Assembly (NCBI GenBank): GCA_002441285.1 | Contig: DJVR01000028.1 | Coordinates: 2,910 to 66,909 of the forward strand | Length of the DNA: 64,000 nt | From: Candidatus Atribacteria bacterium UBA6251 | GTDB lineage: Bacteria; Atribacterota; Phoenicimicrobiia; Phoenicimicrobiales; Phoenicimicrobiaceae | Direction: 5' to 3' | Part shown: in pieces, positions 1 through 64,000 of the stretch | How the letters are laid out: each line of letters opens with the position of its first letter | Numbering within the stretch: the first letter of the stretch is position 1 | Notes under the pieces: model-generated | Told to the model about the DNA's origin: nothing | Database searches by the model: none | The model's input: the letters and a program-made list of their open reading frames with translations, nothing else | Translations under genes and position numbers: made by a program

Positions 1-1
1 G

Positions 2-442
2 CATCGCTTAAGAATGATATTACTCTATTTTTATGCTGAATTAGAGAACAGATTGGTAGTGGGAGCAGCTAATAAAACTGAATATAAGATTGGTTATTTT
101 GTAAAGCAGGGATGTGATCATACCACTGATATTATGCCTCTTTTAAGTCTTTATAAAACTCAGATTTATGAACTTGCCTGTTATCTTAAAATCCCCTCTT
201 TTATAATAAAGAAAGCCCCTTCTCCTGATATTGTTCCCGGTTTAAACGATGAAGAAGTAATTGGGCTTTCTTATGAAAAATTAGATTTAATTTTATGTGC
301 TCTGGATAAAAAGGAGAGCATTCAAGATATTGCTAAGGCATTGGATGTAGATGAAAAGATGATTTTTTATGTAAAAAATTTGATAGAAAAATCAGAACAT
401 ATGCGTAGAATTTTCGTGCCGGAAGAAATTGATTTAAAATGA
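2..442 (+). CDS. nadE: NH3-dependent NAD+ synthetase, C-terminal portion (5' end outside the window)
   Basis: The frame is open from base 2, so the ATG at 14 is internal. Translation GAANKTEYKIGYFVKQGCDHTTDIMPLLSLYKTQIYELACYLKIP...APSPDIVPG..DEEVIGLSYEKLD follows the conserved C-terminal NadE pattern (NKSE..GY.TKYGD...LYKTQV..LA..L.IP...PSA). Confidence 0.8.
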   Translation, partial: HRLRMILLYFYAELENRLVVGAANKTEYKIGYFVKQGCDHTTDIMPLLSLYKTQIYELACYLKIPSFIIKKAPSPDIVPGLNDEEVIGLSYEKLDLILCALDKKESIQDIAKALDVDEKMIFYVKNLIEKSEHMRRIFVPEEIDLK

Positions 443-479
443 AAAATTATGATAAAAATTATTTCATAAGGAGAATAAA

Positions 480-1190
480 ATGTCCAGAAAAGAAAAAGAT
501 TTATTAGAAAAGATTAAAGAATATGATACCCCTTCAGTCACTAATGTAGTAGCTACTTACCCCAAACATCCTTTATGTCTTGGTCTTTACCATCCCTGGA
601 GTCAGAACTGGTATACTGACCAAACTATTCGTTGTATGTTTCCTGAACTGGGAAGAACTGTAGGATATGCCGTAACCTGTGTTTATGGTTTGCCTGATCC
701 TGGTTATACCAGATTGTCCTTTATGGAGGTGATTGAAGCACTGGAACAATCAAAAAAACCAGCCATATTAGTAATTAAACAAAATTTTCCATCAGAAATT
801 TCCGGGAAGGTAGGTCTTTCTGGAGGAAATATGACCGCTGCTTTAAAAGCTATGGGCTGTGTAGGAGTAATTTCCGATGGTCCATCCCGGGATATAGATG
901 AGATAAGACCAATGAAGTTTCAGTATATGCTGACTGGCATTACTCCTGGGCATGGAGATATGGCTATCCATGCTATTAATGTGCCAGTTTCAGTAGCTGG
1001 GATGGATGTTGCACCAGGTGAAATCATTCATATGGATGAAAATGGGGCTTGTAAATTTCCGGTTGAAAAGTTAGAACTAATAGTAAAAAATCTTGAATTG
1101 CTTCGCAAAGAAGAAGAGGCGCGGATGGCTGCTTTGGCTAAAGCCAGCACTGCTGCCCAGATAAAAGAGATATTTACCAAAAAATCTTAA
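480..1190 (+). CDS. RraA family protein (RNase E inhibitor / 4-hydroxy-4-methyl-2-oxoglutarate aldolase-like fold)
   Basis: 236 aa with an AGGAG RBS upstream. The core GGNMTAALKAMGCVGVISDGPSRDIDEIR...GEIIHMDENG resembles the RraA/HMG-aldolase family signature. Confidence 0.65.
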   Translation: MSRKEKDLLEKIKEYDTPSVTNVVATYPKHPLCLGLYHPWSQNWYTDQTIRCMFPELGRTVGYAVTCVYGLPDPGYTRLSFMEVIEALEQSKKPAILVIKQNFPSEISGKVGLSGGNMTAALKAMGCVGVISDGPSRDIDEIRPMKFQYMLTGITPGHGDMAIHAINVPVSVAGMDVAPGEIIHMDENGACKFPVEKLELIVKNLELLRKEEEARMAALAKASTAAQIKEIFTKKS

Positions 1191-1499
1191 GCAGAAAATA
1201 AGTTAGAGGAAAAATTTTCTAATTTAATAAAAAGAGATTAATTTATTAATTTAGCGTAGAAAGCGGAAAAATTAATACCTAAAATTTCTCGAGTTCAATT
1301 AATAATCATTGAGGCAGCTGCTCATTGTCCTATGGAGGCCCCATCCTAAGTTTTTAATCAATATCTTTTAAATTTTTTTAAAAAGAATAATCAAGCTTAT
1401 TGAATTTGTTTAATTTAACATAATGGTTAAAAAATGAAAAAATCTTAAAATTTAGTAAATAAAAGATTAGCCTGAAAAATAAATTTTTAGAGGAAAATA

Positions 1500-1931
1500 A
1501 TGGATAGTAAAAAAGAAAATATCAAAAATGAAATATGGAATTACTTTCAGAATTTTCAGTATGTATTTTTAGCTACTTCAGAAGGAGATCAACCCAGGGT
1601 GAGACCAGTTACCCTGATCCATCTGGCTCAGAGGTTCTGGGTAACTACGGGTACATACGATAAAAAGGTGGCTTAAATAAAAAAGAATCCCCGGATAGAG
1701 TTTTGTCTGCCGATTAAAAAAGGAGAAAAAGAAGGTTATATAAGAGGAACAGGCCGAGTAGAGATTAATGAAAACAGAGAGCAAAGAGAAAAGATTGCTC
1801 AAAATTGTGATTTTTTCTATGAATTCTGGAAAGGTCCTGATGATCCGAAATTTACCTTAATAGAAGTATTTTTAGAGGAGATTGAATGCCTAAAACCTGA
1901 TGAAACTATTGCTTACAGACTTAAATTATAA
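1500..1931 (+). pseudogene. Pyridoxamine 5'-phosphate oxidase (PPOX/general stress protein 26-like) family gene interrupted by one in-frame TAA
   Basis: ATG at 1500 gives MDSKKENIKNEIWNYFQNFQYVFLATSEGDQPRVRPVTLIHLAQRFWVTTGTYDKKVA, then TAA at 1674-1676. The same frame continues IKKNPRIEFCLPIKKGEKEGYIRGTGRVEINENREQREKIAQNCDFFYEFWKGPDDPKFTLIEVFLEEIECLKPDETIAYRLKL to TAA at 1929-1931. Both halves together look like one ~143-aa PPOX-like protein. Neither half is in the ORF track (the first is under 60 aa, the second has no start codon). Confidence 0.6.
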
Positions 1932-2069
1932 TCAGTATTTTTGGGAAAAGTATGGTCAAACTAAAAATATCTAAAAGATAAATTTATTTTTAAGGGATAT
2001 TATTTTAGAGATTATACTATGATTATAAATAGAATAATCAATAAAAGTTTAGATGGGAGGAAATTTTTT

Positions 2070-2873
2070 ATGAAAATATACATCAGTGCGGATCTGGAGG
2101 GAGTTACCGGAGCAACTCATTGGGATGAAACTGATAAGACTAAACCTGATTATCAATTCTTTGCTCAGCAGATGACTAAGGAGGTTAAGGCAGCCTGTGA
2201 AGGAGCAATAAAGGCAGGTGCAAAAGAAATTTGGATAAAAGATGCCCATGATACCGCCAGAAATATCTATGCAGATGAACTACCTACAATAGTAAAATTA
2301 ATTCGGGGATGGAGTGAGCATCCTTTTTCAATGGTTCAGGGATTGGATAAAACTTTTGATGCCTTATTAATGATTGGTTATCATTCTTACGGTAGTTCCG
2401 GGAGCAATCCTTTATCTCATACCTTAAGTTCTAAAAAGATAAATTACCTAAAATTAAATGGAGAAATAGCCAGCGAATTTTTAATTTACAGTTATATTGC
2501 TGCTAGTATGGAAATACCAGTAGTTTTTGTAAGTGGAGATGAAGGAATCTGTCTGGAAGCCAGGAAGCATATCCCAAATATCAGAACAGTAGCGGTTAAT
2601 CAAGGAATTGGTAATTCTACTATTAGTATTCATCCTAAACTTGCTCTAAAAAGAATAGAAGAGGAAGTTAATTCTGTTTTAAAAAGTAATTTCCAAAATT
2701 GTCAAATAAAATTACCAGAGCATTTTAAAGTTGAGCTATCTTTTAAAAAGCATACTCTGGCTTATCGATCGTCTTTTTATCCGGGAATGAAACAGATTTC
2801 CCCTACTGAGTTATGGTTTGAGACCAATAATTATTTTGATGTGTTGAGGATGCTATTATTCGTAATTTTATAA
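2070..2873 (+). CDS. dppA: D-aminopeptidase, peptidase family M55 (DppA-like)
   Basis: MKIYISADLEGVTGATHWDE... is the typical M55/DppA N-terminus. GGGAGG at 2055-2060 precedes the ATG at 2070, so I prefer that start over the listed 2019. Confidence 0.8.
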   Translation: MKIYISADLEGVTGATHWDETDKTKPDYQFFAQQMTKEVKAACEGAIKAGAKEIWIKDAHDTARNIYADELPTIVKLIRGWSEHPFSMVQGLDKTFDALLMIGYHSYGSSGSNPLSHTLSSKKINYLKLNGEIASEFLIYSYIAASMEIPVVFVSGDEGICLEARKHIPNIRTVAVNQGIGNSTISIHPKLALKRIEEEVNSVLKSNFQNCQIKLPEHFKVELSFKKHTLAYRSSFYPGMKQISPTELWFETNNYFDVLRMLLFVIL

Positions 2874-3047
2874 ATAGATTCGAGGATAAAAAATAAAAAA
2901 ATAGGTATTTTTTTGAATAAAAAGTATGTTGTGAACAAAAAATTTTATGTTATAATAAGAAAATTAATTTTTTACCGAATAAAACAATCAACAACCAATA
3001 AAATTAATTTACATAATCAACAAATCAAAATTCTATTTCCGTGAGGA

Positions 3048-3737
3048 TTGATAATGGAAGAAAGTTGGTTAGCTATTTATGAAGCTCTTCCTTATTTACT
3101 CAAAGGTTCTGCAGTAACTATAGGTTTAGTGGCAGGAGCTTTAGCCTTAGGCTTAATTTTGGGGATTCCTATGGCTATAAATCAGGTTTATGGTAATAAA
3201 TATATAAAAATAATCATCTCTTTTTATGTCTGGTTTTTTAGAGGAATCCCAGTTTTAGTCTTGTTATTTCTTTTTTATTTTGGTTTATTTGTTCTTTTAG
3301 GACTTGATTTATCTGCTTTTAAAGCCGGTATCCTGGTGTTGGGTTTAAGAAGCGCTGCTTATCAATCTCAAATCTTCAGGGGAAGTATTCAATCTTTAGG
3401 GGAAGGTCAAATGCTAGCCTCTTTATCTTTAGGGATGAGTAAAATTCAGGCTATCTGGAATATTATTTTACCACAAGCCATAAGAATTTCCTTACCTGGA
3501 TGGTCCAATGAGTATTCTATAATTTTAAAAGATTCTGCAGTTACTTATGCTATTGGTTTAATGGAAATAATGACTAGAGGTAAGTTTATTGCTACTAGAA
3601 CATTTAAACCGATGCCCATCTATCTAATCTGTGCTTTGATCTTTCTTATTTTAACTTACGGAGGAGTAAAATTACTCAGTGAACTGGAAAAAAAGGTTCG
3701 AATTCCTGGTTTTGGAAATAAAGGAGAGGGGAATTAG
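3048..3737 (+). CDS. Polar amino-acid ABC transporter permease (His/Glu/Gln/Arg/opine family)
   Basis: Multi-pass hydrophobic protein with the family EAA-loop region SLGMSKIQAIWNIILPQAIRISLPGWSNE. The start may be TTG 3048 or ATG 3054. Confidence 0.85.
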   Translation: MIMEESWLAIYEALPYLLKGSAVTIGLVAGALALGLILGIPMAINQVYGNKYIKIIISFYVWFFRGIPVLVLLFLFYFGLFVLLGLDLSAFKAGILVLGLRSAAYQSQIFRGSIQSLGEGQMLASLSLGMSKIQAIWNIILPQAIRISLPGWSNEYSIILKDSAVTYAIGLMEIMTRGKFIATRTFKPMPIYLICALIFLILTYGGVKLLSELEKKVRIPGFGNKGEGN

Positions 3738-3742
3738 ATAAA

Positions 3743-4513
3743 ATGCAAGAAGATCAACCTATAGTTTTGAAAATTGAGAATATTCACAAAAGATATGGAG
3801 AAACTGAGGTACTTAAGGGGGTATCTTTTACAGTAAAAAGGGGAGAAACCAAAGTTATTATTGGTCCTTCTGGTAGCGGAAAAAGTACCCTTTTGCGTTG
3901 TATTAATCAATTGACTATTCCTGACCAGGGAAGGGTTTGGTTGGAGGATGAAGAAGTAACTCATATTAAAAAGGATATCAATCTTTTTCGTCAGAAAATT
4001 GGTATGGTTTTTCAAGATTTTAATTTATTTGATCATTTAACGGCTCTTCGTAATGTAGAGATAGGATTGATAAAGGTAAAAGGTATGAATAAAAAACAGG
4101 CTCGGGAAAGGGCATACAATGAGCTCTTACGAGTGGGGTTGAAAGATCAAGCAAATTTATACCCGGCTCAACTTTCAGGGGGTCAAAAACAAAGAGTTTC
4201 TATCGCCCGAGCACTAGCTATGGATCCTAGTGTTATCCTTTTTGATGAACCTACTTCTGCTCTTGATCCAGAATTAATTGGTGAAGTTCTGGAGGTAATA
4301 AAGAATTTAGCTCTTAGTGGAATGACTATGGTAGTAGTAACTCACGAAATGGGATTTGCCCGTTCGGTAGCCAATGAAATAATCTTTATCGAAAATGGGA
4401 TGATCCTTGATCAGGGATCTCCTTATGACTTATTTATTAACCCAAAACATGAAAGAACTAAAAAGTTTCTCTATAAAATTACTGAATTATATGGAAAGTC
4501 AAAGGATGAATAA
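3743..4513 (+). CDS. Polar amino-acid ABC transporter ATP-binding protein (GlnQ/HisP-like)
   Basis: Walker A GPSGSGKST, signature LSGGQKQRVSIARAL, Walker B ILFDEPTSALD. The stop overlaps the next start (TAATG). Confidence 0.9.
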   Translation: MQEDQPIVLKIENIHKRYGETEVLKGVSFTVKRGETKVIIGPSGSGKSTLLRCINQLTIPDQGRVWLEDEEVTHIKKDINLFRQKIGMVFQDFNLFDHLTALRNVEIGLIKVKGMNKKQARERAYNELLRVGLKDQANLYPAQLSGGQKQRVSIARALAMDPSVILFDEPTSALDPELIGEVLEVIKNLALSGMTMVVVTHEMGFARSVANEIIFIENGMILDQGSPYDLFINPKHERTKKFLYKITELYGKSKDE

Positions 4514-5175
4514 TGGATAGTCTTGATTTTATTAAAGATATAGTTTTGCCACCGTTATTTGAAGGAACTCTGGTTACCTTAAAATTATTAGTCTTTTCCA
4601 TTCCTTTAGGTTTAGTCCTGGGGATTTTGATAGGTACTGGAAGGGTTTATGGAAATAGAATAATTTCTTTTTTATGTACAGTTTATACTATTTTTTTCCG
4701 AGGGACACCCTTATTAGTACAGCTTTTTGTAATTTATTATGGACTTCCTAGCTTGGGGATATATTTTTCTCCTTTTACTGCTGCGGTAATCGGTTTTGTG
4801 ATATGCAGCGCAGCTTATCATTCTGAATATATCAGAGGGGCCTTTTTATCGATTAAAAATGGTCAAATGATGGCAGCTCAAGCCTTAGGGATGAGTAGAA
4901 TGCAGGCAATTGTTAATATTATTTTCCCCCAAGCTATCAGAAGAGCTCTGCCTGGTTGTTCTAATGAAATTATTTATTTAGTGAAATATTCTTCTCTGGC
5001 TTTTATGGTTACTTGTGTAGAATTGACTGGGGCTGGCAAGATTGTAGCAACCCGTTATTTTAGATATACTGAAGTCTTTTTAGTAATAGGGGCTTTATAT
5101 TTAATAATGGTAACCATAGTTTCCAATTTACTTAAGGTAATGGAGAGAAGATTAAAAATTCCGGGATTAGGTTAG
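4513..5175 (+). CDS. Polar amino-acid ABC transporter permease (second subunit)
   Basis: Paralogue of 3048-3737 with ALGMSRMQAIVNIIFPQAIRRALPGCSNE. Translationally coupled to the ATPase gene. Confidence 0.85.
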   Translation: MDSLDFIKDIVLPPLFEGTLVTLKLLVFSIPLGLVLGILIGTGRVYGNRIISFLCTVYTIFFRGTPLLVQLFVIYYGLPSLGIYFSPFTAAVIGFVICSAAYHSEYIRGAFLSIKNGQMMAAQALGMSRMQAIVNIIFPQAIRRALPGCSNEIIYLVKYSSLAFMVTCVELTGAGKIVATRYFRYTEVFLVIGALYLIMVTIVSNLLKVMERRLKIPGLG

Positions 5176-5298
5176 TATAATATATGCTATAAAAACCTGA
5201 TCTAAATTGGAGAGGAAGGAAGGTGATGGTTAATTAAGAATTAATCTGGAATAATTTTACACATAAAGATTATACAAAAAAAGAAAGGAGAGAAAAAG

Positions 5299-6069
5299 AT
5301 GACAAAAAATAAAAGTAATTTATTAAAATTCGTGATAACCTTTACTATTATTTTCTTGATGTTGGGGATCATTATTAACCAGGCTCAGGAGAAAAAAGTT
5401 TATATTAATGGTATTGATCCTGATTTTCCACCTTTTGCTTATGTAGATAAGGATGGTAACCCAGCGGGATTTGATGTAGAGGCAGTAAACTGGATTGCTC
5501 AGGAAATGGGTTTTGAAGTTAAACATCAACCTACTGCCTGGGATACTATTATTCCTACTTTGAATGCCAAGAAGATTGATTTTATTGCTTCAGGTCTTTC
5601 GGTTACCGAAGAGAGGGCAAAAGTTATTGCTTATACTATCCCTTATTATGAACATAAATGGTCTTTAGTGGTTCGAGCTGATTCTGATTTGAATATAGTT
5701 ACCGGTCTAAGCCAGGGGCACACTGTTGGTGTTCAGAGAGGAACTACTGGAGCTAACTGGATTGAAGATAATCTGATAAAAAAGGGTGTAGATGTAAAGA
5801 TTAAAGTATATGATACCTTTACTTTAGCAATTGAGGATCTTTTAAATGGCAGAATAGATTCTGCAGTTCAAGATGATACTATGGTAAAAGAAATATTAGC
5901 AGCTAGAACAGGATTAAAGGAAGTAGGAACCTGGGGAACTGGAGAAGAAAAATATGCCTATGGAGTAAGGAAAGATGATACCGAGCTGTTAGAACTTTTA
6001 AATGAAGGCTTAAGAAGGATAATGGCTTCACCAAAGTGGAGCGAACTTAAAGCTAAGTATGGTATATAA
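5299..6069 (+). CDS. Amino-acid ABC transporter substrate-binding protein (family 3 SBP)
   Basis: N-terminal hydrophobic signal/anchor, then GIDPDFPPFAYVDKDGNPAGFDVE...IASGLSVTEERAK, typical of polar amino-acid binding proteins. Confidence 0.85.
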   Translation: MTKNKSNLLKFVITFTIIFLMLGIIINQAQEKKVYINGIDPDFPPFAYVDKDGNPAGFDVEAVNWIAQEMGFEVKHQPTAWDTIIPTLNAKKIDFIASGLSVTEERAKVIAYTIPYYEHKWSLVVRADSDLNIVTGLSQGHTVGVQRGTTGANWIEDNLIKKGVDVKIKVYDTFTLAIEDLLNGRIDSAVQDDTMVKEILAARTGLKEVGTWGTGEEKYAYGVRKDDTELLELLNEGLRRIMASPKWSELKAKYGI

Positions 6070-6095
6070 GTATAAGGTAAAACATTTAAATAATT

Positions 6096-6140
6096 CTGTG
6101 CTAAAGGTAAAGCAGAAGATTAGCTTTACCTTTAGCACAG
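6096..6140 (+). terminator. Strong hairpin after the ABC transporter operon (probable terminator)
   Basis: 18-bp perfect stem, CTGTGCTAAAGGTAAAGC (6096-6113) pairing with GCTTTACCTTTAGCACAG (6123-6140), with a 9-nt loop. No clean T-run follows, hence moderate confidence. Confidence 0.5.
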
Positions 6141-6231
6141 AAAAGTTAATCTATTTTATTAATTATTAGCATTAAAAAATTTATAGCTTGAAAGCATAAG
6201 GTATTTTCTCAAGTAAAGAGAGGAAGAGTCA

Positions 6232-7494
6232 ATGGTAAAAATTTCAATTCCTTATGGTAAAGAAAATATCACTATTTCTATCCCCAGAAAAAATTTATTA
6301 AAAGTCTGCCAATTAAAAGAAGTATCCGGAGTTAAAGATAACTTAAAAACCATTAAAGAAGCCCTACAAAACCCTATTGGTTCTCCCACTATTCCGGAAA
6401 TAGCCAGGGGGGAAAAATCCGCAGTAGTGATTTGTACTGATAATACTAGACCTACTCCTGACCAATATCTTATACCGCCGGTTTTAAATGAACTTAATAA
6501 AGGTGGGATATCTGATAAAGACATTAAAATTATTATTGCCCGAGGTCAGCACAGAAAGATGACTGACCAGGAAATTACCCAAAAAGTTGGATCAGAAATT
6601 CTTAAAAGGGTAAAAGTTGAACAGCATGATCCTGATCATAATCTTCATTACCTTGGTAAATCGAAAAGAGGCAATGAATTGTGGGTAAATAAAGAAGTGG
6701 TTCAGGCAGAAGTAAAGATATCTACCGGAAATATTGTTCCACATAGGTACGCTGGATATGGAGGAGGGGCTAAGAGTATTTTACCGGGCATCTCTTCAAG
6801 AGATACTATTGGATATAATCATCTTTATGTGGAGACTGGAGAGGCTGCCCTGGGCAAAACCGAAGGCAACCCCGTAAGAGAAGAGATGGAAGAGGCAGCA
6901 AAAATGATTGGGCTAGATATGATAGTAAATACCATTATGAATACCAGGGGTGAAATAGTAGAAGTGGTAGCAGGCAATCCACTTTTAGCTCATCAACATG
7001 GGATAAAAATAGTGAATAGCATTTATGGTACTCAAGTTCCAGAAAAAGCAGATATAGTAATAGCCAGTAGTTTTCCTATGGATATAAATTTCCATCAGGC
7101 CTCCAAGACTTTAGAAGCCATTGGTCATATCATTAAAGAAGACAGTATAATTATAATGCTATCTCCTTGTTATGAAGGAATAGGGGGAAAAGATTTTGTT
7201 GATTTCTTGAAAAAAGAAACTCCAGAGGAAATTATTGCTGAAATCAAAGCTCATAAAGAAAAGAATGTAGTATCGGGGATTATTTCATATTTAATAACTA
7301 AATGTAAGGAAAAAGCTAAAATTTATTTAAAGTCTGAAGGAATAAGTGATAAAGATATAAGGGAGATGGGATTTTATCCCATATATTCTGTGCAATCTAC
7401 CTTGGAAGAGAGTTTAAAAAATTATGGTGAAAAAGCTAAAGTTTTAATCTTTCCTACTGCTTCTATTACTCTTCCTTTATTACAAACAAAATAA
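6232..7494 (+). CDS. LarA-family (nickel-pincer cofactor dependent) 2-hydroxyacid racemase/epimerase homologue
   Basis: 420 aa that aligns by eye to Lactobacillus plantarum LarA: NPIGSPTIPEIARGEKSAVVICTDNTRPTP (LarA: NPIGSDKLEELARGKHNIVIISSDHTRPVP). The catalytic/cofactor positions are kept: RGQHRK (His108 region), PHRYAGYGGGAKSILPG (His174 and cofactor-tethering Lys184 region). Confidence 0.8.
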   Translation: MVKISIPYGKENITISIPRKNLLKVCQLKEVSGVKDNLKTIKEALQNPIGSPTIPEIARGEKSAVVICTDNTRPTPDQYLIPPVLNELNKGGISDKDIKIIIARGQHRKMTDQEITQKVGSEILKRVKVEQHDPDHNLHYLGKSKRGNELWVNKEVVQAEVKISTGNIVPHRYAGYGGGAKSILPGISSRDTIGYNHLYVETGEAALGKTEGNPVREEMEEAAKMIGLDMIVNTIMNTRGEIVEVVAGNPLLAHQHGIKIVNSIYGTQVPEKADIVIASSFPMDINFHQASKTLEAIGHIIKEDSIIIMLSPCYEGIGGKDFVDFLKKETPEEIIAEIKAHKEKNVVSGIISYLITKCKEKAKIYLKSEGISDKDIREMGFYPIYSVQSTLEESLKNYGEKAKVLIFPTASITLPLLQTK

Positions 7495-7622
7495 AAAGCA
7501 AAAGAAGTGAAAATTTTAAAATTAATAAATAAGATCGATGAAACCATTATCTTATTACTCATAGAAATTTTGCCTTTTAAGAGATGGAAAGAGACTTTTT
7601 GATTTAAAGGAGAGGTTATTAA

Positions 7623-8060
7623 TTGAAAGGAATTGGTTATTTCACTATTTCCCTGTTGCTATCTTCGGAATCAGAGGAAAAAGATTTAATTAAAAAACTA
7701 AAAGAGTTAGGCTATAAGGTAAGTCAGGGTAAGTCTGGAACTATGGATAGCAAAGAGTTAATTGCAGCTATCGAAACAACCGCTAAAAGAGAAGGAATTT
7801 TCCAGGCAGATTGTTATAGAGATGAACATGTAGTCTATCATACCGCTTTAAGTGCCTTGAGAGGATTTTGTAGAGGAGAAATTGGGATTGGAAACTTTTT
7901 GAGGACGATAGGGGTAAAATTTGTGGTATTAAGAGGTCCCATTGATATAACTCGAAGAAATTTAGGAGAATGGGTAGCGGTAGGTATTTATGGAATGGTA
8001 GGAGCACCAGTAAAAGGATTTGAACATGAAGCCATAGGTTTAGAGATTAATAGTATTTAA
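7623..8060 (+). CDS. hutP: HutP, histidine-responsive RNA-binding antiterminator
   Basis: 145 aa, collinear with B. subtilis HutP. Window: GTMDSKELIAAIETTAKREGI...YRDEHVVYHTALSALRGFCRGE...LRTIGVKFVVLRG...EWVAVGIYGMVGAPVKGFEHEAIGLEINSI. HutP: GSMDAHKVIAAIETASKKSGV...[22 protein letters not shown]...LRTVGLRFAVLRG...DWIAVSLYGTIGAPIKGLEHETFGVGINHI. TTG start with GGAGAGG RBS. Confidence 0.9.
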   Translation: MKGIGYFTISLLLSSESEEKDLIKKLKELGYKVSQGKSGTMDSKELIAAIETTAKREGIFQADCYRDEHVVYHTALSALRGFCRGEIGIGNFLRTIGVKFVVLRGPIDITRRNLGEWVAVGIYGMVGAPVKGFEHEAIGLEINSI

Positions 8061-8116
8061 TTTTTATATTTTTTGAAATAAATTTTGTGATCTATCAGAG
8101 ATAGTTATATAAATAC

Positions 8117-8146
8117 TTGGACTTATTAGTATAATAGTAGTATAAT
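8117..8146 (+). promoter_or_regulatory. Candidate sigma-70 type promoter in the hutP-iorA spacer
   Basis: TTGGAC (8117-8122), an 18-nt spacer, then TATAAT (8141-8146). Sequence match only, in very AT-rich DNA. Confidence 0.3.
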
Positions 8147-8262
8147 TTATTTAAAGATGATAAAAACACTTAAAGTAATTATTCCATAGATTGAATATCT
8201 TTATTTCATTTCAATAGAAATTTTGTTTGAGTAATAAAATAATTAAATATTTTATAAACCCA

Positions 8263-8286
8263 AAGACAATAGATGATAGGGGGTAG
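8263..8286 (+). promoter_or_regulatory. HutP binding site: four NAG triplets with exact 4-nt spacers
   Basis: AAG(8263-65)-acaa-TAG(8270-72)-atga-TAG(8277-79)-gggg-TAG(8284-86). UAG-N4-UAG-N4-UAG is the established HutP recognition pattern. The last two triplets lie in the 5' arm of the terminator stem. Confidence 0.75.
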
Positions 8287-8311
8287 TTAATAATTACCTC
8301 CTATTTTTTTT
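8276..8311 (+). terminator. Intrinsic terminator (HutP-controlled attenuator) upstream of iorA
   Basis: Stem 8276-8285 (ATAGGGGGTA) pairs with 8295-8304 (TACCTCCTAT). It is 10 bp with one G-U pair and a 9-nt loop, followed by a run of 8 T (8304-8311). It lies 45 nt upstream of the iorA start. Confidence 0.8.
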
Positions 8312-8355
8312 ACTATGATTATTTTTTAAAGATTATTTAATAAGGAGGTGTAAAC

Positions 8356-10254
8356 TTGAAGAGGTTACTCACCGGAAATGAAGCAATTGCCGAGGGGGTT
8401 ATTGAATCGGGGGTGGAAGTAATTACTGGTTATCCTGGCACTCCTTCTTCAGAAGTTATTCTTAACTTAAAATCTATGCAAAATAAAGCAGATTTCAGGC
8501 CTCAGCATATTGAATGGAGCATAAATGAAAAAGTGGCTCTTGAGATAGCAGCGGGAGCTGCCTGGGCAGGTAAAAGGGCGTTGGTTACTATGAAGATGTC
8601 GGGATTAAATGTAGCTGCTGATTCTCTGGTTTCTATTGCATATAGTGGATGTAGGGGAGGATTAGTAATTTTTGTGGCCGATGATCCAGGAGCTCATGCT
8701 GGTATGGCAGAACAGGATTCCCGTCATTATGCCAGATTAATGATTATCCCGATGCTGGATTTAGCCTCCCAGCAAGAAGGTCTGGATTATATGAAGTTAG
8801 CCTTTGAATTATCAGAAAAGATTGGTGGACCTATCTTTTTAAGGTCAACCACAGATATTTCCCACGTAGCTTCCGATGTAGAAATAGGGAATAGACTTAA
8901 TTTAGAAAAAAGAGAAATATTTCTGGAAAAAGACATCACTAGGTATACGAAAGCAGCCTCTTCCTGGTGTATAGCTCAACATAAAGACGCAATTAATCGT
9001 TTAAAGCAAGCTTTAGATTACACAGATAATTATCTTTCCGAGCATGGCATAAGGGTAAATGAGATGTCCTTGGATGAGAAGATTAAAGAGGGGGTAATTT
9101 ATTCTGGAGCGGTAGAAGGTAATTTTAAAGAAGCCATCAAAAGATACAATTTAAAACTTTCCTGGTTAAAGATTGGTTTAATACATCCCTTGCCAGAAGA
9201 AAGAATTAAGAGATTTTTGGAAAAAGTTGAACGGGTACTTATCTTAGAAGAGCTGGATCCATTTATTGAAACAGAAGTAAGAAGAATTGCATCTCAAATG
9301 AATAAATCGGTAGATATCTGGGGGAAATTTAATAAAGATTTTTTACCCTGGGTAGGTGGATATTCCTTCCGGGAAATAAAAAAGGGACTGGAAACCTTTT
9401 TGGGAAAAGTGTTTGAATCTGAACAGGATTCCAGGATTAGATTAAAAGCAAAAGAAATAGAAGTAAAACGCACTACCTCTTTTTGTGTCGGCTGTCCTCA
9501 CCGGGGAGCCTATTTTGCCCTCAATAAAGCTATTAAAAAATTAAAATATAAAAAGGATGAAATAATTATTACTGGAGATATTGGATGTACTATTTTAGGA
9601 ATGAATAAACCTTTTGAATCTTGCTGGACAGAGATAGCTATGGGAGCAAGTATAGGTTTGGCTCAAGGGTTTAAGTGGGCGGGCATAGAAAAACCAGTAA
9701 TAGCTACCATTGGAGATTCTACTTTTTTCCATGCTGGTATCCCTCCTTTGATTAACGCAATTTATCAGAAAGTACCCTTAACTGTTATTATTTTAGATAA
9801 TGGTTGGACTGCTATGACTGGTTTTGAAGAAAATCCAGGCACCCTTGCTTTCGACAATAAAGAAGACACCAAAAGAGTAGATATTAGGGAAATTTGCCAG
9901 GGTTGTGGAGTAGAAGATCTAAAAGTAATTGATCCTTATAAACCAGAGGAAGCAATAAATACCATTATAAAGGCGATTAAATATCCAGGTGTTTCTGTGG
10001 TATTATCCCGACAGGAATGTGCCTTACAAGCAAAGAGAAGGAAAGTAAATTTTGCGAAATATAGAGTGGATATAAAAAAGTGTACCGGTTGCCGGGTGTG
10101 CCTAAATTCTGTAGGGTGTCCAGCGATGGTATTTCACCCGGCAGAGGAGAAAGGAAGACCATATATGGAAATTACCATGGATTGTTTTGGTTGTGGAATA
10201 TGTAAATTCGACTGTCCAACTGGGGCAATAGAGGAGATAAAAGATGGAAAATAA
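8356..10254 (+). CDS. iorA: Indolepyruvate:ferredoxin oxidoreductase, alpha subunit (TPP-binding, C-terminal 2x[4Fe-4S])
   Basis: 632 aa. N-terminus LLTGNEAIAEGVIESGVEVITGYPGTPSSEV; TPP region GDIGCT...GDSTFFHAG; C-terminal CTGCRVCLNSVGCP...CFGCGICKFDCP. RBS AAGGAGGTG before the TTG start. Confidence 0.9.
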   Translation: MKRLLTGNEAIAEGVIESGVEVITGYPGTPSSEVILNLKSMQNKADFRPQHIEWSINEKVALEIAAGAAWAGKRALVTMKMSGLNVAADSLVSIAYSGCRGGLVIFVADDPGAHAGMAEQDSRHYARLMIIPMLDLASQQEGLDYMKLAFELSEKIGGPIFLRSTTDISHVASDVEIGNRLNLEKREIFLEKDITRYTKAASSWCIAQHKDAINRLKQALDYTDNYLSEHGIRVNEMSLDEKIKEGVIYSGAVEGNFKEAIKRYNLKLSWLKIGLIHPLPEERIKRFLEKVERVLILEELDPFIETEVRRIASQMNKSVDIWGKFNKDFLPWVGGYSFREIKKGLETFLGKVFESEQDSRIRLKAKEIEVKRTTSFCVGCPHRGAYFALNKAIKKLKYKKDEIIITGDIGCTILGMNKPFESCWTEIAMGASIGLAQGFKWAGIEKPVIATIGDSTFFHAGIPPLINAIYQKVPLTVIILDNGWTAMTGFEENPGTLAFDNKEDTKRVDIREICQGCGVEDLKVIDPYKPEEAINTIIKAIKYPGVSVVLSRQECALQAKRRKVNFAKYRVDIKKCTGCRVCLNSVGCPAMVFHPAEEKGRPYMEITMDCFGCGICKFDCPTGAIEEIKDGK

Positions 10255-10831
10255 TTTTTATATCACTGGAGTAGGGGGACAAGGAGTAGTGCGTTTGGGC
10301 CAAATTCTGGCTCTTTATGGATTAGAAAAGGGTAAAAAGGTCAGATTTTATAAACAGGTAGGAATGGCTCAAAGGGGTGGTCCAGTTCATTGTGAGGTAA
10401 GGATAGGCGAGGTTTTTGGATCGAGAATTCCTCCTCTTTCGGCAGATATAGTTGTAGTTATGGAATTGGCTGAAGGCTTGAAAGCTTTAGAATTTGTAAA
10501 ACCAGGAGGTATGGTGATACTAAACAGAAAAAAGATATATCCACTTGATTTAATGGCTTATCCGGATCAATACCCTCCAGAAGAAGAGATTATCCAATTG
10601 TTTAAAGAAGTTGGAGCTAAGATCTTCTGGATAGAGGCAGATAGAATAACCCAAGAAATTAATCTTCCTTTAGCTGAGAATATTATTATATTGGGAGTCA
10701 TCGCCAATTTTTTATCTTTAGATAAGAGTATTTTATTAAATTTATTAGAAAAAAATGTACTTGGTTCATTTTTAACAAAAAACCTGGAAGCTTTTGAGAG
10801 AGGTTTTCAGTGGGCAGAGGAAATGAAATAA
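10244..10831 (+). CDS. iorB: Indolepyruvate:ferredoxin oxidoreductase, beta subunit
   Basis: 195 aa with ITGVGGQGVV..., typical of the IorB/gamma-type OFOR domain. Overlaps the iorA end by 11 nt. Confidence 0.85.
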   Translation: MENNFYITGVGGQGVVRLGQILALYGLEKGKKVRFYKQVGMAQRGGPVHCEVRIGEVFGSRIPPLSADIVVVMELAEGLKALEFVKPGGMVILNRKKIYPLDLMAYPDQYPPEEEIIQLFKEVGAKIFWIEADRITQEINLPLAENIIILGVIANFLSLDKSILLNLLEKNVLGSFLTKNLEAFERGFQWAEEMK

Positions 10832-10832
10832 T

Positions 10833-12179
10833 ATGAAAGATAGTATTCCTAATTTTTTTAATCCTAAAACAGTAGCTATTTTTGGTTCTATGAAAGAAGG
10901 CAAAACTGGATATGAAATTGTGAGGAATATGTTAGAAGGTGGCTTTAAGGGAGGGATATACCCAATAAGCCAGACTAATGGTAAAATTTTGGGATTAAAA
11001 ACATTTTCAGATTTTAAGAATTTATCTATTGATTTAGCCATTATAGCCATTCCTGGTTCTTTTATTCCTGTTCTTTTAGAAGATTTGGGAAAACAAAATG
11101 TTTCATCAGTGGTAATAATATCAGCAGGATTTTCTGAGGTAGGTAATTTAAAAGAAGAAGAAGAATTACTTACTATTGCCCGAAAATATCAAATCAGAAT
11201 CATTGGGCCAAATTGTGCTGGAATTATGAATACCAGCAATAATCTTTTTGCCAGTATAGAAGTGCGTGCTCTACCCGGTAATACCGCTTTTATTACTCAA
11301 AGTGGAGCCCTGGGGGGTGCAGTTTTAATGATGGCTGAGGAATTAGGTTTTGGTTTTTCTAAATTTGTAAGTTATGGAAATAGATGTGATGTAGATGAAG
11401 CAGATTTAATCGATTATTTACGAGATGATTCAGAAACCAGAGTAATCGCTATCTATATCGAAGCTTTAGCAGAGGGGAAAAAATTTTTATCAAAAATAAA
11501 GACAACGGTATCTAAGAAACCAATTATTGCCATTAAAGCAGGTAAATTTAAAGCTGGGAAAAGAGCTACCTCTTCCCACACCGGTTCTTTAGCGGGAGAA
11601 GATAGAATTTATGAAGCAGCTTTTAGACAATTTGGAATTTTAAGGGTTGAAGATATAGAAGAGATGTTTGATTTGTGTAGAGGTTTAGAATATTATCCCC
11701 GAATTAACGGTAAAAGAATTGCCATAATAACTAATGCGGGGGGTCCTGCAGTAATGACCACGGATAAATTAGAAGAATTAGGTTTAGAAGTACCGGAACC
11801 TTCTGGTTCTTTAATTAAAACTTTGAAAGGTTTACTCCCTCCTAATGTTTCTTTGAAGAATCCTTTTGATCTTTTGGCTTATGGTAGTGCAGATACTTTT
11901 ACTCAAGTAGGAGAGACTATTGCTCCAGAATATGATGCCCTTATAATTATTTTTGTACCTACCGCTTCGATGGATTCGGTGAAAATTGCCCAGGCAGTGG
12001 GAGAAATAAAGAAGAAGATTAATAAACCAATTTTTACCAGTTTTATGGCTGGAAGATTAGTAAAAAAAGGGATTGAAGAATTAAAAAAATATGGTATCCC
12101 TAACTACTCTACGGGAGAAAGGTGTGCTAGGGTCATTCAGAAGATAGTCTGGCATACTTTAAAAAATAATCCAAAATAG
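10833..12179 (+). CDS. acdA: ADP-forming acyl-CoA synthetase (acetate-CoA ligase, ADP-forming), alpha subunit
   Basis: 448 aa. FFNPKTVAIFGSMKEGKTGYEIVRNM (CoA-binding domain), IIGPNCAGIMN, and SHTGSLAG around the phosphohistidine loop. Confidence 0.85.
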   Translation: MKDSIPNFFNPKTVAIFGSMKEGKTGYEIVRNMLEGGFKGGIYPISQTNGKILGLKTFSDFKNLSIDLAIIAIPGSFIPVLLEDLGKQNVSSVVIISAGFSEVGNLKEEEELLTIARKYQIRIIGPNCAGIMNTSNNLFASIEVRALPGNTAFITQSGALGGAVLMMAEELGFGFSKFVSYGNRCDVDEADLIDYLRDDSETRVIAIYIEALAEGKKFLSKIKTTVSKKPIIAIKAGKFKAGKRATSSHTGSLAGEDRIYEAAFRQFGILRVEDIEEMFDLCRGLEYYPRINGKRIAIITNAGGPAVMTTDKLEELGLEVPEPSGSLIKTLKGLLPPNVSLKNPFDLLAYGSADTFTQVGETIAPEYDALIIIFVPTASMDSVKIAQAVGEIKKKINKPIFTSFMAGRLVKKGIEELKKYGIPNYSTGERCARVIQKIVWHTLKNNPK

Positions 12180-12360
12180 GTAAAATGGAATAAATAAAAA
12201 TTAATCTAAATGTAGAATATAATTTATGCTTTTTACCCAGAGGACTTATGTACTGGAGAATGGAAGAGTAGCTAGAATGGTAAAAATTTATAAAAGAGTG
12301 AACATATAAAGAAATATTACCTGGGGTTATAAACTAAATAAAAAAGAACGGAATTTTTAG

Positions 12361-13041
12361 ATGCATAGAATCTTACAAAAAGCAAAAGAAGAAAAAAGAT
12401 CTTTATTAGAAATAGAAGCTAAAGAATTACTAAGAGAATATGGAATTCCTGTACCAAATTATAAATTAGTAAGAAGTAAAGACCAGATTAGAGGGTTAAG
12501 TGAAGAAATACCCTTTCCAATAGTAATGAAAATTGTATCTCCCCAAATTATACACAAATCAGAGTCTGGAGGAGTAAAAATAAACATAAAGGACGAGCAG
12601 GAAGCTAGATTAGCTTATCAAGAAATAATAGAAAATGTCAAAAGATATAATCATCATGCCAGGGTTGCCGGGGTAATAGTATATTCTTTTATTCCAAAAC
12701 AAACTGAAGTTATTATTGGGATGATGAAAGATCCTCATTTTGGACCAGTTATTATGTTTGGATTAGGGGGAATATACGTAGAAGTATTGAAAGATATTTC
12801 TTTTCGTATTATCCCTATCAAAGAAAAAGATGCTCGGGAGATGATTACTGAAATTAAAGGTTTTGAAATTTTAAAAGGAATAAGAGGAGAACCCTCGCGA
12901 GATATCCAGATATTAGAAGATATATTAATAAAAGTTTCTCATTTGGTGGAAGAAAATCCGGAGATTAAAGAGTTAGATTTAAATCCTATTTTTGTTTTTG
13001 AAAAAGGTGCTCAGGTGATCGATGCTCGAATGATTTTATAA
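12361..13041 (+). CDS. acdB: ADP-forming acyl-CoA synthetase, beta subunit (ATP-grasp)
   Basis: 226 aa. LLEIEAKELLREYGIPVPNYKLV...VMKIVSPQIIHKSESGGVKINI...LDLNPIF is the canonical AcdB pattern. The start at 12361 directly follows an in-frame TAG, and the RBS is weak. Confidence 0.8.
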   Translation: MHRILQKAKEEKRSLLEIEAKELLREYGIPVPNYKLVRSKDQIRGLSEEIPFPIVMKIVSPQIIHKSESGGVKINIKDEQEARLAYQEIIENVKRYNHHARVAGVIVYSFIPKQTEVIIGMMKDPHFGPVIMFGLGGIYVEVLKDISFRIIPIKEKDAREMITEIKGFEILKGIRGEPSRDIQILEDILIKVSHLVEENPEIKELDLNPIFVFEKGAQVIDARMIL

Positions 13042-13089
13042 TTTTAAGTCATTTTAATAAATGATTGATGGAAGCTTGGTGGAAAGAAG

Positions 13090-15474
13090 GTGGTTAAATT
13101 GGAGAAAGAACAATATGATTTTATTGGCCAACCTCTAGAAATAAAAAATATCGGTAAGGTTACTGGTAAAGAATTATATTCTTCAGATATAAATATTCCC
13201 GGTCAGTTATATGCAGTCATCTTGAGAAGCCCACATGCTCATGCTGAGATTAAAAAAGTAGATTATAGCGAAGCAGTAAAGGTGGGAGCAGTATGTATTG
13301 GTCCCCAAGATGTGCCTGAGATAATTTATAATGAAAGAATAGTGAGTATTCCTGAGAAGACTTATCGAGACAGAACTGTTCTACCTAAGGAAAAAGTCCG
13401 CCATAAAGGGGAAGCATTGGTAGCTTGTGCTGCTGAAACTGAAGAGAAAGCCTGGGCTGCCTTGCAAAAGATAAAAATAGAATGGGGAAAACAGTGGAAA
13501 CCGCTTCTTACTTTGGAAAAAGCTTTATCAGACGATGCTCCTCCTATCTATGATTGGGTCTATTTAGGTGAAGAAAAATTAAAGGTGAAAAATAATATTG
13601 CCTGCGAGAGAAATATTGAGGTGGGAGATGTGGAGGAAGGTTTTCGAGAAGCAGATATTGTGATAGAAAAAACTTTTCATACTCAAAGAGTCTATCATAT
13701 GCAATTTGAGACCAAATCAGCAGTATGTGTTCCGGAAGCGGATGGAGGAATAACTGTCTGGACTACTTCTCAGGGGATTCATAATGTCCGCATTTTGTTA
13801 GGAAATATTTTTAATCTTCCTTTAAGTAAAATAAATATAAAAAGAATAACTCTGGGAGGCTCCTTTGGCTCAAGCATTCAGATGAATTCTATTACTCCTA
13901 TCTGTGTAGCTTTAGCTTTAAAGGCTAAGAAGCCGGTAAAGTTAGTATCTTCCAGGGAAGATGATTTCTATGACCATGCCAAATACCCCTTAAAAACTAT
14001 TTTAAAAGTGGGGGTTAAAAAGGATGGTACTTTTACCGCTGCTCATTGCCGGGTCTGGGTGGAGATTGGTGGTCATAACATTCAGGCTTATCCTTATTTA
14101 GGATGTGTGGCAGGTTGGTTTGCTTCTCTTTATAAGTGGAAGAATATAAAATATGAAGGTACTGCAGTCTATACCAATAAAGTACCAACCTGTGCTATGC
14201 AAGGGTATGGTAACCCTCAGATTAATTTTGCCGTAGAAAGTATGATTGATATATTAGCAGAAGAATTGAAAATGGACCCCATTAATCTGCGCTTGAAGAA
14301 TTATGTAGGGAAAGGAGACGAATTCTGGGGGCAAGGACCTACCGTTAGATCTATTATCAGAAGTTGTGGAGTTGAAGAGATGCTACTGGAAGGAGCAAAA
14401 CTTGCTCAGTGGGAAAAGAGAGTCCCTCATTACCAGAAAAAAGAAGTTATCAGAAAAGGTATGGGAGTAGCTCGAGGGTTCCATACTTCAGGGACAGGAG
14501 GTCCTAATCCTGGTGAAGTAATTGATTACTCCGGAGCAACTATTAAAATAAATGAAGATGGTTCAGTGGATGTATTAACTGCCCTAATGGATCTTGGAGG
14601 AGGCACCTGGGATGCCTTAGCTAAAATAGTGGCAGAAGTTTTAAAGGTACCTTTTGAAAAGATTGGTATTTATAATGGGATAGATACTCGTTCAACCGTT
14701 TTTGATGTTAATACCCATGCTACACGAGGGGTATATTGTGGAGGAGGAGCAGTAAAGTTTGTTGCTGAGAAGGTCAAGGAGATACTTCTGAATTATGCTG
14801 CCACTTTATTTAAAGATTTACCTGAGAATTTAGTATTATCCTGTAATAAAGAATTGGGGCAAGCTATAATATATCCTCGAGAGATACCAGAAAATTATAA
14901 GACTATAGGGGAGATAGCAGAATATGCTCATACTACCAGCTGGGGTACCTTGGCTTATACTTCTACTCTTCGGCAGAAAAACTGTCCTCCCTGTTTTATT
15001 ACACACTTTGTTGAAGTGGAAGTGAATACCCGGACTGGAGAAGTTAAGATTCCACGAGTGGTGATTATGGGTGATTCGGGAACGATTATTAATCCAAATT
15101 TATGGGAAGGGCAAATCATAGGAGCTTTTAGCAGAGGTCTGGGTTTTGGTCTTTTAGAAGAGACTGATTATCATCCTGAAGATGGGAGTTTAAGATGTAA
15201 AGGATTAGTAACTGATTATAAGATTCCTACTACTTTAGAAATGCCAAAAATAGAAGATATTATAGTACGTTCTGCTCATACTTATGAACCTACTGGTCCT
15301 TTTGGAGCCAAGGGGATAGGAGAAGCAGCTTTAAGTTCGGTAGGACCTGCAATAGCTAATGCTATCTATAATGCTATTGGAATCAGGTTTTATGAATTGC
15401 CTATTACTCCAGAAAAAATCTTAAAATCCCTCCAGGAGAAAGAGGAAAATCTCAGAAAAAGGAGAGGTGAATAG
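13090..15474 (+). CDS. Xanthine dehydrogenase-family molybdopterin-binding large subunit (set 1)
   Basis: 794 aa. N-terminal Ald_Xan_dh-type region (GKELYSSDINIPGQLYAVILRSPHAHAEI), GGSFGS motif, C-terminal GPFGAKGIGEAAL. Start is GTG 13090, or possibly TTG 13099. Confidence 0.85.
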   Translation: MVKLEKEQYDFIGQPLEIKNIGKVTGKELYSSDINIPGQLYAVILRSPHAHAEIKKVDYSEAVKVGAVCIGPQDVPEIIYNERIVSIPEKTYRDRTVLPKEKVRHKGEALVACAAETEEKAWAALQKIKIEWGKQWKPLLTLEKALSDDAPPIYDWVYLGEEKLKVKNNIACERNIEVGDVEEGFREADIVIEKTFHTQRVYHMQFETKSAVCVPEADGGITVWTTSQGIHNVRILLGNIFNLPLSKINIKRITLGGSFGSSIQMNSITPICVALALKAKKPVKLVSSREDDFYDHAKYPLKTILKVGVKKDGTFTAAHCRVWVEIGGHNIQAYPYLGCVAGWFASLYKWKNIKYEGTAVYTNKVPTCAMQGYGNPQINFAVESMIDILAEELKMDPINLRLKNYVGKGDEFWGQGPTVRSIIRSCGVEEMLLEGAKLAQWEKRVPHYQKKEVIRKGMGVARGFHTSGTGGPNPGEVIDYSGATIKINEDGSVDVLTALMDLGGGTWDALAKIVAEVLKVPFEKIGIYNGIDTRSTVFDVNTHATRGVYCGGGAVKFVAEKVKEILLNYAATLFKDLPENLVLSCNKELGQAIIYPREIPENYKTIGEIAEYAHTTSWGTLAYTSTLRQKNCPPCFITHFVEVEVNTRTGEVKIPRVVIMGDSGTIINPNLWEGQIIGAFSRGLGFGLLEETDYHPEDGSLRCKGLVTDYKIPTTLEMPKIEDIIVRSAHTYEPTGPFGAKGIGEAALSSVGPAIANAIYNAIGIRFYELPITPEKILKSLQEKEENLRKRRGE

Positions 15475-15476
15475 CA

Positions 15477-16367
15477 TTGCATAATACCAGATTTTTAACT
15501 CAAGAATTTGAATATTTTGTTCCCCATACTTTATCTGAGGCTTTAGATTTACTCTTTACTTATCAAGATAAAAGGACTAAGATATTAGCAGGAGGAACAG
15601 ATCTACTAGTGAAAATGAAGACCCTGGGGATAGGAGTAGATTATTTAATTAATATTAATGAAATTTCTGAGATAAAGAATGTAGAGTTGGATAAAGGCTT
15701 AAAGATTGGAGCAGCAGTCAAACTTTCTCAATTAGAGAAGATGAAAGCAGTAAAGGAAGAATATCCTGCTTTATATGAGGGAATTACCTCAATGGCAGCA
15801 ATAGCTATCCGAAATATGGCTACTCTGGTTGGCAATATTTGCAATGCTTCTCCAGCTGGGGACACTATTCCTCCCTTAGTGGTATATGGGGCAAAGTTAA
15901 GGATAGTCAGTAAAAAAGGAGAACGAGTTATTCCGCTTGAAGATTTTATTAGCGGGGTTGGAGAGACTATACTTAAAAGAGATGAATTAGTGAGTCAGGT
16001 AATAATTCCTGAACCTTATAAAGATTTGGGAAGTGCATTTTGTAAAAAAGGCAGAGTAAAAGCTGATATTGCCAAAATAAATCTGGCTGTAGGTATAGAA
16101 AGAGATGGTGATATTTGTCGAGACTGCCGGATAGTGCTGGGCTCGGTTTTTAGTAAAACCCTACGAGCATATAAATCAGAAGAAATTCTTAGAGGAAAAG
16201 TGATAAAGGATGATTTAATTATTTCTGCAGCCAAAAGAGCTGCCGAAGAGATTAAGCCTATCGATGATGTACGTTCTACAGCTGAATATAGAAATGAATT
16301 AGCCCGGGTAATGGTGGAAGATACTTTACACATAGCCTGGGAAAGAGCGGGTGGTAAGAGGTGGTAA
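15477..16367 (+). CDS. Xanthine dehydrogenase-family FAD-binding medium subunit (set 1, CoxM/XdhB-like)
   Basis: 296 aa. FEYFVPHTLSEALDLL...ILAGGTDLLVKMK...ATLVGNICNASPAGD, and C-terminal DDVRSTAEYR. Confidence 0.85.
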   Translation: MHNTRFLTQEFEYFVPHTLSEALDLLFTYQDKRTKILAGGTDLLVKMKTLGIGVDYLININEISEIKNVELDKGLKIGAAVKLSQLEKMKAVKEEYPALYEGITSMAAIAIRNMATLVGNICNASPAGDTIPPLVVYGAKLRIVSKKGERVIPLEDFISGVGETILKRDELVSQVIIPEPYKDLGSAFCKKGRVKADIAKINLAVGIERDGDICRDCRIVLGSVFSKTLRAYKSEEILRGKVIKDDLIISAAKRAAEEIKPIDDVRSTAEYRNELARVMVEDTLHIAWERAGGKRW

Positions 16368-16368
16368 G

Positions 16369-16854
16369 ATGAAGAAGATGGAAATAGAATTTATTCTTAA
16401 TGGTAAAAAAAGGAAAATAGAAGTAAAACCAAATGACCTTTTAATTAATATTATTAGAGAAGATTTATACCTTACCGGTACAAAATATGGTTGTGGACTT
16501 GGAGAATGCGGAGTTTGTACAGTTTTATTAAATGGTGAACCAGTTCTCTCCTGTCTAACCCTAGCTATAACTGTTGATGGTAAAGAAATTACTACCATCG
16601 AAGGATTAGCTCAGGGCGATGAATTGCATCCTTTACAGAAAGCATTTTTGAAAAATGGGGCTGTACAATGTGGTTTTTGTACACCGGGAATGATATTGAC
16701 GGCCACTGCATTATTAAGAGAAAATCCTGATGCTACCGAAGATGAGATCAGAAATTATATGAGAGGTAATCTTTGTCGGTGTACTGGATATGTGCAAATT
16801 ATAAAAGCAATCAAAGAATGTACCTCTATAAAAAATAAGGGATTAACAAACTGA
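16369..16854 (+). CDS. Xanthine dehydrogenase-family [2Fe-2S] small subunit (set 1, CoxS-like)
   Basis: GCGLGECGVCTV...CL and QCGFCTPGMI...NLCRCTGY are the two 2Fe-2S cluster motifs. I prefer ATG 16369 (just after the previous stop) over the listed 16351. Confidence 0.85.
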   Translation: MKKMEIEFILNGKKRKIEVKPNDLLINIIREDLYLTGTKYGCGLGECGVCTVLLNGEPVLSCLTLAITVDGKEITTIEGLAQGDELHPLQKAFLKNGAVQCGFCTPGMILTATALLRENPDATEDEIRNYMRGNLCRCTGYVQIIKAIKECTSIKNKGLTN

Positions 16855-16887
16855 AATAATAACTATATGGTAAGGAGGAGAAATTTA

Positions 16888-17739
16888 GTGAAACAGATTA
16901 AATATATCTCTCCCCGAACAAAGGAAGAAGCTTTAGAGGTTTTACAACAAGAGAAAGATCGTGCTTGTATAGTGGCTGGTTGTTCCAATGTTCTTCCTAA
17001 TCTTAAGGATAAAAAGATTGCTCCTCAAATTTTAGTAGATATTACTACTCTAGAATCATTAAAAGGGATTTTTAAAAAAGAAGGTAAAATTTTATTAGGT
17101 CCTTTAACAACTATCAATGAATTAATTTCTTCGAAGATTATCTTAGAGGAATATCCAGTATTAACTCAAGCTGCCCGGGAGTTTGCTGATCCGATAGTAA
17201 GAAATACTGCTACTGTGGGAGGAAATTTAGTTACCGCATCTCCTGCAGCGGATCTTGCTGTCCCGCTGCTTAGTTTAGATGCAATAGTTAAGATAGAGAG
17301 TCTAGGGGACAAGAGAGAGGTTAACTTAATCAATTTTTTTACTGCTCCAGGGGAGACTATCTTAAATAGCCATGAATTAGTAGTGGGAATTGAATTTAAA
17401 CAGAGTGATATCAATAAAAATGGTTGTTTTATGAAGATTGGTCAAAGAAAAGCTATGGCTATTTCTATTGCTACTTTAGCAGTAAATTTAGACTGGAAAG
17501 AAAATACCATCAATCAAATTAGGATTGCTGCGGGTTCAGTAGCACCTACTCCCTTAAGACTTACCGGAGTAGAAGAATTTTTAAAAAATAAAAAACTAAA
17601 TCAGGAATTGATAGAAGAGGCAGTTATTAAAGTAAGTAAAGAAGTTAACCCCATTAGTGATATTCGGGCTTCAGAGGGATATCGGCGGTATATTTCTGGA
17701 ATTTTATTCAAACGAGCTATTGAAAGATTGGCCAATTAG
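16888..17739 (+). CDS. Xanthine dehydrogenase-family FAD-binding medium subunit (set 2)
   Basis: IKYISPRTKEEALEVL...VAGCSNVLPNLK...ATVGGNLVTASPAAD...SDIRASEGYR. AAGGAGG at 16872-16878 sits 9 nt before GTG 16888, so I prefer that over the listed ATG 16867. Confidence 0.8.
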   Translation: MKQIKYISPRTKEEALEVLQQEKDRACIVAGCSNVLPNLKDKKIAPQILVDITTLESLKGIFKKEGKILLGPLTTINELISSKIILEEYPVLTQAAREFADPIVRNTATVGGNLVTASPAADLAVPLLSLDAIVKIESLGDKREVNLINFFTAPGETILNSHELVVGIEFKQSDINKNGCFMKIGQRKAMAISIATLAVNLDWKENTINQIRIAAGSVAPTPLRLTGVEEFLKNKKLNQELIEEAVIKVSKEVNPISDIRASEGYRRYISGILFKRAIERLAN

Positions 17740-18004
17740 ATTAGCTATTAGTGGATAGGGAATAGTCGAAAGGAAAAAAGAAAATATAAAAAGATATAAT
17801 TAGATAATTAATATGGAGAGAAAATGACTATTTAAATTGGTCAATTAGTTAAAAAAGTTTAAGACAATAATTTTGTTCTTAATTATCTTTTATTTTTAGA
17901 TGAGATCACCACGTTTTGTTTTATTAGAGTACCGAAAACTTTTAACTAAACAGCAACTAACTAGATAACCAGCTAACCAAACAACTAAATCAAGGGAGAT
18001 TCAT

Positions 18005-18481
18005 ATGGAAGAATATAAAATTGAGATGAAAATAAATGGAGAGAGATTAGTAGCTACTACCCAAGCTGATGAGTCTTTACTAAAATTTTTGCGTCGTAAT
18101 GGTTTTTTTGAAGTAAAATGTGGCTGTGAAAAGGGTGAATGTGGTACTTGTACAGTAATTTTACAAGGAAAGGCAGTCAAATCCTGTATTACTTTAGCTC
18201 TACAAGCTAATAATAAAGAGGTATGGACAATTAGAGGGATGGAAAAATTCGAACTGGGAAGAAAATTACAGGAAAGTTTTGTACAATACGGGGCGATTCA
18301 GTGTGGTTTTTGTACTCCGGGAATGATTTTAGTGGCCAAAGCTTATTTAGATAAAAATCCAATTCCTGACCGCAAAGAAATCAAAAGAGAAATAGCTGGT
18401 AATTTGTGTAGATGTACCGGATACAAGAAGATCATAGATGCTATTTATGCAGTTGCAGAGGAAAATAAAAAAATGAATTAA
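18005..18481 (+). CDS. Xanthine dehydrogenase-family [2Fe-2S] small subunit (set 2)
   Basis: 158 aa with CGCEKGECGTCTV...C and QCGFCTPGMI...NLCRCTGY. RBS AAGGGAG. Confidence 0.85.
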   Translation: MEEYKIEMKINGERLVATTQADESLLKFLRRNGFFEVKCGCEKGECGTCTVILQGKAVKSCITLALQANNKEVWTIRGMEKFELGRKLQESFVQYGAIQCGFCTPGMILVAKAYLDKNPIPDRKEIKREIAGNLCRCTGYKKIIDAIYAVAEENKKMN

Positions 18482-18620
18482 ATTTAAAGGCAATAAGATT
18501 TACTGCTTCGGTTTTTAAAATGTACCTCAAAAAAAGAGAACAGGTCTCTTTTTATAGATAAAAACAGGTCATTTTTTTATAATAATCTGAACAATAAAGA
18601 TTGATAGGAAGGTGAAGCTT

Positions 18621-20915
18621 ATGTCCCAGTTAAAAATAATTGGTAAACCGATATCTCGGGATGATGCCTGGGCTAAGGCAAAGGGAGAACTTAAATATGC
18701 CGATGATTTTTCTCTTCCAGGAATGTTATATGGCAAAGTTCTTCATAGTAAATATCCAGCTGCAAAAATTATTTCTATTAATACCGAGAAAGCAAAGCAA
18801 TTTTCTGGGGTACGGGCAGTTTTAACCGCTGGCGATGTTCCCCACAATGAAACTGTAACTAGATTTGGACAGAGTTCAGAAGTGGGGAAAGGTTTTGAGG
18901 GTCTATACCGAGTATTAGCAGATAAAAAAGTAAGATTTATGGGAGAAGCAATAGCCTTGTTGGCGGCTGATACCGAAGAGATTGCTGAGGAAGCAATAAA
19001 TCTAATTGAAGTAGAGTATGAACCTCTTCCAGGAGTCTTTGATCCAGTAGAAGCAATGCAGCCCGGTGCTTATTTGGTAGGCGAAGTAGATAGTAATATT
19101 ATTGCTCAATTTGGTTGTGCTCAGGGAGATATTGAGAGAGGATTTAAAGAAGCAGATATAATTATTGAGGATACCTATAAGGTTCCATTTGTTGATCATG
19201 CCTATTTAGAAACAGAAAGCGGTATCGCTTGGATAGATGAAAATAGTGTAATTAATATTCGGGTAGGCTCACAGGTAATTGAACACTTCCGGGATGTTGC
19301 AGATGTTCTAGGTTTACCTCATAATCGGGTTCGTTATCGAGGGACGATGATGGGTGGAGGATTTGGAGGTAAGGAAGATATTACGGTAGAGACTTATTTA
19401 GCTTTACTTACCTGGAAGACTAAAAAACCAGTAAGATTGGTTTATAGTCGAGAAGAATCCATATTGTGTCATAGTAAGAGACATCCTTTTATTATGCATT
19501 ATAAAGTTGGGGCAAAAAAAGATGGGAAACTAGTGGCTTTAGAAGCAGAATTAATTTCTGATGCTGGAGCTTATCCATATTTAAGCCCTTGGGTTAATTT
19601 ATACGCTACAGTAAATGCTGCTGGTCCTTACTGTATTCCTCATATTAAGGTTAATACTTATTGTGTTTTAACTAATAATACTTTTACCAGTGCCAATAGA
19701 GGGTTTGGAGCTCCTCAACCGAATATGGCTTATGAAAGTATAATGGATGAATTAGCTCATCAATTAAGCATAAATCCTTTAGAAATAAGACGAATTAATT
19801 GTCTTACTACCGGGAAAGCCTTATCTACAACTGGTCAGACTTTTAAAACCTATGTTGCCCTTCCTGAGGTAGCAGAAAAGGCTTGGGAAGCACTAGGGAA
19901 TCCCACCAGGATTAAGGACAAGTATAAAAAAGTTGGACAGGGGTTAGCTATCGGTTTGATGAGTTATGGCCGAATGACTTTTCTGCATGATTCTTCTCGT
20001 TGTTACGTTCGATTAGAATCAGATGGTAGTATATTAATCAGATCAGGGATTCCTGATTTAGGCGGTGGTCAGGTCTCCATACTCTGTCAGATTGTAGCAG
20101 AGGAATTAGGAGTACCTATGTCAAAGATAAATATATATTATAGTGATACAGCGCTCACTCCTTTAGCGGGTACTACTACAGCTACACGACAGACTTATAT
20201 GTCCGGTAATGCTGCCCTGAAAGCTGCTCGAGAAATAAAAAAAAGGCTCATCTATAAAGCTGCTCAAATGATGAATGTTCATACTGATAATCTGGATATA
20301 GGGGAAGAAAAGATAATAGTGAAATATAAGCCTTCCCAATATTTACCTTTAATAGAGGCGATTAAGGCCTGTAATGCTGATGGAATTGAATTATTCTGTG
20401 AGGCACAATTCAATGGTCCATTTACCATGACTCCTGATTTATCCAATATTAGGGGTATGATTTTTCCCGATTTTACCTTCGGGGCACAGGCAGTAGAAAT
20501 TGCGGTGGATATAGAAACAGGAGAAGTTGAAGTATTAAAATTAGTTACCTGTTATGATGTAGGTAAGGCAATAAATCCTTTGAGTGTAGAAGGACAAATG
20601 GAAGGCGGTTCGATCTATGGCTTGGGATATGCCCTGATGGAAGAGGTAATCATTAAAGATGGGGTTACCCTTACTCCTTCTTTCTCAGAATATATTATTC
20701 CTACTTCTGCTGATGTACCTGAAGCAAAAGCCATTTTGGTAGAGTCGGGGGGCGGCTTGGGCCCATATGGTGCAAAAGGGATTGGGGAACCAGCCTGCAG
20801 CATTATTGCACCTGCTATTTTAAATGCTATTTATAATGCGGTGGGGGTTAGAATTAAGAGTTTGCCTGCCACTCCGGAAAAAATAATTCGAACCTTAAAA
20901 GGCCAGTTTAATTAA
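18621..20915 (+). CDS. Xanthine dehydrogenase-family molybdopterin-binding large subunit (set 2)
   Basis: About 764 aa. GKPISRDDAWAKAKGELKYADDFSLPGMLYGKVLHSKYPAAKI, GGGFGGKED, C-terminal GPYGAKGIGEPA. ATG 18621 is better placed after AGGAAGG than the listed GTG 18612. Confidence 0.85.
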   Translation: MSQLKIIGKPISRDDAWAKAKGELKYADDFSLPGMLYGKVLHSKYPAAKIISINTEKAKQFSGVRAVLTAGDVPHNETVTRFGQSSEVGKGFEGLYRVLADKKVRFMGEAIALLAADTEEIAEEAINLIEVEYEPLPGVFDPVEAMQPGAYLVGEVDSNIIAQFGCAQGDIERGFKEADIIIEDTYKVPFVDHAYLETESGIAWIDENSVINIRVGSQVIEHFRDVADVLGLPHNRVRYRGTMMGGGFGGKEDITVETYLALLTWKTKKPVRLVYSREESILCHSKRHPFIMHYKVGAKKDGKLVALEAELISDAGAYPYLSPWVNLYATVNAAGPYCIPHIKVNTYCVLTNNTFTSANRGFGAPQPNMAYESIMDELAHQLSINPLEIRRINCLTTGKALSTTGQTFKTYVALPEVAEKAWEALGNPTRIKDKYKKVGQGLAIGLMSYGRMTFLHDSSRCYVRLESDGSILIRSGIPDLGGGQVSILCQIVAEELGVPMSKINIYYSDTALTPLAGTTTATRQTYMSGNAALKAAREIKKRLIYKAAQMMNVHTDNLDIGEEKIIVKYKPSQYLPLIEAIKACNADGIELFCEAQFNGPFTMTPDLSNIRGMIFPDFTFGAQAVEIAVDIETGEVEVLKLVTCYDVGKAINPLSVEGQMEGGSIYGLGYALMEEVIIKDGVTLTPSFSEYIIPTSADVPEAKAILVESGGGLGPYGAKGIGEPACSIIAPAILNAIYNAVGVRIKSLPATPEKIIRTLKGQFN

Positions 20916-20945
20916 AATTGCTTTTTCTTGCTGAGGGGAAAGAAG

Positions 20946-21752
20946 ATGAAAATTTCCAAAGCTTTAGAATTAAAAGAAAGGGCTTTTATCTCCTTAATAG
21001 GTGCAGGAGGGAAAAGTGCTATTTTCCGATCATTAGCAGAAGAATTAATTCAAGAAAATAGTCATATCATTCTTACTACTACTACCAAAATGTATACCTG
21101 GCAATTAGATCCTTTTATAAAAAAGGGAAAATTAATTGAGGGTAATAACAAAGAACCTATGCGACTATCTCTAGAAAAATATTTTTCTTACAGAAGAAAA
21201 GAAGGAAATTTGGCCATAGTAGTAGGAAATAGAGAAAATGATCTGGGTGAAGAGAAGTTTTTTGGATTAGTACCTGACTGGTTAGATTGTTGGTGGGAAA
21301 GAAAGATAGCGGAATATTTTTTAGTAGAAGCAGATGGGGCAAAGGGTAGGTCGATTAAAGCTCCTTCTTCTAATGAACCAGTTATTCCGTCGTCTACTAC
21401 TCATTTAATCGGAGTTATAGGGGTTGATGTGGTAGGTCTTTCTTTGGAGGAGAAAAATGTTTTTCGTTCCCAGCTTTTTTCCCAGTTAATCGGGATTAAA
21501 TTAGGAGAAAAATTGAATCTGGAACATTTATCTCGCTTTATTTGTCATCCCGAGGGCTTATTTAAAATAGTCCCTGAAAATTGTTTAGTCCACCTTTTTA
21601 TCAACAAAGTTGAAGAGGAAAAAGATCTAAAAATTGCCGAAGAATTAGCCTTTGAAGTTTTAAAACTTTGTCCTCAAAAGATTACCAGTATAATTATTGG
21701 AGCTGCCCATCAATCGGAAGTAGTTAAAACATTAATTAAAAGGATAGATTAG
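20946..21752 (+). CDS. yqeC: Selenium-dependent hydroxylase accessory protein YqeC family
   Basis: ISLIGAGGKSAIFRSLAEEL...IILTTTTKMY matches the YqeC P-loop-like signature (E. coli YqeC: VIALVGAGGKTT...VLVTTTTHM). I prefer ATG 20946 after GAGGGGAAAG over the listed TTG 20928. Confidence 0.75.
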   Translation: MKISKALELKERAFISLIGAGGKSAIFRSLAEELIQENSHIILTTTTKMYTWQLDPFIKKGKLIEGNNKEPMRLSLEKYFSYRRKEGNLAIVVGNRENDLGEEKFFGLVPDWLDCWWERKIAEYFLVEADGAKGRSIKAPSSNEPVIPSSTTHLIGVIGVDVVGLSLEEKNVFRSQLFSQLIGIKLGEKLNLEHLSRFICHPEGLFKIVPENCLVHLFINKVEEEKDLKIAEELAFEVLKLCPQKITSIIIGAAHQSEVVKTLIKRID

Positions 21753-21754
21753 GA

Positions 21755-22369
21755 ATGATCTATGGAATAATTTTAGCAGCAGGAGAGGCTAAGAGAATGG
21801 GAGAAGTTAAATTAACTCTTCCTCTGGGAGATAAAAAAATAATTGAATGGGTTTTGCTTGCAGTAAAGTTTGCTCCCTTAGATAAATATTATCTGGTAGT
21901 TCGTCCTACGGATGAGGAAATTATCGAGATAGGTAAGAAATGGGGAGCAAAAATAATAGTTAATCCAGAATATAAAACTGGAATGAGTAGCTCAATTAGA
22001 AAGGCAATAACTAAGATTTCTCCGGAAAATTTAGAAGGTTTTTTTATTATTTTAGCTGATCAGCCTTTTATTAATTCATCATTATTTTATAAGATGCTCA
22101 AGTTATTTACTCCCGGTCAAAGAGAAATAATCGTCCCTTTTTATCAGGAACAACCGAGAAATCCAGTATTTTTTGATGGATATTGGAGAGATGAATTATT
22201 AAAGATTTCAGGTGATGTGGGGGGTAAGACTCTAATTAAGGCTAATCCTGAAAAGATAAAAAGGTTTAAAGTAAATCAAGAATATGTATTCTTTGATATT
22301 GATGTGCAAAAAGATTATGAAGAAGCAAAAGCTATTTTTACCTTTCTTCATAAAAAGGGAAAGATATAA
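21755..22369 (+). CDS. MobA/MocA-like molybdenum cofactor nucleotidyltransferase
   Basis: 204 aa. The N-terminal IILAAGEAKRMG... nucleotidyl-transferase motif and LADQPF are typical of MocA/MobA-like NTP transferases. Confidence 0.8.
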   Translation: MIYGIILAAGEAKRMGEVKLTLPLGDKKIIEWVLLAVKFAPLDKYYLVVRPTDEEIIEIGKKWGAKIIVNPEYKTGMSSSIRKAITKISPENLEGFFIILADQPFINSSLFYKMLKLFTPGQREIIVPFYQEQPRNPVFFDGYWRDELLKISGDVGGKTLIKANPEKIKRFKVNQEYVFFDIDVQKDYEEAKAIFTFLHKKGKI

Positions 22370-23172
22370 TGAAAATCAATAATCTATTAGTGGTTATGCG
22401 GGGCGGAGGAGACTTAGCCACCGGGGTGGCGGAAAGACTTTTTCGAGCAGGATTTGCCATAGTGATTTTGGAGATAGAAAAACCCACTGCCATTCGTCTT
22501 CCGGTTTCTTTTGCCCGAGCGGTTTACGAAGGTAGGGCAATAGTGGAGGGGATAGAAGCAATTTTAGTTCCCTCCTGGGGAAAAGTTAAAGTAATTATTG
22601 AGCAGAAAAAAATCCCAGTTTTAATAGATCCCCAAGCTGTATGTATAGAAAAACTTTCCCCTCAAGTTTTAATAGATGCCATCTTGGCTAAACGTAATTT
22701 GGGCACCAGGATTAACCAGGCTCCTCTGGTAATTGGATTAGGCCCTGGTTTTGTTGCAGGGGAAGATGTAGATGTGGTAATAGAAACTATGCGAGGTCAT
22801 AACTTAGGTAGAGTCTATTATCGTGGACAAGCCATACCTAATACCGGTATCCCTGGAGAGGTAGGAGGGGAATCATTAAGAAGATTATTGCAAGCTCCAG
22901 TAGAGGGAAGAATTATACCTATACGCAAAATTGGAGATTTAGTTAAAGAAGGGGAAGAAGTTGCGAAAGTCGGAGAAACTCCTGTAATTGCTCAGATATC
23001 CGGGGTACTACGGGGGTTAATATATCCTCAGAGTTGGGTAAAGAAAGGAATGAAGGTAGGAGATATTGATCCAAGAGGGGTTAAAGATTATTGTTTTACC
23101 ATTTCAGATAAAGCCCGTTCTATAGGAGGAGGAGTACTGGAAGCAATTTGTGCTTATTTAAATAGTAGATAA
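22369..23172 (+). CDS. yqeB: Selenium-dependent molybdenum hydroxylase system protein, YqeB/EF2563 family
   Basis: 267 aa. LVVMRGGGDLATGVAERLFRAGFAIVILEIEKPTAIR matches my recollection of the YqeB-family N-terminus. Translationally coupled (TAATG) to the previous gene. Confidence 0.7.
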   Translation: MKINNLLVVMRGGGDLATGVAERLFRAGFAIVILEIEKPTAIRLPVSFARAVYEGRAIVEGIEAILVPSWGKVKVIIEQKKIPVLIDPQAVCIEKLSPQVLIDAILAKRNLGTRINQAPLVIGLGPGFVAGEDVDVVIETMRGHNLGRVYYRGQAIPNTGIPGEVGGESLRRLLQAPVEGRIIPIRKIGDLVKEGEEVAKVGETPVIAQISGVLRGLIYPQSWVKKGMKVGDIDPRGVKDYCFTISDKARSIGGGVLEAICAYLNSR

Positions 23173-23369
23173 TTATAGAGTTTTATTTTGAAAAATATAA
23201 AAAAATAAAAAAAGTGTATACTAAATTTGAAGGAAAGAATAAAAAAGAATAAATAAAATTTTAATCTGGGAATTTATTAAATAATCTGCAGGGAATTATT
23301 TTTTTATTACGGGTTATATTAATATTAGAATAACCCTTGAAGATTGTTATTTTTGAGGAGGGTTATGAA

Positions 23370-24149
23370 ATGACAGAGATATTAAAAGAAGCCTTAAAGA
23401 GAATAGAGCAGGGTGAAAATGTTGCCCTGGTTACGATAATTGAAACCAGAGGTTCTACTCCTCGTGAAGCTGGTTCGAAGATATTAGTAGGGAAAGATGG
23501 TTTAATAATGGGCACTATTGGGGGCGGAATAACTGAAGCTAAAGTTATCGAAGAAGCAAAAAAATCTTTACAGGAAAGAAAGAGTAAAATCTTAAACTAT
23601 TCTTTAACCAGGAAAGCTGCTGCTTTAGAAGCAGGAGCTATTTGTGGGGGAGAAATGAAATTGTTTATAGATATTCTTAATCCCAAAGAAAAGATAATTA
23701 TTTTTGGCGCAGGGCATATTTCTATTTTTGTCGCAAAACTCGCTAAGATTTTAGGTTTTAATGTAACTGTAGTGGATGAACGAGAAGAATTTGCCAACCA
23801 GGATAGATTCCCGGGTATAGACTGTATATTAGTTAAAGAAGTACAGGATGCCCTTAAAGATTTAGATATTAATTCTTCTACTTATATTGTTATTATTACT
23901 CGTGGTCATTTAATGGATGAAGAAGTGCTGGGTTCAGTGATAGGAACTGAGGCTAAATATATAGGAATGATTGGCAGTAAAAAGAAGAATCAGACCATCT
24001 TTCAACATTTAAAAGAAAAGGGGATAGCTGAAAAAGAGTTGGAAAAAGTTTATGCACCTATTGGATTAGATATAGGAGCACAGACTCCTGAGGAGATTGC
24101 AGTTAGTATTATGGCAGAAATTATTCAGGTAAGGAGAAAAGAAGTTTAA
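23370..24149 (+). CDS. xdhC: XdhC/CoxI family molybdoenzyme maturation factor
   Basis: ALVTIIETRGSTPREAGSKILV...GTIGGG (XdhC N-domain) and IIIFGAGHISIFVAKLAKILGFNVTVVDER (Rossmann domain). ATG 23370 follows GAGGAGGG. Confidence 0.85.
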   Translation: MTEILKEALKRIEQGENVALVTIIETRGSTPREAGSKILVGKDGLIMGTIGGGITEAKVIEEAKKSLQERKSKILNYSLTRKAAALEAGAICGGEMKLFIDILNPKEKIIIFGAGHISIFVAKLAKILGFNVTVVDEREEFANQDRFPGIDCILVKEVQDALKDLDINSSTYIVIITRGHLMDEEVLGSVIGTEAKYIGMIGSKKKNQTIFQHLKEKGIAEKELEKVYAPIGLDIGAQTPEEIAVSIMAEIIQVRRKEV

Positions 24150-24169
24150 ATACCAAGGAGTGTAAAAGT

Positions 24170-25261
24170 ATGTGGGAAAAATTTTTAAAGTCTAGAAAGC
24201 AGATTATTTTTACCGGGGTTTTTATTGGAGTTTTTGCTGCTCTCTTACAAAGGTGGGGGAATCCACCTAATATGGGAATCTGTGTAGCTTGTATGCTCCG
24301 TGATATTAGCGGTGCTCTGGGTTTGCATAGGGTAGGAGTAGTACAATACCTTCGTCCAGAAATTATAGGTTTCGTCCTGGGATCTTTAATATCTGCCTTA
24401 GCCTATAAGGAGTTTAAGCCTCGGGGAGGTTCTGCCCCAATTATCCGCTTCATTTTGGGTTTTTGGGCTATGGTAGGTGCACTGGTTTTTTTAGGCTGTC
24501 CCTGGAGGACACTGCTTCGTTTAGCTGGTGGAGATGCCAATGCTTTCTTTGGTTTAGCTGGATTAGTAGTAGGAATTTGGATAGGAGTTTTTTTTCTTAA
24601 AGCAGGATATAACCTGGGAAGATATCAAAGAAGTTCCTCTTTCATTGGATGGATAATGCCAGTAATAATGGTGGGAATTTTATTATTACTGATTTTTAAA
24701 CCACATTTACCTTCGGGAGTTGTATTCTTTAGTATTCAAGGACCGGGCTCACAGCATGCTCCAATCTTTCTTGCTTTATTGATAGCTATGGTAATAGGAT
24801 TTTTGGCTCAAAGAACTAGATTTTGTACCGTTGCTGCAGTGCGGGATATAATTATCATTAAAGACACATATCTATTTACCGGGGTAATGAGTCTATTATT
24901 AGCTGCTTTGATTAGTAATCTTATTTTAGGACAATTTAATTTTGGCTTTCAGGACCAGCCTATTGCCCATAATAATCAATTGTGGAATTTTGGGGGGATG
25001 GTTTTGGCAGGTTTAGCCTTTACTTTAGCTGGGGGATGCCCAGGACGTCAGTTGTTTCTTTCTGGTGAAGGTGATGCAGATGCAACTATTTTTGTTATAG
25101 GAATGATTATAGGTGCTGGTTTTGCCCATAATTTTGATTTAACTAGTTCCCCTAATGGTCCAGGAAGATGGGGGCCGGCTGCAGTTATTATCGGATTGAT
25201 TATTTGTATGATTATCGGGTTTAGTATGAGCGACCAGTTTAGAAAAAAGAGGGAGGCATAA
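24170..25261 (+). CDS. yedE: YedE/FdhT family membrane protein (putative selenium/sulfur compound transporter)
   Basis: 363 aa, polytopic. Conserved Cys motifs GICVACMLRD and GGCPGRQL are typical of YedE/YeeE. Confidence 0.8.
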   Translation: MWEKFLKSRKQIIFTGVFIGVFAALLQRWGNPPNMGICVACMLRDISGALGLHRVGVVQYLRPEIIGFVLGSLISALAYKEFKPRGGSAPIIRFILGFWAMVGALVFLGCPWRTLLRLAGGDANAFFGLAGLVVGIWIGVFFLKAGYNLGRYQRSSSFIGWIMPVIMVGILLLLIFKPHLPSGVVFFSIQGPGSQHAPIFLALLIAMVIGFLAQRTRFCTVAAVRDIIIIKDTYLFTGVMSLLLAALISNLILGQFNFGFQDQPIAHNNQLWNFGGMVLAGLAFTLAGGCPGRQLFLSGEGDADATIFVIGMIIGAGFAHNFDLTSSPNGPGRWGPAAVIIGLIICMIIGFSMSDQFRKKREA

Positions 25262-25266
25262 TTTTT

Positions 25267-25503
25267 ATGATCGAAAAAATAGATGTAAGGGGACTCTCTT
25301 GCCCTCTTCCGGTAGTAGAAGTTAGAAAAAGATTATTGGCAGTAAATGAAGGGATGTTTGAAGTTTTAGGAGATTCTGGAACCGCTAAAGATAATCTTGT
25401 TAGGATGGCAACTAATATAGGATGGAAAGTAGAGTATAAAGATTGCGGAGAAGAATTTATTCTCTATATTTCGAAAGAAAGACAAACTAAGGAGAAAATA
25501 TGA
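25267..25503 (+). CDS. yedF: TusA/SirA-like sulfur(selenium)-carrier protein, YedF family
   Basis: 78 aa. The DVRGLSCPLPVVEVRK motif (CPxP) defines the TusA/YedF family. It lies directly after yedE, as in the known yedEF pair. Confidence 0.8.
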   Translation: MIEKIDVRGLSCPLPVVEVRKRLLAVNEGMFEVLGDSGTAKDNLVRMATNIGWKVEYKDCGEEFILYISKERQTKEKI

Positions 25504-26663
25504 TTTATCTGGATAATGCCGCTACTTCTTATCCAAAACCAAAAAGAGTAGAGCAAGCGATGGTTAATTTTATGAATAATATTGGCGCTAGCCCTGGACG
25601 TTCTGCTCATCGACTTTCACAGGAAGCTGGTCGTCTAATTTATCAGACGCGAGAAAATTTAGCACAATTATTTAAGGTAAATGATCCTTTGCGAATTATC
25701 TTTACTTTAAATATTACCGAAGCCTTAAATCTTGCTTTACAGGGAATATTGGTTCCAGGTGACGGGGTAATTACCAGTAGTATGGAGCATAATTCAGTTA
25801 TGCGACCCTTGCGAGATTTAGAGAGAAAAGGGGTAAAGGTTGAAATTATTCCCTGTTCTTCTCGGGGCGAATTTGATCCTGAAAGTATAAAAAAAAGAAT
25901 AAAAAAGAATACTAAACTGATTGTGATAAATCATGGCTCTAATGTTATTGGCAGTATTTTACCAATTTGTCAAATAGGAGAAATAGCTCGGAAGCACGGA
26001 ATTCTTTTTTTGGTAGATACTGCCCAGACCGCTGGTTGTTACCCTTTAGATATGGAAAAAGATAAAATAGATCTTTTAGCATTTACTGGACATAAAGCCT
26101 TATTTGGTCCATCCGGAACAGGGGGATTAATTTTTGGAGAGAGAGTAAATATTAAAAAATTAATTCCTTTAAAAAGGGGAGGAACAGGGAGTTGGTCAGA
26201 ATTTGAAGAACAACCTGATTTTTTACCAGATAAATATGAAAGTGGTACTCTTAATGCAGTTGGTATAGCTGGCTTAAATGAAGGGGTAAAGTTTATTTTA
26301 CAAGAAGGTGTAGATAAGATTCATCGCTATGAACTCCTACTAACCCAGAAGTTGATCGAGGGTTTGAAAAATATTCCTGAAGCTATTGTTTACGGAGCAG
26401 AAAAAAGAGAAGATAGGGTTGCAGTAGTTTCTTTCAATATTCAAAAGAGGCTGCCTTCTGAAATAGGACTGAAATTAGACGAAGAATATGGAATTATGTG
26501 TAGGATTGGTCTTCACTGTTCCCCGGCTAGCCATAAGACCATTGGTACCTTCCCGATGGGGAGTGTTAGATTTAGTTTAAGTTATTTTAATCAGTGGGAA
26601 GAGATTGAACAAGCTCTTGAAGCAGTGAAAAAAATAGCTAAAGAGGGAAGGAAATTAAAATAA
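25500..26663 (+). CDS. Class V aminotransferase: cysteine desulfurase / selenocysteine lyase-like
   Basis: 387 aa. IYLDNAATSYPKP..., FTGHKALFGPSGTGGL (PLP-lysine region), C-terminal RIGLHCSPASH. ATGA overlap with yedF. Confidence 0.8.
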   Translation: MIYLDNAATSYPKPKRVEQAMVNFMNNIGASPGRSAHRLSQEAGRLIYQTRENLAQLFKVNDPLRIIFTLNITEALNLALQGILVPGDGVITSSMEHNSVMRPLRDLERKGVKVEIIPCSSRGEFDPESIKKRIKKNTKLIVINHGSNVIGSILPICQIGEIARKHGILFLVDTAQTAGCYPLDMEKDKIDLLAFTGHKALFGPSGTGGLIFGERVNIKKLIPLKRGGTGSWSEFEEQPDFLPDKYESGTLNAVGIAGLNEGVKFILQEGVDKIHRYELLLTQKLIEGLKNIPEAIVYGAEKREDRVAVVSFNIQKRLPSEIGLKLDEEYGIMCRIGLHCSPASHKTIGTFPMGSVRFSLSYFNQWEEIEQALEAVKKIAKEGRKLK

Positions 26664-26665
26664 AG

Positions 26666-26896
26666 ATGAATAAGAGTGAAGAGTACAGGGTAGTATTATT
26701 TTATTCCACCAGTGCAGCTATAAAAGCGGAGAGTTTAGCTAAAAAAGAGAATCTGGTTGTAAAGCTCATTCCGGTTCCTCGAAATTTAAGCTCTGATTGT
26801 GGTATTTGTTTGCTCTTTCGTAGTCAAGATAAACTTGTTATTGAAGATTTACTAAATAGGGGTAAGATAGAATATGAGAATATTTACCCGATATGA
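26666..26896 (+). CDS. DUF3343-family small protein (putative S/Se carrier)
   Basis: 76 aa. YSTSAAIKAESLAKKENLVVKLIPVPRNLSSDCGICL resembles the DUF3343 pattern, which co-occurs with yedE/yedF-type genes. Confidence 0.6.
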   Translation: MNKSEEYRVVLFYSTSAAIKAESLAKKENLVVKLIPVPRNLSSDCGICLLFRSQDKLVIEDLLNRGKIEYENIYPI

Positions 26897-26938
26897 GTTT
26901 TTTGAGTTTACCATATTTTAGCCTTAAGTAGGAGAGAG

Positions 26939-27280
26939 GTGGTAAATTTGAAGTTACGCTATAAGATCTGGATCGAAAATAATGGGGGGAAAGCCTTTGG
27001 GAATGGACCTCAGGATATCCTCCATCGTATTGAGCGGACCGGCTCATTGAGGCAGGCAGCAAAAGAAATAAAAATGTCTTATTCACAAGCCTGGAATTTG
27101 ATCAGGCTTTTAGAAAAAAGGTTAGGAATTACCCTTTTAAAACGAATCGTGGGAGGGAAGAATGGCGGAGGTTCAGAACTTACCGATGAAGCAAGAGAAT
27201 TGATGAACAGATTTGAAAAATTTCATCAACAAGCCGAGCAAGATTTAAATAATTTGTACCAAAAGATTTTTTTAAAGTAA
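26939..27280 (+). CDS. ModE N-terminal-domain-like winged-helix regulator (no Mop domains)
   Basis: 113 aa. FGNGPQDILHRIERTGSLRQAAKEIKMSYSQAWNLIRLLEKRLGITLL...GGKNGGGSELTDEAREL is the ModE/LysR-type HTH pattern. Confidence 0.7.
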   Translation: MVNLKLRYKIWIENNGGKAFGNGPQDILHRIERTGSLRQAAKEIKMSYSQAWNLIRLLEKRLGITLLKRIVGGKNGGGSELTDEARELMNRFEKFHQQAEQDLNNLYQKIFLK

Positions 27281-27365
27281 TTTTTTCTTGCCTTCGTTAT
27301 ATTAATATAAATATAATGATAAAGATTTCAGGTAAGTAGTTTCGATTGAATAAGAAGGAGGTATT

Positions 27366-28397
27366 ATGAGTATTTCCATAAAAAAAGTTCCAGTAGAAGA
27401 AGCAGTAGGAATGGTCTTGTGTCACGATATTACTCAGATTATTCCAGGTAAATTTAAAGGCAGAATTTTTAAAAAAGGACATATTATTCGGAAAGAAGAT
27501 ATAGAAACTTTATTAAAATTAGGAAAGGAGCAGGTATTTGTTTGGGAACCACAAAAAGGGATAATACATGAAGATGAAGCGGCCATTCGCATAGCTAAAG
27601 CGGTGGCAGGGGATAATATTACTTACGAAGAACCGCGGGAAGGTAAATCTATCTTAAAAGCAACTAAAAAAGGATTGTTAAAAATTAATTCTTCCCTTCT
27701 TTTTGAGATTAATTCCATTAAAGATGTTTCTATTGCAACTTTACCGCAAAATTTTATCCTGGAAGAGGGTCAGTCTTTTGGTGGGATTCGGATTATTCCT
27801 CTCCTTACCGCAGAAGACAATTTGCGAGAAGTGGAAGATTTATGCCAGAAGAGAGGTAAGGTTTTTGGGGTTAAAGAATATAGAAGATTAAAAACTGCCT
27901 TGATAGTTACTGGGAATGAAGTGTTTAAGAAGAGGATTAAAGATAAATTTACTTCGGTGATTAGAAAAAAGTTAAAATATTTTCCTACTAAGTTTTTAGG
28001 AAGAGTTTTTTGCCCCGATAATAAAGAAGAGATTAAAAAGGCAATTTTATATTTTCAACAGCAAGGAGCAGACTTATTAATCTTAACGGGCGGTATGTCG
28101 GTAGATCCGGATGATTTAACTCCAGGTGCCATTATAGAGAGTGGAGCAAAAGTGATAACCTATGGCATTCCAGTTCAGCCAGGTAATATGTTTATGTTTG
28201 CCTCTTTGAAAGATATGACTTTGTTAGGAATACCTGGTTGTGTGATCTATTATCGGACTACTATTTTAGAGGTAATTTTACCCAGAATTTTTATCGGGGA
28301 TCGTTTAACCAAAAGGGATTTCTTAAAAATGGGAGAAGGTGGATTTTGTCTAACTTGTAAAGTCTGCCATTATCCCAATTGTTTTTTCTGTCGTTAG
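27366..28397 (+). CDS. Molybdopterin-binding (MoCF-biosynthesis/MoeA-MogA-like domain) protein
   Basis: 343 aa. ALIVTGNEV...ADLLILTGGMSVDPDDLTPGAI is the MoCF_biosynth-type motif. The C-terminus is Cys-rich (CLTCKVCHYPNCFFC). Confidence 0.6.
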   Translation: MSISIKKVPVEEAVGMVLCHDITQIIPGKFKGRIFKKGHIIRKEDIETLLKLGKEQVFVWEPQKGIIHEDEAAIRIAKAVAGDNITYEEPREGKSILKATKKGLLKINSSLLFEINSIKDVSIATLPQNFILEEGQSFGGIRIIPLLTAEDNLREVEDLCQKRGKVFGVKEYRRLKTALIVTGNEVFKKRIKDKFTSVIRKKLKYFPTKFLGRVFCPDNKEEIKKAILYFQQQGADLLILTGGMSVDPDDLTPGAIIESGAKVITYGIPVQPGNMFMFASLKDMTLLGIPGCVIYYRTTILEVILPRIFIGDRLTKRDFLKMGEGGFCLTCKVCHYPNCFFCR

Positions 28398-28580
28398 TAT
28401 AATTTTAAAGTTAATAGTAAATAAGGAAGGGATAGCAGATTTAAAAGTAATTTTATCGAAGCGATAAAATTATAAATATTTATCTATTTATTTTTTGTTA
28501 AAGGTAATAATCGATCAAATTTATGATGAATTTGGATAAAGTAAGGATAAAAGAAAAAAAAGGAAGGCAGGATTAAGAAT

Positions 28581-29306
28581 TTGAACTTTTATACAGATAT
28601 AAAAGAAAGATTTTTTAATCTAATAAATGAAAAAGATTTAATCTCTTCCAGGGTAGAAGTAGTAAGGGCTCGACCTTTAAATCCCGGGGAAGTAATCGGA
28701 AGACCCGATAGAAATGATTTTCCTTTATTAAAAGGGAAAGAGGTGATGTTGCAAGCAGATTTTAAGGGGAGTTTAGGTCAGGCTTTTACTGATATGCCGG
28801 GAGATTATAGTGGTTCTTTAAAAGAGATTCTTGCTTTACCTCTAGATAATAATTTTAATCGGGCTATTTTTTTCTCTACTTTAAATGCTGTTCTACGATA
28901 CCTCAAAATTATTTCTAAAACAGTTCACTGCAAAGATAAAGAACCGAGAGAGTGTGCCATTTACCTGGTAAATTATATTAAAGGACAATTTGGCAATCCT
29001 CGGATAGCTTTTATTGGGATGCAGCCAGCTATGGTTGAAGCTTTAGCGGATCATTTTAAAATTAGAGTAACCGATTTAGATCCGGATAATATAGGCCAAA
29101 AAAAGAGTGGAGTTTTAATAGAAGATGCATCTCATACCAGAGAAATATTATCCTGGGCAGATTTGATTTTTGCAACCGGGACTACGGTAATAAATAATAC
29201 TATTACTCAGTTATTAATAGGGAAACCATTAATATTTTACGGGGTAACTATTTCCGGGGTGGCTTATCTTAAGGGATATAAGCAATACTGTTTTTGTGGA
29301 CATTAG
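28581..29306 (+). CDS. DUF364/DUF4213-like Rossmann-type protein (putative metal or cofactor chelation)
   Basis: 241 aa with a TTG start. The layout (N-terminal small domain, then RIAFIGMQPAMVEAL...DLIFATGTTVINNT) matches my recollection of the DUF364 family. The assignment is tentative. Confidence 0.45.
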   Translation: MNFYTDIKERFFNLINEKDLISSRVEVVRARPLNPGEVIGRPDRNDFPLLKGKEVMLQADFKGSLGQAFTDMPGDYSGSLKEILALPLDNNFNRAIFFSTLNAVLRYLKIISKTVHCKDKEPRECAIYLVNYIKGQFGNPRIAFIGMQPAMVEALADHFKIRVTDLDPDNIGQKKSGVLIEDASHTREILSWADLIFATGTTVINNTITQLLIGKPLIFYGVTISGVAYLKGYKQYCFCGH

Positions 29307-29386
29307 AAAGAGAAAAGATTATAAGCTAGAACAATGACTTATGGTTAAGAAAATTTAATAATTCCTAAAATAAGGAGCATTAAGTA

Positions 29387-30397
29387 ATGAATAAAATTTC
29401 TATATTATTTTTAGCAATAGGGTTAATTTTCTTATCTTTTATTAAGGTTACATTAACAGAAACAGTCCCCATTGGCATGGCAGTAGAATTTAATGATCAT
29501 GCTGCCTGTGCCTATATTAGCCAAGAGAAAGGATGGTTTAAAGAAGAAGGACTTATTTTAAGTACTTATGAAAGTTATGAAACCGGAATGGCTTTGGCCT
29601 CAGCTTTAGCTCGAGGAGATATTCAAGTAGCTTATCTCTGCTTAGTTCCTGCCTTGAATGTCTATGCTAATGCTCAAGTCCCCCTGAAGATAGTTATGGG
29701 AACGCATAAATATGGCTATGGTCTGGTGGTTAATCCGAAGAGAGTGAAAACGATTCAAGATTTAGAAAAAACAGATAATCGTATAGGATGTGTTCGAGAG
29801 GGAGGGGCGGCTGATATTTTACTACATAAAATTATAGATAAATTCAATTTAAACCAAGATAGAGTATTAGAAAATATTCAGAGAATGAATCCCTCAAAAC
29901 AGTTATTAGCTTTTACTTTAGGGCAATTAGATGCAGTCATTCTTCCTGAGCATTGGGCTACTATGGCAGAGGCTGTTGGTGGTAGCCAAATGTTATTGAC
30001 CAGTCAGGATATCTGGAAGGAGATGCTAGGGAGTGTTTTAGTGGTCAAAGAAGAACTAATTATTAATCATCCAGAAATAGTAGAAAGTTTAGTAAAAATT
30101 TCGCAGAGAGCTACAGATTGGATTAACCAGTATCCTCAGGAAGCTGCAGAGATTATGGCTCAACAATTACAAATAACTGGAAAAAGTTTCTTACCGATAG
30201 AAATAGCGAATGGTAATACTCCCACTAGAATATCTTCGGAGATTTTATTAAAATCAATGAATAGGATTAAGTATACTACAGAGCTTGAAGTTTCAATAAT
30301 TCAAGAAACGATAGATTATATTACTACTCTGGGTTATATTCGAAATAGTTTTAAAGCAGAGAAGATTTTAGATTTTAGTTTTATTACAGAGAAATGA
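29387..30397 (+). CDS. ABC transporter substrate-binding protein, NMT1/THI5-like (NitT/TauT family)
   Basis: 336 aa. N-terminal signal/anchor, then a periplasmic-binding fold resembling nitrate/sulfonate/bicarbonate-type SBPs. It is followed by the cognate permease and ATPase. Confidence 0.7.
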   Translation: MNKISILFLAIGLIFLSFIKVTLTETVPIGMAVEFNDHAACAYISQEKGWFKEEGLILSTYESYETGMALASALARGDIQVAYLCLVPALNVYANAQVPLKIVMGTHKYGYGLVVNPKRVKTIQDLEKTDNRIGCVREGGAADILLHKIIDKFNLNQDRVLENIQRMNPSKQLLAFTLGQLDAVILPEHWATMAEAVGGSQMLLTSQDIWKEMLGSVLVVKEELIINHPEIVESLVKISQRATDWINQYPQEAAEIMAQQLQITGKSFLPIEIANGNTPTRISSEILLKSMNRIKYTTELEVSIIQETIDYITTLGYIRNSFKAEKILDFSFITEK

Positions 30398-31155
30398 AAA
30401 AAAATAAAAACTTTTATTTATTATGGGAAGTAGTTCCCCTATTAATATTTTTTGGATTATGGGAAGTAACATCTAGAATAAATTTATTCCCAGAAAAAAT
30501 ATTTTTTCCTCCTTTTTCCCAGGTAGTAAGGGAATTCTGGTACTTATCTATTTCTGGAGTATTAGGGCCAAATCTATTAAGTAGTTTAATCAGGGTATTA
30601 ATTGGATTTTTTCTGGGTTCTTTTTCTGGATTATTGATAGGAATTATAATGGGGTGGAATGAAAAGATAGATAAAGCCCTGAGTCCGGTAATAAGTTTAC
30701 TTTACCCTATCCCTGCTTTAGGCTGGTTGCCTTTGTTGATGTTGTGGTTTGGTATAGGAGAGATTTTACCAATATTAATAATATTTATTTGTTCCTTCTT
30801 TCCAATTCTTTATAATACTTTAACCGGAATTAAAAATGTGAATAAGAATTATATTTATGCGGCTAAAATTTTAGGTTCCTCTGATATAAGAATTATTTAT
30901 ACCATAGTACTTCCTCTTGCCTTACCTTATATCTTTACTGGTCTAAAATTGGAAGCTGGAATGGCCTGGAGGGTAATTCTGGCTGCAGAAATGGTAGCTA
31001 TTCCTACTGGAATTGGTGCCTTAATGATGAAAGCAGAAAGCCTGTTGAGAATAGATATTATTATAGTCTGTTTAATCATATTAGGGGTGGTCTGTCTTTC
31101 TTTTGAAAAGATTTTTATTCTATTAGAAAACAAATTCACTGCTAAATGGAGATAG
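30394..31155 (+). CDS. ABC transporter permease (NitT/TauT family)
   Basis: 253 aa, six hydrophobic segments, EAA-like loop AAKILGSSDIRIIYTIVLPLALPYIFTGLK. ATGA overlap with the SBP gene. Confidence 0.8.
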   Translation: MKKNKNFYLLWEVVPLLIFFGLWEVTSRINLFPEKIFFPPFSQVVREFWYLSISGVLGPNLLSSLIRVLIGFFLGSFSGLLIGIIMGWNEKIDKALSPVISLLYPIPALGWLPLLMLWFGIGEILPILIIFICSFFPILYNTLTGIKNVNKNYIYAAKILGSSDIRIIYTIVLPLALPYIFTGLKLEAGMAWRVILAAEMVAIPTGIGALMMKAESLLRIDIIIVCLIILGVVCLSFEKIFILLENKFTAKWR

Positions 31156-31156
31156 T

Positions 31157-32200
31157 ATGGCTTCTATCAGATTAGAAAATGTATCTAAATATGTTTGTAA
31201 AAAAGTGAATCTAGAAGTCAGAGATAGAGAATTAATAGTTTTACTAGGACCAAATGGGGCAGGAAAAACTACCTTACTAAATATTATTGCTGGTTTGGTT
31301 GATTACGAAGGTTCCGTGTTTTTTGACCAGAAAAGAATAGATCAATTTTCGCCTCAACAAAGAAGAGTAGGTTATTTATTTCAGGAAATAAATCTGTTTC
31401 CTCATCTAAAAGTAGTAGATAATATTATTTACAGCTTAAGAGCGCAGCACAGACCCGTTAACGAGATTAAAAAAAGGATGGATGAATTAATTTCTATGAT
31501 GAAATTAGAAAATTTGCTCTACCATTATCCCAAAGAATTGAGTGGGGGAGAGAAACAAAGAGTGGCATTAGCTCGCGCCCTGGCAAATCATCCTCAAATT
31601 TTATTATTAGATGAACCAATGAATAATCTAGATTATCAAACCTCAAAACATTTAAGGATTGAGTTTAAAATGATGCAGAAGAAACTTGGAATTACCACCA
31701 TCTACGTTACTCATAATTTTTACGAAGCACAAGAAATGGCTGATCGAATGGTAATAATTAATCAAGGAAAGATTGAACAAATTGGTTCTTATGAAGAGAT
31801 TTTCTTTCATCCTCAGGGAGCAGTGAACAAATTCATCGGTTCACCCAATGTTTTAGAATGTAATGAGTATAGGGATTTAGGTTTAGGAGTGGGAGAAGTA
31901 AAGTGTGGTGATATTTCTTTATTAGTCTTTGGAGAAGGCAAGAGGATAAGTAAAATTTTAATTTTGCCTGAAGATATTTATTTAACTAACTTTCAGCCCC
32001 CCGGTCCAGATATTAATCGGATAAAGGGAAGATTGAAGAAGATTGAAGAATTATCTTCATCTATGATTTGTTGTACGGTAACTACCCGAGAACTTTCTTT
32101 GAAAGCGAGATTATCCAGAGAGGTTTTTAATAGTATGAGGTTAAAATTAGACGATGAAGTTTGGCTAATCTTAGCCCCCCGAAAGTTAAAATTTTATTAA
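31157..32200 (+). CDS. ABC transporter ATP-binding protein with C-terminal TOBE/Mop-like extension
   Basis: Walker A GPNGAGKTT, signature LSGGEKQRVALARAL, Walker B LLLDEPMNNLD. There is a ~110-aa C-terminal extension of the type seen in molybdate/sulfate/sugar importer ATPases. Confidence 0.8.
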   Translation: MASIRLENVSKYVCKKVNLEVRDRELIVLLGPNGAGKTTLLNIIAGLVDYEGSVFFDQKRIDQFSPQQRRVGYLFQEINLFPHLKVVDNIIYSLRAQHRPVNEIKKRMDELISMMKLENLLYHYPKELSGGEKQRVALARALANHPQILLLDEPMNNLDYQTSKHLRIEFKMMQKKLGITTIYVTHNFYEAQEMADRMVIINQGKIEQIGSYEEIFFHPQGAVNKFIGSPNVLECNEYRDLGLGVGEVKCGDISLLVFGEGKRISKILILPEDIYLTNFQPPGPDINRIKGRLKKIEELSSSMICCTVTTRELSLKARLSREVFNSMRLKLDDEVWLILAPRKLKFY

Positions 32201-32213
32201 GGGCAGATACCTA
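32201..32213 (+). repeat. Left arm of the island-bracketing inverted repeat
   Basis: GGGCAGATACCTA, the exact reverse complement of 38924-38936. Confidence 0.8.
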
Positions 32214-32633
32214 GTTATTAATTTTTCTTCTTGAGCTATCTTTTTGATTTTGGTTAAAAATCGTCTTAAGATGTTATTCCTATCTTTTCTTGAAATCTGT
32301 AAATCTTTCTATAGAATCGTTTTTTTATAGAAATCGACTTTTCTAAGCCTTTACTTAATCCTTACCAGGAGTAATAATACTATAGCTGTTCTGATCATAG
32401 ATAGATTATAAGTCTTTTTGAAGCAGGATCGAGAATGAAAAGTAAATGATTATTACTATTTAAACTATAGATTGTAATTATTTAGAATAATTTTTTTTAC
32501 TACTTATAGTAGCGTTTACTTCCCGAATTTGTTAAAATTAAATTAATTATTAATAAAAAAAATCTTTTAATAATATTCTTAATGAATTTATTTGATAGAA
32601 TATAAAAAATTAATTATTTTATTGTGGTTAATT

Positions 32634-35600
32634 ATGACTAAAGAACAAAAATTTTATAAAGCGCTTCAAGATGTTTTCATCGGCGCCAAGATTGAGGGCA
32701 AAGGCGGTTTTGTTAATTTGATGAGGATTAAATCAAATTACTACCGCAAGATTGAAGATATTCTCAAAAATGACATTGAGACGGCTTTGGAAAGTTATCC
32801 CAAATTTAGGGATGAGCTTTTTGACAAACTATACTCATTTTTTAGCCGATACTTTACGAAAAGCGGCTCAATCTATTTCAATTCAACTCCATTTCATAAT
32901 AATATCTATGAAAAAGTCTATACCGATGATAAAGATGTCATTCTCTTTTGGAAAACGCAGATGCTCTACTATGTCAAAACGGATCGGATTTTCAGGAGTT
33001 TGCCAGTTGAATTCCCCTCTGATAGAGGGGTGGGCGCCGAAGGCGGACGGGGTGTTTTAAAATTTTACTTTGACGCTTCAAAGATAGAAAGCAAAAAAGC
33101 CAATGAAAAACGTTCGCTCGTTTTTGAGTTAAACAAAGTCCTTGAGGACGAAACCATTGTTTTTGGCGTTCAATACTCTGAAAGGGGCACAAAAACAAAG
33201 CAAGACGAGATACTAAAAGCCATAAAGAGAAAAGGCATAGCAATTACCGAAGAACAATTGGAACGCGCTTTTAGAGTCTTTGAAAAGCAAAGTGAGGTGG
33301 ATTTCTTTATCAATAAAAATGCCAAAGCATTCTTACAGGAACAATTTAAACTCTGGAGTTATCAGTATTTTTGGGAGGGAGCCAGAGAATGGGGGGCGGA
33401 TAGAGTCAATCAACTGCAAATTCTTAAAGATATTGCTTTCAAGATTATTGATTTCATCTCTCAGTTTGAGGACGAGCTGGTAAAAATCTGGAACAAGCCG
33501 AAGTTTGTTAAAAATTCAAACTATGTAATTACGCTGGGTAGGATTCTTTCTGCACGTCATTCTGAGCGAAGCGAAGAATCTCTTAAGTTAATTGAAAAAA
33601 TTCTAAAACATAAAAATATCACAGAACAAATTAAAGAATGGCAGGAGCTTGGAATTGTAGATAATGAATTTAAGGTAGAGAATGTTTTTGAAAATTCCCC
33701 TTCTATGAAGGGGTGTCAACCGAAGGTTGACGGGGTAGTGAAATGGAATGAATTACCATTCAATGCTGAACTTAAAGAAAGAGCCAAAGAATTGAGAAAA
33801 GCAGGTAATTTATCAGAAGTTTTATTATGGAACCAGGTCAAAAACAGGCAATTGTTGGGATTAGATTTTGATAGGCAAAAAATTATTGGAAATTACATAG
33901 TTGATTTTTATTGTAAAAACTTAGGGGTTGTTGTTGAAATTGATGGAGTAAGTCATGACGGGAAGGTTGAATATGATTTGGAACGAGATGCTTACTTAAG
34001 GGGATTAGGACTGAAAGTTATTCACATTTCCGATCTAGATGTAAAGAAAAATTTAGAAGGTGTAATTGAATTTCTGAAAGATGAATTAAACACCCCGTCT
34101 GCTAACGCAGACACCCCTCTACAAGAGGGGAATAAACACCCCGTCCCTTTGGGACACCCCTCTATAAGAGGGGAATTTAAGCATCTGCCGATTGATACGA
34201 AGTTTTTCAAGGATTTGGAGCTTGAGATTTTATCTCTTTTCGATGACCTTGATAATTCCTTAGATGGTTGGTTGATAAAGAGTGAAAATTATCAGGCGTT
34301 GAATACAATTCTGCCAAAGTTTAAAGAAAAAGTGCAAACGATATACATTGATCCACCGTTTAATACGGGTGATGATTTTCCTTATATTGATAAGTTCCAA
34401 AATTCTACATGGCTTACCTTGATGGAGAATAGATTAAAATTAGGAAAAGATTTTTTATGTTATAATGGTAGTATAAGTTTGCATTTAGATTCAAATGCAG
34501 ATTATTTTGGCAAAATATTATTAGACGAAACATTCGGGCAAGAATGCTTTAGAGTAAAAATTACATGGAAAAGGCACACAGGTCCTAAAATACAATCTCT
34601 ACACTTTCCTAATATATCCGATTTTATTTTAATTTATTCTAAAATAAACGACAATTGGGTATATAATCCTCAATATTTACCGTATAAAGAGGAGTATCTT
34701 AAGAAAATGTATAAGTACGAAGATGAAAAAGGAAAATACAGAATACATGATTTGTATGCTCCTGGGGAAGGGACAGAAAGAATATTCAAAGGGAAAACAA
34801 TAAAACCACCTAAAGGACATCACTGGAGTTATACACAAGAAAAAATTGATGAAATGATTAAAGAAGGAACAATATTTTTTGATAATAGGGGTTTTCCCAA
34901 ATTAAAAGTTTATTTAGGCAAGGGAGAACAAGTAACTAATATTTGGACAGATATAAATGTCATCCAAGGAAGTTCTATCGAATTCTTAAATTTTGCAACT
35001 CAGAAACCAGAAAAATTTTTATCAAGAGTCATACAATCTACATCTAATGTTGGCGACTTGGTTATGGACTTCTTCCTTGGCTCTGGCACAACCACAGCAG
35101 TAGCGCATAAACTCGGCAGGAAATGGATTGGTATTGAAATGGGAGAGCATTTTTATACAGTGGTTTTACCAAGAATGAAAAAGGTTTTGGCTTATGATAA
35201 ATCTGGTATTTCAAAAGAATTAAAAACGCCCCGTCCTTCGGACACCCCTCTACCAGAGGGGAATTCCCCTTCTATGAAGGGGTGGCAACCGCAGGTTGAC
35301 GGGGTAGTTTATCAAGGCGGTGGATTTTTCAAGTATTACGAACTTGAGCAATATGAAGAAGCGCTGGCAAACTGCAAATACGAAGATGGTGATTTGTTTA
35401 ATTCCCCTTTAATAAAGGGGTGGACTGCTGAAGGCAGGACGGGGTATTGGTCGGGCAGAAGTCCATATCAGGAATATGTCTTTATGAAAGACGAAAAAAT
35501 GTTGAAAACATTGGAGATTGATTATGAAAAAGAAAAGGTCAGAGTTGATTTATCAAGACTCTATCTAAACACCCCGTCTGCTAACGCAGACACCCCTCTA

Positions 35601-35756
35601 CAAGAGGGGAATATAGACATTGCCGAAACTCTGTCTAATTTAAAGGGAAAATATATCAAGCGAATTACTCCCGACGAAGTAGAATTTGAAGACGGCGAAA
35701 AAATCAATCTCAAAGATTTAGATTATAAAGTAATTAAACCCTTAATTTGGTGGTAA
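32634..35756 (+). CDS. mod: Type III R-M DNA methyltransferase (Mod; beta-class N6A/N4C MTase) carrying multiple in-frame insertions, including a DUF559 endonuclease domain
   Basis: Catalytic motif IV IYIDPPFNTGDDF comes before AdoMet motif I DFFLGSGTTTAVAHKLGRKWIGIE, the beta-class order typical of type III Mod. It lies 4 nt upstream of a Res-type helicase-nuclease gene. ATG 32634 (MTKEQKFYKAL) is more plausible than the listed TTG 32592. The insertions are listed as separate features. Confidence 0.85.
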   Translation: MTKEQKFYKALQDVFIGAKIEGKGGFVNLMRIKSNYYRKIEDILKNDIETALESYPKFRDELFDKLYSFFSRYFTKSGSIYFNSTPFHNNIYEKVYTDDKDVILFWKTQMLYYVKTDRIFRSLPVEFPSDRGVGAEGGRGVLKFYFDASKIESKKANEKRSLVFELNKVLEDETIVFGVQYSERGTKTKQDEILKAIKRKGIAITEEQLERAFRVFEKQSEVDFFINKNAKAFLQEQFKLWSYQYFWEGAREWGADRVNQLQILKDIAFKIIDFISQFEDELVKIWNKPKFVKNSNYVITLGRILSARHSERSEESLKLIEKILKHKNITEQIKEWQELGIVDNEFKVENVFENSPSMKGCQPKVDGVVKWNELPFNAELKERAKELRKAGNLSEVLLWNQVKNRQLLGLDFDRQKIIGNYIVDFYCKNLGVVVEIDGVSHDGKVEYDLERDAYLRGLGLKVIHISDLDVKKNLEGVIEFLKDELNTPSANADTPLQEGNKHPVPLGHPSIRGEFKHLPIDTKFFKDLELEILSLFDDLDNSLDGWLIKSENYQALNTILPKFKEKVQTIYIDPPFNTGDDFPYIDKFQNSTWLTLMENRLKLGKDFLCYNGSISLHLDSNADYFGKILLDETFGQECFRVKITWKRHTGPKIQSLHFPNISDFILIYSKINDNWVYNPQYLPYKEEYLKKMYKYEDEKGKYRIHDLYAPGEGTERIFKGKTIKPPKGHHWSYTQEKIDEMIKEGTIFFDNRGFPKLKVYLGKGEQVTNIWTDINVIQGSSIEFLNFATQKPEKFLSRVIQSTSNVGDLVMDFFLGSGTTTAVAHKLGRKWIGIEMGEHFYTVVLPRMKKVLAYDKSGISKELKTPRPSDTPLPEGNSPSMKGWQPQVDGVVYQGGGFFKYYELEQYEEALANCKYEDGDLFNSPLIKGWTAEGRTGYWSGRSPYQEYVFMKDEKMLKTLEIDYEKEKVRVDLSRLYLNTPSANADTPLQEGNIDIAETLSNLKGKYIKRITPDEVEFEDGEKINLKDLDYKVIKPLIWW
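33010..33054 (+). repeat. GC-rich double-hairpin element, copy 1 (forward), in frame in mod
   Basis: AATTCCCCTCT GAT AGAGGGG TGGG CGCC GAA GGCG GACGGGGTG, translated as EFPSDRGVGAEGGRGV. Confidence 0.8.
33542..33580 (+). repeat. Second type of small palindromic insert (HSERSEES-encoding) in mod
   Basis: GATTCTT (33542-48) pairs with AAGAATC (33574-80). Between them lies GTCATTCTGAGCGAAGCGAAGAATC, which has internal ATTCT/AGAAT and GC-GAA-GC pairings. Translated as SARHSERSEESL. It is GC-rich relative to its surroundings. Confidence 0.45.
33693..33738 (+). repeat. GC-rich double-hairpin element, copy 2 (forward); left boundary of the DUF559 cassette
   Basis: AATTCCCCTTC TAT GAAGGGG T GTCAACC GAA GGTTGAC GGGGTAG, translated as NSPSMKGCQPKVDGVV. 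Confidence 0.85.
34090..34134 (-). repeat. GC-rich double-hairpin element, copy 3 (inverted); right boundary of the DUF559 cassette
   Basis: ACACCCCGTCTGC TAAC GCAGACACCCCTCT ACA AGAGGGGAATA, translated as NTPSANADTPLQEGN. 34087-34134 is identical to 35566-35613 (48/48). Confidence 0.85.
34136..34177 (-). repeat. GC-rich double-hairpin element, copy 4 (inverted), tandem to copy 3
   Basis: ACACCCCGTCCC TTT GGGACACCCCTCT ATA AGAGGGGAATT, translated as KHPVPLGHPSIRGEF. The reading register differs from copy 3. Confidence 0.8.
35226..35265 (-). repeat. GC-rich double-hairpin element, copy 5 (inverted)
   Basis: ACGCCCCGTCC TTC GGACACCCCTCT ACC AGAGGGGAATT, translated as TPRPSDTPLPEGN (a third register). 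It shares its AATT end with copy 6. Confidence 0.8.
35262..35307 (+). repeat. GC-rich double-hairpin element, copy 6 (forward), abutting copy 5
   Basis: AATTCCCCTTC TAT GAAGGGG TGG CAACC GCA GGTTG ACGGGGTAG, translated as NSPSMKGWQPQVDGVV. The junction with copy 5 forms the 12-bp palindrome GGGGAATTCCCC (35258-35269). Confidence 0.85.
35400..35446 (+). repeat. GC-rich double-hairpin element, copy 7 (forward)
   Basis: AATTCCCCTTT AAT AAAGGGG TGGA CTGC TGAAG GCAG GACGGGGTA, translated as NSPLIKGWTAEGRTGY. Confidence 0.8.
35569..35613 (-). repeat. GC-rich double-hairpin element, copy 8 (inverted), exact duplicate of copy 3
   Basis: ACACCCCGTCTGCTAACGCAGACACCCCTCTACAAGAGGGGAATA, translated as NTPSANADTPLQEGN. 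Confidence 0.85.
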
Positions 35757-35760
35757 TAAT

Positions 35761-38736
35761 ATGGCAAAATTGTATCTTCAAGATATAGTAAATGACATTC
35801 CTTTTGAAAACTTGCCGGCAAAGTGGCAAGGGTTTGATTTTGCGCGGTTTTCAAAAGACAAAACGCTTTTTGATTTTCAAAAACAGGGACTTCAAAACGC
35901 GCTGAAAGGTCTATGGTTTTATTTCAAAGACAAGAACGGAGAAAAGCAAAGTTTGTACAATCACTATTTGGCAAACGACTTTACAGAAAAGTTTGATTAC
36001 GATTTAAAGAAAAAGGCGGAAGGGAAAACAGCAAAATATTTATTGGAATATGATAAAGATTATCCAGTGAAAGGCAATAAGATTTCATTTGCTCACTTTA
36101 TCAATAGAATGAGTTTTTGGATGGCGACCGGTTCAGGAAAAACTCTGATTATAGTTAAGTTGATTGAGCTTTTAGGCAAACTTATTGCCGAAAAAGAATT
36201 GCCGATAGGGGACATTCTTTATTTAGCACACCGCGACGACCTTTTGGACCAGTTTAAAAATCATGTTGAAGAATTTAACAGCTTTCATTTTGACACAAAA
36301 ATTAACCTTAAAAATTTGAGAGATTATGAAAGTGTGAAGCGCGAAAACGCCCTGCCTTTTGCCAAAAACGAAATTACTGTTTTTTATTATCGTTCTGACT
36401 TAATTTCCGATATTCAAAAAGAAAAGATTGTGAATTTCAGAAATTATGACGACAGCGGCAAGTGGTATATTCTTTTGGACGAAGCCCACAAAGGCGACAA
36501 GGAAGACAGTAAACGTCAGATTTTATACTCCATACTTTCAAGGAACGGATTTTTGTTTAATTTTTCCGCTACCTTTACCGATCCAAGGGACTTTGCAACC
36601 TGTGCTTTTAATTTCAATCTTTCAAGGTTTGTTGAAGAAGGATACGGCAAACATATTTATGTGTCTTCTGCCGAGATTAGCGCTTTTCGCGGACGAGGCG
36701 ATTTTTCGCCGATAGAAAAGCAAAAAATCGTTTTGAAAACGCTTTTGCTTTTAACCTATATTAGTAAACACCTTGAAAATATTAGGAGCGTAAATGATAC
36801 CCTATATCACCGTCCATTACTTTTAACTTTAGTTAATACAGTTTATGGCAAGAAAAAAGACGAGGGGGAAATAGAGAAAGAAGCTGATTTGAAATTGTTT
36901 TTCAATGAATTAGAAAAGATTGCCAAGAATGAAATTAGAGCGGATTTGCTCGAAAAAGCAAAACAGGAACTTATCCAAGAGTTTCGCGATGATGCAAAAT
37001 TTGAATTTGAGGAGTTAGAGTGCGCTGTCAACGCAGATTTGGTTTCAAAACTAGATTACAAAGATATTCTGAAATATATTTTGAACGCCGAAACTCCGGG
37101 CAAGATTGAGGTTTTAAAAATTCCCGGCAATAGGCAGGAATTGATTTTTAGGTTGATGACTGCTGAAAAGCCGTTTGCCTTAATCAAAATCGGCGATATT
37201 TCCGGCTGGCTAAAAGATAAACTTGAGGGATATGAAATAAACGAAAGTTTTGAAAATGAAAGTTATTTCCGGCGAATAAGTCGCGATGATTCTGACATAA
37301 ATGTTTTAATGGGTTCGCGCTCTTTTTACGAGGGCTGGGATTCTAACAGGCCAAATCTTATTTTGTTTGTGAATATTGGAGTTGGAAGCGATGCTAAAAA
37401 ATTTGTTCTGCAATCAGTCGGAAGGGGCGTAAGAATAGAGCCACAGAAATATTTAAGAAAGCGTCTTCAAAATTTGTTTAATGCAAAGAAAGTAAAAGAG
37501 CAATTATTTGAGAAAGTTAAGAACCTAATCTTGCCGATTGAGAGCTTGTTTGTTTTTGGGACTAACGCCGAAAACTTGAGAGAAATAATCGCAACACTAA
37601 AAGCGGAAAAGCAAGATAGAAATTTAGGTGAAGCGTTTATTTTAAATCCTGAAGCGCAAAAACATCTTCTTTTGGTGCCGGTTTACAAAAACTCTGAAAG
37701 GATTTTTGCCGAAGAAAAAGACCCGCAGAAATATTCTATCAGTCGCAAAGATTTTGATATAACATCTCAATTTTATGGATTTTTAGGCGATAAAATCGCT
37801 TTAGCCAAATATGATTGCGAAGTGAAGGTTTTAAAGAAAGCAAAAGAAAGTTTTGAAGAAAAAGAACGATACTATGATTTTAGCGAAAGAAATTCGCTTT
37901 TTGAGCCGGAGTTAACCCTTGGCCAGATTTTTGATTATCTCGGAGTTAAAAGCAAGGAGTTTGAAACGTTTAAAGAGTTGGAAAATGAAATTGTGCATTT
38001 CAAAAAGGTTAGATTCAGTGATGGTGGAAAATACCAAAAGATGTTAGAAGCGATTGATAAAGTTAAAAATTATCCACAAAAAAAAATCAAAGAAAAAGAG
38101 GTAGATGAAGAGTTTGATAGAACAAGGAATAAAGAAAAGTATAAACAAGAATTAAAGCAACTTGAGTTAAATTTTCAACGAGAAGTAAGGTATGACAAAT
38201 TAAAAATTAAGTATTTAGCCAACCATTACTATCTTCCGGTTATAGTTTCAGAAACTGAAAAAATTGACTACCTGAACCATATTATTAATGTTGATAGTGA
38301 GGTAAAATTTATTGAAGAATTGGGGGAAAATATTGATAAATTAAAAAATATTTTTGATTGGTGGATGTTTTCAAAACTTGACCAAACACTGGATGAAGTA
38401 TCAATACCTTATTACAATCCGAAAGAAAATAGTATCTCTAATTTCAAACCCGACTTCATTTTTTGGGCACAAAAAGGAAACCGATACTTTATTTTATTTG
38501 TTGACCCTAAGGGAACCGAACATGCAGACGGTTATAGAAAGATTGACGGCTATTCAAGAATATTTGAAATTGAAAAAGATGGACAAAAACAAAGCAAAGA
38601 TTTTTTATACTCTGAATTTACCATAAATGTGAAGCTATTGCTGAAACCAAGGCGAGGAAAAGCTGGAGTTTTGAATAATTACAAAGGATACTGGTTTGAC
38701 AATTTCGAGGATTTTAATAATAAAATAAAAATATAG
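35761..38736 (+). CDS. res: Type III restriction enzyme Res subunit (SF2 helicase-like ATPase with C-terminal PD-(D/E)xK nuclease)
   Basis: 991 aa. Motif I WMATGSGKT, motif II ILLDEAHKG, motif III FNFSATF, motif VI QSVGRGVRI. C-terminal nuclease-like FKPDFIFW...FILFVDPKG. Starts 4 nt after the mod stop. Confidence 0.8.
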   Translation: MAKLYLQDIVNDIPFENLPAKWQGFDFARFSKDKTLFDFQKQGLQNALKGLWFYFKDKNGEKQSLYNHYLANDFTEKFDYDLKKKAEGKTAKYLLEYDKDYPVKGNKISFAHFINRMSFWMATGSGKTLIIVKLIELLGKLIAEKELPIGDILYLAHRDDLLDQFKNHVEEFNSFHFDTKINLKNLRDYESVKRENALPFAKNEITVFYYRSDLISDIQKEKIVNFRNYDDSGKWYILLDEAHKGDKEDSKRQILYSILSRNGFLFNFSATFTDPRDFATCAFNFNLSRFVEEGYGKHIYVSSAEISAFRGRGDFSPIEKQKIVLKTLLLLTYISKHLENIRSVNDTLYHRPLLLTLVNTVYGKKKDEGEIEKEADLKLFFNELEKIAKNEIRADLLEKAKQELIQEFRDDAKFEFEELECAVNADLVSKLDYKDILKYILNAETPGKIEVLKIPGNRQELIFRLMTAEKPFALIKIGDISGWLKDKLEGYEINESFENESYFRRISRDDSDINVLMGSRSFYEGWDSNRPNLILFVNIGVGSDAKKFVLQSVGRGVRIEPQKYLRKRLQNLFNAKKVKEQLFEKVKNLILPIESLFVFGTNAENLREIIATLKAEKQDRNLGEAFILNPEAQKHLLLVPVYKNSERIFAEEKDPQKYSISRKDFDITSQFYGFLGDKIALAKYDCEVKVLKKAKESFEEKERYYDFSERNSLFEPELTLGQIFDYLGVKSKEFETFKELENEIVHFKKVRFSDGGKYQKMLEAIDKVKNYPQKKIKEKEVDEEFDRTRNKEKYKQELKQLELNFQREVRYDKLKIKYLANHYYLPVIVSETEKIDYLNHIINVDSEVKFIEELGENIDKLKNIFDWWMFSKLDQTLDEVSIPYYNPKENSISNFKPDFIFWAQKGNRYFILFVDPKGTEHADGYRKIDGYSRIFEIEKDGQKQSKDFLYSEFTINVKLLLKPRRGKAGVLNNYKGYWFDNFEDFNNKIKI

Positions 38737-38923
38737 TCTATTAAAAATTAATTAAGAAATAGAGGATAATTAATTTAATTTTAAAGTAAATATAAAAGGC
38801 GAGTAAAGATTAAAATCGCACTAAATTTTCTATTTAACCATAGAAATCTTCTGGTACAGCACTATTATTAAGAGAGATAACTGCACTTTTATTTATTTTT
38901 TAAGTAAAGTTAGGGATAGAGAA

Positions 38924-38936
38924 TAGGTATCTGCCC
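38924..38936 (-). repeat. Right arm of the island-bracketing inverted repeat
   Basis: TAGGTATCTGCCC, the exact reverse complement of 32201-32213. Confidence 0.8.
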
Positions 38937-38960
38937 CTATTTACAAGGAGGGTAAAGCTG

Positions 38961-40793
38961 GTGGATAAATTGAATTTAAAGAAATTACAGGATTTGAAGA
39001 ATCGATATGTAGAAAAATTGGTGAAAGAAGCTATTAGCCTTTGTAAGCCAGAAAAGGTTTCCGTTATTACTGATGATGAAGAAGATATTGATTATGTAAG
39101 AGAATTTGCTTTGAAAAGCAAAGAAGAGATGAAATTAAAGATGAGTGGTCATACTATTCATTTTGATGGCTATTATGATCAAGGCAGAGATAAAAAAAAT
39201 ACCAAATATCTTTTATCGGAAAAGGTTGATTGGGGGATAAATATCAACTGGGTTAAAAAAGACGAAGGATTAAAAGAAATATATTCTTATCTAGATGGTA
39301 GTATGAAAGGAAAAGAAATGCTGGTAAGATTTTTTTCTCTTGGTCCTAATAATTCTATATTTTCTTTAAAAGCTCTCCAGATAACCGATTCGCCCTATGT
39401 TGCCCATAGTGAAGATCTACTTTATCGTCCTGGTTATGAGGAATTTAAAAGGCTTAAGAACTCTCCTGATTTTTTCTTTTTTCTTCACTCTGCAGGAAGA
39501 TTAGAGAACAGGGTAAGTGCAGATATAGAAAAACGCAGAGTATATATTGATCTGGAAGAAAATAAGGTTTATTCAGTAAATACTCAATATGCAGGTAACT
39601 CCTTAGGATTAAAGAAGTTAGCTTACAGATTGGCTATTAAGAAGGCTAATGAAGAAGGATGGTTAGCTGAACATATGTTCATAATGGGGGTTCATGGCCC
39701 GGGTGGTAGAATTACTTACTTTACTGGTGCTTTCCCCAGTGCTTGTGGAAAAACCAGTACTGCCATGATTTCTGGTCAGAGCATTGTAGGAGATGATATC
39801 GCTTATCTAAAAAAGATAAATGGAGAAATAAGGGCAGCTAATGTAGAAAATGGAATCTTTGGTATTATCCAGGATGTTAATCCTGATGATGACCCTTTAA
39901 TCTACCGGGCACTTACTACTCCTCGAGAACTTATCTTTTCTAATGTTTTGGTAAAAGATGGAATTCCTTACTGGCAGGGAATGGGAAGAGATATACCAGA
40001 TGAAGGTATTAATCATTCTGGAGAATGGTATAGAGGTAAAAAAGATAAAGAAGGAAAACTGATTGAATGTTCACATAAAAATGCTAGATATACTATTAGG
40101 TTGAATGCTTTAGAAAACTTTGATAGCAAGGCAAATGATCCCGCAGGAGTACCTATTAAGGCAATAATCTACGGTGGTAGGGATTCAGATACCTCTATGC
40201 CGATTGTTGAATCTCTTAGCTGGTCGCATGGAGTCTTTCTGGGAGCTACAGTGGAATCAGAAACTACCGCTGCCACCATTGGGGTTCAGGGATTAAGAGA
40301 ACATAATCCTATGGCTAATTTAGATTTTATTTCTATTCCTTTCAGTCAATATATAGAAAATCACTTACGATTTGCTGATGATGTAAAAGAAGTTCCTAAA
40401 ATTTATACTACTAATTACTTTTTAAAAGATGAACAGGGTAATTATCTAAATAGTAAATTAGATAAGAAGGTATGGATACTGTGGGCAGAAGGAAGAGTAA
40501 ACCATGAATTTGAAGCCATTGAAACTCCAGTAGGTAGAATACCTCACTATCAAGATTTAAAAGATTTATTTAAGAGTGCATTAGATAAAGAATATACTAA
40601 AACTGAATATATACAACAATTTTCTTTACGGTTAAGTAAATATTTAGAAAAGATGGAGAGAATAAAAAAAATCTTTACCCTAATTAAAATGCCAGCAGAA
40701 TTTACTAAAGAATTTCAGTTACAAATAGATAAGCTTAAGACTGCTAAGGAAAGATTTAGAGCAGAGATAATTTCTCCTTTTAAGCTTATCTAA
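38961..40793 (+). CDS. pckG: Phosphoenolpyruvate carboxykinase (GTP)
   Basis: 610 aa. Kinase-1a motif GAFPSACGKTS, plus ...NARYT... and YGGRDSDT regions, characteristic of GTP-dependent PEPCK. GTG start after AAGGAGGG. Confidence 0.9.
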   Translation: MDKLNLKKLQDLKNRYVEKLVKEAISLCKPEKVSVITDDEEDIDYVREFALKSKEEMKLKMSGHTIHFDGYYDQGRDKKNTKYLLSEKVDWGININWVKKDEGLKEIYSYLDGSMKGKEMLVRFFSLGPNNSIFSLKALQITDSPYVAHSEDLLYRPGYEEFKRLKNSPDFFFFLHSAGRLENRVSADIEKRRVYIDLEENKVYSVNTQYAGNSLGLKKLAYRLAIKKANEEGWLAEHMFIMGVHGPGGRITYFTGAFPSACGKTSTAMISGQSIVGDDIAYLKKINGEIRAANVENGIFGIIQDVNPDDDPLIYRALTTPRELIFSNVLVKDGIPYWQGMGRDIPDEGINHSGEWYRGKKDKEGKLIECSHKNARYTIRLNALENFDSKANDPAGVPIKAIIYGGRDSDTSMPIVESLSWSHGVFLGATVESETTAATIGVQGLREHNPMANLDFISIPFSQYIENHLRFADDVKEVPKIYTTNYFLKDEQGNYLNSKLDKKVWILWAEGRVNHEFEAIETPVGRIPHYQDLKDLFKSALDKEYTKTEYIQQFSLRLSKYLEKMERIKKIFTLIKMPAEFTKEFQLQIDKLKTAKERFRAEIISPFKLI

Positions 40794-40915
40794 TTTAAAT
40801 TAAAAGAAAAGGGAATAATTTTAGTTTATAAAAATTTCTTTAACAATAAAAAAATTTTATTAAGAGATTTATTATTTTTTTTGGTTGTGTTATAATAAAA
40901 AATATTGTTAAAACG

Positions 40916-40940
40916 AGACAATGTCTTAATATATAAGACA
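40916..40940 (+). promoter_or_regulatory. Candidate operator: overlapping AGACA/TGTCT inverted repeats upstream of the IclR-family gene
   Basis: AGACA-A-TGTCT (40916-40926) overlaps TGTCTTA-ATATA-TAAGACA (40922-40940). Both lie between an extended -10-like TGTTATAAT (40888-40896) and the ATG at 40965. Confidence 0.35.
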
Positions 40941-40964
40941 GTTATTTTAAATGAGTACCAGGGA

Positions 40965-41753
40965 ATGAGTAAAAAACGTTCAGAATATTACTTAAAATCT
41001 TTAAATAAAGCCATGCAAATCTTAAATGCTCTGGCTCAGGAAAACGTTGAATTAGGGGTTACCGAACTAAGTAAAAAAGTTGGCTGGCATAAAAGTACCG
41101 TTCATCGTATTTTAGTAACCTTGGAAGATGAAAGATTGGTAGCGCAAGATAAGGTTACTCAGAAATATCGGTTGGGGATAAAACTTTTTGAATTAGGCAG
41201 TCTGGTTCAAGAACAGGTAGAAATAAGAAAACTTGCCCTCCCTGCAATGAAAAGACTTGCTCAGGAGACAGAAGAAAGCATCGATCTAAATATTATCTCA
41301 TCTGGTAAAAGAGTAAGTATAGAAAAGATTGAAAGCACTCATGATATTCGGCGAATTATTCAATTGGGGGAGAGATTACCTCTTTATTGTGGCGGTTCGG
41401 GTAAAGCATTATTAGCATTTTTACCTGAGGAAGAAATTGATAAAATTCTTCAACAAGAAAGACTTATCCCTTTTACTTCGCATACTATTACTGATCCTTT
41501 TAAATTAAAGGAGCATTTAAAAGAGATAAAAAAATTAGGTTATGCCACGAGTTTTGAAGAAAGAATACCTGGTTCAGCATCTGTAGCAGCACCAATTTTT
41601 AATTTCAAAGGAAAAGTAGTGGCTTCTTTAAGCATCTCTGGGCCTATTAGTCGTTTTACTCATGAAAAACTTCCCAAGCTGATAGCTCTGGTAAAAGATA
41701 CTACTCGAGATATTTCTTTTTCTCTGGGTGGTCAGGAAAATTTATCAGGTTAA
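40965..41753 (+). CDS. IclR family transcriptional regulator
   Basis: N-terminal wHTH (SLNKAMQILNALAQENVELGVTELSKKVGWHKSTVHRILVTLEDERLV) and a C-terminal IclR effector domain (GYATSFEERIPGSASVAAPIFN). I prefer ATG 40965 over the listed TTG 40905. Confidence 0.85.
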   Translation: MSKKRSEYYLKSLNKAMQILNALAQENVELGVTELSKKVGWHKSTVHRILVTLEDERLVAQDKVTQKYRLGIKLFELGSLVQEQVEIRKLALPAMKRLAQETEESIDLNIISSGKRVSIEKIESTHDIRRIIQLGERLPLYCGGSGKALLAFLPEEEIDKILQQERLIPFTSHTITDPFKLKEHLKEIKKLGYATSFEERIPGSASVAAPIFNFKGKVVASLSISGPISRFTHEKLPKLIALVKDTTRDISFSLGGQENLSG

Positions 41754-41783
41754 ATTTTTTTAAAGGAATAGAAAGGAACAAAA

Positions 41784-41945
41784 ATGAATCAAAAAGAGGA
41801 AAAAGGCAAGGGCTTGACCGAGCTCTCTATATCTAAGCTTTCTCAAGAAGATATATTTTTAATCGATCAAATGGATAAACCCTTTTTAATTGTTTATCTA
41901 TTTATTTTCATTATAGGAATTATTCTTACCATTCTGGGCATATAA
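41784..41945 (+). CDS. Small hypothetical membrane protein preceding the SSS transporter
   Basis: A 53-codon ORF not in the track: MNQKEEKGKGLTELSISKLSQEDIFLIDQMDKPFLIVYLFIFIIGIILTILGI. It has one C-terminal TM segment and ends 18 nt before the transporter start. No family recognised. Confidence 0.35.
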   Translation: MNQKEEKGKGLTELSISKLSQEDIFLIDQMDKPFLIVYLFIFIIGIILTILGI

Positions 41946-41963
41946 GAGAGGAGAATTGAGAAG

Positions 41964-43430
41964 ATGGAGATAACTCCGCAATTAATTATCCTGGTAGTCT
42001 ACTTTGTTTTAATTATTTTTTTGGGTATTTTAGCTATGAAGAAAGTAAAAGGTTCTGAAGATTTACTCGTTGCGGGTAGAAGTTTAGGATTAATGTATGT
42101 CTCCGTTTCTATTGCCGCTGAATATATGGGTGGATTAGGAACTATTGGTACAGCAGAGGTAGCTTTTAATCAAGGGATGGGAGTTATTTGGTATCATATT
42201 GCTTCTGCTTGTGGGTTAATGCTTTTTGGATTTGCGTTTGCCCATTATTATCGAAAATATAATGTGATTACTGTTCCGGAATATTTATATTACCTTTATG
42301 ATGTAAAAAGTTGGAAGGCTGCCTCAATTTTAAATGTGGTAGGTTATTGGTTTTTTACTATTATTCAAATGACTGCTCTGGGCTCCTTGATTGCCAGCGT
42401 TACCGGTTTTGATATAAAGTGGTGTGTTCTGATTAGTGGCTTGGCAATGACTATTTATTTATTAGCTGCCGGGATGTGGTCGGTGGCTTTTACCAGTGTA
42501 GCTTTTATGCTTACCATCGGTAGTGGTATTCCGTTAGCTTTTTGGTGGGTTATGAAACACGAGGTACCCTTACTTATTAACTCCGGAGGAGTAGGAGGGT
42601 TTGCTGGTTTAGCTAATGCGCTCAGTAGTATTGGATTAAATTCTGAACATCTGATGAGTCCCTTTAGTTTAGGTTTTATGGTAATTTTAGGATATTTTTT
42701 GGGAGGAGTGCTGGGTATACCTGCAGCCCAGGCTACGGTTAATTATTCTTTTGGAGCACGTAATTGGAAAGTTGCCAGGTTGGCTCCTGTTCTAGCTGCT
42801 ATTTTAATTCTACCTTTAAGTATCTGGACTGGTTCAATGGGTTTATTTGCCCGAGCTGCGGGGCTTACTACTAATCCCAAGCTTGCTTTAGGAGTTACCC
42901 TGATGAATATAAATCCAATTATTGGAGGGATTGGAATAGCGGGAATATTTGCAGCCTTAATTTCGACAGTGGCTGGAATATTATTTGCCTGTGCTTCCAT
43001 TATGGCCAAAGACATCTGGCAAAGATGGCTTCACCCTGATCAAGATGATAAATATTTGGCTCGCTGGACTAGATTATGGATTTTAATTATCGGGATTAGC
43101 TCTGCCTTTGGAGCAATGACTTTACCTAAGATTTTACAACAAGCTTATTTTGTATATTCTATAAGAAGTGCTTTAATGATCTGCGTAGCTTTTGGCCTCT
43201 GGTGGAAAGCGGCTCACCCCAGAGCAGCCTTCTGGAGTATGATTATAGCTTTAATAGGTGGTACTATGTATCAGTTTAATCTTCCGATTAATTTTCAAGC
43301 ATTTTTTCACTTACATATTGCGGTTTGGTGTGGATTATTGAGTTTTATCTCCTTTATAATTATTAGTCTATTTTCTAAGTGGACTGCTCAAACTGCGAGT
43401 GAGTTACCGCCTATGATTTTAAAGAAATAA
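41964..43430 (+). CDS. Sodium:solute symporter (SSS) family transporter
   Basis: 488 aa, about 13 hydrophobic segments. The N-terminal region ...LLVAGRSLG...SIAAEYMGG...G is typical of SSS (PutP/PanF-like) carriers. Confidence 0.8.
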   Translation: MEITPQLIILVVYFVLIIFLGILAMKKVKGSEDLLVAGRSLGLMYVSVSIAAEYMGGLGTIGTAEVAFNQGMGVIWYHIASACGLMLFGFAFAHYYRKYNVITVPEYLYYLYDVKSWKAASILNVVGYWFFTIIQMTALGSLIASVTGFDIKWCVLISGLAMTIYLLAAGMWSVAFTSVAFMLTIGSGIPLAFWWVMKHEVPLLINSGGVGGFAGLANALSSIGLNSEHLMSPFSLGFMVILGYFLGGVLGIPAAQATVNYSFGARNWKVARLAPVLAAILILPLSIWTGSMGLFARAAGLTTNPKLALGVTLMNINPIIGGIGIAGIFAALISTVAGILFACASIMAKDIWQRWLHPDQDDKYLARWTRLWILIIGISSAFGAMTLPKILQQAYFVYSIRSALMICVAFGLWWKAAHPRAAFWSMIIALIGGTMYQFNLPINFQAFFHLHIAVWCGLLSFISFIIISLFSKWTAQTASELPPMILKK

Positions 43431-43438
43431 GGAGGAAA

Positions 43439-43627
43439 ATGGTGATGTATACTTTTCTTTTTCCATCATTTCTTAAATTAGATTTAATAGTATGGGGGGT
43501 TTTAATAATTATATTTATCCTTTTTACTAATTATATTCATAAATTACCTGCTAATGCTATAGATGATTGTCAGGCTAAGGCCATAGAAAATAAAAAGAGA
43601 TTAGGAATTAAAATCTATAAAATATAA
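43439..43627 (+). CDS. Small hypothetical membrane protein following the SSS transporter
   Basis: 62 aa with one or two hydrophobic segments. GGAGG lies just upstream. No family recognised. Confidence 0.3.
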   Translation: MVMYTFLFPSFLKLDLIVWGVLIIIFILFTNYIHKLPANAIDDCQAKAIENKKRLGIKIYKI

Positions 43628-43734
43628 AATAGGAAAGAAAAAATTAAAAAATATAATAGAAGTTTTTTTAAGTTGTAAAGATATACGGATCAAATTAAAA
43701 TATTTAGCTAAGGATAGAAAAGGAAAATATTCAA

Positions 43735-44856
43735 ATGGAGAAGAATATATCAATCATTTTTACGGTAAATCCAGGAGCTACTTCTACTAAATGTGCTTTA
43801 TATGAGGTTGTCAAGGAAAATTTGAAAGAATTAAGTTCAGATACTATTGATCACCCCAGTGAAATTCTTTCAAAGTTTAAAAATATATCTGCTCAGTTAG
43901 ATTATCGAGAGGAATTGGTTCGTAATTTTATTAAAACCTATCTTCCTATAAAAGGAAAAATAGTAGCTTGTGCTGGTAGAGGTGGGATGCTTACTCCTGT
44001 TCCTAGTGGAGTAATTAAAATAAATGAAGAATTACTTGATTTTTCTTTAAATAGGCCAGTTTATCAACATGCTTCTAATTTAGGTGCTCCCTTGGCTTAT
44101 CGGGTAGCTCAAACTTATAAGGTTGAAGCTTTTATAGTTGATCCAGTTAGCGTGGATGAACTTTCTCCACTGGCCAGAATTTCGGGAAGTCCAGATTTTG
44201 AGAGGTTTAGCTTTGTTCATGCCCTAAATATTCGAGTCACTGTTCGTAAATTGAGCGAAAGATTAAATAAAAACTTTGAAGAAATTAAATGTGTAGTCGC
44301 ACATCTGGGAGCAGGTTTTTCTATTGCTGCTTTTGCAAATGGGAAAATAGTGGATAATGATAATCGTATGGAATCTGCCCCTTTTACTCCGGAGAGGGCT
44401 GGAGGAATTCCACCTATCCCTCTAGTGGAAGCATGTTTTTCTGGTAAATATTCCAAAGAAGAGATATTGAGAAAATTATATGGTGAAGGAGGAATATATG
44501 CCTATTTAAAGACTAAGGATATGAAAGAAGTAGAAAGGCGGGTAAGAGAGGGAGAAGAATATGCTTCCTTAATTTATGAGGCTATGATTTATCAGATTTG
44601 TAAGGAGATTGGAGCCATGGCTTCAGTAATGGATTTTAATTTAGACGGAATTATTCTTACCGGAGGTTTAGCTAAAGGTCAGCTATTAGTAGAAAAGATT
44701 ACCAGAAAAGTTCAAAAGATAGGGAAAATATACCTTTATCCAGGCAGCAATGAGAATGAAGCTCTAGCGCTGGGAGTTTTACGTGTACTTTTAGGCAGGG
44801 AGAAATTTATGGAGTGGCCAATTAAAATGCATAATCATAATATAAAAAAGGGGTGA
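43735..44856 (+). CDS. buk: Butyrate kinase
   Basis: 373 aa. INPGATSTKCALYE (ASKHA phosphate-1 motif), VAHLGAGFSIAA, ILTGGLA. Followed by ptb. Confidence 0.9.
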   Translation: MEKNISIIFTVNPGATSTKCALYEVVKENLKELSSDTIDHPSEILSKFKNISAQLDYREELVRNFIKTYLPIKGKIVACAGRGGMLTPVPSGVIKINEELLDFSLNRPVYQHASNLGAPLAYRVAQTYKVEAFIVDPVSVDELSPLARISGSPDFERFSFVHALNIRVTVRKLSERLNKNFEEIKCVVAHLGAGFSIAAFANGKIVDNDNRMESAPFTPERAGGIPPIPLVEACFSGKYSKEEILRKLYGEGGIYAYLKTKDMKEVERRVREGEEYASLIYEAMIYQICKEIGAMASVMDFNLDGIILTGGLAKGQLLVEKITRKVQKIGKIYLYPGSNENEALALGVLRVLLGREKFMEWPIKMHNHNIKKG

Positions 44857-44866
44857 AAAGAAAAAA

Positions 44867-45799
44867 TTGATTAGAAGTTTTAAAGAATTGAAAGAATTAG
44901 TAATCAGTTTAACTCCTTTAAAAATAGCAGTAGCTGCTGCCGAAGATGAAAAAGTAATTGAAGGGATTAAGTTAGCTCGGGAGTTAGGAATAGTAAAAGA
45001 CCCAATTTTAACCGGAGATAGAAATAGAATAACTGAGATAATTAGATTATTGGGTGAAAATATTACTCATTATGATATTCGAGAAGCTAGAGATGAAGCA
45101 GAAGCTGCTAGAATTGCGGTTAAAGCGATAAGAGATACAGAGGCACAGATTTTAGTTAAAGGAAGATTAGAAACGGTATACTATTTAAAAGCAATTCTAG
45201 ACAAAGAGCAGGGGATAAAGGACTCTGAAGTTCTTTCTAATCTTACTATGTTTGAGATGGATAGTTACCATAAATTTATTGCAGTTACTGATAATGCTAT
45301 TATTCCTGTCCCTACTTTGGAAGAAAAAAAGGCTATCATCGAAAATACCAAACCTCTCTGGAATGCTATCGGCATTGAAAAACCAAAAGTTGCAGTATTA
45401 ACTGCTATTGAATTGGTTAATCCGAAGCTATCTGCTACGGTTGATGCAGCCTGTTTATCTAAAATGGCAGAAAGAGGACAGATAGAAGGATTTGTAATAG
45501 ATGGTCCACTATCTTATGATACTGCAATAAATTTAATCTGTGCCCAGGATAAAGGTTTGTATAGCTCTGGAGTGGCAGGAGACCCTGATCTGTTACTTCT
45601 ACCTAATTTAGAAGCAGCAAATATTTTAGGTAAGAGTTATAAATTTCATGGAAAAGCTAAATCAGGAGGATTAGTACTAGGCGCAAAAGTCCCAGTGGTT
45701 TTAAATTCACGTTCTGATTCATCAGAAAGAAGATTGAATTCTATGTTAATGGCGCGAGCAATTGCTGAAAAGTTGGCATTTGGTTGCCATAAAAGTTAA
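44867..45799 (+). CDS. ptb: Phosphate butyryltransferase
   Basis: 310 aa. IAVAAAEDEKVIEGIKLARELGI...ILVKG...VLNSRSDS is the phosphate acetyl/butyryl transferase pattern. TTG start. Confidence 0.85.
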   Translation: MIRSFKELKELVISLTPLKIAVAAAEDEKVIEGIKLARELGIVKDPILTGDRNRITEIIRLLGENITHYDIREARDEAEAARIAVKAIRDTEAQILVKGRLETVYYLKAILDKEQGIKDSEVLSNLTMFEMDSYHKFIAVTDNAIIPVPTLEEKKAIIENTKPLWNAIGIEKPKVAVLTAIELVNPKLSATVDAACLSKMAERGQIEGFVIDGPLSYDTAINLICAQDKGLYSSGVAGDPDLLLLPNLEAANILGKSYKFHGKAKSGGLVLGAKVPVVLNSRSDSSERRLNSMLMARAIAEKLAFGCHKS

Positions 45800-45822
45800 A
45801 ATGTATCTAAAAGGAATATAAA

Positions 45823-46026
45823 ATGAAAACACCCAAAGTCTTAATAGATTATAAATTATGTAAGAGATGTGGTATATGTAGCCATTTTTGTCCTAAACAG
45901 GTTTTTGTATGTGATGAATTGAATGGTGCTCAGGTAGATAAAGAAGAAGATTGTATAGCTTGTGAAAAATGTGTAATTATGTGCCCGGAAATGGCTATAG
46001 AAATAATTACTCAAAAGGAGGAGTAG
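45823..46026 (+). CDS. 2-oxoacid:ferredoxin oxidoreductase delta subunit (2x[4Fe-4S] ferredoxin)
   Basis: 67 aa with CKRCGICSHFCP and CIACEKCVIMCP. Confidence 0.85.
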   Translation: MKTPKVLIDYKLCKRCGICSHFCPKQVFVCDELNGAQVDKEEDCIACEKCVIMCPEMAIEIITQKEE

Positions 46027-46030
46027 GATA

Positions 46031-47182
46031 GTGCCTGAGGCCAGGTTAGGAAAAAGATTATTTTTGCAGGGAAATATCGCAGTAGGAGAAGGAGCGATTG
46101 CGGCTGGAGCCAGGTTTTTTGCTGGTTATCCGATTACTCCTTCTTCTGAAATTGCGCATCATGCGGCCTATTGTCTACCTAAAGTAGGTGGTATCTATAT
46201 TCAGATGGAGGATGAGATTGGAAGTATTAGTGCAATAATTGGAGCAAGTATGGCGGGAGCAAAGGTATATACTGCTACCAGTGGTCCCGGGATTTCCTTA
46301 ATGAATGAAAATATTGGATTAGCCTGTATGGTTGAAGCTCCTTGTGTTTTGATTAATGTACAGAGAGCAGGTCCAAGTACTGGATTGGCTACTAAACCCG
46401 CGCAAGGAGATTTTTTTCAGATACGCTGGGGAACTCATGGCGATCATTCTATTATTGCATTATCTCCAGCTACAGTTCAAGAATGTTTCGATCTTACGAT
46501 TAAGGCTTTTAACTTTGCGGAGCGATTTAGAACACCAGTTTTTGTCCTAATGGACGAGATAATAGGAAAAATGCACGAAACCATTGTTGTTCCTAATCCT
46601 CAGGATATCGAAATTGAGAATCGTAAGCTGGCTACCTGCTTACCGGAAGAATTTAAGCCTTATGCTTATAATGAAGACTTGGTACCTCTTTTTGCGCCCT
46701 TTGGGGATATTCGCATTAATAAAGCTAATGGCTCAGGTCATGGCCAGGATGGTTTTCCTGATAATAATCCTGATAATTATGATCGATTGGTAAGGCGTTT
46801 AAATGACAAGATTGAAAAAAATAAAAAAAGGATTTGTTTATATAAAACCTTTAATTGTCAGGATGATACAGAAATTTTAATTATTGCCTATGGTTGTAGC
46901 GTCCGTCCTGCTTTAGCGGTAATTGAACAAGCAGCCAGGTACGGATTAAAAATAGGTTTGTTACAGTTACAGACTCTATGGCCTTTTCCTGATGAGATTA
47001 TTCTGAAATATAGTAGAAAGGTGAAAAAAATTATTGTACCTGAATTAAGTTTGGGACAATTAAGATTAGAAATTACTCGTTATATTAAAGATATCCCTAT
47101 AAAAGGGGTAAATAAAGTTGGAGGAATGAGCATTACTCCAGAAGATATTATTAAAGTAATAAAAGCAGGAAATGAAGAATGA
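46031..47182 (+). CDS. 2-oxoacid:ferredoxin oxidoreductase alpha subunit (VorA/KorA-like)
   Basis: 383 aa. GNIAVGEGAIAAGARFFAGYPITPSSEI...TSGPGISLM. GTG start after AAGGAGGAG. Confidence 0.9.
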   Translation: MPEARLGKRLFLQGNIAVGEGAIAAGARFFAGYPITPSSEIAHHAAYCLPKVGGIYIQMEDEIGSISAIIGASMAGAKVYTATSGPGISLMNENIGLACMVEAPCVLINVQRAGPSTGLATKPAQGDFFQIRWGTHGDHSIIALSPATVQECFDLTIKAFNFAERFRTPVFVLMDEIIGKMHETIVVPNPQDIEIENRKLATCLPEEFKPYAYNEDLVPLFAPFGDIRINKANGSGHGQDGFPDNNPDNYDRLVRRLNDKIEKNKKRICLYKTFNCQDDTEILIIAYGCSVRPALAVIEQAARYGLKIGLLQLQTLWPFPDEIILKYSRKVKKIIVPELSLGQLRLEITRYIKDIPIKGVNKVGGMSITPEDIIKVIKAGNEE

Positions 47183-48000
47183 AATACACTGGTAAAAAAT
47201 TTATTAAAAAAGATTCTTTGCCCTTTTTCTGGTGTGCTGGCTGTGGCAATGGAATTATACTAGCCTGTCTAGTCAGAGCAATGGAAGAGAATAATTTTAC
47301 TCAAGAAAATACAGTTATAGTTACTGGTATTGGTTGCTGGGGTAAGGCGGATGATTATTTGAATACTCATACCTTTCATGGAACCCATGGCAGGGCATTA
47401 GCTATTGCTACTGGAATAAAACTGGCTAAACCCTCTTTGGAGGTAATTGTCCTGGTGGGGGATGGTGATGGTGCAACTATTGGAGGAAACCACCTTATTC
47501 ATGCTGCTCGAAGAAATATGGATATTACTGTAATTATGTCTAATAATTTAAATTATGGAATGACAGGTGGTCAATATTCTGGAACTACACCCTATGGATC
47601 GATCACTTCTACCTCTCGTTATGGTCATGGAGAAGACGAATTTAATATTTCAGAATTAGTCAAGGCTGCTGGGGCAGCATATGTAGCTAAAGAAACTATT
47701 GCCAATCCTTTACGGCTACAGAAATTTATTTCCAGGGCTTTAAAAAAGGAAAATGGGTTTCGTTTTGTGGAAGCTATGAGCATCTGTCCTACTCACTATG
47801 GTAAAGAGAATCGATTGGGCAAAGCAGCGGAAATGATTGAAGGGTTAAAGAAAAATAGTCTAAAAATAGATTTAATCAAAGATAGAAGAATAGATGAATT
47901 AACTGCTAAAATAATTGTGGGGGAATATATCGATAGAGAAGTAGATGGATATATAAAACGTTATAGAGAGATTCAGAAGAAAGCCCAAAATAAAAAATAA
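47179..48000 (+). CDS. 2-oxoacid:ferredoxin oxidoreductase beta subunit (TPP-binding)
   Basis: 273 aa. WCAGCGNG...GIGC...GDGDGATIGGNHLIHAARRN...NN..YGMTGGQ. ATGA overlap with the alpha subunit. Confidence 0.9.
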   Translation: MKYTGKKFIKKDSLPFFWCAGCGNGIILACLVRAMEENNFTQENTVIVTGIGCWGKADDYLNTHTFHGTHGRALAIATGIKLAKPSLEVIVLVGDGDGATIGGNHLIHAARRNMDITVIMSNNLNYGMTGGQYSGTTPYGSITSTSRYGHGEDEFNISELVKAAGAAYVAKETIANPLRLQKFISRALKKENGFRFVEAMSICPTHYGKENRLGKAAEMIEGLKKNSLKIDLIKDRRIDELTAKIIVGEYIDREVDGYIKRYREIQKKAQNKK

Positions 48001-48017
48001 TTTTTAAGGAAAAGATT

Positions 48018-48554
48018 ATGATGAAAAATACTTATGAAGTAATAATTAGTGGCATAGGTGGTCAGGGCACGGTAGTTAGTGGAGCGATTTTAGGTGAAGC
48101 AGCTAGTTCTTATGATAACAAATTTGCGGTAATGACTTGCACTTATGGTACGGAAGCAAGAGGCACCTTTGCTAAGTCTGATATTTTAATTAGCGATAAT
48201 TTTATTCCCTATTATGAGGCTTTAAATCCAGATATTATATTAGTTTTATCTGATAAAGCTTACCCCTATATTAAAAATAGAATAGATAAAGAAACTATAG
48301 TAGTAATTAACTCCAATGAAGTAAAGAATTATGAAAAAATTTTGGGAAAAGTTTATGCTTTACCACTTTCTGAAATGGCGGTTAAAGTAGGATCTCTCCA
48401 GGCATTAAATATGATTGCCCTGGGATTTATGGTAGGATTAACTCAGATGATCAGTCGAGAAGCATTAATAAAAACAGTAGAAAATAAATATAAAAATAAA
48501 AGAGATTATCTAATTAATATTAAGGCCATAGAAGAAGGATGGAAGATGATTTAG
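48018..48554 (+). CDS. 2-oxoacid:ferredoxin oxidoreductase gamma subunit
   Basis: 178 aa. ISGIGGQGTVVSGAILGEAA is typical of gamma subunits. Confidence 0.85.
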   Translation: MMKNTYEVIISGIGGQGTVVSGAILGEAASSYDNKFAVMTCTYGTEARGTFAKSDILISDNFIPYYEALNPDIILVLSDKAYPYIKNRIDKETIVVINSNEVKNYEKILGKVYALPLSEMAVKVGSLQALNMIALGFMVGLTQMISREALIKTVENKYKNKRDYLINIKAIEEGWKMI

Positions 48555-48603
48555 AGAAAATATCTAAGAATTTAATAAAGTTAAGGAGATGAAACAGGTA
48601 AAA

Positions 48604-49740
48604 ATGAAAGCAATTGTGTTAGGATGTGGTTTAGTTGGAAGGTTGATAGCTCGAGATTTATCTCAAGATAAAGAATTTGAAGTAACAGTAGCTGATATCC
48701 AGGAAAACAGATTAAAGCAAATACAAAAGGAATTAAATTTAAAAGTTGTAAAAGTAGATTTTTCCATTCCTAGTGATATCCAGAAAATAGTAGCCGATCA
48801 AGATATAGTAATTGGTGCAGTGCCGGGCTTTCTGGGTTTTAAAGTTTTAAACGCAGTGGTTAAAGCAGGGAAAAATATGGTTGATATTTCCTTTATGGCT
48901 GAAGATGCGCTGCAGCTTGATTCTTTAGCTAAAGAAAAAGGAGTAACTGCGGTAGTAGATATGGGAGTAGCCCCAGGAATGAGTCATATGATAACAGGAT
49001 ATGTAGATAGTTTATTAGAAGAAACTGAAAGCGCTACCATTCTGGTAGGGGGACTTCCAGTTACCCGAGAATGGCCTTATGAATATAAAATATCCTGGTC
49101 TCCAATAGACGTGCTAGAAGAGTATATACGGCCTGCCAGGGTGGTGGAAAGTGGAAAAATAATAGAAAAACCGGCACTTTCTGATCTTGAACTGGTTAAT
49201 CTTCCTCCCATTGGAACTTTAGAAGCTTTTAATACTGATGGCCTTCGCAGCCTACTTCATACCTTAAAGATTCCTACCTTGACAGAAAAGACTTTGCGCT
49301 ATCCAGGATATGCAGAGAAAATGAAAATGCTAAGAGAGACGGGATTTTTTAATCAAGAACCAGTAGAAATTGGAAAAGTAAAGATTAGACCTATTGAATT
49401 TACTTCAAAATTGCTTTTTTCGCAATGGGAATTAAAAGAAGGCGAAGAAGAGTTTACGATAATGAGAATAATAGTACAAGGAAAAAAGAGGGAGAAGAGG
49501 TTTATTTACACTTATGATTTGTTAAATTATTACGATAAGAAAGAAAAAACCACCTCTATGTCTCGCACTACTGGCTTTCCTTGTGCAATTATGGCTCGTC
49601 TGGTAGTTCGGGGAGAATATTCAGTTAAAGGTATTTGCCCACCTGAAATTATTGGTAAAAATCACCAGATATTTTTTAAAGTATTAAAAGAGTTAGAAAA
49701 GAGAAATGTTATTTTTAAAGAAAAAATAGTGGAAATATGA
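48604..49740 (+). CDS. Saccharopine dehydrogenase family protein (NAD(P)-binding N-domain plus C-domain)
   Basis: MKAIVLGCGLVGRLIARDL Rossmann start and Sacchrp_dh-like C-terminal half. I prefer ATG 48604 because the AGGAG at 48584-48588 abuts the listed ATG 48589 with no spacer. Confidence 0.7.
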   Translation: MKAIVLGCGLVGRLIARDLSQDKEFEVTVADIQENRLKQIQKELNLKVVKVDFSIPSDIQKIVADQDIVIGAVPGFLGFKVLNAVVKAGKNMVDISFMAEDALQLDSLAKEKGVTAVVDMGVAPGMSHMITGYVDSLLEETESATILVGGLPVTREWPYEYKISWSPIDVLEEYIRPARVVESGKIIEKPALSDLELVNLPPIGTLEAFNTDGLRSLLHTLKIPTLTEKTLRYPGYAEKMKMLRETGFFNQEPVEIGKVKIRPIEFTSKLLFSQWELKEGEEEFTIMRIIVQGKKREKRFIYTYDLLNYYDKKEKTTSMSRTTGFPCAIMARLVVRGEYSVKGICPPEIIGKNHQIFFKVLKELEKRNVIFKEKIVEI

Positions 49741-49860
49741 TCAAAAATAAGTAGAAAGTTTAGAAACGAAATTTTTAATTAGAAAGGAGGATTAGATTAA
49801 AAATTTAATCTACTCATTTATTTGGCAGGTTGAGATTACTTGTATTTAAAATAAATACAA

Positions 49861-50024
49861 GGTAGAGGTGCGGATATTAATGAGTAAAGGCAAAATAAAA
49901 TAATTAGCCTTGAAAGGTATATCCGCCGAAGCAAGAAAGATTATAAAATCTTCTTGCTGGGCTTATAGTGAATAACTATAAGACTGTCATCAAATCTTTC
50001 CCCTGATTTAGATGGAGCGCTACC
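49861..50024 (+). promoter_or_regulatory. Lysine riboswitch (L-box) aptamer
   Basis: All conserved L-box blocks are present in order: GGTAGAGGTGCGG...AATGAGTAAAGG...TGAAAGG...TCCGCCGAAGC...CTGGGC...GACTGTCA...[P5 hairpin CATCAAATC/GATTTAGATG]...TGGAGCGCTACC. P1 is GGTAG (49861-65) pairing with CTACC (50020-24). Confidence 0.85.
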
Positions 50025-50077
50025 TATTTGTCTGGTAGAGGTCTTTATTTAATAATGGGGAAGGGAAGCTTATATTT

Positions 50078-50116
50078 AAGCAATCAATGAAGACTCTATC
50101 ATTGATTGCTTTTTTT
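50078..50116 (+). terminator. Intrinsic terminator of the lysine riboswitch expression platform
   Basis: 13-bp perfect stem, AAGCAATCAATGA (50078-90) pairing with TCATTGATTGCTT (50099-50111), with an 8-nt loop, running into TTTTTTT. It ends ~90 nt before the ATG at 50205. Confidence 0.85.
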
Positions 50117-50204
50117 ATTTATTAGATTCTTTATTCTTAAATATCTTTTTAAAATAATTAACTAATTAACCGACTAACTAAATAACTTAAAAGGAGGAAA
50201 ATAT

Positions 50205-51458
50205 ATGAAGGTATTAATTTTTGGTGGTTCTGGTAAGATGGGTTCTGCAGTTGCCTGGGATTTAGTCAAAAATGATAAGATTGGAGAAGTAGGGATTATT
50301 GGGATTGCCGGAAGAAAAGAAGATAGTTTAGAAAAGGTAAAAAAGTGGATAGGTAGTGAAAAGTTGGTACTACATAATATCGATGTGAACAATCGGAAAG
50401 AAACAATGAATTTAATGGAAAGGTATGATGTAGGAGCAATTGCTTTACCCGATAGAAGAAGTAGTTATAAAGTAGTAGAAATGGCTATTGAAGTGGGTTT
50501 GAATATTGTGGATATTTTGGAAGAGTATCATAGAAGACCAGATAAATATGAGGTAGAGGGGTTAGAAATACCCTCAGGGATGAGCTTAAGAGAATATGGG
50601 GAACTACTTCATCATAAGGCGGTAGAAAAAGGAGTGACTTTTGTCGATGGAGCAGGTTTTGCTCCAGGATTAACTAATATTACTCTAGGCGAAGGTATTA
50701 GAAAATTGGATCAGGCTGATTCTGCTATTGCTAGATGCGGTGGGATTCCGGCAAAAGAGTTTGCTGAACATCATCCTCTAAAATATGTGATAACCTGGGC
50801 TTTTGAACATGTATTACGAGAATATATGATTAAAGTAGAAGTGATAAAAGATGGTAAAATTATGGAAATAGATGCGATGAGTGATTTTGAAGAGTTTAGA
50901 TTTAAGCAACTAGGGAAAGACGAAAAACTGAGCTGCGCAGTTACTCCAGGGATGCCCAGTTTTGTACATACCAGACCATTTCTGAAAGAATTTGCTGAAA
51001 AAACCATTCGCTGGCCTGGTCATTGGGAAGGGGCTAAAGTATTGAAAGAATGTGGAATGTTGGATTCTAGCCCTGTGGAATTTAAGGATACCAAAATTCC
51101 ACCTCGAGAATTTTTATCTTTCGTAATGTTACCTAAGCTTAAACCCCTGCCAGGTGAATATGATATTTGTGTGATGTGGAATACAGTAAAAGGGGAAAAA
51201 GACGGAAAAAAAATCAGGATTGATTATTATATGTGGGAAGAAGCAGACCTTGAACACGGTATTTCTGCTATGGCTAGAGTAACTTCTTTCCCAGAAGCAA
51301 TTACTGCTATAATGATAGGTAAAGGAGAAATTACCGAAAAAGGGGTGATAGCACCTGAAGATGCTATTAAAGGAAGGATATACCAGAATTTTATTGAAGA
51401 ATTAAAGAAGAGGAGAATAAATATCCTGGAAATTTCTAAAATAGAATCTGATGAATAA
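50205..51458 (+). CDS. Saccharopine dehydrogenase family protein (second paralogue)
   Basis: 417 aa. MKVLIFGGSGKMGSAVAWDL Rossmann start, APGLTNI motif, Sacchrp_dh C-terminal-like half. AAGGAGG RBS. Confidence 0.7.
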   Translation: MKVLIFGGSGKMGSAVAWDLVKNDKIGEVGIIGIAGRKEDSLEKVKKWIGSEKLVLHNIDVNNRKETMNLMERYDVGAIALPDRRSSYKVVEMAIEVGLNIVDILEEYHRRPDKYEVEGLEIPSGMSLREYGELLHHKAVEKGVTFVDGAGFAPGLTNITLGEGIRKLDQADSAIARCGGIPAKEFAEHHPLKYVITWAFEHVLREYMIKVEVIKDGKIMEIDAMSDFEEFRFKQLGKDEKLSCAVTPGMPSFVHTRPFLKEFAEKTIRWPGHWEGAKVLKECGMLDSSPVEFKDTKIPPREFLSFVMLPKLKPLPGEYDICVMWNTVKGEKDGKKIRIDYYMWEEADLEHGISAMARVTSFPEAITAIMIGKGEITEKGVIAPEDAIKGRIYQNFIEELKKRRINILEISKIESDE

Positions 51459-51501
51459 TAATTATTATTAAATAGAATAAAAATTCGAGGAGGGAAAACA
51501 A

Positions 51502-52803
51502 ATGAGTAAATCTATCCTTATTAAAACTGATTTGCCTGGACCAAAATCTAAAGAGATTCAACAAAAAAGGGGGGAATATATTGCCAGACCTATGGGGAGT
51601 TCTTTATCACCGTGTTATATTGCTTCTGGGGAAGGTGCTTTAGTAAATGATGTTGATGGTAACCGTTTTATTGATCTTACTGGTGGTTGGGGGTGTTTGG
51701 TGGTAGGGCATTCCCATCCGAGAGTAGTTAAGGCGATTCAGAGGCAAGTAGAGGATTATTTACATACTGATTTTACCGCTGTACCTTATCAACCCTTGAT
51801 TGATTTAGCAGAAAAATTAGTAGAATTAGCACCAGGTAAAGAGCCTAAAACAGCGGCATTTTTTAATTCTGGAGCAGAAGCAGTGGAAAATGCAGTCAAG
51901 ATTGCGCGTGCTTATACCAAGAGACCCGCTATTGTAGTTTTTGAAAATGCTTTTCATGGTAGAACATTGTTGGCTATGACTATGACCCATAAAGCTATGC
52001 CTTATAAATATCACTTTGGACCCTTTGCACCTGAAATTTATCGTCTACCTTTTCCCACTCCTTCCCATCCCTTAGAATATACAATTTGGGAGAAAAAACT
52101 TCTTCAAATAGTAATTCCTGAATCCGTAGCTGCGATAGTGATTGAACCTATTCAGGGGGAAGGAGGTTTTAATGTCCCTCAGGAAGGATTTTTGAAATTT
52201 TTAAGAGAATTAACTAAAAAATATGGGATTTTAATGGTTCTTGATGAAGTACAAAGTGGAGTAGGAAGAACTGGAAAGTTTTATGCTATTGAAAATTGGA
52301 ATGTGGAACCGGATATTATCTGTTTAGGAAAATCTTTAGCTTCTGGATTACCTCTTTCAGCGGTAATAGCTAAAAAAATTATTACCGATAGTCTACCAGA
52401 GGGGTGTATTGGAGGGACTTATGTAGGAAATCCAGTAGCCTGTCGGGTAGCTCTGGAAGTTCTGGCTATAATTCGAGAAGAAAATCTTCTGGAAAGAGCT
52501 ATTCATATAGGAGAAATATTGAAAGAAAGATTTTTGCAAATGAAAGATAAATATTCTATAGTAGGAGATGTACGGGGCATAGGGGCTATGATGGCAATAG
52601 AATTAGTAAAGGATAGAAAGACTAAAGAACCAGCTACGGAAGAAACAGCAAGAATAATCCAGGAATGTGTTCAGCAGGGAGTATTTATTCCCAGTGCTGG
52701 TTTAAATAAGAATGTTTTAAGAATATTAGTTTCTCTATCCATTACCGATGAACAACTAAATGAAGCACTGGATGTATTGGAAGGAGCAATGAGTAGAATT
52801 TAA
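51502..52803 (+). CDS. Class III (omega-) aminotransferase, 4-aminobutyrate/5-aminovalerate aminotransferase-like
   Basis: 433 aa. LPGPKS...D.DGNRFIDLTGGWGCLVVGHSHP, FFNSGAEAVENAVKIAR, FHGRT, DEVQSGVGRTGK and LGKSLASG (PLP-lysine region) follow the GabT-type pattern. Confidence 0.85.
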   Translation: MSKSILIKTDLPGPKSKEIQQKRGEYIARPMGSSLSPCYIASGEGALVNDVDGNRFIDLTGGWGCLVVGHSHPRVVKAIQRQVEDYLHTDFTAVPYQPLIDLAEKLVELAPGKEPKTAAFFNSGAEAVENAVKIARAYTKRPAIVVFENAFHGRTLLAMTMTHKAMPYKYHFGPFAPEIYRLPFPTPSHPLEYTIWEKKLLQIVIPESVAAIVIEPIQGEGGFNVPQEGFLKFLRELTKKYGILMVLDEVQSGVGRTGKFYAIENWNVEPDIICLGKSLASGLPLSAVIAKKIITDSLPEGCIGGTYVGNPVACRVALEVLAIIREENLLERAIHIGEILKERFLQMKDKYSIVGDVRGIGAMMAIELVKDRKTKEPATEETARIIQECVQQGVFIPSAGLNKNVLRILVSLSITDEQLNEALDVLEGAMSRI

Positions 52804-52881
52804 AAAATAAAAAAATAACAAAAAAAGAGGAATATTGAAATTTTTATCGAAAATAAATTAAAATAAAGAGGGGATGTATTT

Positions 52882-54210
52882 ATGATATCTAAGAGAAAAA
52901 TTATTATTATGGGGGCAGCAGGTAGAGATTTTCATAATTTTAACGTCTATTTTAAAAATAATGAAAATTATGAAGTGATTGCTTTTACCGCTACACAAAT
53001 TCCAGATATTGCAGGTAGAGAATATCCGGCTGAACTTTCTGGTCCTTTGTATCCAAAAGGTATTCCTATATATCCAGAAGAAGACTTACCTGCTTTAATT
53101 AAAAAGTATAAAATTGATCAGGTAATTTTAGCTTATAGTGACATTTCATATCAATATGTAATGAACAGAGCTTCTCTGGTATTAGCCAATGGTGCAGATT
53201 TTAGACTAATGGGACCGAAAAATATTATGCTGAAATCAAAACTACCAGTAGTATCGGTATGCGCGGTAAGGACAGGTTGTGGCAAAAGCCAAACTACTCG
53301 CAAAGTAACTGATATTTTAAAAAAGAAAGGTTATAAAATTGCAGTAATCAGGCATCCTATGCCTTATGGTGATCTTAAAGAGCAGATCTGGCAAAGATAC
53401 GAAGATTATTCCGATTTAGATCGTTATAAATGTACTATTGAAGAAAGAGAAGAATATGAGCCACATTTAGATAGAGGGAATATTTTGTATGCCGGTGTGG
53501 ATTACCAAGAAATATTAACCAGAGCAGAAAAGGATGTAGATGTAATTGTTTGGGATGGGGGCAATAATGATCTTCCCTTTTATCAGCCAGATTTACATAT
53601 TGTAGTTACTGATCCTCATCGTGCTGGGCATGAAACAAGTTATTATCCAGGTGAAGCAAATCTTCGAATGGCGGATGTAGTAGTAATTAATAAGATAGAT
53701 ACTGCCGTACCAGAGAAAATAAATTTTTTACGGGAAAACATTTATAAGCTTGCCCCCCAAGCTATTTTGGTTGAAGCTGCTTCTCCTATTATAGTTGAGG
53801 GATATGAGCTGATTAGAGGTAAGAGAGTGCTAGTAGTTGAGGATGGGCCAACCTTAACTCACGGAGAGATGAAGTATGGGGCAGGAATTATTGCTGCCCA
53901 AAAATTTGGAGCCAAAGAAATAGTAGACCCTAGACCTTATGCTGTCGGTAGCATCAGAGAAACTTATCAAAAATATCCAGCAATAGGTACTCTATTGCCA
54001 GCTATGGGGTATGGTAAAAAGCAGATTAAAGAGTTAGAAGTAACCATAAACTCAACTGACTGTGATTTGGTAATTGTAGGTACTCCTATAGATTTAGGAA
54101 GGATAATTCAAATAAATAAAAAACTAATAAGAGTAAAATACGAATTGCAAGAAATTGGAAAGCCTGATCTGGAGGAGGCTATCAGCACCAAGATTGAAGA
54201 TAGGAGGTGA
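52882..54210 (+). CDS. P-loop NTPase of the cyclic 2,3-diphosphoglycerate synthetase-like family (function unknown here)
   Basis: 442 aa. IIIMGAAGRDFHNFNVYF N-terminus and internal P-loop AVRTGCGKSQTT. The family assignment is from memory of similarly annotated bacterial proteins. Confidence 0.45.
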   Translation: MISKRKIIIMGAAGRDFHNFNVYFKNNENYEVIAFTATQIPDIAGREYPAELSGPLYPKGIPIYPEEDLPALIKKYKIDQVILAYSDISYQYVMNRASLVLANGADFRLMGPKNIMLKSKLPVVSVCAVRTGCGKSQTTRKVTDILKKKGYKIAVIRHPMPYGDLKEQIWQRYEDYSDLDRYKCTIEEREEYEPHLDRGNILYAGVDYQEILTRAEKDVDVIVWDGGNNDLPFYQPDLHIVVTDPHRAGHETSYYPGEANLRMADVVVINKIDTAVPEKINFLRENIYKLAPQAILVEAASPIIVEGYELIRGKRVLVVEDGPTLTHGEMKYGAGIIAAQKFGAKEIVDPRPYAVGSIRETYQKYPAIGTLLPAMGYGKKQIKELEVTINSTDCDLVIVGTPIDLGRIIQINKKLIRVKYELQEIGKPDLEEAISTKIEDRR

Positions 54211-54391
54211 GGATTAAAGTTAAAAAACTGAATATTTTTATTATATCGGGTTTTATAAGAAGCTGATATAATATTCGAGGTTAATGGTAGAATTTTAAAA
54301 ACTACCTATATAAGGGGGAAAATTTTTTATACTAAGAAGTAAAATCACAGTATTTGTACTCAAAATAAAGAAAGGAGAGATATTTTAAAAA

Positions 54392-56068
54392 ATGTCTTAT
54401 TATCATCCACATATTAAGAAAATTTTACTCTTTTTGTTTATAGCCATAGTCTTGGTAACTTTTTTTGGGAGTATTTGGGCTCAAGAAGAAGAGCCTAATG
54501 TGAATTATGGTTTTTTATCTCTTTTGCCTCCTTTGGTAGCCATTGTATTGTGTTTTATAACTAAGCAGGTACTAGCTTCTCTTTTTATTGGTATCTGGGT
54601 GGGAGCTACTATTTTATCAGGATGGAATCCTTTGGCTGGTGTCACTACGACGGTAGGTTATATAGTTGATAATGCAGCAGATAGTTGGAATGCTACTATT
54701 TTATTATTCGATTTTGTAGTAGGAGGACTTATTGGTTTAATCTACCTTTCGGGAGGAGCTTATGCTTTTGTAAAAAGTATTACCGATAGAGTAAAGAACG
54801 CAAGAGGTGGACAGTTTACAGCTTGGCTTTTTGGTTTAATTATATTCTTTGATGATTATGCCAATACTGCGGTAGTAGGTAATGCTTTTAGACCGGTAAC
54901 TGATAAGTTGGGCATTTCTCGTGAAAAGTTTTCCTATATTGTCGATTCTACCGCCGCTCCAGTTGCTTCTTTAGCTCTTATTTCTACCTGGATTGGTTAT
55001 GAAGTAGGGCTTATTGGTGATGCTATCGAAGGTTCTTCAGTAACCCTTACTCCTTACACTATCTTCTTGCAATCTATCCCATACCGTTTCTATAGTATTT
55101 TTGCCATCATATTAGTCTTATTTATTGCCTTATCACAGAGGGATTATGGTCCAATGTTAAAAGCAGAGTATAGAACCAGAACTACAGGGAAGGTCTTTGC
55201 TGATGGGGCAACCCCACTCTCTGGAGGTAGCCAATTAAAGGTTTTAGAAGGTGCTCCTCAAAAAACTATAAATATGGTAGTTCCTATTATAGCTTTGGTA
55301 GTAATAAGTATATTTGGAATGTGGTGGACGGGAGGTGGAACCTCTACTGGGTCCTTTACTGAGGCTATTTCCAATGCTGATGCTATGACTGCCCTTCTAT
55401 GGGGAGCAATATTTGCAGTAATTATTGCTGTAATAATGTATAAAACACAGGGGATCGCCACTCTGGCAGATATGATGGATGCCTTTATAGATGGTGCTAA
55501 GATGATGGTATTGGCCAATTTAATCTTACTTTCTGCCTGGTCTATTGGTAGTGTTTGTGATGAGATTGGAACTGCTCCTTACGTAGTAAATGCAGCAAAA
55601 GGAATTATTTCTCCAGTTTTACTACCTATGGTTCTATTTTTAGTCTGTAATATAATTTCATTTTCTACTGGTACTTCTTGGGGTACTATGGCTATAGCTA
55701 TGCCTATTGCTGTTCCATTAGCGCTCGCTCTGGGTGTTCCTTTACCTTTAGGGGTATCTGCAGTATTAACAGGTTCAGTAATGGGTGATCATTGTTCACC
55801 TCTTTCAGACACTACTATTATGTCTTCAATGTTTTCCGGTTCAGATCATATGGATCATGTGAAAACCCAGATTCCTTATTCTTTAACTGCAGATGGAGTG
55901 GCTATATTAGCCTACATTCTAACCGGAAGTGGAATGTCAGTTGCCTTAATATTACCTTTGGGAATAATTTTGGTTGGAATTTTACTCTATCTATTTTCCA
56001 GTATCTCTGCCAAGTCAGCCGGTATTTCATTCCCCTTACCCGAACTTAAGGCAAAAGAAACAAAATAA
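54392..56068 (+). CDS. NhaC-family transporter (Na+/H+ antiporter family; candidate amino-acid carrier)
   Basis: 558 aa and highly hydrophobic. DDYANTAVVGNAFRP and STGTSWGT are characteristic of NhaC-type carriers. Confidence 0.75.
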   Translation: MSYYHPHIKKILLFLFIAIVLVTFFGSIWAQEEEPNVNYGFLSLLPPLVAIVLCFITKQVLASLFIGIWVGATILSGWNPLAGVTTTVGYIVDNAADSWNATILLFDFVVGGLIGLIYLSGGAYAFVKSITDRVKNARGGQFTAWLFGLIIFFDDYANTAVVGNAFRPVTDKLGISREKFSYIVDSTAAPVASLALISTWIGYEVGLIGDAIEGSSVTLTPYTIFLQSIPYRFYSIFAIILVLFIALSQRDYGPMLKAEYRTRTTGKVFADGATPLSGGSQLKVLEGAPQKTINMVVPIIALVVISIFGMWWTGGGTSTGSFTEAISNADAMTALLWGAIFAVIIAVIMYKTQGIATLADMMDAFIDGAKMMVLANLILLSAWSIGSVCDEIGTAPYVVNAAKGIISPVLLPMVLFLVCNIISFSTGTSWGTMAIAMPIAVPLALALGVPLPLGVSAVLTGSVMGDHCSPLSDTTIMSSMFSGSDHMDHVKTQIPYSLTADGVAILAYILTGSGMSVALILPLGIILVGILLYLFSSISAKSAGISFPLPELKAKETK

Positions 56069-56097
56069 ATAAAAAATTATTTTATTGATCTGGGAAA

Positions 56098-56144
56098 AAT
56101 GAAGTCATCTTATCTGGAAAATAAAAAGATAGGATGGCTTCATT
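56098..56144 (+). terminator. Long hairpin after the NhaC-family gene (possible terminator)
   Basis: 17-bp stem, AATGAAGTCATCTTATC (56098-56114) pairing with GATAGGATGGCTTCATT (56128-56144), with two G-U pairs and a 13-nt loop. The downstream T-run is weak. Confidence 0.4.
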
Positions 56145-56231
56145 AAGTTTAATAAAATTATGATTTAAAACTTATTCTCAGATATTTTCTTATAGTGTAA
56201 TGGAAAGGTAATAAAAAGGAGGAAATTTTTT

Positions 56232-58400
56232 ATGACTCAAATCAAACAAGAAGAGAACAATATATTAACAACTTTTAATTTTGAACCAGGTAAGGTGGAC
56301 AAGGGATATACTGATAGACGTTTATATATTAATCTTTCTAAGAATAAGATTGAGGAAAGAAGCATCGAAACTAGAATAAAGGAGACTTTTACTGGTGGTA
56401 GGGGTTACGGAATATGGTATTTATGGCAGGCTATTACACCTAAGACCAAATGGAATGACCCAGAGAATGAAATAATTTTTTGTACCGGACCCATCTGTGG
56501 AGTTACTCAGTACTCTGGAACCGGGAAAACCCATGTAGTATCTCTATCTCCAGAAACTGGAACAGTTAATGATAATAATGTAGGCGGTTATTTTGCCCCT
56601 TTCTTAAAATTTTCTGGTTGGGATTTATTGGAAATTCAGGGCAAAGCAAAAAAAGATGTGATTATTTTCATTGATGGAAATAAAGGAAAAGTTTATATAG
56701 AAGAGGTAGAAGGATTAGATTCTAATACCTATTTTCTAACGGAAAAATTAACTGCAAGATTTGCTGATGATGAGAAAGATAAACGGAATATAAGTGTGGT
56801 TAGTTCAGGAATAGGAGCTGAAAATACCCATTTAGGAATTTTAAATATTAGTTGGTATGATAGTCGAAGAAAACATGTCCGCATCAAGCAGGCTGGTCGA
56901 GGTGGTACCGGAACAGTATTTAGAGACAAAAAGATATTGGCTATAGTAATCAAATATTCCAGGGTTACTGCAAATTCTAATAAAGTGGCTAACCCTGATT
57001 TAATTGCCCAAGCAGGGAAAAGAATAACCAAAGAAATCTTAGAATTGGATCACCTCCAAAACGGAATGCGTGAAACCGGAACCGTGAATCTGATAGATCA
57101 TATGCAGAAATTTAATTGTTTACCAGTACACAATTTTAAGTTTGGTTCACATCCTGAAGCGGACAAAATTGCTAATAAAGTATGGCATCAGCGTATGACT
57201 CAGAATCAGGCGGGTGATTCTTGTTGGATAGGTTGTAATTTACGTTGTTCACATGGGGTAGATAATTTTGAATTAACTACTGGCCCCCTGAAAGGCAAAA
57301 AGGTTTTAGTAGATGGACCAGAATATGAAACTACTGCTGGATTTGGTGGTAATTGTGGATGCTTTAATTCAGATTTTGTATTAGAAGCGAATTTTTACTG
57401 TGATCACTATGGTTTGGATACTATTGGAGTGAGTACTACTATAGCATTTCTAATGGAATGCTATGAAAATAATATCATCGATAAAAACATAACCCAAGGG
57501 TTAGAACTTAATTTTGGAAATACGGCAGCGGCTTTAGAATTGATTCATCAGATGGCAGAAGGAAAAGGCTTTGGCAAAATTGCTGGTTTAGGGATTAGAA
57601 AGATTAAAAAAATTCTGGTGGAAAAGCATGAAGCAGATGAAAAATTCCTACAAGATATCGGGATGGAATGTAAGGGAATGGAGTTTTCCGAATATGTTAC
57701 CAAAGAATCTTTAGCTCAACAAGGAGGATATGGTATAGCTAACAAAGGGCCTCAACACGATGAATCCTGGTTAATTTTTATGGACCAGGTAAATAATCAA
57801 ATTCCTACTTTCGAGGACAAAGCCGAAGCTCTTCATTATTTTCCATTATTTCGAACCTGGTTTTCTATTGTAGGTTTATGTAAATTACCCTGGAACGATA
57901 TTGAACCCAGTGACAATAAGAAAAAATACCATGGTATTGAAGCAGCAAAAGTTCCGGAACATGTAGAGAACTATTGTTGGATTTTTGAAGGGGTAACCGG
58001 CAAAAAAATTACTCCTGAAGAGTTAATTTTACAATCAGAGAGAGTACATAACTTGCAGAGAATATTCAATTTAAGAATGGGCTTTGGTACTAGAGAATAT
58101 GATCAGATTCCCTATCGGGCAATGGGGCCTGTTACCATAGAAGAATACGAATCACGCAAAGATTTTTATGATCAACAACTAAAAGAAATAATGAAATTAG
58201 ATGTTGAAAATAAAACTACTGAAGAAAAGATGAAAATTCTTAGAGTTTATCGAGAAGAACAGTATCAGAAACTTTGTGATGCTGTTTATAAACGGAGAGG
58301 ATGGAGTAATAAAGGTGTTCCCACTCTAGAGACTATAAAGAAATTAAGGATAGATTTTCCAGAAATTCTAGAAGTAGTTACCCAAATTGATCCTGAGTAG
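56232..58400 (+). CDS. Aldehyde:ferredoxin oxidoreductase family (tungsto/molybdopterin) enzyme
   Basis: 722 aa. N-terminal AOR domain (GYTDRRLYINLSK...FTGGRGYGIWYLW) and Cys-containing [4Fe-4S] region (CWIGCNLRCSH). From memory it is longer than the ~600-aa archaeal AOR/FOR prototypes and closer in size to E. coli YdhV-like members. Confidence 0.85.
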   Translation: MTQIKQEENNILTTFNFEPGKVDKGYTDRRLYINLSKNKIEERSIETRIKETFTGGRGYGIWYLWQAITPKTKWNDPENEIIFCTGPICGVTQYSGTGKTHVVSLSPETGTVNDNNVGGYFAPFLKFSGWDLLEIQGKAKKDVIIFIDGNKGKVYIEEVEGLDSNTYFLTEKLTARFADDEKDKRNISVVSSGIGAENTHLGILNISWYDSRRKHVRIKQAGRGGTGTVFRDKKILAIVIKYSRVTANSNKVANPDLIAQAGKRITKEILELDHLQNGMRETGTVNLIDHMQKFNCLPVHNFKFGSHPEADKIANKVWHQRMTQNQAGDSCWIGCNLRCSHGVDNFELTTGPLKGKKVLVDGPEYETTAGFGGNCGCFNSDFVLEANFYCDHYGLDTIGVSTTIAFLMECYENNIIDKNITQGLELNFGNTAAALELIHQMAEGKGFGKIAGLGIRKIKKILVEKHEADEKFLQDIGMECKGMEFSEYVTKESLAQQGGYGIANKGPQHDESWLIFMDQVNNQIPTFEDKAEALHYFPLFRTWFSIVGLCKLPWNDIEPSDNKKKYHGIEAAKVPEHVENYCWIFEGVTGKKITPEELILQSERVHNLQRIFNLRMGFGTREYDQIPYRAMGPVTIEEYESRKDFYDQQLKEIMKLDVENKTTEEKMKILRVYREEQYQKLCDAVYKRRGWSNKGVPTLETIKKLRIDFPEILEVVTQIDPE

Positions 58401-58469
58401 GTCAGGAGAAATACTGGTTTTGTAATAGAAACCGGTGGAATAATGAAAAAATAGTTTAAAAGAAAATTG

Positions 58470-58516
58470 GTAAAGATCAGCGTCAAATAATAATTGGTTC
58501 TGATCTTTACTTTTTT
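58470..58516 (+). terminator. Intrinsic terminator after the AOR gene
   Basis: 11-bp stem, GTAAAGATCAG (58470-80) pairing with CTGATCTTTAC (58500-10), followed by TTTTTT (58511-16). The loop is long (19 nt). Confidence 0.6.
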
Positions 58517-58774
58517 GCTTTAATATTAGATTATTTATGATTTCATAAAATGAATTTTTTTGTTACCTCATTTTTTTATTAGTGGTTTTGTTTCAGGAAA
58601 TTATTAAGATAATTAATTTTTTCAATAAAAAGTATTTTATAATTTTTTAACTTATTGAAAAACAAAACTACAAACCACATACCGGAGAGCAATCAAAAAT
58701 ATAAAGGTTTTTGTATTAATTCTTTAGATGTTTATACCTTGCATTTTTTTAACAGATATGATATTATTAAAATG

Positions 58775-58788
58775 TTAGGAATACCTAA
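58775..58788 (+). promoter_or_regulatory. Palindrome TTAGG-AATA-CCTAA upstream of dtxR-feoAB (candidate DtxR-family operator)
   Basis: Perfect 5-4-5 palindrome ~65 nt upstream of the repressor start. The outer pentamers equal those of the classical DtxR/IdeR operator (TTAGG...CCTAA), but the spacing is shorter (14 bp overall versus 19 bp). Confidence 0.3.
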
Positions 58789-58853
58789 TAAAGATAGGAA
58801 TATGAAAATATTTTCTAATTTCTGTGTTCAATATTACTTAAGGGAGGATTTTG

Positions 58854-59246
58854 ATGGTAACACGAAATGTAGAAGACTATCTAGAAGCTATATGGGATTT
58901 ACAGGATAAAAAAGGTTATATTAGGGCAAAAGATATCGCTCAAAAATTAAAGGTAAGCAGACCCAGTGTATCAGAGATGGTCAGAAAATTATCCGAAGAT
59001 AAATTTATACAATATGAAAGATATGGCGGAATAATTATTACTCCTAAGGGAAAGAGATTAGCCCAGGAGATTAAAAAACGTCATAATTTATTGGTAAACT
59101 TTTTAAGGATTATAGGAGTAGACGAGGATAATGCCCAGAAAGATGCTTGTAAATTAGAGCATGACATATCTCCTGAAACTATGGATTGCTTAATTAAGTT
59201 TGTAGAATATGTTAACTTATTGCCGACTAAAAAGAAGAAAGGATAA
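58854..59246 (+). CDS. DtxR/MntR family metal-dependent repressor (no SH3-like domain)
   Basis: VEDYLEAIWDLQDKKGYIRAKDIAQKLKVSRPSVSEMVRKLSEDKFI...ITPKGKRLAQEIKKRHNLLVNFL...A..DACKLEH. ATG 58854 follows AGGGAGGA. Confidence 0.85.
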   Translation: MVTRNVEDYLEAIWDLQDKKGYIRAKDIAQKLKVSRPSVSEMVRKLSEDKFIQYERYGGIIITPKGKRLAQEIKKRHNLLVNFLRIIGVDEDNAQKDACKLEHDISPETMDCLIKFVEYVNLLPTKKKKG

Positions 59247-59252
59247 GATTCT

Positions 59253-59489
59253 ATGTTTTCTATTTCGCTTGACTCCGTAAAAGAAGGTAAAGTGGTAAAA
59301 GTTTTAGATATTTATGGAGGATGGGGGATAAGACAACGCTTAAGTTGTTTAGGTATTCACCCAGGAGATTTAATTACGGTCAAAAAGAGCGGGATTATAC
59401 ACGGACCTATTTTAATAAGTATTCACGGGAATCATATTGCTTTAGGTAGAGGGATTGCCCGCAAAATATTGGTGGAGGAAGTAGAATGA
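59253..59489 (+). CDS. feoA: FeoA family protein
   Basis: 78 aa. SH3-like FeoA pattern (G..V.V..I.GG.G...RL..LGI.PG..I.V) directly upstream of feoB. Confidence 0.85.
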   Translation: MFSISLDSVKEGKVVKVLDIYGGWGIRQRLSCLGIHPGDLITVKKSGIIHGPILISIHGNHIALGRGIARKILVEEVE

Positions 59490-61396
59490 AGATAGCTCTT
59501 ATGGGACAACCTAATTGTGGGAAAAGTACAATTTTTAATCATGTAGCTGGTTATAAAGCTGTAACTTCTAATTTTCCTGGAAAGACAGTAAAATACACTC
59601 AAACCAAATTCAAACTTTTTGGTGAGACAGTAGAACTAATTGATTTGCCCGGGACTTATTCTTTAACTTCTTTTGATTTAGCTGAACTGGAAGCAAGAAA
59701 TTATCTATTTAGAGAAAAGGTTGATATGGTAATAAATGTACTAGATGCCTCTTTGTTGGGTAGAAGTTTAGAACTTACTCTACAGCTTTTAGAATTAAAA
59801 TTGCCCATGGTATTATGCCTGAATATGATTGACGAAGCTGAACGAAAAGGTATTCGAATTAATATTGAGAAACTATCCAGTATCTTGGGTATCCCTGTGG
59901 TAGCGGTAATCGCCCTAAAAGGGAAGGGGATAGAAAAGCTCTTTACCCAAGCTTATAATACTGCTAAAGATAAGCCTAGGGGCAAAACTCTAAGCTTTAG
60001 TAAAGATATTGAAGAAATTATTAGTCAATTATCAACCGAACTAAAGAATGAAAATGTTGAAATCTACCCTAAGCTTCCTATACGTTTTCTTGCCTTAAAA
60101 TATTTGGAAGAAGACAAATTTTTTATAGAAGATCTAATCAAAAATTATCCAGATTTTTTAAAAAGGGTGAAATATTTTCAGAATGTAATTCAAGAAACAC
60201 GTGGTAGACCTTCCGATGTGGTTATATCTTCTGAACGTCATTATTTATCTATGCATTTATATGAATCTGTAGTAGTAATTACCGATCCTCAAACCAGCCT
60301 GAGGGATAATCTGGATAATATTTTAATGCATCCTCTTTTTGGTTATATTTCTTTAGGTCTAATTTTCTATTTCTTTTTTAATTTAATTTTTGGGGTAGGA
60401 AAAGTAGTTGAAGAACCATTACTGGATTATTTTTATAGGTTAATCTCTTTAATAGAGAAGAGTATTAATCCAGATACTCTATTGTTTTCCATAATTAGTG
60501 GTATTATCCAGGGGTTAGCCGGAGGAGTAGCAATTGTTTTACCCTATCTATTCCCTTTTTTGTTTGGCCTCGCTATTTTAGAAGATTTAGGATACTTACC
60601 TCGTGTAGCCTTTCTTTTAGACGTTTTTTTACATAAGATTGGGTTACATGGTAAAGCAATTATCCCTTTTATATTAGGTTATGGTTGTACTGTGCCCGCT
60701 ATCATGGCTACTCGAATTTTAGAATCAGAAAGAGATCGTTTTATTACCTCAGTACTAGCTACAATGATTCCTTGTGCTGCAAGAATGACAATAATTTTTG
60801 CCTTAGTAGCTTTTTATATTAGTCCCAAAGCTGCTCTGGCTATTTACATATTAAATTTAATCGTGATTATCATCTCTGGGAGGATATTATCTCGTATACT
60901 ACCAGAGATAACACCTGGGATGATCCTGGAGATACCTGCTTATCATATTCCTTCTTTAAAAGTAGTTTTAGCTAAAACCTGGCTTAGGATGAAAGAGTTC
61001 ATCTTTGTTGCCTGGCCTTTGCTTATTCTGGGGAGTTCTTTGTTAAGCTTATTAAATTACTATCAAATAGATGATCTTGTAAACTATATTTTTTCTCCTT
61101 TGACTAGGCTTTTAGGTCTACCTTTGGTAGTAGGAACCACTTTAATTTTTGGAGTATTACGTAAAGAACTATCTATGTTAATGTTATTTCAAGCCCTGGG
61201 GACCACTGAAGTTATTAAGGTAATGTCACCTACTCAAATTATGACTTTTACTATTTTTATTGTTTTTTATATACCTTGTGTAGCAACTATAGCTGTACTA
61301 TGGCGAGAAATAGGTGGGAAGATGACTTTATTCGCCTTAGCCTTTACTTTTATCCTGGCTATTATGTTAGCTACTATTACACGATTTACATATTAG
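59486..61396 (+). CDS. feoB: Ferrous iron transporter FeoB
   Basis: 636 aa. N-terminal G-domain (IALMGQPNCGKSTIFN, DLPGTYSL, NMIDEA) and a polytopic C-terminal gate domain. ATGA overlap with feoA. Confidence 0.9.
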   Translation: MKIALMGQPNCGKSTIFNHVAGYKAVTSNFPGKTVKYTQTKFKLFGETVELIDLPGTYSLTSFDLAELEARNYLFREKVDMVINVLDASLLGRSLELTLQLLELKLPMVLCLNMIDEAERKGIRINIEKLSSILGIPVVAVIALKGKGIEKLFTQAYNTAKDKPRGKTLSFSKDIEEIISQLSTELKNENVEIYPKLPIRFLALKYLEEDKFFIEDLIKNYPDFLKRVKYFQNVIQETRGRPSDVVISSERHYLSMHLYESVVVITDPQTSLRDNLDNILMHPLFGYISLGLIFYFFFNLIFGVGKVVEEPLLDYFYRLISLIEKSINPDTLLFSIISGIIQGLAGGVAIVLPYLFPFLFGLAILEDLGYLPRVAFLLDVFLHKIGLHGKAIIPFILGYGCTVPAIMATRILESERDRFITSVLATMIPCAARMTIIFALVAFYISPKAALAIYILNLIVIIISGRILSRILPEITPGMILEIPAYHIPSLKVVLAKTWLRMKEFIFVAWPLLILGSSLLSLLNYYQIDDLVNYIFSPLTRLLGLPLVVGTTLIFGVLRKELSMLMLFQALGTTEVIKVMSPTQIMTFTIFIVFYIPCVATIAVLWREIGGKMTLFALAFTFILAIMLATITRFTY

Positions 61397-61650
61397 AAAA
61401 AGTATATATAATCGATGCCTAGTTACCTAATTAACCAGTTAATAGATTTCTCTATTCTATTATTTATTCCGTCACCAACTTTCGTGGATGTAAACTGCAA
61501 TAGGAATCTATAAAATGCAATAGCAAGTTCTTATTTATCTGGGCGCGGCAATCTCCTCTAAAAATTATAATTGTAAACAAAAATAAATTTCCTTATCTTA
61601 ACTAGCTGATTAATTTTTTTAAATAATAAGCAATGCAAAATTAAAAATAT

Positions 61651-61679
61651 TTGACAAGAGGTTATTTTTGGGGTAATAT
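61651..61679 (+). promoter_or_regulatory. Candidate sigma-70 promoter of fur
   Basis: TTGACA (61651-56), a 17-nt spacer, then TAATAT (61674-79). The Fur box begins 5 nt downstream. Confidence 0.5.
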
Positions 61680-61684
61680 AATAA

Positions 61685-61699
61685 TGAGAATGATTATCA
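61685..61699 (+). promoter_or_regulatory. Fur box (7-1-7) at the fur promoter
   Basis: TGAGAAT-G-ATTATCA versus the consensus TGATAAT-N-ATTATCA (1 mismatch). It lies between the -10 element and the fur ATG. Confidence 0.65.
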
Positions 61700-61718
61700 A
61701 TAGTAAAGGATTATAATT

Positions 61719-62192
61719 ATGCCAGGAAGATGGGGTAAGGGACCAGCCAGCTGGTGGCATGGTGAATTTAAAGGATGTGGTTACAGAATTACTATCCCCC
61801 GTCAGATTATTCTAAAAGTTTTAGAAGAATCTAGCGGGCACTTAAGTGCAGAAGATATATACTTAAAAGTATATAAAATATATCCAGCTATTGGGTTGGC
61901 TACCGTTTATCGAACTTTAGAGATATTAGTAAATATGGGATTGGTTTCTAAATTTGATTTCGGTGATGGTAGAGCAAGATATGAATTAATTCAAGACATA
62001 AAAGAACCAGTTCATCACCATCATTTGGTGTGTACAAATTGTGGTAGAATTATTGATTATACGGATTTTCTAGAAGAGGAAATAGAACTAATTAAAAAGA
62101 TAGAAAAAAAACTTTCCGCAAAGTATAATTTTGAAATTAAAAATCATACTATTCAATTTAACGGATTGTGTGATAAATGTTCAAATAAATAA
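61719..62192 (+). CDS. fur: Fur family transcriptional regulator (with an unusual Gly/Trp-rich N-terminal extension)
   Basis: R.T.PRQIILKVLEES.GHLSAEDIY...ATVYRTLEIL...HHHHLVCTNCGRI...CDKC are Fur-family DNA-binding and CxxC...CxxC metal-site motifs. The first ~22 aa (MPGRWGKGPASWWHGEFKGCGY) are not typical of Fur. Confidence 0.85.
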   Translation: MPGRWGKGPASWWHGEFKGCGYRITIPRQIILKVLEESSGHLSAEDIYLKVYKIYPAIGLATVYRTLEILVNMGLVSKFDFGDGRARYELIQDIKEPVHHHHLVCTNCGRIIDYTDFLEEEIELIKKIEKKLSAKYNFEIKNHTIQFNGLCDKCSNK

Positions 62193-62222
62193 AAATATAT
62201 CTATTTTTTTGAAAAAATATTT

Positions 62223-62237
62223 TGATAATGATTATTG
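62223..62237 (+). promoter_or_regulatory. Second Fur-box-like site upstream of the DUF5320 gene
   Basis: TGATAAT-G-ATTATTG (2 mismatches to the 7-1-7 consensus), 50 nt upstream of the ATG at 62288. Confidence 0.5.
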
Positions 62238-62287
62238 TTATAGATAATAGATTTTAAAAAAATAAAGATTGAAAGGAGGCGAAAGAT

Positions 62288-62638
62288 ATGCCCAGAGGAG
62301 ATGGAACTGGCCCCTGGGGATTAGGCCCTATGACTGGGAGAGCAGCTGGATATTGTGCTGGTTATCCTGTTCCTGGGTTTATGAACCCCTATATCGGTAG
62401 ATTAGGGTTAGGATTTGGCTGGGGCAGAGGAAGGGGCAGAGGTTTTTGGCGAGCATTCTGGCCAGCATATCCTTACTCTATGATCCCTCCGCTACCATAC
62501 GGAGGTGGATTTTACCAACCACCAGTTGAACCTAAGCAAGAGATAGGTATTCTAAATGAAGAGGCAAAAGCCTTAAAAGAACAACTGGAAGCAATTAATA
62601 AACGGATCTCTGAGTTAGAAGAAGCTGAAAAGAAATAG
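62288..62638 (+). CDS. DUF5320 family protein
   Basis: 116 aa. The MPRGDGTGPWGLGPMTGRAAGYCAG N-terminus and C-terminal coiled-coil (LKEQLEAINKRISELEEAEKK) match the DUF5320 pattern. Confidence 0.75.
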   Translation: MPRGDGTGPWGLGPMTGRAAGYCAGYPVPGFMNPYIGRLGLGFGWGRGRGRGFWRAFWPAYPYSMIPPLPYGGGFYQPPVEPKQEIGILNEEAKALKEQLEAINKRISELEEAEKK

Positions 62639-62657
62639 AATTTTCGAGGTAAATCTT

Positions 62658-62696
62658 GGTAGAAGGGCTTGCTTTCCCTTCTACCAAAAGTTTTTT
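62658..62696 (+). terminator. Terminator-like hairpin after the DUF5320 gene
   Basis: 10-bp stem, GGTAGAAGGG (62658-67) pairing with CCCTTCTACC (62676-85), with an 8-nt loop. It is followed by AAAAG and then TTTTTT (62691-96). Confidence 0.55.
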
Positions 62697-63006
62697 ATTC
62701 AATAAAGAAAAAAAATGAAACTACCAGTTTGTGAACATAAGGATAACAATTGTAATTACAAAGTTGAAAAAAGTAGGGAATATTGGATTATTCTTTAGAA
62801 ATTTGTCCTCTATGCCCAGAAAAGGTAAGAAAGAATTACTTTTCGAAGTTGTTAAGGTAGAGTTATACTTTATCTAGGGGTAAATCTCTGTGGTAAGGGA
62901 TATACTTATTATAACGAAGGGTTTACCTTTTAAAAAATAATCAGGTATAGTTTATATCAATATTTAATTTTTAGAGAATTTTAGTTTTATTCAGGAGGAT
63001 TTAAGA

Positions 63007-63381
63007 ATGAAAATAGCAATTACTTCCGTGGGACCAAAATTGGAGGATAAAGTTGACCCCAGGTTTGGTAGATGTCGTTATTTTATATTATTTGATACTG
63101 ATACTAATAAATTTGAAGCCATAGAAAATACTGGTGCCCAGGGAATGGGAGGAGTAGGAATTCAATCGGGTCAAATAATGGCGGATAGAGGAGCAGAGAT
63201 AGTGTTAACCGGGAGTTGTGGACCTAATGCCTTTCAAACTTTACAGGCAGCAGGTATAAAGGTAATAACCGGAGTAACCGGTACGGTTCAAGAAGCAATC
63301 GATAAATTTAAATCAGGTAATTTTAAAGCAGCTTCACAAGCTAACGTTTCTGCTCATTCAGGTATAAAACAGGGAAAATAG
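63007..63381 (+). CDS. NifB/NifX-family (dinitrogenase FeMo-cofactor-binding-like) domain protein
   Basis: 124 aa. MKIAITS......V...FGRC.YFILFD........IEN, then a ...VITG... pattern typical of stand-alone NifX/NifB C-terminal-like proteins of anaerobes. Confidence 0.8.
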   Translation: MKIAITSVGPKLEDKVDPRFGRCRYFILFDTDTNKFEAIENTGAQGMGGVGIQSGQIMADRGAEIVLTGSCGPNAFQTLQAAGIKVITGVTGTVQEAIDKFKSGNFKAASQANVSAHSGIKQGK

Positions 63382-63403
63382 AAAGAATTGCGGGAGGGGA
63401 AAA

Positions 63404-63802
63404 ATGAAAATTGCAATTTCCACTGATTCAGGTTTTGTATCTGCTCATTTTGGAAGATGTCCTTCTTTTACTATTGCTGAAATTGAAGAGGAAAAAATTT
63501 TAAAGATAGAGGAGATCAATAATCCTGGCCATCAACCTGCATTTTTACCCAATTTTCTAGCAGAACGTGGAGTAAAATATATAATTTGCGGAGGCATGGG
63601 AAATAGAGCACAAATGTTATTTGCAGAAAAAAATATTATTCCAGTAATTGGAGTTACTGGAAAGATTGAGCAGGTAATAGAAAAATTTGTGCAGGGTAAA
63701 TTAGAAGCCGGAGAATCGCTTTGTAAACCTGGGGCAGGGAAAGGTTATGGCTTAGAAAAAGAAGAATGTGACCACTCAGAAGAAGACGCCCATCTAAATT
63801 AA
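63404..63802 (+). CDS. NifB/NifX-family domain protein (second paralogue)
   Basis: 132 aa. MKIAISTDSGFVSAHFGRCPSFTIAEIEE...YIICGGMGNRAQMLF. Same family as the preceding gene. Confidence 0.8.
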   Translation: MKIAISTDSGFVSAHFGRCPSFTIAEIEEEKILKIEEINNPGHQPAFLPNFLAERGVKYIICGGMGNRAQMLFAEKNIIPVIGVTGKIEQVIEKFVQGKLEAGESLCKPGAGKGYGLEKEECDHSEEDAHLN

Positions 63803-64000
63803 AGATATAGAGGTAAAATTAAAAAATATAAAATTGGAAATTAAATATAAATTTTATTTGGTAGCATTAATTTGAATAGGCAAAAAAATATTTTTTAATT
63901 AATTAAAATCTAATCAATAAACTGTATTAATTTCATGATGTGTTTACACATTGCCGTTCTTTCCTATACTAAAGATGATACTATTTATCTCGGTTCCGGT

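What the first reader, a model, noticed from the sequence alone, without database searches (positions are those of the whole stretch)
7623..8355. The HutP antiterminator and its NAG-repeat/terminator target gate an iorAB-acdAB-molybdoenzyme block instead of hutHUIG
The hutP homologue is unambiguous. Downstream of it the leader contains AAG-N4-TAG-N4-TAG-N4-TAG (8263-8286). The last two triplets lie inside the 5' arm of a canonical intrinsic terminator (stem 8276-85 with 8295-8304, then T8).

This reproduces the B. subtilis hut logic. There, the His/Mg2+-activated HutP hexamer binds UAG triplets spaced by 4 nt and prevents terminator formation.

The genes behind the terminator are not histidase, urocanase or imidazolonepropionase. 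They are indolepyruvate:ferredoxin oxidoreductase, an ADP-forming acyl-CoA synthetase and two xanthine-dehydrogenase-family enzymes. No hutH, hutU or hutI is in the window.

Inference: a histidine-sensing (or altered-ligand) HutP has been recruited to a different catabolic route. One candidate is histidine to imidazolepyruvate, to imidazoleacetyl-CoA, to imidazoleacetate plus ATP, with hydroxylation of the heterocycle by the molybdoenzymes.

I can clearly see only one canonical NAG cluster. B. subtilis uses two clusters.
Basis: partly seen in the sequence, partly recalled or inferred. Interest (0 to 1): 0.75.

Follow-up and report, generated by a model that had tools for sequence, protein, structure and literature searches.

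The report
One-site HutP switch gating ior-acd operon
A histidine-sensor-type RNA-binding protein (HutP) and its RNA on/off switch are real here, but in this little-known phylum (Atribacterota) they control an amino-acid fermentation operon rather than the classical histidine-degradation genes, and the switch has a conserved helix missing from the published HutP model that I could read.

Summary
hutP is at 7623-8060. AAG/TAG/TAG/TAG triplets with 4-nt spacers lie at 8263-8286. An intrinsic terminator lies at 8275-8305, followed by T8. Downstream come iorAB, acdAB and two xanthine-dehydrogenase-family enzymes. The window has no hutH, hutU or hutI.

Comparative data support the interpretation and sharpen it.
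- This HutP clade is Atribacterota-type. None of 92 scanned loci has a hut gene beside hutP, whereas 60 of 68 Bacillota loci do.
- The leader recurs in 72 distinct versions. After it come a HisC-family transaminase, iorAB-acdAB or a transporter, and sometimes a HisD-family gene, a LarA-like gene or Mo-hydroxylases.
- The conserved site is three triplets, not four. It matches B. subtilis site I, flanks included (CCCA...GGGG). Site II is absent in all 72 leaders.

New here: the 4 nt before the first triplet pair with 4 nt of the terminator's 5' arm (helix P1; window 8258-8261 with 8281-8284). P1 covaries across two phyla, which suggests HutP clamps an antiterminator loop.

The ligand is probably still L-histidine or a related imidazole compound, but this is untested. 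Position 81 (E/D in Bacillota) is N/S here, and position 144 (G) is E/D.

A second TAG array at 17742 is probably a dispersed heptamer repeat.

Verdict: a new variant of a known system.

The parts
7623..8060 (+). hutP: HutP-family RNA-binding antiterminator, 145 aa
   Evidence: Pfam PF09021 81.2 bits. NCBIfam NF002838 158.2 bits, cutoff 155. E = 1e-38 to PDB 1wmq/1vea. 63-82% identical to Atribacterota MAG proteins.
8118..8146 (+). Promoter-like site TGGACT-17-TATAAT between hutP and the leader
   Evidence: Consensus scan, 10/12 matches; not above shuffle expectation on its own. In relatives an extended -10 (TGTTATAAT) lies about 20 nt upstream of CCCA. The window has only a weak TAGAAA-17-AATAAT (8215-8243) in roughly that position.
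8258..8261 (+). P1 5' strand (ACCC)
   Evidence: Pairs with 8281-8284. Covaries across 59 leaders from two phyla. 4/4 pairs in 56 of 72 clade leaders.
8263..8279 (+). Conserved HutP site: AAG-N4-TAG-N4-TAG (three NAG triplets), lying in the P1 loop 8262-8280
   Evidence: Conserved in 72 distinct leaders: triplet 1 is NAG, triplet 2 is TAG in 71/72, triplet 3 is T/G/A-AG. Same core as B. subtilis site I (PMC2425495).
8281..8284 (+). P1 3' strand (GGGT); also part of the terminator 5' arm
8284..8286 (+). Fourth TAG, specific to the window
   Evidence: Not conserved: relatives have TGA or GAG here.
8275..8311 (+). Intrinsic terminator: hairpin 8275-8305 plus T8 at 8304-8311
   Evidence: Scan. MFE -16.8 kcal/mol. 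Helix covariation in 14 relatives: 88.7% paired, 5 pairs with double changes. The N of the third NAG covaries with the 3' arm.
8356..10831 (+). iorA (8356-10254) and iorB (10244-10831): indolepyruvate-type 2-oxoacid:ferredoxin oxidoreductase
   Evidence: Pfam POR_N, TPP_enzyme_C, Fer4 and POR. TIGR03336 IOR_alpha 626.9 bits, just under the 650.9 cutoff.
10833..13041 (+). acdA (10833-12179) and acdB (12361-13041): ADP-forming acyl-CoA synthetase
   Evidence: Pfam CoA_binding_2, Succ_CoA_lig and ATP-grasp_5. TIGR02717 456 bits, below the 567 cutoff.
13090..16854 (+). XDH-family molybdenum hydroxylase 1: Mo subunit, FAD subunit, 2Fe-2S subunit
   Evidence: Pfam. NCBIfam best hits are XdhA-type but below the equivalog cutoffs. 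Same order in L011, L084 and L148.
16867..20915 (+). XDH-family molybdenum hydroxylase 2: FAD 16867-17739, 2Fe-2S 18005-18481, Mo subunit 18612-20915
17742..17772 (+). TAG-N4 x4 plus AAG heptamer array; a HutP-like periodicity of uncertain meaning
   Evidence: No terminator and no stable fold (z = +1.35). Not conserved in L011 or L084. Resembles dispersed TAGTGAA/TAGTCGT arrays in L081. Not hit by model R1.
20928..26663 (+). Maturation set for selenium-dependent Mo hydroxylases: YqeC, MocA, YqeB, XdhC, YedE, SclA-like
   Evidence: NCBIfam: YqeC 160.8 bits (cutoff 73); YqeB 368 (cutoff 220); YedE 491 (cutoff 200); cysteine desulfurase family TIGR01977 492 (cutoff 377), with the selenocysteine-lyase SclA model at 399, below its 525 cutoff.
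3048..7494 (+). Polar-amino-acid ABC transporter (3048-6069) and LarA-like 2-hydroxyacid racemase (6232-7494), upstream of hutP
   Evidence: Pfam and NCBIfam. In L005 the same genes lie downstream of the leader, in the order leader-ABC-LarA-IorA.

Best explanation
This is a HutP-type transcription antitermination switch with a different cargo. The leader starts from a promoter between hutP and iorA. By default it folds into the terminator (8275-8305 plus T8), and transcription stops before iorA.

When the HutP hexamer is loaded with its L-amino-acid ligand and Mg2+, one face binds the three NAG triplets at 8263-8279. These triplets sit in a 19-nt loop closed by a short helix, P1 (ACCC 8258-8261 with GGGU 8281-8284). 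P1 is weak on its own. It uses four G-rich nucleotides of the terminator's 5' arm, and the third triplet is itself the base of that arm. A HutP-clamped P1 loop therefore leaves no terminator hairpin, and RNA polymerase reads into iorAB-acdAB and probably the molybdoenzyme genes.

Only one triplet cluster is used. B. subtilis site II is absent.

The cargo is a transaminase-route fermentation: amino acid to 2-oxoacid (a HisC-family enzyme in relatives), to acyl-CoA (IOR), to acid plus ATP (ACD). The sensed and degraded compound is most likely L-histidine or a close imidazole relative.

Status of each step:
- Shown: the anatomy, its conservation, covariation of P1 and of the terminator, and the synteny.
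- Inferred: HutP binding, dependence on a ligand, ligand identity, enzyme substrates, and co-transcription beyond acdA.

My confidence by sub-claim: about 0.85 that this is a HutP-dependent antiterminator for this operon, about 0.6 that P1 is the working antiterminator helix, and about 0.55 that the ligand or substrate is histidine or a related imidazole compound.
For: Protein:
- HutP family by three libraries.
- The metal and backbone ligand positions as I recall them (Y69, H73, H77, R88, R98, E137, H138; B. subtilis numbering) are invariant in 133 clade members.

RNA:
- The leader hits covariance model R1 at 66 bits, and only once in the window.
- 72 distinct clade leaders keep NAG-N4-TAG-N4-NAG followed by a hairpin and a T-run.
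- The core is the same as in B. subtilis-group hut leaders.

P1:
- Pair 4:39 is GC 21, AU 19, GU 6. Pair 6:37 is CG 39, UA 16. Pair 8:36 is CG 45, UA 9.
- 60 cells with changes on both sides, against 19.8 +/- 6.1 in shuffles and at most 20 in slid registers.
- Nine distinct fully paired tetramer combinations, seven of them strictly Watson-Crick.
- P1 was not part of the model that made the alignment.

Energetics: terminator -16.8 kcal/mol. With only the footprint unpaired, a -8.4 hairpin survives. With P1 enforced, no hairpin remains.

Cargo:
- 0/92 clade loci have hut genes, against 60/68 Bacillota loci.
- First gene after the leader is HisC-like in 20 of 59 leaders, iorA in 10, hutP in 3, and otherwise unassigned; the ten of these I annotated are mostly ABC-transporter genes.

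Pointers to histidine:
- hisC equivalog at 350 bits (cutoff 277) and hisD at 474 bits (cutoff 244) in L081.
- HisD-family genes in six further operons.
- A His/Lys/Arg-type ABC transporter.
- In Pelotomaculum, the HutP leader precedes a 2-hydroxyacid dehydrogenase and a LarA-like gene next to hutI/hutU.
- Thermococcales have ACS isoenzymes active on histidine-derived imidazole-4-acetate (PMC3942289).
Against: - No binding or termination experiment exists for this clade.
- Position 81, which is E or D in all 69 hut-linked Bacillota sequences and which I recall (unverified) as contacting the imidazole, is N/S/D here (Ser in the window). Position 144, G in 69/69 Bacillota, is E/D in 133/133 clade members. 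Ligand specificity may therefore have shifted.
- IorA is closest to indolepyruvate oxidoreductase, and HisC-family enzymes often act on aromatic amino acids.
- P1 has only 4 bp (-3.5 kcal/mol). It is not in the published B. subtilis model, which requires site II in vivo (PMC2425495).
- The window's operon has no transaminase gene.
- Gaps of 181, 265 and 130 nt inside the block leave co-transcription of the molybdoenzyme genes unproven.
Confidence: 0.7

Rival explanations
1. Same switch, different ligand. This HutP clade senses an aromatic amino acid (Trp, Phe or Tyr) or a 2-oxo/2-hydroxy acid. The operon would be an aromatic amino-acid fermentation: arylpyruvate to arylacetyl-CoA to arylacetate plus ATP. 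The Mo hydroxylases would attack, for example, indoleacetate.
For: - IorA scores 626.9 bits on the indolepyruvate oxidoreductase equivalog.
- Side-chain-facing positions differ systematically from hut-linked HutP: 81 E/D to N/S, 144 G to E/D, 84 H to K/R.
- Some operons carry Liv-type or Opp-type transporters.
- From my own knowledge: HisC-family enzymes are often aromatic aminotransferases, and a Mo-dependent indoleacetate hydroxylation is described in Aromatoleum.
Against: - HisD-family genes recur in the operons.
- The window's transporter is of the His/Lys/Arg/Gln polar type.
- The RNA site and the metal/backbone ligand residues are unchanged.
- A related 2-hydroxyacid dehydrogenase plus LarA module lies under a HutP leader beside hutI/hutU in Pelotomaculum.
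Confidence: 0.25
2. HutP antiterminates by plain occlusion or melting, as in the published B. subtilis model. P1 would not be functional, and its covariation would reflect some other constraint.
For: - The published mechanism needs no antiterminator helix (PMC2425495 section 19; PMC12591593 section 27).
- The third triplet already lies in the terminator stem.
- P1 is weak, at -3.5 kcal/mol.
Against: - With only the footprint unpaired, a -8.4 kcal/mol hairpin followed by a U-rich tract remains.
- The clade lacks site II, which the B. subtilis model needs.
- Nothing else explains the invariance or covariation of the 4 nt upstream of the first triplet. The five Gs are invariant while their terminator partners vary between C and U.
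Confidence: 0.2
3. The hairpin is simply the constitutive terminator of hutP. The triplets would be a vestige or chance, and iorA would be expressed from its own unregulated promoter.
For: - The terminator follows hutP.
- One relative (L002, 6106-6155) keeps the triplets and hairpin but has lost the T-run.
Against: - In relatives a conserved extended -10 promoter lies between hutP and the site, so the site and terminator are in the 5' leader of the downstream operon.
- Triplets, P1 and terminator are conserved in 72 leaders whatever the first downstream gene is.
- Leaders also occur upstream of hutP or away from it: L104, L112, L002 at 13219.
Confidence: 0.04
4. The operon runs in the biosynthetic or salvage direction: arylacetate or imidazoleacetate to acyl-CoA, to 2-oxoacid by reductive carboxylation, to amino acid through HisC. 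HutP would be an unrelated regulator of it.
For: From my own knowledge, IOR and ACD reactions are reversible and are used for aromatic amino-acid synthesis in some anaerobes. hisC-like and hisD-like genes are biosynthetic families.
Against: A regulator that switches genes on when the amino acid is bound makes no sense for that amino acid's synthesis. Uptake transporters and catabolic-type Mo hydroxylases are in the same operons.
Confidence: 0.03

Closest known systems
Bacillus subtilis HutP and the hutP-hutH terminator (hutPHUIGM operon)
   Same: - Same protein family, 46% identical.
- Same metal and backbone ligand residues.
- Same RNA core, CCCA-NAG-N4-TAG-N4-NAG-GGGG, placed at the 5' base of an intrinsic terminator.
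- hutP lies upstream of the terminator.
- P1 complementarity is also present in Bacillus (AGCCC/GGGCT).
   Different: - The cargo is iorAB-acdAB, with or without HisC-like, HisD-like, LarA-like and Mo-hydroxylase genes, instead of hutHUIG.
- There is no site II.
- A separate promoter lies between hutP and the leader in most relatives.
- Position 81 is not acidic, and position 144 is acidic.
- The phylum is Atribacterota rather than Bacillota.
BglG/SacY/LicT with RAT, and ANTAR antiterminators
   Same: The working principle I propose is the same: the protein stabilises a weak RNA structure that overlaps the 5' arm of a terminator and excludes it.
   Different: The protein fold is unrelated. Here the protein reads three single-stranded NAG triplets in a large loop rather than a structured hairpin, and the helix has only about 4 bp.
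TRAP and the trp leader (B. subtilis)
   Same: An amino-acid-activated oligomer reads repeated (G/U)AG triplets in a leader that has alternative structures (PMC2425495 makes this comparison).
   Different: TRAP is an 11-mer, the spacers are 2-3 nt, and binding promotes termination. The fold is different.
Thermococcales peptide fermentation (aminotransferase, IOR/KOR, ADP-forming ACS), including the imidazole-4-acetate-specific ACS TK2127 / P. furiosus ACS4
   Same: Same enzyme trio and the same ATP-yielding logic. It is a precedent for histidine going to imidazoleacetate through a CoA ester (PMC3942289).
   Different: - The precedent is archaeal and has no HutP control.
- The oxidoreductase that acts on imidazolepyruvate is unknown there.
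- Substrates here are untested.
- This locus adds Se-dependent Mo hydroxylases.
Selenium-dependent molybdenum hydroxylases of anaerobes (purine hydroxylase, xanthine dehydrogenase and nicotinate dehydrogenase types)
   Same: XDH-family three-subunit enzymes next to YqeB, YqeC, YedE, XdhC and MocA.
   Different: Both large subunits score below every equivalog cutoff, so the substrate is unknown. The link to an IOR/ACD operon under a HutP leader is not described in any paper I could find.

Membership tests
HutP antitermination system (B. subtilis type) | HutP-family protein (PF09021 / NF002838) | tested here: met
   81.2 bits with cutoff 25. 158.2 bits with cutoff 155. E = 1e-38 to PDB HutP.
HutP antitermination system (B. 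subtilis type) | Mg2+ and amino-acid backbone ligands: His73, His77, His138, Arg88, Arg98, Tyr69 (residue roles from my recollection of the crystal-structure papers) | tested here: met
   All are conserved in the window protein and in 133 clade members.
HutP antitermination system (B. subtilis type) | Acidic residue at position 81 (E/D in 69/69 hut-linked Bacillota sequences; recalled, unverified, as the imidazole contact) | tested here: not met
   Ser in the window. N 98, S 25, D 7 among 133 clade members.
HutP antitermination system (B. subtilis type) | Three NAG triplets with 4-nt spacers (site I) at the 5' base of the terminator | tested here: met
   8263-8279. Conserved in 72 leaders. Same core as in Bacillus.
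HutP antitermination system (B. subtilis type) | Second NAG cluster (site II) 12-20 nt downstream, required in vivo in B. subtilis (PMC2425495) | tested here: not met
   The longest in-phase NAG run downstream is 0 in 52 leaders and 1 in 20 leaders. The window has a single extra TAG.
HutP antitermination system (B. subtilis type) | Intrinsic terminator between the regulator site and the regulated genes | tested here: met
HutP antitermination system (B. subtilis type) | Regulated genes are hutH, hutU, hutI (and hutG) | tested here: not met
   None in the window and none in 92 clade loci.
HutP antitermination system (B. subtilis type) | Hexamer that binds RNA only with L-histidine and Mg2+ | not testable with these tools
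   Needs biochemistry.
IOR/ACD amino-acid fermentation module | Two-subunit indolepyruvate-type ferredoxin oxidoreductase | tested here: inconclusive
   Domain architecture fits. IOR_alpha scores 626.9 bits against a 650.9 cutoff. Substrate unknown.
IOR/ACD amino-acid fermentation module | ADP-forming acyl-CoA synthetase alpha and beta subunits | tested here: met
   CoA_binding_2, Succ_CoA_lig and ATP-grasp_5 domains. The acetate-specific equivalog cutoffs are not reached.
IOR/ACD amino-acid fermentation module | Aminotransferase that supplies the 2-oxoacid | tested here: not met
   Absent from the window. Present as a HisC-family gene in 25 of 59 related leader operons, and first after the leader in 20.
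Selenium-dependent molybdenum hydroxylase system | XDH-family enzyme together with YqeB and YqeC maturation genes | tested here: met
   YqeB 368 bits with cutoff 220; YqeC 160.8 bits with cutoff 73; YedE 491 bits with cutoff 200.

The most novel reading that the evidence does not exclude
Atribacterota, abundant in the deep subsurface, may ferment histidine or related imidazole compounds by a route not yet described in bacteria.
- Route: HisC-like transamination, then IOR, then an ATP-yielding ACD giving imidazoleacetate.
- The ring would then be attacked by two selenium-dependent Mo hydroxylases. This could lead towards a hydantoin or N-carbamoyl-aspartate-type product.
- All of this would be switched on by a minimal one-site HutP riboregulator.

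The conserved P1 helix would also mean that HutP everywhere, B. subtilis included, works by clamping an antiterminator loop. That would revise the two-site melting model.
Probability: 0.3. Interest if true: 0.8.

Novelty: new variant of a known kind. Interest (0 to 1): 0.68.

Why it matters
- HutP is treated in the literature I could read as a Bacillus hut-operon specialist (review PMC12591593). Here a whole clade in another phylum uses the same protein and RNA code for a different operon. The system is therefore portable, and its regulon is not fixed.
- The one-site leaders are a natural minimal version. They cannot work by the published two-site mechanism.
- The covarying P1 helix gives a concrete mutational hypothesis that also applies to B. 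subtilis.
- The cargo points to a transaminase/IOR/ACD route for histidine-like compounds. The enzymes for imidazolepyruvate oxidation are still unassigned even in Thermococcales (PMC3942289).
- It also gives candidate substrates for orphan selenium-dependent Mo hydroxylases.
- It bears on how Atribacterota live on amino acids in sediments.

Tried and rejected
- Second NAG cluster near the leader. I looked upstream (8150-8258) and in the loop and 3' arm. There is none, and none in 72 relatives. In most relatives the promoter lies about 20 nt before the site, which leaves no room upstream.
- TAG array at 17742-17772 as a second HutP target. Rejected as unproven. It has no terminator and no stable fold. 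It is absent at the same place in L011 and L084. It gets no R1 hit. It resembles heptamer arrays in unrelated intergenic spots of L081. TRF does not call it.
- Rfam. No known family at the leader; the only hit in the window is a lysine riboswitch.
- Residue-level ligand contacts of HutP. The structure papers are not held, and the papers that are held do not name the residues. Residue roles therefore rest on my recollection plus the conservation analysis.
- Literature links. No paper holds HutP with Atribacter, HutP with indolepyruvate, or Atribacter with urocan*.
- hutHUI elsewhere in these genomes.
- The acdA-acdB gap in the window holds no leader or array.
- L002 6106-6155 is a decayed leader copy without a T-run.
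Full report
**1. Observation**

- A 145-aa ORF at 7623-8060 has a TTG start and a strong Shine-Dalgarno sequence.
- A 295-nt spacer follows.
- AAG (8263), TAG (8270), TAG (8277) and TAG (8284) each have 4-nt spacers.
- A hairpin at 8275-8305 is followed by eight T (8304-8311).

The consensus scan calls the hairpin terminator-like, with 14 pairs and a 3-nt loop. It also finds a promoter-like TGGACT-17-TATAAT at 8118-8146.

The ORF is HutP by three libraries:
- Pfam, 81 bits.
- NCBIfam HutP equivalog, 158.2 bits against a cutoff of 155.
- E = 1e-38 to the B. subtilis HutP crystal chains.

Downstream ORFs are IorA, IorB, ADP-forming acyl-CoA synthetase alpha and beta, and two XDH-family three-subunit enzymes. 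After these comes a selenium-dependent Mo-hydroxylase maturation set: YqeC, MocA, YqeB, XdhC, YedE and an SclA-like gene.

tblastn with HutH/U/I/G/M from a Bacillus locus finds nothing in the 64 kb. Pfam annotation of most other ORFs shows no hut enzyme.

TAG-N4-TAG-N4-TAG occurs 4 times in the window against 0.92 expected. Rfam has no family at the leader.

**2. Who else has it**

The protein search found 158 relatives. The 120 best listed are 66-100% identical, nearly all come from metagenomes, and a few are labelled Atribacteria.

A scan of one genome per GTDB species returned 80 HutP loci. L001-L012 are mostly labelled Atribacterota (63-82% identity). L013-L080 are Bacillota (41-50% identity).

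I mapped reference proteins onto all loci:
- 60 of 68 Bacillota loci carry hutH, hutU or hutI beside hutP. Of the other eight, five are contigs under 6 kb. None carries iorA or acd.
- 0 of 12 Atribacterota loci carry a hut gene, and 5 carry iorA, iorB or acd.

Contigs fetched by exact protein look-up gave these orders:
- L081: hutP, leader, hisC-like, iorA, iorB, acdA, acdB, hisD-like.
- L082/L083: hutP, leader, Liv-type ABC transporter, DUF6282, aminotransferase, iorAB, acdA.
- L084: the same order as the window.
- L085: hutP, leader, hisC-like, Opp-type ABC transporter, and others.
- L086: hutP, leader, hisC-like, Liv-type ABC transporter, amidohydrolase.

A metagenome scan added 80 more loci of the clade. 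None has a hut gene. Among 59 leaders with at least 600 nt of sequence after them, the first gene is:
- HisC-like in 20.
- iorA in 10.
- a second hutP in 3.
- not assigned by my reference set in 26.

Of ten ORFs I annotated from these unassigned operons, seven belong to ABC transporters of several families, two are DMSO-reductase-family molybdoenzymes, and one is a HisD-family gene.

hutP followed by iorA or hisC instead of hutH is the rule in this clade, and in my sample it is confined to it.

**3. The leader**

In the relatives the site reads CCCA-NAG-N4-TAG-N4-NAG-GGGG, followed by a hairpin and a T-run.

The window's fourth TAG is not conserved.

Over 72 distinct leaders:
- Triplet 1 is A/T/G/C-AG.
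- Triplet 2 is TAG in 71.
- Triplet 3 is T/G/A-AG.
- None has two in-phase NAGs further downstream.

B. subtilis site II is therefore absent throughout the clade.

The terminator helix is supported by covariation. 88.7% of cells are paired and five pairs show changes on both sides. The variable first base of the third triplet changes together with its partner in the 3' arm (UA 7, GC 3, AU 1).

In most relatives an extended -10 element (TGTTATAAT) lies about 20 nt upstream of CCCA. The switch is then the 5' end of the regulated transcript, and there is no room for an upstream triplet cluster.

The B. subtilis-group hut leaders in my loci read CCCA-TAG-N4-TAG-N4-TAG-GGGGC, followed by the terminator. 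This is the published site I, with UAGs at U498, U505 and U512 (PMC2425495). The Atribacterota element therefore matches B. subtilis site I, flanks included.

**4. A helix that was not expected**

A covariance model built from 14 clade leaders (R1) was searched over the window and 77 loci. It found the window leader once. It also found the leaders of Bacillota, always just upstream of hutH.

In the resulting alignment, the 4 nt immediately 5' of 'A-NAG1' are complementary to the 4 nt that begin two bases after the third triplet.

Counted on alignment A3:
- Pair 4:39 is GC 21, AU 19, GU 6.
- Pair 5:38 is CG 52.
- Pair 6:37 is CG 39, UA 16, AU 1.
- Pair 8:36 is CG 45, UA 9, UG 2.
- 60 cells have changes on both sides, against 19.8 +/- 6.1 in shuffles and at most 20 in any slid register.

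Nine different fully paired tetramer combinations occur: ACCC/GGGT, GCCC/GGGC, GCCT/AGGC, ACTC/GAGT, GCTC/GAGC, TCCT/AGGA, GCAC/GTGC, plus GCCC/GGGT and ACTT/GAGT, which include a G-U pair. Within the clade, ACCT/AGGT appears five times.

This helix (P1) was not part of the model, so the alignment was not fitted to it.

In the window, P1 is 8258-8261 (ACCC) with 8281-8284 (GGGU). It closes a 19-nt loop that holds the three conserved triplets. Its 3' strand belongs to the terminator's 5' arm, so P1 and the terminator exclude each other.

P1 also explains two oddities:
- CCCA is invariant.
- The five Gs are invariant while their terminator partners vary between C and U.

**5. Mechanism**

ViennaRNA gives the following:
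- -16.8 kcal/mol for the free terminator.
- A residual hairpin of -8.4 kcal/mol if only the HutP footprint (8263-8279) is kept single-stranded.
- No hairpin at all if P1 is formed; P1 alone is -3.5 kcal/mol.

I therefore propose that activated HutP binds the three triplets on one face and holds the two ends of the site together. P1 forms as soon as G8281-U8284 leave the polymerase, before the 3' arm (8291-8305) exists, and the terminator cannot nucleate. Without HutP, P1 is too weak and the terminator wins.

This is inference. It fits the published 'triangular' path of the 21-mer RNA on HutP (PMC2425495). One base, a base pair and another base could close the triangle in place of a fourth 4-nt spacer.

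The published B. subtilis model has HutP rolling from site I to site II and melting the G-C stem. It contains no antiterminator helix (PMC2425495 section 19; PMC12591593 section 27). I could not read the earlier papers by Oda and colleagues, so I cannot exclude that a similar pairing was drawn there.

**6. Ligand**

I aligned 69 hut-linked Bacillota HutPs and 133 clade members.

The residues I recall as the Mg2+ and amino-acid backbone ligands are invariant in both groups: Y69, H73, H77, R88, R98, E137 and H138. The effector is therefore very probably still an L-alpha-amino acid bound with a divalent metal.

Clear group-specific differences exist:
- Position 81 is E or D in 69/69 Bacillota, but N 98, S 25, D 7 in the clade (Ser in the window).
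- Position 144 is G in 69/69 Bacillota, but E or D in 133/133 clade members.
- Position 84 is K or R in the clade.
- Several hydrophobic core positions also differ.

Position 81 lies i+4 and i+8 from H77 and H73 on the same helix. I recall it as the imidazole contact, but I could not verify this because the structure papers are not held.

These changes leave room for altered specificity. Equally, an amide or hydroxyl at 81 and a new acid at 144 could still bind an imidazole.

**7. What the cargo suggests**

Several points favour histidine or a close imidazole compound:
- The L081 aminotransferase passes the hisC equivalog cutoff (350 against 277 bits).
- The last gene of the L081 operon passes the hisD cutoff (474 against 244 bits).
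- HisD-family genes recur in six more operons of the clade. There they follow a Peripla_BP_4-type ABC transporter and, where the contig extends far enough (L106, L110), precede larA-like and iorAB.
- The window's transporter is of the His/Glu/Gln/Arg polar type. Its binding protein is closest to the Lys/Arg/Orn(/His) subfamily.
- In Pelotomaculum loci, a HutP leader precedes a D-2-hydroxyacid dehydrogenase and a LarA-like racemase, right beside hutI and hutU. This ties the 2-oxo/2-hydroxy-acid branch to a histidine context.
- In Thermococcales, ACS isoenzymes act on histidine-derived imidazole-4-acetate, while the oxidoreductase for imidazolepyruvate is unassigned (PMC3942289).

Other points favour aromatic substrates:
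- IorA is nearest to indolepyruvate oxidoreductase, at 626.9 bits against a 650.9 cutoff.
- HisC-family enzymes are often aromatic aminotransferases (my own knowledge).
- Some operons carry Liv-type or Opp-type transporters.

I put histidine or related imidazole compounds at about 0.55-0.6 and aromatic amino acids at about 0.25.

The molybdoenzymes are present in only some operons: the window, L011, L084 and L148. Their role is open. Both large subunits are below every equivalog cutoff.

**8. The second TAG array**

At 17742-17772, directly after the stop codon of the FAD-subunit gene, there are four TAG and one AAG in perfect 7-nt register.

The array lies in a 265-nt gap that has no terminator and no stable fold (z = +1.35). 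It is not conserved. In L011 a Mo-subunit gene resembling the window's second one starts about 100 nt after FeS1, with no FAD2 or FeS2 gene between them. L084 has only 50 nt between FAD2 and FeS2. Model R1 does not hit it.

Similar TAGTGAA/TAGTCGT arrays, often next to GC hairpins, sit in unrelated intergenic spots of an Atribacteria MAG.

I regard it as a dispersed heptamer repeat. Whether HutP binds such arrays is an open and intriguing question.

**9. Known or new**

No paper in the library holds HutP together with Atribacter or with indolepyruvate. No paper holds Atribacter together with urocan*. The 2025 review lists HutP only for Bacillus hut operons.

The protein family, the triplet code and the terminator logic are known. 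Three things are new:
- The cargo and the phylum.
- The one-site architecture as a clade-wide rule.
- The covarying P1 helix, which also exists in Bacillota leaders.

I file this as a new variant of a known kind.

**10. Limits**

- Nothing here shows binding, ligand dependence or regulated read-through.
- Many of the related sequences are close relatives of one another, so cell counts overstate the number of independent events. The nine P1 tetramer types and the cross-phylum pattern carry the argument.
- I could not test co-transcription of the molybdoenzyme genes, or whether hut genes exist elsewhere in these genomes.

Noticed in passing
window 17742-17772; L081 201-233, 1616-1640, 15529-15553; L084 14457-14477: Heptamer arrays (TAGTGAA/TAGTCGT-like, i.e. 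UAG with 4-nt spacers, 3-6 copies) lie in intergenic regions of Atribacterota. In L081 they are often followed by GC-rich hairpins. They have the ideal HutP periodicity but sit at unrelated genes.
   Followed up: partly
window 49855-50030: A lysine riboswitch (Rfam RF00168, 118.6 bits) lies upstream of a saccharopine-dehydrogenase-like ORF (50205-51458). A second such ORF is at 48589-49740.
   Followed up: no
window 20928-26663: A full maturation set for selenium-dependent molybdenum hydroxylases follows the two XDH-family enzymes: YqeC, MocA, YqeB, XdhC, a YedE selenium transporter and an SclA-like lyase.
   Followed up: partly
L041 10485-12975; L057 10480-11639: In Pelotomaculum, a HutP leader is followed by a D-2-hydroxyacid dehydrogenase. 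In L041 a LarA-like racemase comes next. hutI and hutU lie nearby on the opposite strand.
   Followed up: partly
L026 1-6782: In a Bacillota MAG, XDH-family large, FAD and 2Fe-2S subunit genes lie directly upstream of leader-hutH-hutP. This is another association of Mo hydroxylases with a HutP locus.
   Followed up: no
L103 2429-3582; L146; L152; L104 190-247; L112 9332-9388: Some clade loci have two tandem hutP copies, or a leader upstream of hutP itself. This suggests paralogous regulators or autoregulation.
   Followed up: no
L092 4318-6396; L122 970-3048: In two clade loci the first gene after the HutP leader is a 693-aa DMSO-reductase-family molybdopterin oxidoreductase.
   Followed up: no
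L046-L068 about 10425-10510 (B. subtilis group): GCCCATA upstream of site I is also complementary to TATGGGC just after the terminator's T-run. This is a Bacillus-specific long-range pairing, absent in Atribacterota.
   Followed up: no
L084 1264-9802: Upstream of hutP in an Atribacterota contig lie AllH/AllF/AllG-like, CoA-transferase, cyclase, CN-hydrolase and amidohydrolase genes, which is a context of N-heterocycle or ureide degradation.
   Followed up: no

Follow-up and report, generated by a model that had tools for sequence, protein, structure and literature searches.

Atribacterota carry a catabolic operon under the control of HutP (histidine) that most likely, at a confidence a little short of even, encodes the initial two-thirds of an oxygen-free degradation of histidine independent of Hut. 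The operon, whose function is judged here from its genes and their neighbors, lies in the window, the whole 64,000-nucleotide stretch of DNA analyzed, which comes from an Atribacterota MAG only 79% complete.

Organization of the gene row

Ten genes from iorA to L2, all on the + strand and with coordinates verified, were located in the order iorA-iorB-acdA-acdB, L-M-S and M-S-L given by the first-pass annotation. The first pair, iorA (8356-10254) and iorB (10244-10831), encodes an IOR-type 2-oxoacid:ferredoxin oxidoreductase (8356..10831), a dedicated paralogue whose candidate substrate is imidazolepyruvate. The iorA product carries POR_N, TPP_enzyme_C and 2x[4Fe-4S] domains and scored 626.9 bits in a profile search against TIGR03336, slightly below the cut-off of 650.9. 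Next, acdA (10833-12179) and acdB (12361-13041) encode a split ADP-forming acyl-CoA synthetase (10833..13041), in which both histidine motifs, SSHTGSLAG and HKSESGGV, were found; its candidate reaction converts imidazoleacetyl-CoA to imidazole-4-acetate with gain of ATP. Hydroxylase 1 (13090..16854) consists of L1 (13090-15474), M1 (15477-16367) and S1 (16351-16854), and hydroxylase 2 (16888..20915) of M2 (16888-17739), S2 (18005-18481) and L2 (18612-20915). The GTG start of M2 at 16888 is preferred over an ATG at 16867 because of a AAGGAGGAG ribosome-binding site 7 nt upstream. The two gaps described earlier, 12180-12360 and 17740-18004, are both present; the former, 181 nt between acdA and acdB, is the spot that in relatives holds a Liv-type ABC transporter and an SDH-family protease.

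Further genes on the + strand lie to either side of the row. A polar amino-acid ABC importer (3048..6069; permease, ATPase, permease and a Lys/Arg/Orn/His-family binding protein; Pfam BPD_transp_1, ABC_tran, SBP_bac_3) is always immediately 5' of hutP in HutP-positive relatives, as judged by synteny in seven genomes, and its binding protein matches TIGR01096 at 168 bits, under the cut-off. Behind it in the window stands a LarA-family (nickel-pincer) 2-hydroxyacid racemase homologue (6232..7494; Pfam Lar_N, LarA_C), best matched in NCBIfam by the malate racemase LarAH6 (415 bits vs a cut-off of 500); relatives do not have it at the corresponding position, and its part in the pathway is uncertain. 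Downstream of L2 lies a maturation set for selenium-dependent molybdenum hydroxylases (20928..26663; yqeC, mocA, yqeB, xdhC, yedE, a tusA/yedF-like gene and a SclA-like cysteine/selenocysteine lyase), and selD with an in-frame TGA is present elsewhere in the genome. A GTP-dependent PEP carboxykinase (PEPCK; 38961..40793) is the orthologue, at 80% identity, of that of a close Atribacterota relative (G015), where IclR-CK-PyrB-amidohydrolase-PEPCK follows the same cluster on the same strand.

Predicted histidine control by HutP

The product of hutP (7623..8060, + strand) belongs to a family of RNA-binding antiterminators activated by L-histidine and Mg2+. It scores 158.2 bits against NF002838, above the equivalog cut-off of 155, and matches the B. 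subtilis HutP structures at E = 1e-38. Counting against the histidine reading, Glu81, which we take to be a histidine-contacting residue of HutP, is replaced by Ser. The predicted HutP target (8263..8313, + strand) reads AAG-N4-TAG-N4-TAG-N4-TAG and covers the 5' arm of an intrinsic terminator, whose stem at 8275-8305 is followed by eight T. The leader folds at -17 kcal/mol (z = -2.8), and its terminator is the sole strong one on the + strand within 7400-27000; a scan between iorA and the hydroxylase genes found none. Array and terminator are kept in four lineages, and in L004, L099 and L101 the stem carries changes that compensate one another. A second NAG-N4 array, TAG ctat TAG tgga TAG ggaa TAG tcga AAG (17742..17772, + strand), lies in the M2-S2 gap and may be a further HutP-binding site; the gap is unstructured, its fold not rising above background (z = +1.1), and the array is only partially conserved, in L004.

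The B. subtilis hutPHUIGM locus shares with the window a HutP orthologue, NAG-N4 repeats over a terminator downstream of hutP and an amino-acid transporter (PMC2425495, PMC12591593). What is regulated differs, being hutHUIG in B. subtilis and iorAB-acdAB with the molybdenum hydroxylases here, and the histidase and urocanase genes hutH and hutU are both absent from this genome (MAG 79% complete). HutP occurs in 7 of 61 sampled Atribacterota genomes; each of these 7 has L1, and none has hutU (p = 1e-4, a statistic that ignores kinship). Relatives carry a HisC-type aminotransferase between HutP and iorA, and once a hisD-like gene there; a HisC-family enzyme above the TIGR01141 cut-off is encoded directly 5' of iorA in L001, L014, L020, L101 and L117, and in G055 the HutP leader is followed first by a hisD-family gene (470 bits). 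The first-pass annotation had proposed a (hetero)aryl-acetyl-CoA or an aryl-acetate as the substrate of the hydroxylases. Their linkage to IOR/ACD is consistent with this, but because of HutP, the HisC-like and hisD-like genes and the missing hutHU, imidazole-4-acetate is favored over a generic aryl-acetate.

Linkage of the hydroxylases to IOR and ACD

AcdB is encoded immediately upstream of L1 in 18 of the 20 Atribacterota loci with sufficient upstream sequence. This junction is kept whether the second hydroxylase set reads L-M-S or M-S-L and with or without the aminotransferase and HutP, and it is intact even in loci where an ABC transporter has been inserted between acdA and acdB. Because AcdB abuts L1 so regularly despite these rearrangements, the arrangement is beyond chance. 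The cluster-type IorA paralogue is found in 17/19 L1-positive vs 1/42 L1-negative Atribacterota genomes (kinship ignored) and tracks L1 also within the two families carrying it (p = 2e-5); a second IorA paralogue is widespread in the phylum. A cyclic amidohydrolase is distributed likewise, in 18/19 L1-positive vs 3/42 L1-negative of the 61 genomes (kinship ignored), and its best NCBIfam match is ErtD (350 bits, missing the cut-off of 650). In three relatives other than G015 the gene row aspartase-AOR-x223-amidohydrolase occurs. The physical linkage first noticed in the window is thus conserved within Atribacterota, with one histidine-type antiterminator and a dedicated IorA paralogue.

The hydroxylases themselves are not specific to this setting, since other phyla pair the twin module with a cyclic amidohydrolase, PyrB, carbamate kinase and aspartase. 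Among 28 non-Atribacterota L1 loci of at least 18 kb, L2 accompanies L1 in 22, the cyclic amidohydrolase in 16, a Liv-type binding protein in 14, carbamate kinase in 11 and ATCase in 10; aspartase, PEPCK, IclR and a Liv-type ABC importer are further partners outside the phylum. At 342 bits vs a cut-off of 237, the carbamoyltransferase of the module qualifies as a true PyrB. IOR/ACD stands beside the module in none of 58 non-Atribacterota loci, and the orthologous IorAB-AcdAB of Aerophobetes lie on different contigs from L1. The last two observations favor an unlikely reading in which the module has a role in pyrimidine metabolism or breaks down a different N-heterocycle, and in which it stands next to IOR/ACD by inherited gene order of no metabolic meaning. 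So do L009, where a glycyl-radical enzyme rather than ACD is encoded upstream of L1, and three genomes in which the cluster ATCase is the only PyrB, a point that also counts against the histidine route. The cyclic amidohydrolase may double as PyrC; with the sole PyrB, this means that the hydroxylases could have been inserted next to what are simply genes of pyrimidine biosynthesis. Inherited order would nevertheless have to accommodate an acdB-L1 junction that outlasts several independent rearrangements, the lack of a detected terminator between the modules and an IorA paralogue that matches L1 within its two families.

The twin hydroxylases

Identities of 31% for L1/L2, 31% for M1/M2 and 38-45% for S1/S2 separate the two enzymes. 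A tree built from 131 large subunits places L1 and L2 in two distinct clades whose internal branching mirrors each other; they therefore do not stem from a recent duplication, as the low identities also indicate and as the first-pass annotation had maintained. On these sequence grounds the hydroxylases are an ancient pair that many phyla have inherited jointly. In the L1 clade, Ile and Gln replace the xanthine-binding Glu and Arg, and the catalytic Glu is retained; the L2 clade keeps all three residues, Glu, Arg and catalytic Glu, without exception. Neither large subunit reaches an XDH equivalog cut-off, the shortfall being 240-470 bits, although XdhA and PucD are their best NCBIfam names. A xanthine-type assignment, which would have told against action on aryl-acetates, is thus half borne out for L2, with its Glu/Arg pair of xanthine-oxidising enzymes.

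The main rival, if a somewhat unlikely one, builds on this: a purine hydroxylase/xanthine dehydrogenase pair would convert purines to xanthine or urate, the amidohydrolase, carbamoyltransferase and carbamate kinase would cleave a purine-derived ureide, and the adjacency of iorAB-acdAB would reflect co-regulation of two nitrogen-rich catabolic modules. Besides the L2 triad and the profile names, it draws on an NCS2 nucleobase permease within the cluster in L004 and L017, on PucR regulators flanking the module and YgeX-like and XdhD-like genes nearby in the Moorella group, and on SsnA, found in 11/19 L1-positive vs 4/42 L1-negative genomes (kinship ignored). The selenium-cofactor trait is classically tied to purines (PMC2276186; bioRxiv 2025.04.24.650524), and because no genes have yet been assigned to the classical xanthine amidohydrolase route of clostridia (PMC3519856), a DHOase-like enzyme near XDH-like genes is a candidate for that role. 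Against a purine pair stand the missed cut-offs and the altered L1 site. Typical module loci have no SsnA, YgfK, YgeX or YgeY, and PyrB, aspartase and PEPCK instead; SsnA is missing from 8/19 L1-positive Atribacterota genomes, some of them 96-99% complete, and in this genome SsnA belongs to a cluster apart, which includes an XDH-family enzyme of its own. HutP control and the tight match in distribution between the IorA paralogue and L1 would, moreover, have to be coincidence.

Known selenium-dependent molybdenum hydroxylases (C. purinolyticum purine hydroxylase/XDH, E. barkeri nicotinate dehydrogenase 3HRD, C. sporogenes/E. coli 2,8-dioxopurine dehydrogenase) share the three-subunit Mo/FAD/2x[2Fe-2S] plan, adjoining YqeB, YqeC, MocA and XdhC genes, SelD in the genome and an anaerobic host (PMC2276186; bioRxiv 2025.04.24.650524; PMC12507026). 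The window enzymes differ from the purine type in the missed equivalog cut-offs and the L1 residues, from nicotinate dehydrogenase in an unsplit large subunit, and from XdhD in unfused S and L; their context is IOR/ACD or PyrB/CK/aspartase in place of SsnA, YgfK and YgeX.

The best PDB match of both large subunits is the alpha subunit of 4-hydroxybenzoyl-CoA reductase (4-HBCR; 1RM6), with 411 and 507 bits against TIGR03194 (cut-off 995). This match, the operon linkage and the near-equivalog score of IorA point to the generic reading of the first-pass annotation, action on another IOR/ACD product or its CoA thioester, whether by the step put forward for the anaerobic iaa pathway, oxidation of indole-3-acetate to 2-oxindole-3-acetate, or by a 4-HBCR-like reaction on aryl-acetyl-CoA. 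Such chemistry is very unlikely. M1 and M2 (~290 aa) lack the [4Fe-4S] insertion of 4-HBCR beta, matching TIGR03195 in two stretches at 102-121 bits vs 404, and there is no benzoyl-CoA pathway context; the CoA-thioester action suggested earlier is left with the structural match. The HutP, HisC-like and hisD-like genes indicate imidazole over indole or phenyl, and the partners of the module in other phyla, PyrB, carbamate kinase, aspartase and a cyclic amidohydrolase, would be out of place with carbocyclic or indole products.

Proposed histidine route

In the favored histidine reading, the adjoining ABC system would import histidine, which would activate HutP and allow read-through of the leader terminator. 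A HisC-type aminotransferase, whose gene relatives carry inside the cluster and this genome carries at another place, would form imidazolepyruvate, from which the dedicated IorAB would yield imidazoleacetyl-CoA and reduced ferredoxin by oxidative decarboxylation, and AcdAB would release imidazole-4-acetate with ATP. The two selenium-dependent hydroxylases would then place water-derived oxygens at ring C2 and C5 to give hydantoin-5-acetate, L1 probably acting first, on the unsubstituted ring, and L2, with its Glu/Arg pair, probably on the oxo intermediate. The stoichiometry fits: imidazole-4-acetate (C5H6N2O2) plus two oxygens is hydantoin-5-acetate (C5H6N2O4), whose hydrolysis gives N-carbamoyl-aspartate. 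The conversion of xanthine to urate is itself the hydroxylation of an imidazole C2, and xanthine/aldehyde oxidase oxidizes imidazolone-propionate to hydantoin-propionate, so that enzymes of the XO family can turn an imidazolone into a hydantoin. The cyclic amidohydrolase, which resembles ErtD and allantoinase and likewise has its gene at a different site in this genome, would open the ring to N-carbamoyl-L-aspartate; PyrB in reverse and carbamate kinase would give aspartate via carbamoyl phosphate, with a second ATP, and aspartase and PEPCK would lead the carbon into central metabolism. It counts against the route that the window has no gene for the aminotransferase, amidohydrolase, PyrB or carbamate kinase.

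Thermococcus provides a precedent for histidine fermentation to imidazole-4-acetate with ATP gain, using the same three-enzyme logic of a HisC/class I aminotransferase, an IOR-type oxidoreductase and a split ADP-forming synthetase. There, imidazole-acetate is the end product and no oxidoreductase has been assigned to histidine, while the system predicted for Atribacterota is bacterial, HutP-controlled and in one operon with two molybdenum hydroxylases. In the aerobic Pseudomonas route, imidazoleacetate monooxygenase forms imidazolone-acetate, which passes through formimino-aspartate to aspartate. Substrate and end product are those of the proposal, but O2 and a flavin enzyme, a single hydroxylation and unrelated enzymes are used, and because the intermediate is formimino and not carbamoyl, no carbamoyl-phosphate ATP is gained. 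The ergothioneine hydantoin-5-propionate route (ErtD amidohydrolase, ErtE carbamoylase; NCBIfam NF058538-40) likewise opens an imidazole-derived hydantoin to an N-carbamoyl amino acid; the proposed side chain is one carbon shorter (acetate to aspartate), and the carbamoyl group would be removed by PyrB/carbamate kinase phosphorolysis, not hydrolysis. In agreement with the earlier remark that no such arrangement had been characterized, a literature search turned up no account of the proposed pathway. As a way to convert histidine, by way of imidazole-acetate, into aspartate with gain of ATP, it would probably be a previously undescribed route.

Gene Order and Operon Structure

Every gene named in the first-pass annotation is present on the forward strand, as found by ORF listing with Pfam and NCBIfam scans. 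The row begins with iorA (8356–10254), iorB (10244–10831), acdA (10833–12179) and acdB (12361–13041) and continues with the large, FAD and small subunits of the first hydroxylase, L1 (13090–15474), M1 (15477–16367) and S1 (16351–16854). The second hydroxylase follows in the order M2 (16888–17739, with a GTG start at 16888 behind a AAGGAGGAG ribosome-binding site), S2 (18005–18481) and L2 (18612–20915), with the maturation genes yqeC, mocA, yqeB, xdhC, yedE, a TusA/YedF-like gene and a SclA-like lyase downstream. Upstream of iorA lie genes for an M55 peptidase, a polar amino-acid ABC importer of the His/Lys/Arg type, a LarA-family protein and HutP. The composition of the window (33–38% GC with uniform skew) and its nearest homologues assign it to an Atribacterota MAG. 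From iorA through yqeB every gene runs in the same direction with intergenic gaps of −17 to 265 nt, which makes it plausible that they are transcribed together from the HutP leader; internal promoters may also operate, and a promoter-like site lies at 18555–18583 in the S2–L2 gap.

The 265-nt gap between M2 and S2 is unstructured and folds no better than its shuffles (z = +1.1), and a terminator or structured RNA at this place was dropped on that ground. At 17940–17995 it contains degenerate (T/A)AACCAA / TTACTTATCA heptamer-like repeats, which also occur in the M2–S2 gaps of loci L004, L006, L007, L010, L019 and L080 from relatives; in many Atribacterota loci they sit directly upstream of the S2 ribosome-binding site. 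The 181-nt gap between acdA and acdB is the site at which relatives carry a 5–6 kb insert (L087, 3380–9184; also L006, L007, L012, L015 and L026) encoding an SDH-family Clp-fold protease and a five-gene Liv-type ABC transporter.

Loci retrieved through L1 homologues and then scanned with the proteins of the window show the row iorAB-acdAB-L1M1S1-second set-yqeC-mocA-yqeB-xdhC throughout two Atribacterota families. AcdB is encoded immediately upstream of L1 in 18 of the 20 informative Atribacterota loci, the exceptions being L008, in which an aldehyde oxidoreductase-family (AOR) gene and others separate the two, and L009, in which a glycyl-radical enzyme is encoded ahead of L1. The junction is kept whether the second set reads L-M-S or M-S-L, where the ABC genes are inserted, and where hutP or an aminotransferase gene has been gained or lost. 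In L009 (RBG_19FT_COMBO_35_14, 6111–9490) the glycyl-radical enzyme, a CutC-like member of the PFL2-3 subfamily, and its activase occupy the place of iorAB-acdAB ahead of L1-M1-S1.

The HutP Leader

The HutP of the window passes its equivalog cut-off (158.2 versus 155 bits) and matches B. subtilis HutP structures from end to end (E = 1e-38). HutP regulons are marked by three or more NAG triplets, spaced by 4 nt and overlapping a terminator downstream of hutP. The 295-nt leader ahead of iorA contains AAG-N4-TAG-N4-TAG-N4-TAG, and its last triplets are part of a 14-pair hairpin, on the 5' side of the stem, with a run of eight T behind it. This overlapping terminator (fold energy −17 kcal/mol, z = −2.8) is the sole strong terminator-like site on the forward strand in 7400–27000, an interval in which an Rfam scan at E ≤ 0.1 matched no family.

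The layout reproduces the mechanism of the B. subtilis hut operon, in which HutP antitermination works at NAG repeats and a terminator (PMC2425495, PMC12591593). Whereas B. subtilis HutP controls hutHUIG, the genes regulated in the window would be others. hutH and hutU are absent from the genome carrying the window, a MAG of 1.7 Mb in 67 contigs that is 79% complete, and hutU is absent from all seven HutP-positive Atribacterota genomes. In the window protein the equivalents of His73, His77, His138, Arg88 and Arg98 are kept and that of Glu81 is Ser, residues that we take to form the L-histidine/Mg2+ pocket.

HutP with a conserved NAG/terminator leader stands ahead of the cluster in the window, in L004 and in two other Atribacterota genomes, G025 and G055; in G055 the first gene behind the leader is hisD-like (TIGR00069, 470 bits). 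A HisC-family aminotransferase gene directly precedes iorA in L001, L014, L020, L101 and L117 (TIGR01141, 315–346 versus 277 bits). A DUF6282 gene upstream of the L001 aminotransferase was considered as a hidden amidohydrolase and discarded, since neither PDB nor NCBIfam gave a match. Inside the M2–S2 gap, starting 3 nt past the M2 stop, positions 17742–17772 hold another five NAG triplets, each exactly 4 nt from the next (TAG ctat TAG tgga TAG ggaa TAG tcga AAG). This array could be a second, intra-operon HutP site; L004 has a weaker form, with TAG/TGG alternation, and the other relatives have none.

The Oxidoreductase and the ADP-Forming Synthetase

IorA carries POR_N (PF01855), TPP-binding (PF02775) and C-terminal 2x[4Fe-4S] (Fer4_7/9) domains and IorB a POR gamma-type domain (PF01558), the two-subunit architecture of indolepyruvate:ferredoxin oxidoreductase (IOR). 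The pair scores below the equivalog cut-offs (TIGR03336, 626.9 versus 650.9 bits; TIGR03334, 146 versus 205.8 bits), and judged by its sequence this IorA is a distinct paralogue, 35–41% identical to the widespread Atribacterota IorA. AcdAB has the CoA-binding, CoA-ligase flavodoxin and ATP-grasp_5 domains of an NDP-forming acyl-CoA synthetase (ACD) split into alpha and beta subunits, and reaches 456 bits against TIGR02717 (cut-off 567). AcdA contains SSHTGSLAG and AcdB IIHKSESGGV, presumably the two phosphohistidine motifs of ACD.

Among 61 sampled Atribacterota genomes, an L1 orthologue is present in 19 and absent from 42. The cluster-type IorA is found in 17/19 L1-positive versus 1/42 L1-negative genomes (p = 5.5e-12 over all 61, 2e-5 within the two carrier families), an ErtD/allantoinase-like amidohydrolase in 18/19 versus 3/42 (p = 1.8e-11 and 2e-4) and HutP in 7/19 versus 0/42 (p = 1e-4 and 0.025), all p values being uncorrected for phylogeny. 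A second IorA paralogue, 37–41% identical, is widespread in Atribacterota. In a Thermoplasmata archaeon MAG (L116, 8664–13022), acdA, iorA (52% identical at the protein level) and iorB lie with a gene for a MocA-like molybdenum-cofactor cytidylyltransferase; this order hints at a link of the IOR clade with MCD-type molybdoenzymes outside the bacteria.

The Twin Hydroxylases

The two hydroxylase sets are old paralogues, as had been proposed: L1 and L2, like M1 and M2, are about 31% identical, and S1 and S2 38–45%. The tree of large subunits (131 sequences) separates L1 from L2 in two deep clades, which rules out a recent tandem duplication. The branching within one clade mirrors that within the other across Syntrophaceae, Desulfobacterales/Acidobacteriota, several Bacillota groups, Caldisericota and Atribacterota, and the pair therefore travels together.

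Neither large subunit reaches any NCBIfam equivalog cut-off for xanthine dehydrogenase (XDH), PucD, HcrA or aldehyde oxidoreductase; the best XDH-type scores (XdhA/PucD/XdhB) are 472 versus 780 bits for L1 and 543 versus 784 bits for L2. The closest solved structure for both is the alpha subunit of 4-hydroxybenzoyl-CoA reductase (4-HBCR), joined for L2 by nicotinate dehydrogenase. L1 and L2 score 411 and 507 bits against TIGR03194 (4-HBCR alpha, cut-off 994.55), and M1 and M2 match TIGR03195 in two stretches at 102–121 bits (cut-off 404.55). The FAD subunits, of 296 aa (M1) and 283–290 aa (M2) with only 3–4 Cys each, are without the [4Fe-4S]-binding insertion of the 4-HBCR beta subunit, and a 4-HBCR-type identity was rejected for this reason.

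Active-site motifs were anchored on a segment of bovine XDH and then checked across all orthologues. In bovine numbering, we take Glu802 and Arg880 to orient the substrate and Glu1261 to be catalytic. With this anchor, the Glu802 position is Ile in 78/78 members of the L1 clade and the Arg880 position Gln in 64 and Arg in 14, while all 51 members of the L2 clade have Glu and Arg; the Glu1261 equivalent is invariant in both. The first-pass annotation had asked for a look at the Glu/Gln/Arg substrate-orienting positions; the Glu/Arg combination is lacking in L1 and present in L2.

The maturation genes behind L2 make up the marker set for selenium-dependent molybdenum hydroxylases (PMC2276186). 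In the window, YqeB (368 versus 220 bits) and YqeC (160.8 versus 73) are encoded beside the XDH-family genes, along with YedE (491 versus 200), and SelD (342 versus 125), whose gene has a TGA codon in frame, is encoded on a different contig of the same genome. Both enzymes are thus putative selenium-dependent molybdenum hydroxylases. That contig, C30, also carries a fourth XDH-family set, with the large subunit split as in nicotinate dehydrogenase, roughly 8 kb from selD (the two at about 50500–54150 and 62526–63443); the in-frame TGA of selD would encode selenocysteine.

The main rival to the histidine pathway proposed below is that the two enzymes are a purine hydroxylase/xanthine dehydrogenase pair. 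The Glu/Arg pair of L2 speaks for it, as do an NCS2 permease present at two loci, the PucR and YgeX genes close to the module in Moorella, the enrichment of SsnA, a marker of reductive urate degradation, in L1-positive genomes (11/19 versus 4/42; p = 1.3e-4 over 61 genomes and 0.04 within the carrier families, uncorrected for phylogeny), and the fact that no genes have yet been assigned to the classical clostridial xanthine amidohydrolase (PMC3519856). However, every XDH cut-off is missed, the active site of L1 differs, and the gene context is of aspartate type rather than SsnA type. SsnA is missing from 8/19 L1-positive genomes, some of them 96–99% complete, so the idea that L1/L2 necessarily feed the SsnA urate pathway was rejected. 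In the genome carrying the window, SsnA belongs to a separate cluster that includes an XDH-family enzyme of its own, and a purine substrate would leave HutP control without explanation. We consider this reading unlikely.

The components of the reductive urate (2,8-dioxopurine) cluster, namely an XdhD/XdhAC-type enzyme, SsnA, YgfK/UacX, HyuA, YgeW, YgeY and YgeX, are all absent from the window. The separate cluster, on contig C21 (L105 96–14935, minus strand), combines a third XDH-family enzyme (L-M-S) and SsnA (560 bits) with a PuuR-like regulator, an allantoinase-like amidohydrolase, an OTC/YgeW-like carbamoyltransferase, a ThrC-like PLP enzyme, an M20 (YgeY-like) hydrolase, a PALP enzyme, an ATCase-like protein and an 8-oxoguanine-deaminase-like protein; the set resembles a variant reductive urate pathway.

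Partners of the Twin Module

Outside Atribacterota, the partners of the twin module (L1M1S1 plus a second hydroxylase set) were found by de novo clustering of locus ORFs and NCBIfam naming in 28 loci of at least 18 kb. L2 is present in 22 of the 28, an allantoinase/DHOase-like cyclic amidohydrolase in 16, a Liv-type binding protein in 14, carbamate kinase in 11 and a PyrB-type ATCase (342 versus 237 bits) in 10; IOR/ACD is found in none. Further partners are aspartate ammonia-lyase, PEPCK, an N-carbamoyl-amino-acid amidohydrolase and IclR, PuuR-like and PucR regulators. The clearest example is a Formimonas locus with IclR, aspartase, amidohydrolase, PEPCK, carbamate kinase, L1M1S1, M2S2L2, ATCase and ABC genes. 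In Formimonas and two MAGs the module ATCase is the sole PyrB of the genome and must therefore also serve pyrimidine synthesis. The module might instead act on an unrelated heterocycle, its adjacency to IOR/ACD being due to descent, a reading that we hold to be improbable. The lack of IOR/ACD in the loci outside Atribacterota speaks for it; the acdB–L1 junction, which persists through rearrangement within Atribacterota, speaks against it.

In a Candidatus Phoenicimicrobium genome (G015), the partners lie on the same contig and strand as the iorAB to L2 cluster, after the maturation genes, in the order ModE, MoCF, DUF364, NMT1-type ABC, IclR, carbamate kinase, PyrB, amidohydrolase and PEPCK, the last being 80% identical to the PEPCK of the window (38961–40793). 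In the window, pck is separated from the NMT1-type ABC ATPase gene by a type III restriction-modification island (32201–38936); the corresponding interval in G015 (C5; L110 8876–13290) holds IclR, carbamate kinase, PyrB and amidohydrolase, and their relocation to contigs C56 and C25 in the genome carrying the window coincides with insertion of the island. C56 (L106 1904–17224) encodes in one row PyrB, a second, GTP-type PEPCK, PyrK, PyrD, a Liv ABC transporter, a tungsten-type AOR, a 223-aa protein (x223) and the ErtD-like amidohydrolase, and carbamate kinase is at the end of C25. The C56 row could also serve orotate/dihydroorotate catabolism. In three other Atribacterota genera, the genes for aspartase, an AOR, x223 and the amidohydrolase are adjacent.

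A Proposed Route from Histidine to Aspartate

Two independent lines, the upstream genes and the module partners, converge on imidazole-4-acetate; what lies beyond gene identity, synteny and co-occurrence we infer. HutP, the HisC- and hisD-like genes, the His/Lys/Arg-type importer, the lack of hutHU and a dedicated IOR and ACD together predict imidazole-4-acetate and ATP. The cyclic amidohydrolase, a true PyrB, carbamate kinase, aspartase and PEPCK predict opening of a cyclic ureide to N-carbamoyl-aspartate. Adding two oxygens from water to imidazole-4-acetate yields exactly hydantoin-5-acetate, whose hydrolysis gives N-carbamoyl-aspartate, and the reaction of xanthine dehydrogenase at purine C8 is the hydroxylation of an imidazole C2.

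We therefore suggest, tentatively, that this operon family encodes a complete, oxygen-independent mineralisation of the histidine imidazole ring via imidazole-4-acetate, hydantoin-5-acetate and aspartate. Histidine would pass through imidazolepyruvate and imidazoleacetyl-CoA to imidazole-4-acetate by way of IOR and the ADP-forming synthetase, yielding a first ATP. The two selenium-dependent molybdenum hydroxylases, of new specificity, would convert its ring to hydantoin-5-acetate, a hydantoinase-type enzyme would open this to N-carbamoyl-aspartate, and the PyrB of the cell, run in reverse with carbamate kinase, would release aspartate and a second ATP. With N-carbamoyl-aspartate as the intermediate, imidazole carbon and nitrogen could flow straight into pyrimidine synthesis. 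In Atribacterota, the HutP histidine sensor would have been re-targeted from hutHUIG to this pathway.

For the sequence from histidine to imidazole-4-acetate and ATP, T. kodakarensis offers a biochemical precedent (PMC9986279). Our literature searches found no publication describing the whole pathway, including for Atribacteria with XDH and IOR, and no pathway paper on hydantoin-5-acetate, carboxymethylhydantoinase, or anaerobic imidazole-acetate with molybdenum. Orotate, uracil/barbiturate and allantoin were rejected as module substrates by chemical reasoning, since they need no hydroxylation or give no N-carbamoyl-aspartate. The first-pass annotation had the hydroxylases act on aryl- or heteroaryl-acetates or their CoA esters; this holds in part and is sharpened here to imidazole-4-acetate, the other IOR/ACD products or their CoA esters being very improbable substrates.

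Implications

The Hut (urocanate) pathway is the one taught for histidine breakdown, and imidazole-4-acetate is a product of histidine and histamine in sediments and guts. Among cultured bacteria, the twin module is carried by Neomoorella stamsii DSM 26217, N. humiferrea, Desulfosporosinus sp. HMP52, Ca. Formimonas warabiya DCMF and Anaeroselena agilis, which makes the hypothesis directly testable. If it is true, two widespread "xanthine dehydrogenase family" annotations would acquire a specific function, the substrates of selenium-dependent molybdenum hydroxylases would reach beyond purines and nicotinate, and HutP would be a portable histidine sensor. The abundant subsurface Atribacterota would then gain two substrate-level ATP from histidine.

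Follow-up and report, generated by a model that had tools for sequence, protein, structure and literature searches.

What does a perfect inverted repeat represent when it exactly encloses a restriction–modification (R-M) island? The question is raised by a locus in the window analysed here, a 64,000-nucleotide stretch of DNA from Candidatus Atribacteria bacterium UBA6251. Two R-M genes, mod and res, lie between two native genes. On the left is the ATPase gene of an ABC transporter (31157-32200, + strand; Pfam ABC_tran and TOBE), the last gene of an NMT1-type SBP/permease/ATPase operon, with orthologues of 63-67% identity in family genomes. On the right is the gene for GTP-dependent PEP carboxykinase (pck; 38961-40793, + strand; assigned by Pfam), 79% identical to its closest relative. 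The left 13-bp arm, GGGCAGATACCTA, occupies 32201-32213, immediately 3′ of the TAA stop codon of the ATPase gene (32198-32200). The right arm, at 38924-38936, is its exact reverse complement and ends 24 nt upstream of the GTG start of pck (38961). These positions agree with those of the initial annotation, as do the 420 nt and 187 nt that it gave for the left and right arm regions, with the mod start being ATG at 32634. It offered two readings of the repeat, either a host terminator hairpin split by the island or the terminal inverted repeats of a mobile unit of ~6.7 kb.

The bracketing repeat is not an assembly artefact; independent contigs from several runs read across both island junctions, as does an 18.6-kb JGI contig of identical sequence. 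It is also non-random, as had been supposed. Inverted matches of at least 13 nt between two 60-nt zones 6.7 kb apart are found in only 2 of 20,000 random placements in the host genome, and both arms belong to one repeat family (see below). The proposed genome search for further 13-mers yields no exact copies in the whole 1.7-Mb Atribacterota genome beyond the two arms. A second perfect inverted pair, of 19 nt (32532-32550 and 38766-38784), lies between them and is longer than any found in 3000 shuffles or in 3000 real AT-rich pairings (maximum 17). The notion that the arms are decayed long inverted repeats was dropped, as there is no similarity between or outside the perfect blocks. Family and terminator scans detect neither Rfam families nor terminators in the arms, and the island contains no tRNA genes.

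Across 86 genomes of the phylum, the exact 13-mer recurs only as three singletons, which is the control level. One of these, in genome G023, was the lead to a repeat family; an operator function for the gene downstream of it was considered and dropped, the motif being absent from orthologous leaders. The 13-mer is the core of the perfect 20-bp terminal inverted repeat, AATAGGGACAGACACCTATT, of a 755-bp autonomous element. This element has a TTGACA-17-TATAAT promoter and encodes a 225-aa Y1 (HUH) transposase, with the stop codon of the gene lying inside the right terminus. The protein matches Pfam Y1_Tnp (E 1e-14, 55 bits; cut-off 23), and among NCBIfam models it fits NF047646 REP_Tyr_transpos best (E 1.4e-17); it reaches only 20 bits with the IS200 model (cut-off 55). 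Judged by these profile matches, it appears closest to the REP-associated tyrosine transposases (RAYTs), and is termed RAYT-like here since its 63.9 bits fall below the curated cut-off of 80.

The termini are far more widespread than the gene. When up to three mismatches are allowed, the 19-nt terminus is found 159 times in 30 family genomes (2-18 copies per genome), compared with 10 times for a reversed control; outside the family, in 56 further genomes of the phylum, the counts are 20 and 25, respectively. The cognate transposase gene (at least 81% identity) is present in zero or one copy in each of the 30 family genomes; three of these have it as a full-length single copy and three more as fragments. 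The 20-bp termini flank it in G017, G007 and G027. This patchy presence (3/30) is compatible with repeated loss or transfer. Termini survive in intergenic DNA singly, in tandem or as doublets of 125-540 nt, and family copies often lie within a few kb of each other (for example in G008:C38, G008:C63 and G019:C34). Full-length copies lack a target duplication, in agreement with the absence of a target-site duplication at the island, which the initial annotation had correctly reported.

Both arms can be placed within this family. The reverse complement of the left arm region aligns to the full-length elements of G007 and G017 at both of their ends, namely to element positions 654-753 (E 4.5e-10) and 1-73 (E 1.7e-7), with positions 74-609 missing. 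This colinear alignment defines a decayed, internally deleted copy of 260 nt (32198-32460, − strand). The 13-bp arm (− strand) is the core of its right-end (RE) terminus, of which the outer CTATT is gone (RE model in nhmmer, E 0.0024). Next to it lies a remnant of the transposase 3′-end (32217-32297, − strand; residues 199-225) with stop codons inside, recognised by DNA alignment and by tblastn (20 bits, E 0.018; a score reached by 4 of 300 shuffles). The alignment to element 1-73 covers a left-end remnant (32385-32460, − strand) that includes promoter, 5′UTR, transposase start codon and a decayed left end (LE), and independently matches G007:C10:26036-26068. The copy thus has its own second end, the LE at 32443-32460, where 11 of 18 positions match and the mismatches are chiefly GC to AT. 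A further transposase-like match (32425-32541, E 1.2) was discarded; it overlaps the conserved promoter region of the R-M cassette.

The right arm matches the element terminus alone. It is part of a solo terminus in the pck leader, GAGAATAGGTATCTGCCCCTATT (38919-38941, + strand; nhmmer E 0.0017), which agrees with the element terminus at 20 of 23 positions and is identical at 21 of 21 positions to G023:C6:10992-11012. A likeness of the pck leader to those of relatives (TAGGTA(A)TC) was not significant and was dropped. The right and left copies are, in this order, the two best matches of the terminus model in the whole genome. Both conform to the consensus from 20 aligned copies of relatives, which reads ...CCTAAGAAGAAAGTTGATAAATAGGTGTCTGTCCCTATT, and they share a rare subfamily variant with two substitutions, which accounts for the perfect match over 13 bases. 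A point against the reading as family copies is that the body of the left copy is ~30% diverged from the consensus, in contrast with the 13/13 identity of the repeat core.

The two 13-mers are thus most probably (about 0.78) terminus copies of a small transposon-like repeat family of the host's Atribacterota family. That they are instead two unrelated short matches, found at the island edges by coincidence, is highly improbable. Very many windows were scanned, so a 1e-4 event will recur, but both arms were independently identified as members of one family; chance therefore does not explain the sequence match and could account only for where the arms lie relative to the island. Nor is the further 19-nt repeat likely to be a chance match. 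As for placement, the host genome has about four recognisable termini, of which two flank this island, within 7 kb; random placement would give this with a chance of ~5%, which leaves room for a causal link to the island.

Comparison with relatives bears on the hairpin reading. In all six family genomes that have the ATPase gene and pck on one contig, these are separated by 2.7-14 kb of conserved native genes. The two are never adjacent in relatives, and the adjacency of an amidohydrolase gene to pck is conserved in at least 15 genomes. Hence, there was no ancestral hairpin at an ATPase–pck junction. Relatives have no such hairpin after the ATPase stop codon, and the uninterrupted form has no match in the JGI metagenome contigs or in the 85 other genomes of the phylum. 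The proposed terminator, GGGCAGATACCTA-loop-TAGGTATCTGCCC, split at this junction, is therefore not borne out, whereas the idea that the arms are palindrome-containing repeats of the host lineage survives. A revised form of the split hairpin would have the arms as halves of one short inverted doublet (a REPIN-like hairpin), with the R-M cassette inserted or recombined into its spacer. Compact inverted doublets do occur in relatives (125 nt in G029:C204, ~66 nt in G019:C34, 151 nt in G008:C138), the arm cores are identical, and some IS elements are known to insert into REP palindromes. However, the left arm has its own partner, the decayed LE, 245 nt away, so that the left element is already complete, while the right arm adjoins its own partial inverted core, TTAGGGATAGAG. 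Together with the absence of a doublet from the native interval of relatives, and of its uninterrupted form from the metagenome contigs and phylum genomes, this makes the split doublet very unlikely.

Relative to other family genomes, the island site is a synteny breakpoint and not a simple insertion. Neither an empty site nor an island-free strain was found in any dataset. Logan contigs from eight runs, compared over the region, have no skip joint and an identical island throughout, and exact-protein look-ups of ATPase and pck variants led to the island in every case. There is no same-genus relative among the genomes compared; pck matches fall from 99% to 79% identity. Contigs C25 and C56 are treated as one organism, judged by co-occurrence in samples and similar divergence from G009.

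The contents of the island have a history of their own. By their domain signature, the adjacent genes mod (32634-35756, + strand; 1040 aa; Pfam N6_N4_Mtase, 127 bits) and res (35761-38736, + strand; 991 aa; Pfam ResIII, 67.7 bits) form a predicted Type III R-M system; Mod contains an in-frame DUF559 module (Pfam DUF559). The cassette is foreign, as the initial annotation had concluded. The codon usage that it had noticed is reflected in GC3 values of 0.338 for mod and 0.333 for res, at the 96th-97th percentile (genome median 0.261), and res has the highest codon-usage divergence among the 75 longest ORFs. In addition, the proteins to which Res is 79-85% identical come from other phyla and carry the labels Phycisphaerae, Ignavibacteria, Elusimicrobia, Lentimicrobiaceae and Pacebacteria. 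The GC-rich elements described earlier are eight double-hairpin inserts, all within mod and none elsewhere in the genome. Overall GC is unremarkable. The island does lack an intact integrase or transposase ORF and a tRNA, but is not free of traces of mobility genes, as the left arm region holds the decayed transposase remnant. This remnant is not detectable by eye.

The boundaries of the cassette do not coincide with the repeats. DNA homology with the cassettes of G080 and G046 begins at 32480, at the start of the promoter/leader region (32480-32633, + strand), which contains the left copy of the 19-nt repeat. Eight related cassettes have only 32480/32633-38736 in common with the window, so the cassette's own boundaries lie inside the repeats. 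Related cassettes with both flanks present have no flanking inverted repeats, only chance matches of 10-12 nt. The AT-rich spacer at 38737-38918, which holds the right 19-nt copy, shows no homology, whether to related cassettes, the element or relatives.

These boundaries bear on the second reading, in which the arms are the terminal inverted repeats of a ~6.7-kb unit. In its most developed form, 32201-38941 would be a non-autonomous cargo transposon (a mobile insertion cassette) with the R-M genes as passenger and a RAYT-like Y1 transposase acting in trans. The termini are oriented towards each other (−,+), just as in bona fide elements and doublets, and share the rare variant. The lack of a target duplication also fits; Y1 transposition leaves none. 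In G028:C105, an LE with promoter and an RE lie 1457 nt apart, with a 197-aa Lcl_C-like ORF replacing the transposase, which means that cargo or replacement inside termini occurs in this repeat family. R-M genes with flanking inverted repeats have, moreover, been regarded as putative non-autonomous transposons (Furuta et al. 2010, PMC2853133). Against this, the left terminus has lost the integrity of its outer 5-6 nt and is part of a 260-nt element that is already complete, having a second end of its own, and the right one is a solo terminus. No second copy of the unit was found anywhere searched, and no cognate transposase in the host genome. Related cassettes lack common flanks, and the site is a breakpoint. 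The cargo transposon is thus unlikely. It is equally doubtful that RAYT-like Y1 termini can bracket and move passengers, with the R-M genes here and the Lcl_C-like ORF in G028 as mobilised cargo. What stands of the terminal-repeat reading is that both arms belong to the terminal inverted repeats of a family of mobile elements that leaves no target duplication; that they are the ends of the island itself does not.

In sum, a decayed 260-nt element lies directly 3′ of the ATPase stop codon, its right end forming the left arm, and a solo terminus ~20 nt upstream of the pck ribosome-binding site forms the right arm. The cassette probably arrived by horizontal transfer in an interval that was already populated by repeats, and its arrival probably displaced the native gene block of this interval, unless that block had been displaced before. 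The repeats would then mark a plastic, rearrangement-prone interval and may have served as recombination substrates, rather than being the cassette's own ends.

This reading removes a tempting but wrong inference, in that a perfect bracketing repeat can consist of two members of a dispersed family instead of the ends of an island. The diagnostic for such repeats is to search relatives for the repeat with mismatches allowed. The locus also documents horizontally acquired defence genes at a repeat-marked synteny breakpoint, and a REP/RAYT-like repeat system in the Atribacterota, a phylum of which hardly any members have been cultured; the literature yielded no account of elements of this kind for it. 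If the termini can carry cargo, this would explain how R-M cassettes that share only coding sequences across phyla are installed, and would provide a route by which defence genes that lack mobility genes could spread in Atribacterota.

Among known systems, IS200/IS605 elements and their MITE derivatives (PATEs) resemble the Atribacterota element in their Y1 transposase (Pfam PF01797), small size, lack of target duplication and internally deleted non-autonomous derivatives. IS200/IS605 elements have no terminal inverted repeats, but subterminal hairpins instead, and are usually multi-copy. The perfect 20-bp terminal inverted repeats and the single-copy gene thus do not fit an IS200/IS605 insertion sequence, and the score with the IS200 model is below its cut-off. 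The transposon-like R-M units of Furuta, Abe & Kobayashi (2010, PMC2853133) are similar in that inverted repeats bracket R-M genes without linked mobility genes, with allelic substitution or rearrangement relative to related genomes and foreign codon usage. That study excluded high-copy repeats. The repeats at the present locus are members of a dispersed family and not unit-specific, and are short (13 bp, or 20-23 bp as termini) instead of long; neither an empty site nor a target duplication is present, and the cassette boundaries lie inside the repeats. With dispersed repeats and cassette homology that ends at 32480/38736, the locus does not fit an R-M unit with its own terminal inverted repeats.

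A close parallel is provided by REPIN-RAYT systems, in which REP-associated tyrosine transposases are accompanied by flanking REP sequences (Nunvar 2010, PMC2817692; Bertels & Rainey 2011, PMC3116915; Bertels 2017, PMC5581495). There are differences: the Atribacterota transposase scores below the NCBIfam RAYT cut-off, its gene occurs in few family genomes, the repeats number 2-18 per genome and not the hundreds typical of REPINs, they are perfect 20-bp terminal inverted repeats directly at the ends of the gene, the hairpin is AT-rich (AATAGG/CCTATT), and the host belongs to the Atribacterota, not the Proteobacteria. What the two have in common is a Y1/HUH transposase with RAYT as best family match, whose gene does not exceed one copy per genome and lies between inverted copies of a short sequence that contains a palindrome. 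In both, this sequence is enriched in intergenic DNA, where it occurs singly, in tandem and, in the Atribacterota at far lower numbers than in typical REPIN populations, as inverted doublets; it is not accompanied by target duplication, and persists in genomes that have lost the gene.

Two Type III restriction-modification (R-M) genes, mod (32634-35756; 1040 aa, with its true start at the ATG at 32634) and res (35761-38736; 991 aa), lie between an ABC-transporter ATPase gene and pck, the gene for GTP-dependent PEP carboxykinase. The 13-bp perfect inverted repeat that the initial annotation placed around them is borne out by the sequence, including its spacing to pck. The left copy, GGGCAGATACCTA (32201-32213), directly follows the TAA stop codon of the ATPase gene (32198-32200); the right copy, its exact reverse complement (38924-38936), lies 24 nt before the GTG start of pck. 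The proposed check for further copies found none besides the two arms in this genome (G000; 1.7 Mb, 67 contigs). When pairs of 60-nt zones with a spacing of 6.7 kb were placed at random in 20,000 trials, two placements gave an inverted match of equal length. In the stretches between the perfect repeat blocks (this one and a 19-nt pair described below), the two arms show no similarity. An assembly artefact was rejected: both island junctions are spanned by independent contigs from several sequencing runs and by a 100%-identical 18.6-kb JGI contig.

A BLAST comparison of both arms with all collected loci first hinted at their nature. Genome G023, one of three with a singleton 13-mer match, has a 21-nt exact match to the right arm, AATAGGTATCTGCCCCTATTT, and on its inner side this copy is flanked by sequence similar to the reverse-complemented inner flank of the left arm. 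Compared with the family Phoenicimicrobiaceae, this region yields about 20 short copies in many genomes, at 88-93% identity. The consensus of the aligned copies, TTAAGTTAAAGCCGAAAGGAAGGCCTAAGAAGAAAGTTGATAAATAGGTGTCTGTCCCTATT, fits both window arms and constitutes the right end of a 755-bp element in three genomes (G017, G007 and G027), with no target duplication found in any of them. The left end of this element, AATAGGGACAGACACCTATT, is followed by a TTGACA-17-TATAAT promoter, and its 225-aa ORF terminates within the right end (...AATAGGTGTCTGTCCCTATT) at a TAG stop codon; left and right ends together form perfect terminal inverted repeats of 20 bp. The ORF encodes a Y1 transposase (Pfam PF01797, E 1e-14). 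Among NCBIfam models it matches 'REP-associated tyrosine transposase' best, with a score of 63.9 bits, which is under the 80-bit cut-off but far higher than the 20 bits of the IS200 model. The transposase gene occurs in zero or one copy per genome, full-length in 3 of the 30 family genomes and as fragments in 3 others. In a census of the terminus (19-nt query, at most 3 mismatches, reversed sequence as control), the 30 genomes of the family had 159 occurrences and 10 of the control, and the phylum's 56 other genomes had 20 and 25, respectively. The copies include singlets, pairs in tandem and doublets of 125-540 nt that face each other. In the intergenic DNA beside the G023 terminus (locus L099, contig C6; 7680-8022 and 8883-9003), at least four different short repeats of 45-135 nt form a mosaic; they are dispersed in dozens of copies across family genomes, including G000 (contigs C34, C58, C23 and C20:66832-66948), and are candidates for additional MITE-like families.

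The arms are termini of this host-family Y1-element repeat. Reverse-complemented, 32198-32460 matches both element ends in colinear order (element 654-753, E 4.5e-10; element 1-73, E 1.7e-7). This identifies the distal left arm as a decayed, 260-nt element copy with an internal deletion, lying on the minus strand, with the left 13-mer as the core of its right end. Transposase residues 199-225 are still detectable, and 32385-32420 retains the transposase start codon, 5'UTR and -10 box. The copy has its own left end at 32443-32460 (11/18 matches, the mismatches mostly GC->AT); the left terminus belongs to a self-contained decayed element. The right arm holds a solo terminus, GAGAATAGGTATCTGCCCCTATT (38919-38941), which matches the element terminus at 20 of 23 positions and beyond which nothing matches the element. 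When the whole genome was searched with a terminus profile, the two arms were the best matches (E 0.0017 and 0.0024), followed by C44:10375-10400. Both deviate from the consensus by the same two substitutions (TAGGTaTCTGcCC), a variant otherwise seen only in G023, and it is because of this shared variant that they match perfectly over 13 nt. A cognate transposase gene was not found in G000, its best match there having 37% identity.

The R-M cassette is foreign, as had been suspected from its codons. Res homologues are present in 12 of 121 related genomes, and hundreds of proteins, including some that bear the labels Phycisphaerae, Ignavibacteria, Elusimicrobia, Lentimicrobiaceae or Pacebacteria, share 79-85% identity with Res, whereas the housekeeping pck reaches at most 79% identity even inside the family. 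For mod and res, GC3 amounts to 0.33-0.34 (genome median 0.26), and the codon usage of res is the most deviant among the 75 longest ORFs. Eight related cassettes were compared, namely those of G080, G046, G001 and G022 and of four contigs from metagenomes or MAGs that represent other phyla. DNA homology with them is confined to the genes, plus 155 nt of promoter for G080 and G046, giving a common span from 32480 (or 32633) to about 38730. The cassette boundaries thus fall inside the arms, not at the repeats. No relatives of the 182-nt right spacer were detected, and no flanking inverted repeats were found in related cassettes for which both flanks were available; one related cassette adjoins tRNA-like sequence.

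The suggestion that the arms are terminal inverted repeats of a ~6.7-kb mobile unit therefore holds in part, though not as it was put: they do derive from the terminal inverted repeats of a mobile element, but the cassette ends inside them and the left terminus is part of an element of its own. It is improbable that the cassette was once moved as cargo by these facing termini, even though a left end with promoter and a right end 1457 nt apart in another relative (L134; G028:C105:2507-3963) enclose an unrelated 197-aa ORF (weak Lcl_C domain) and small ORFs with no transposase gene, and R-M units with flanking inverted repeats have been proposed as non-autonomous transposons (PMC2853133).

Further features were observed in and around the cassette. 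Another perfect inverted pair, 19 nt long (TTAAAATTAAATTAATTAT), lies at 32532-32550, in the cassette's promoter spacer, and at 38766-38784, 30 nt beyond the stop codon of res. This pair is longer than every match in 6000 controls and unique in the genome, and it was not found in related cassettes. The mod gene carries eight ~47-nt GC-rich double-hairpin elements, in frame and in both orientations (33003-35618; copies at 33006, 33689, 34087, 34130, 35221, 35258, 35396 and 35566). Related mod genes are without them at these sites; 33010-33060, 35219-35319 and 35399-35452 are missing from the contigs of other organisms. A profile search found the element nowhere in the genome outside mod, and the related res genes of G080, G046 and G001 have copies at other positions; these elements therefore travel with this R-M gene family rather than with the host. 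Inverted copies also flank a DUF559 (Vsr-like endonuclease) module (33690-34176), an in-frame insert at mod residues 366-528 that is missing from mod of G080, G046, G022 and a metagenome contig. An 11-kb mod/903-aa/386-aa/res cassette plus flank is shared by G080 (L037, contig C96) and G046 (L038, contig C56) at 92-97% DNA identity, from a left boundary 375 nt upstream of mod; these genomes belong to different families of the phylum, so that either recent between-family transfer or a binning error is indicated.

The alternative proposal was a host terminator hairpin split by the island. The ATPase gene and pck share a contig in six family genomes, and in all six they are 2.7-14 kb apart, in the order ATPase, IclR regulator, carbamate kinase, carbamoyltransferase-like gene, 0-8 kb of further genes, amidohydrolase, pck; the amidohydrolase-pck adjacency recurs in at least 15 genomes, sister family included. 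Since native genes occupy the interval in relatives, which show no such hairpin 3' of the ATPase stop, an ancestral ATPase|pck hairpin is unlikely; what stands of the proposal is that the arms are palindromic repeats of the host lineage. A search for an empty site was negative: the uninterrupted hairpin GGGCAGATACCTA-N(0-30)-TAGGTATCTGCCC was not found in JGI metagenome contigs, and in the phylum's 85 other genomes the 13-mer is as frequent as the control. All contigs and runs of the species carry the island, with no skip joint found; the runs are oil-field and oil-facility metagenomes. The pck matches drop from 99-100% identity (same species) to at most 79%, with no close relative found.

Synteny marks the locus as a breakpoint rather than a simple insertion site. 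In G000 the native ATPase-pck block lies elsewhere, after a his/ser gene cluster on contig C25, continuing on C56, and is interrupted by a second pck paralogue and by an insertion that was assigned to the IS1595 type by eye from the sequence, without a profile search. This insertion (L082:11063-11127, L080:15400-15851; zinc-ribbon N-terminus MKTCPRCGSKKWW...) causes the contig break in every assembly; its transposase gene splits the carbamate kinase/carbamoyltransferase junction at the ends of C25 and C56. The second pck (C56:28410-30233; 67% identical to that of the window) is placed between the carbamoyltransferase-like gene and the remainder of the block. Two pck genes also occur in G039 and G047.

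The cassette would have been installed in a plastic interval that already contained these repeats, the native gene block having probably been displaced at the same time or earlier; the terminus repeats may have been used as recombination substrates. The Atribacterota element family has the same anatomy as the REP/REPIN-RAYT systems (PMC2817692, PMC3116915, PMC5581495), but its copy numbers are lower.
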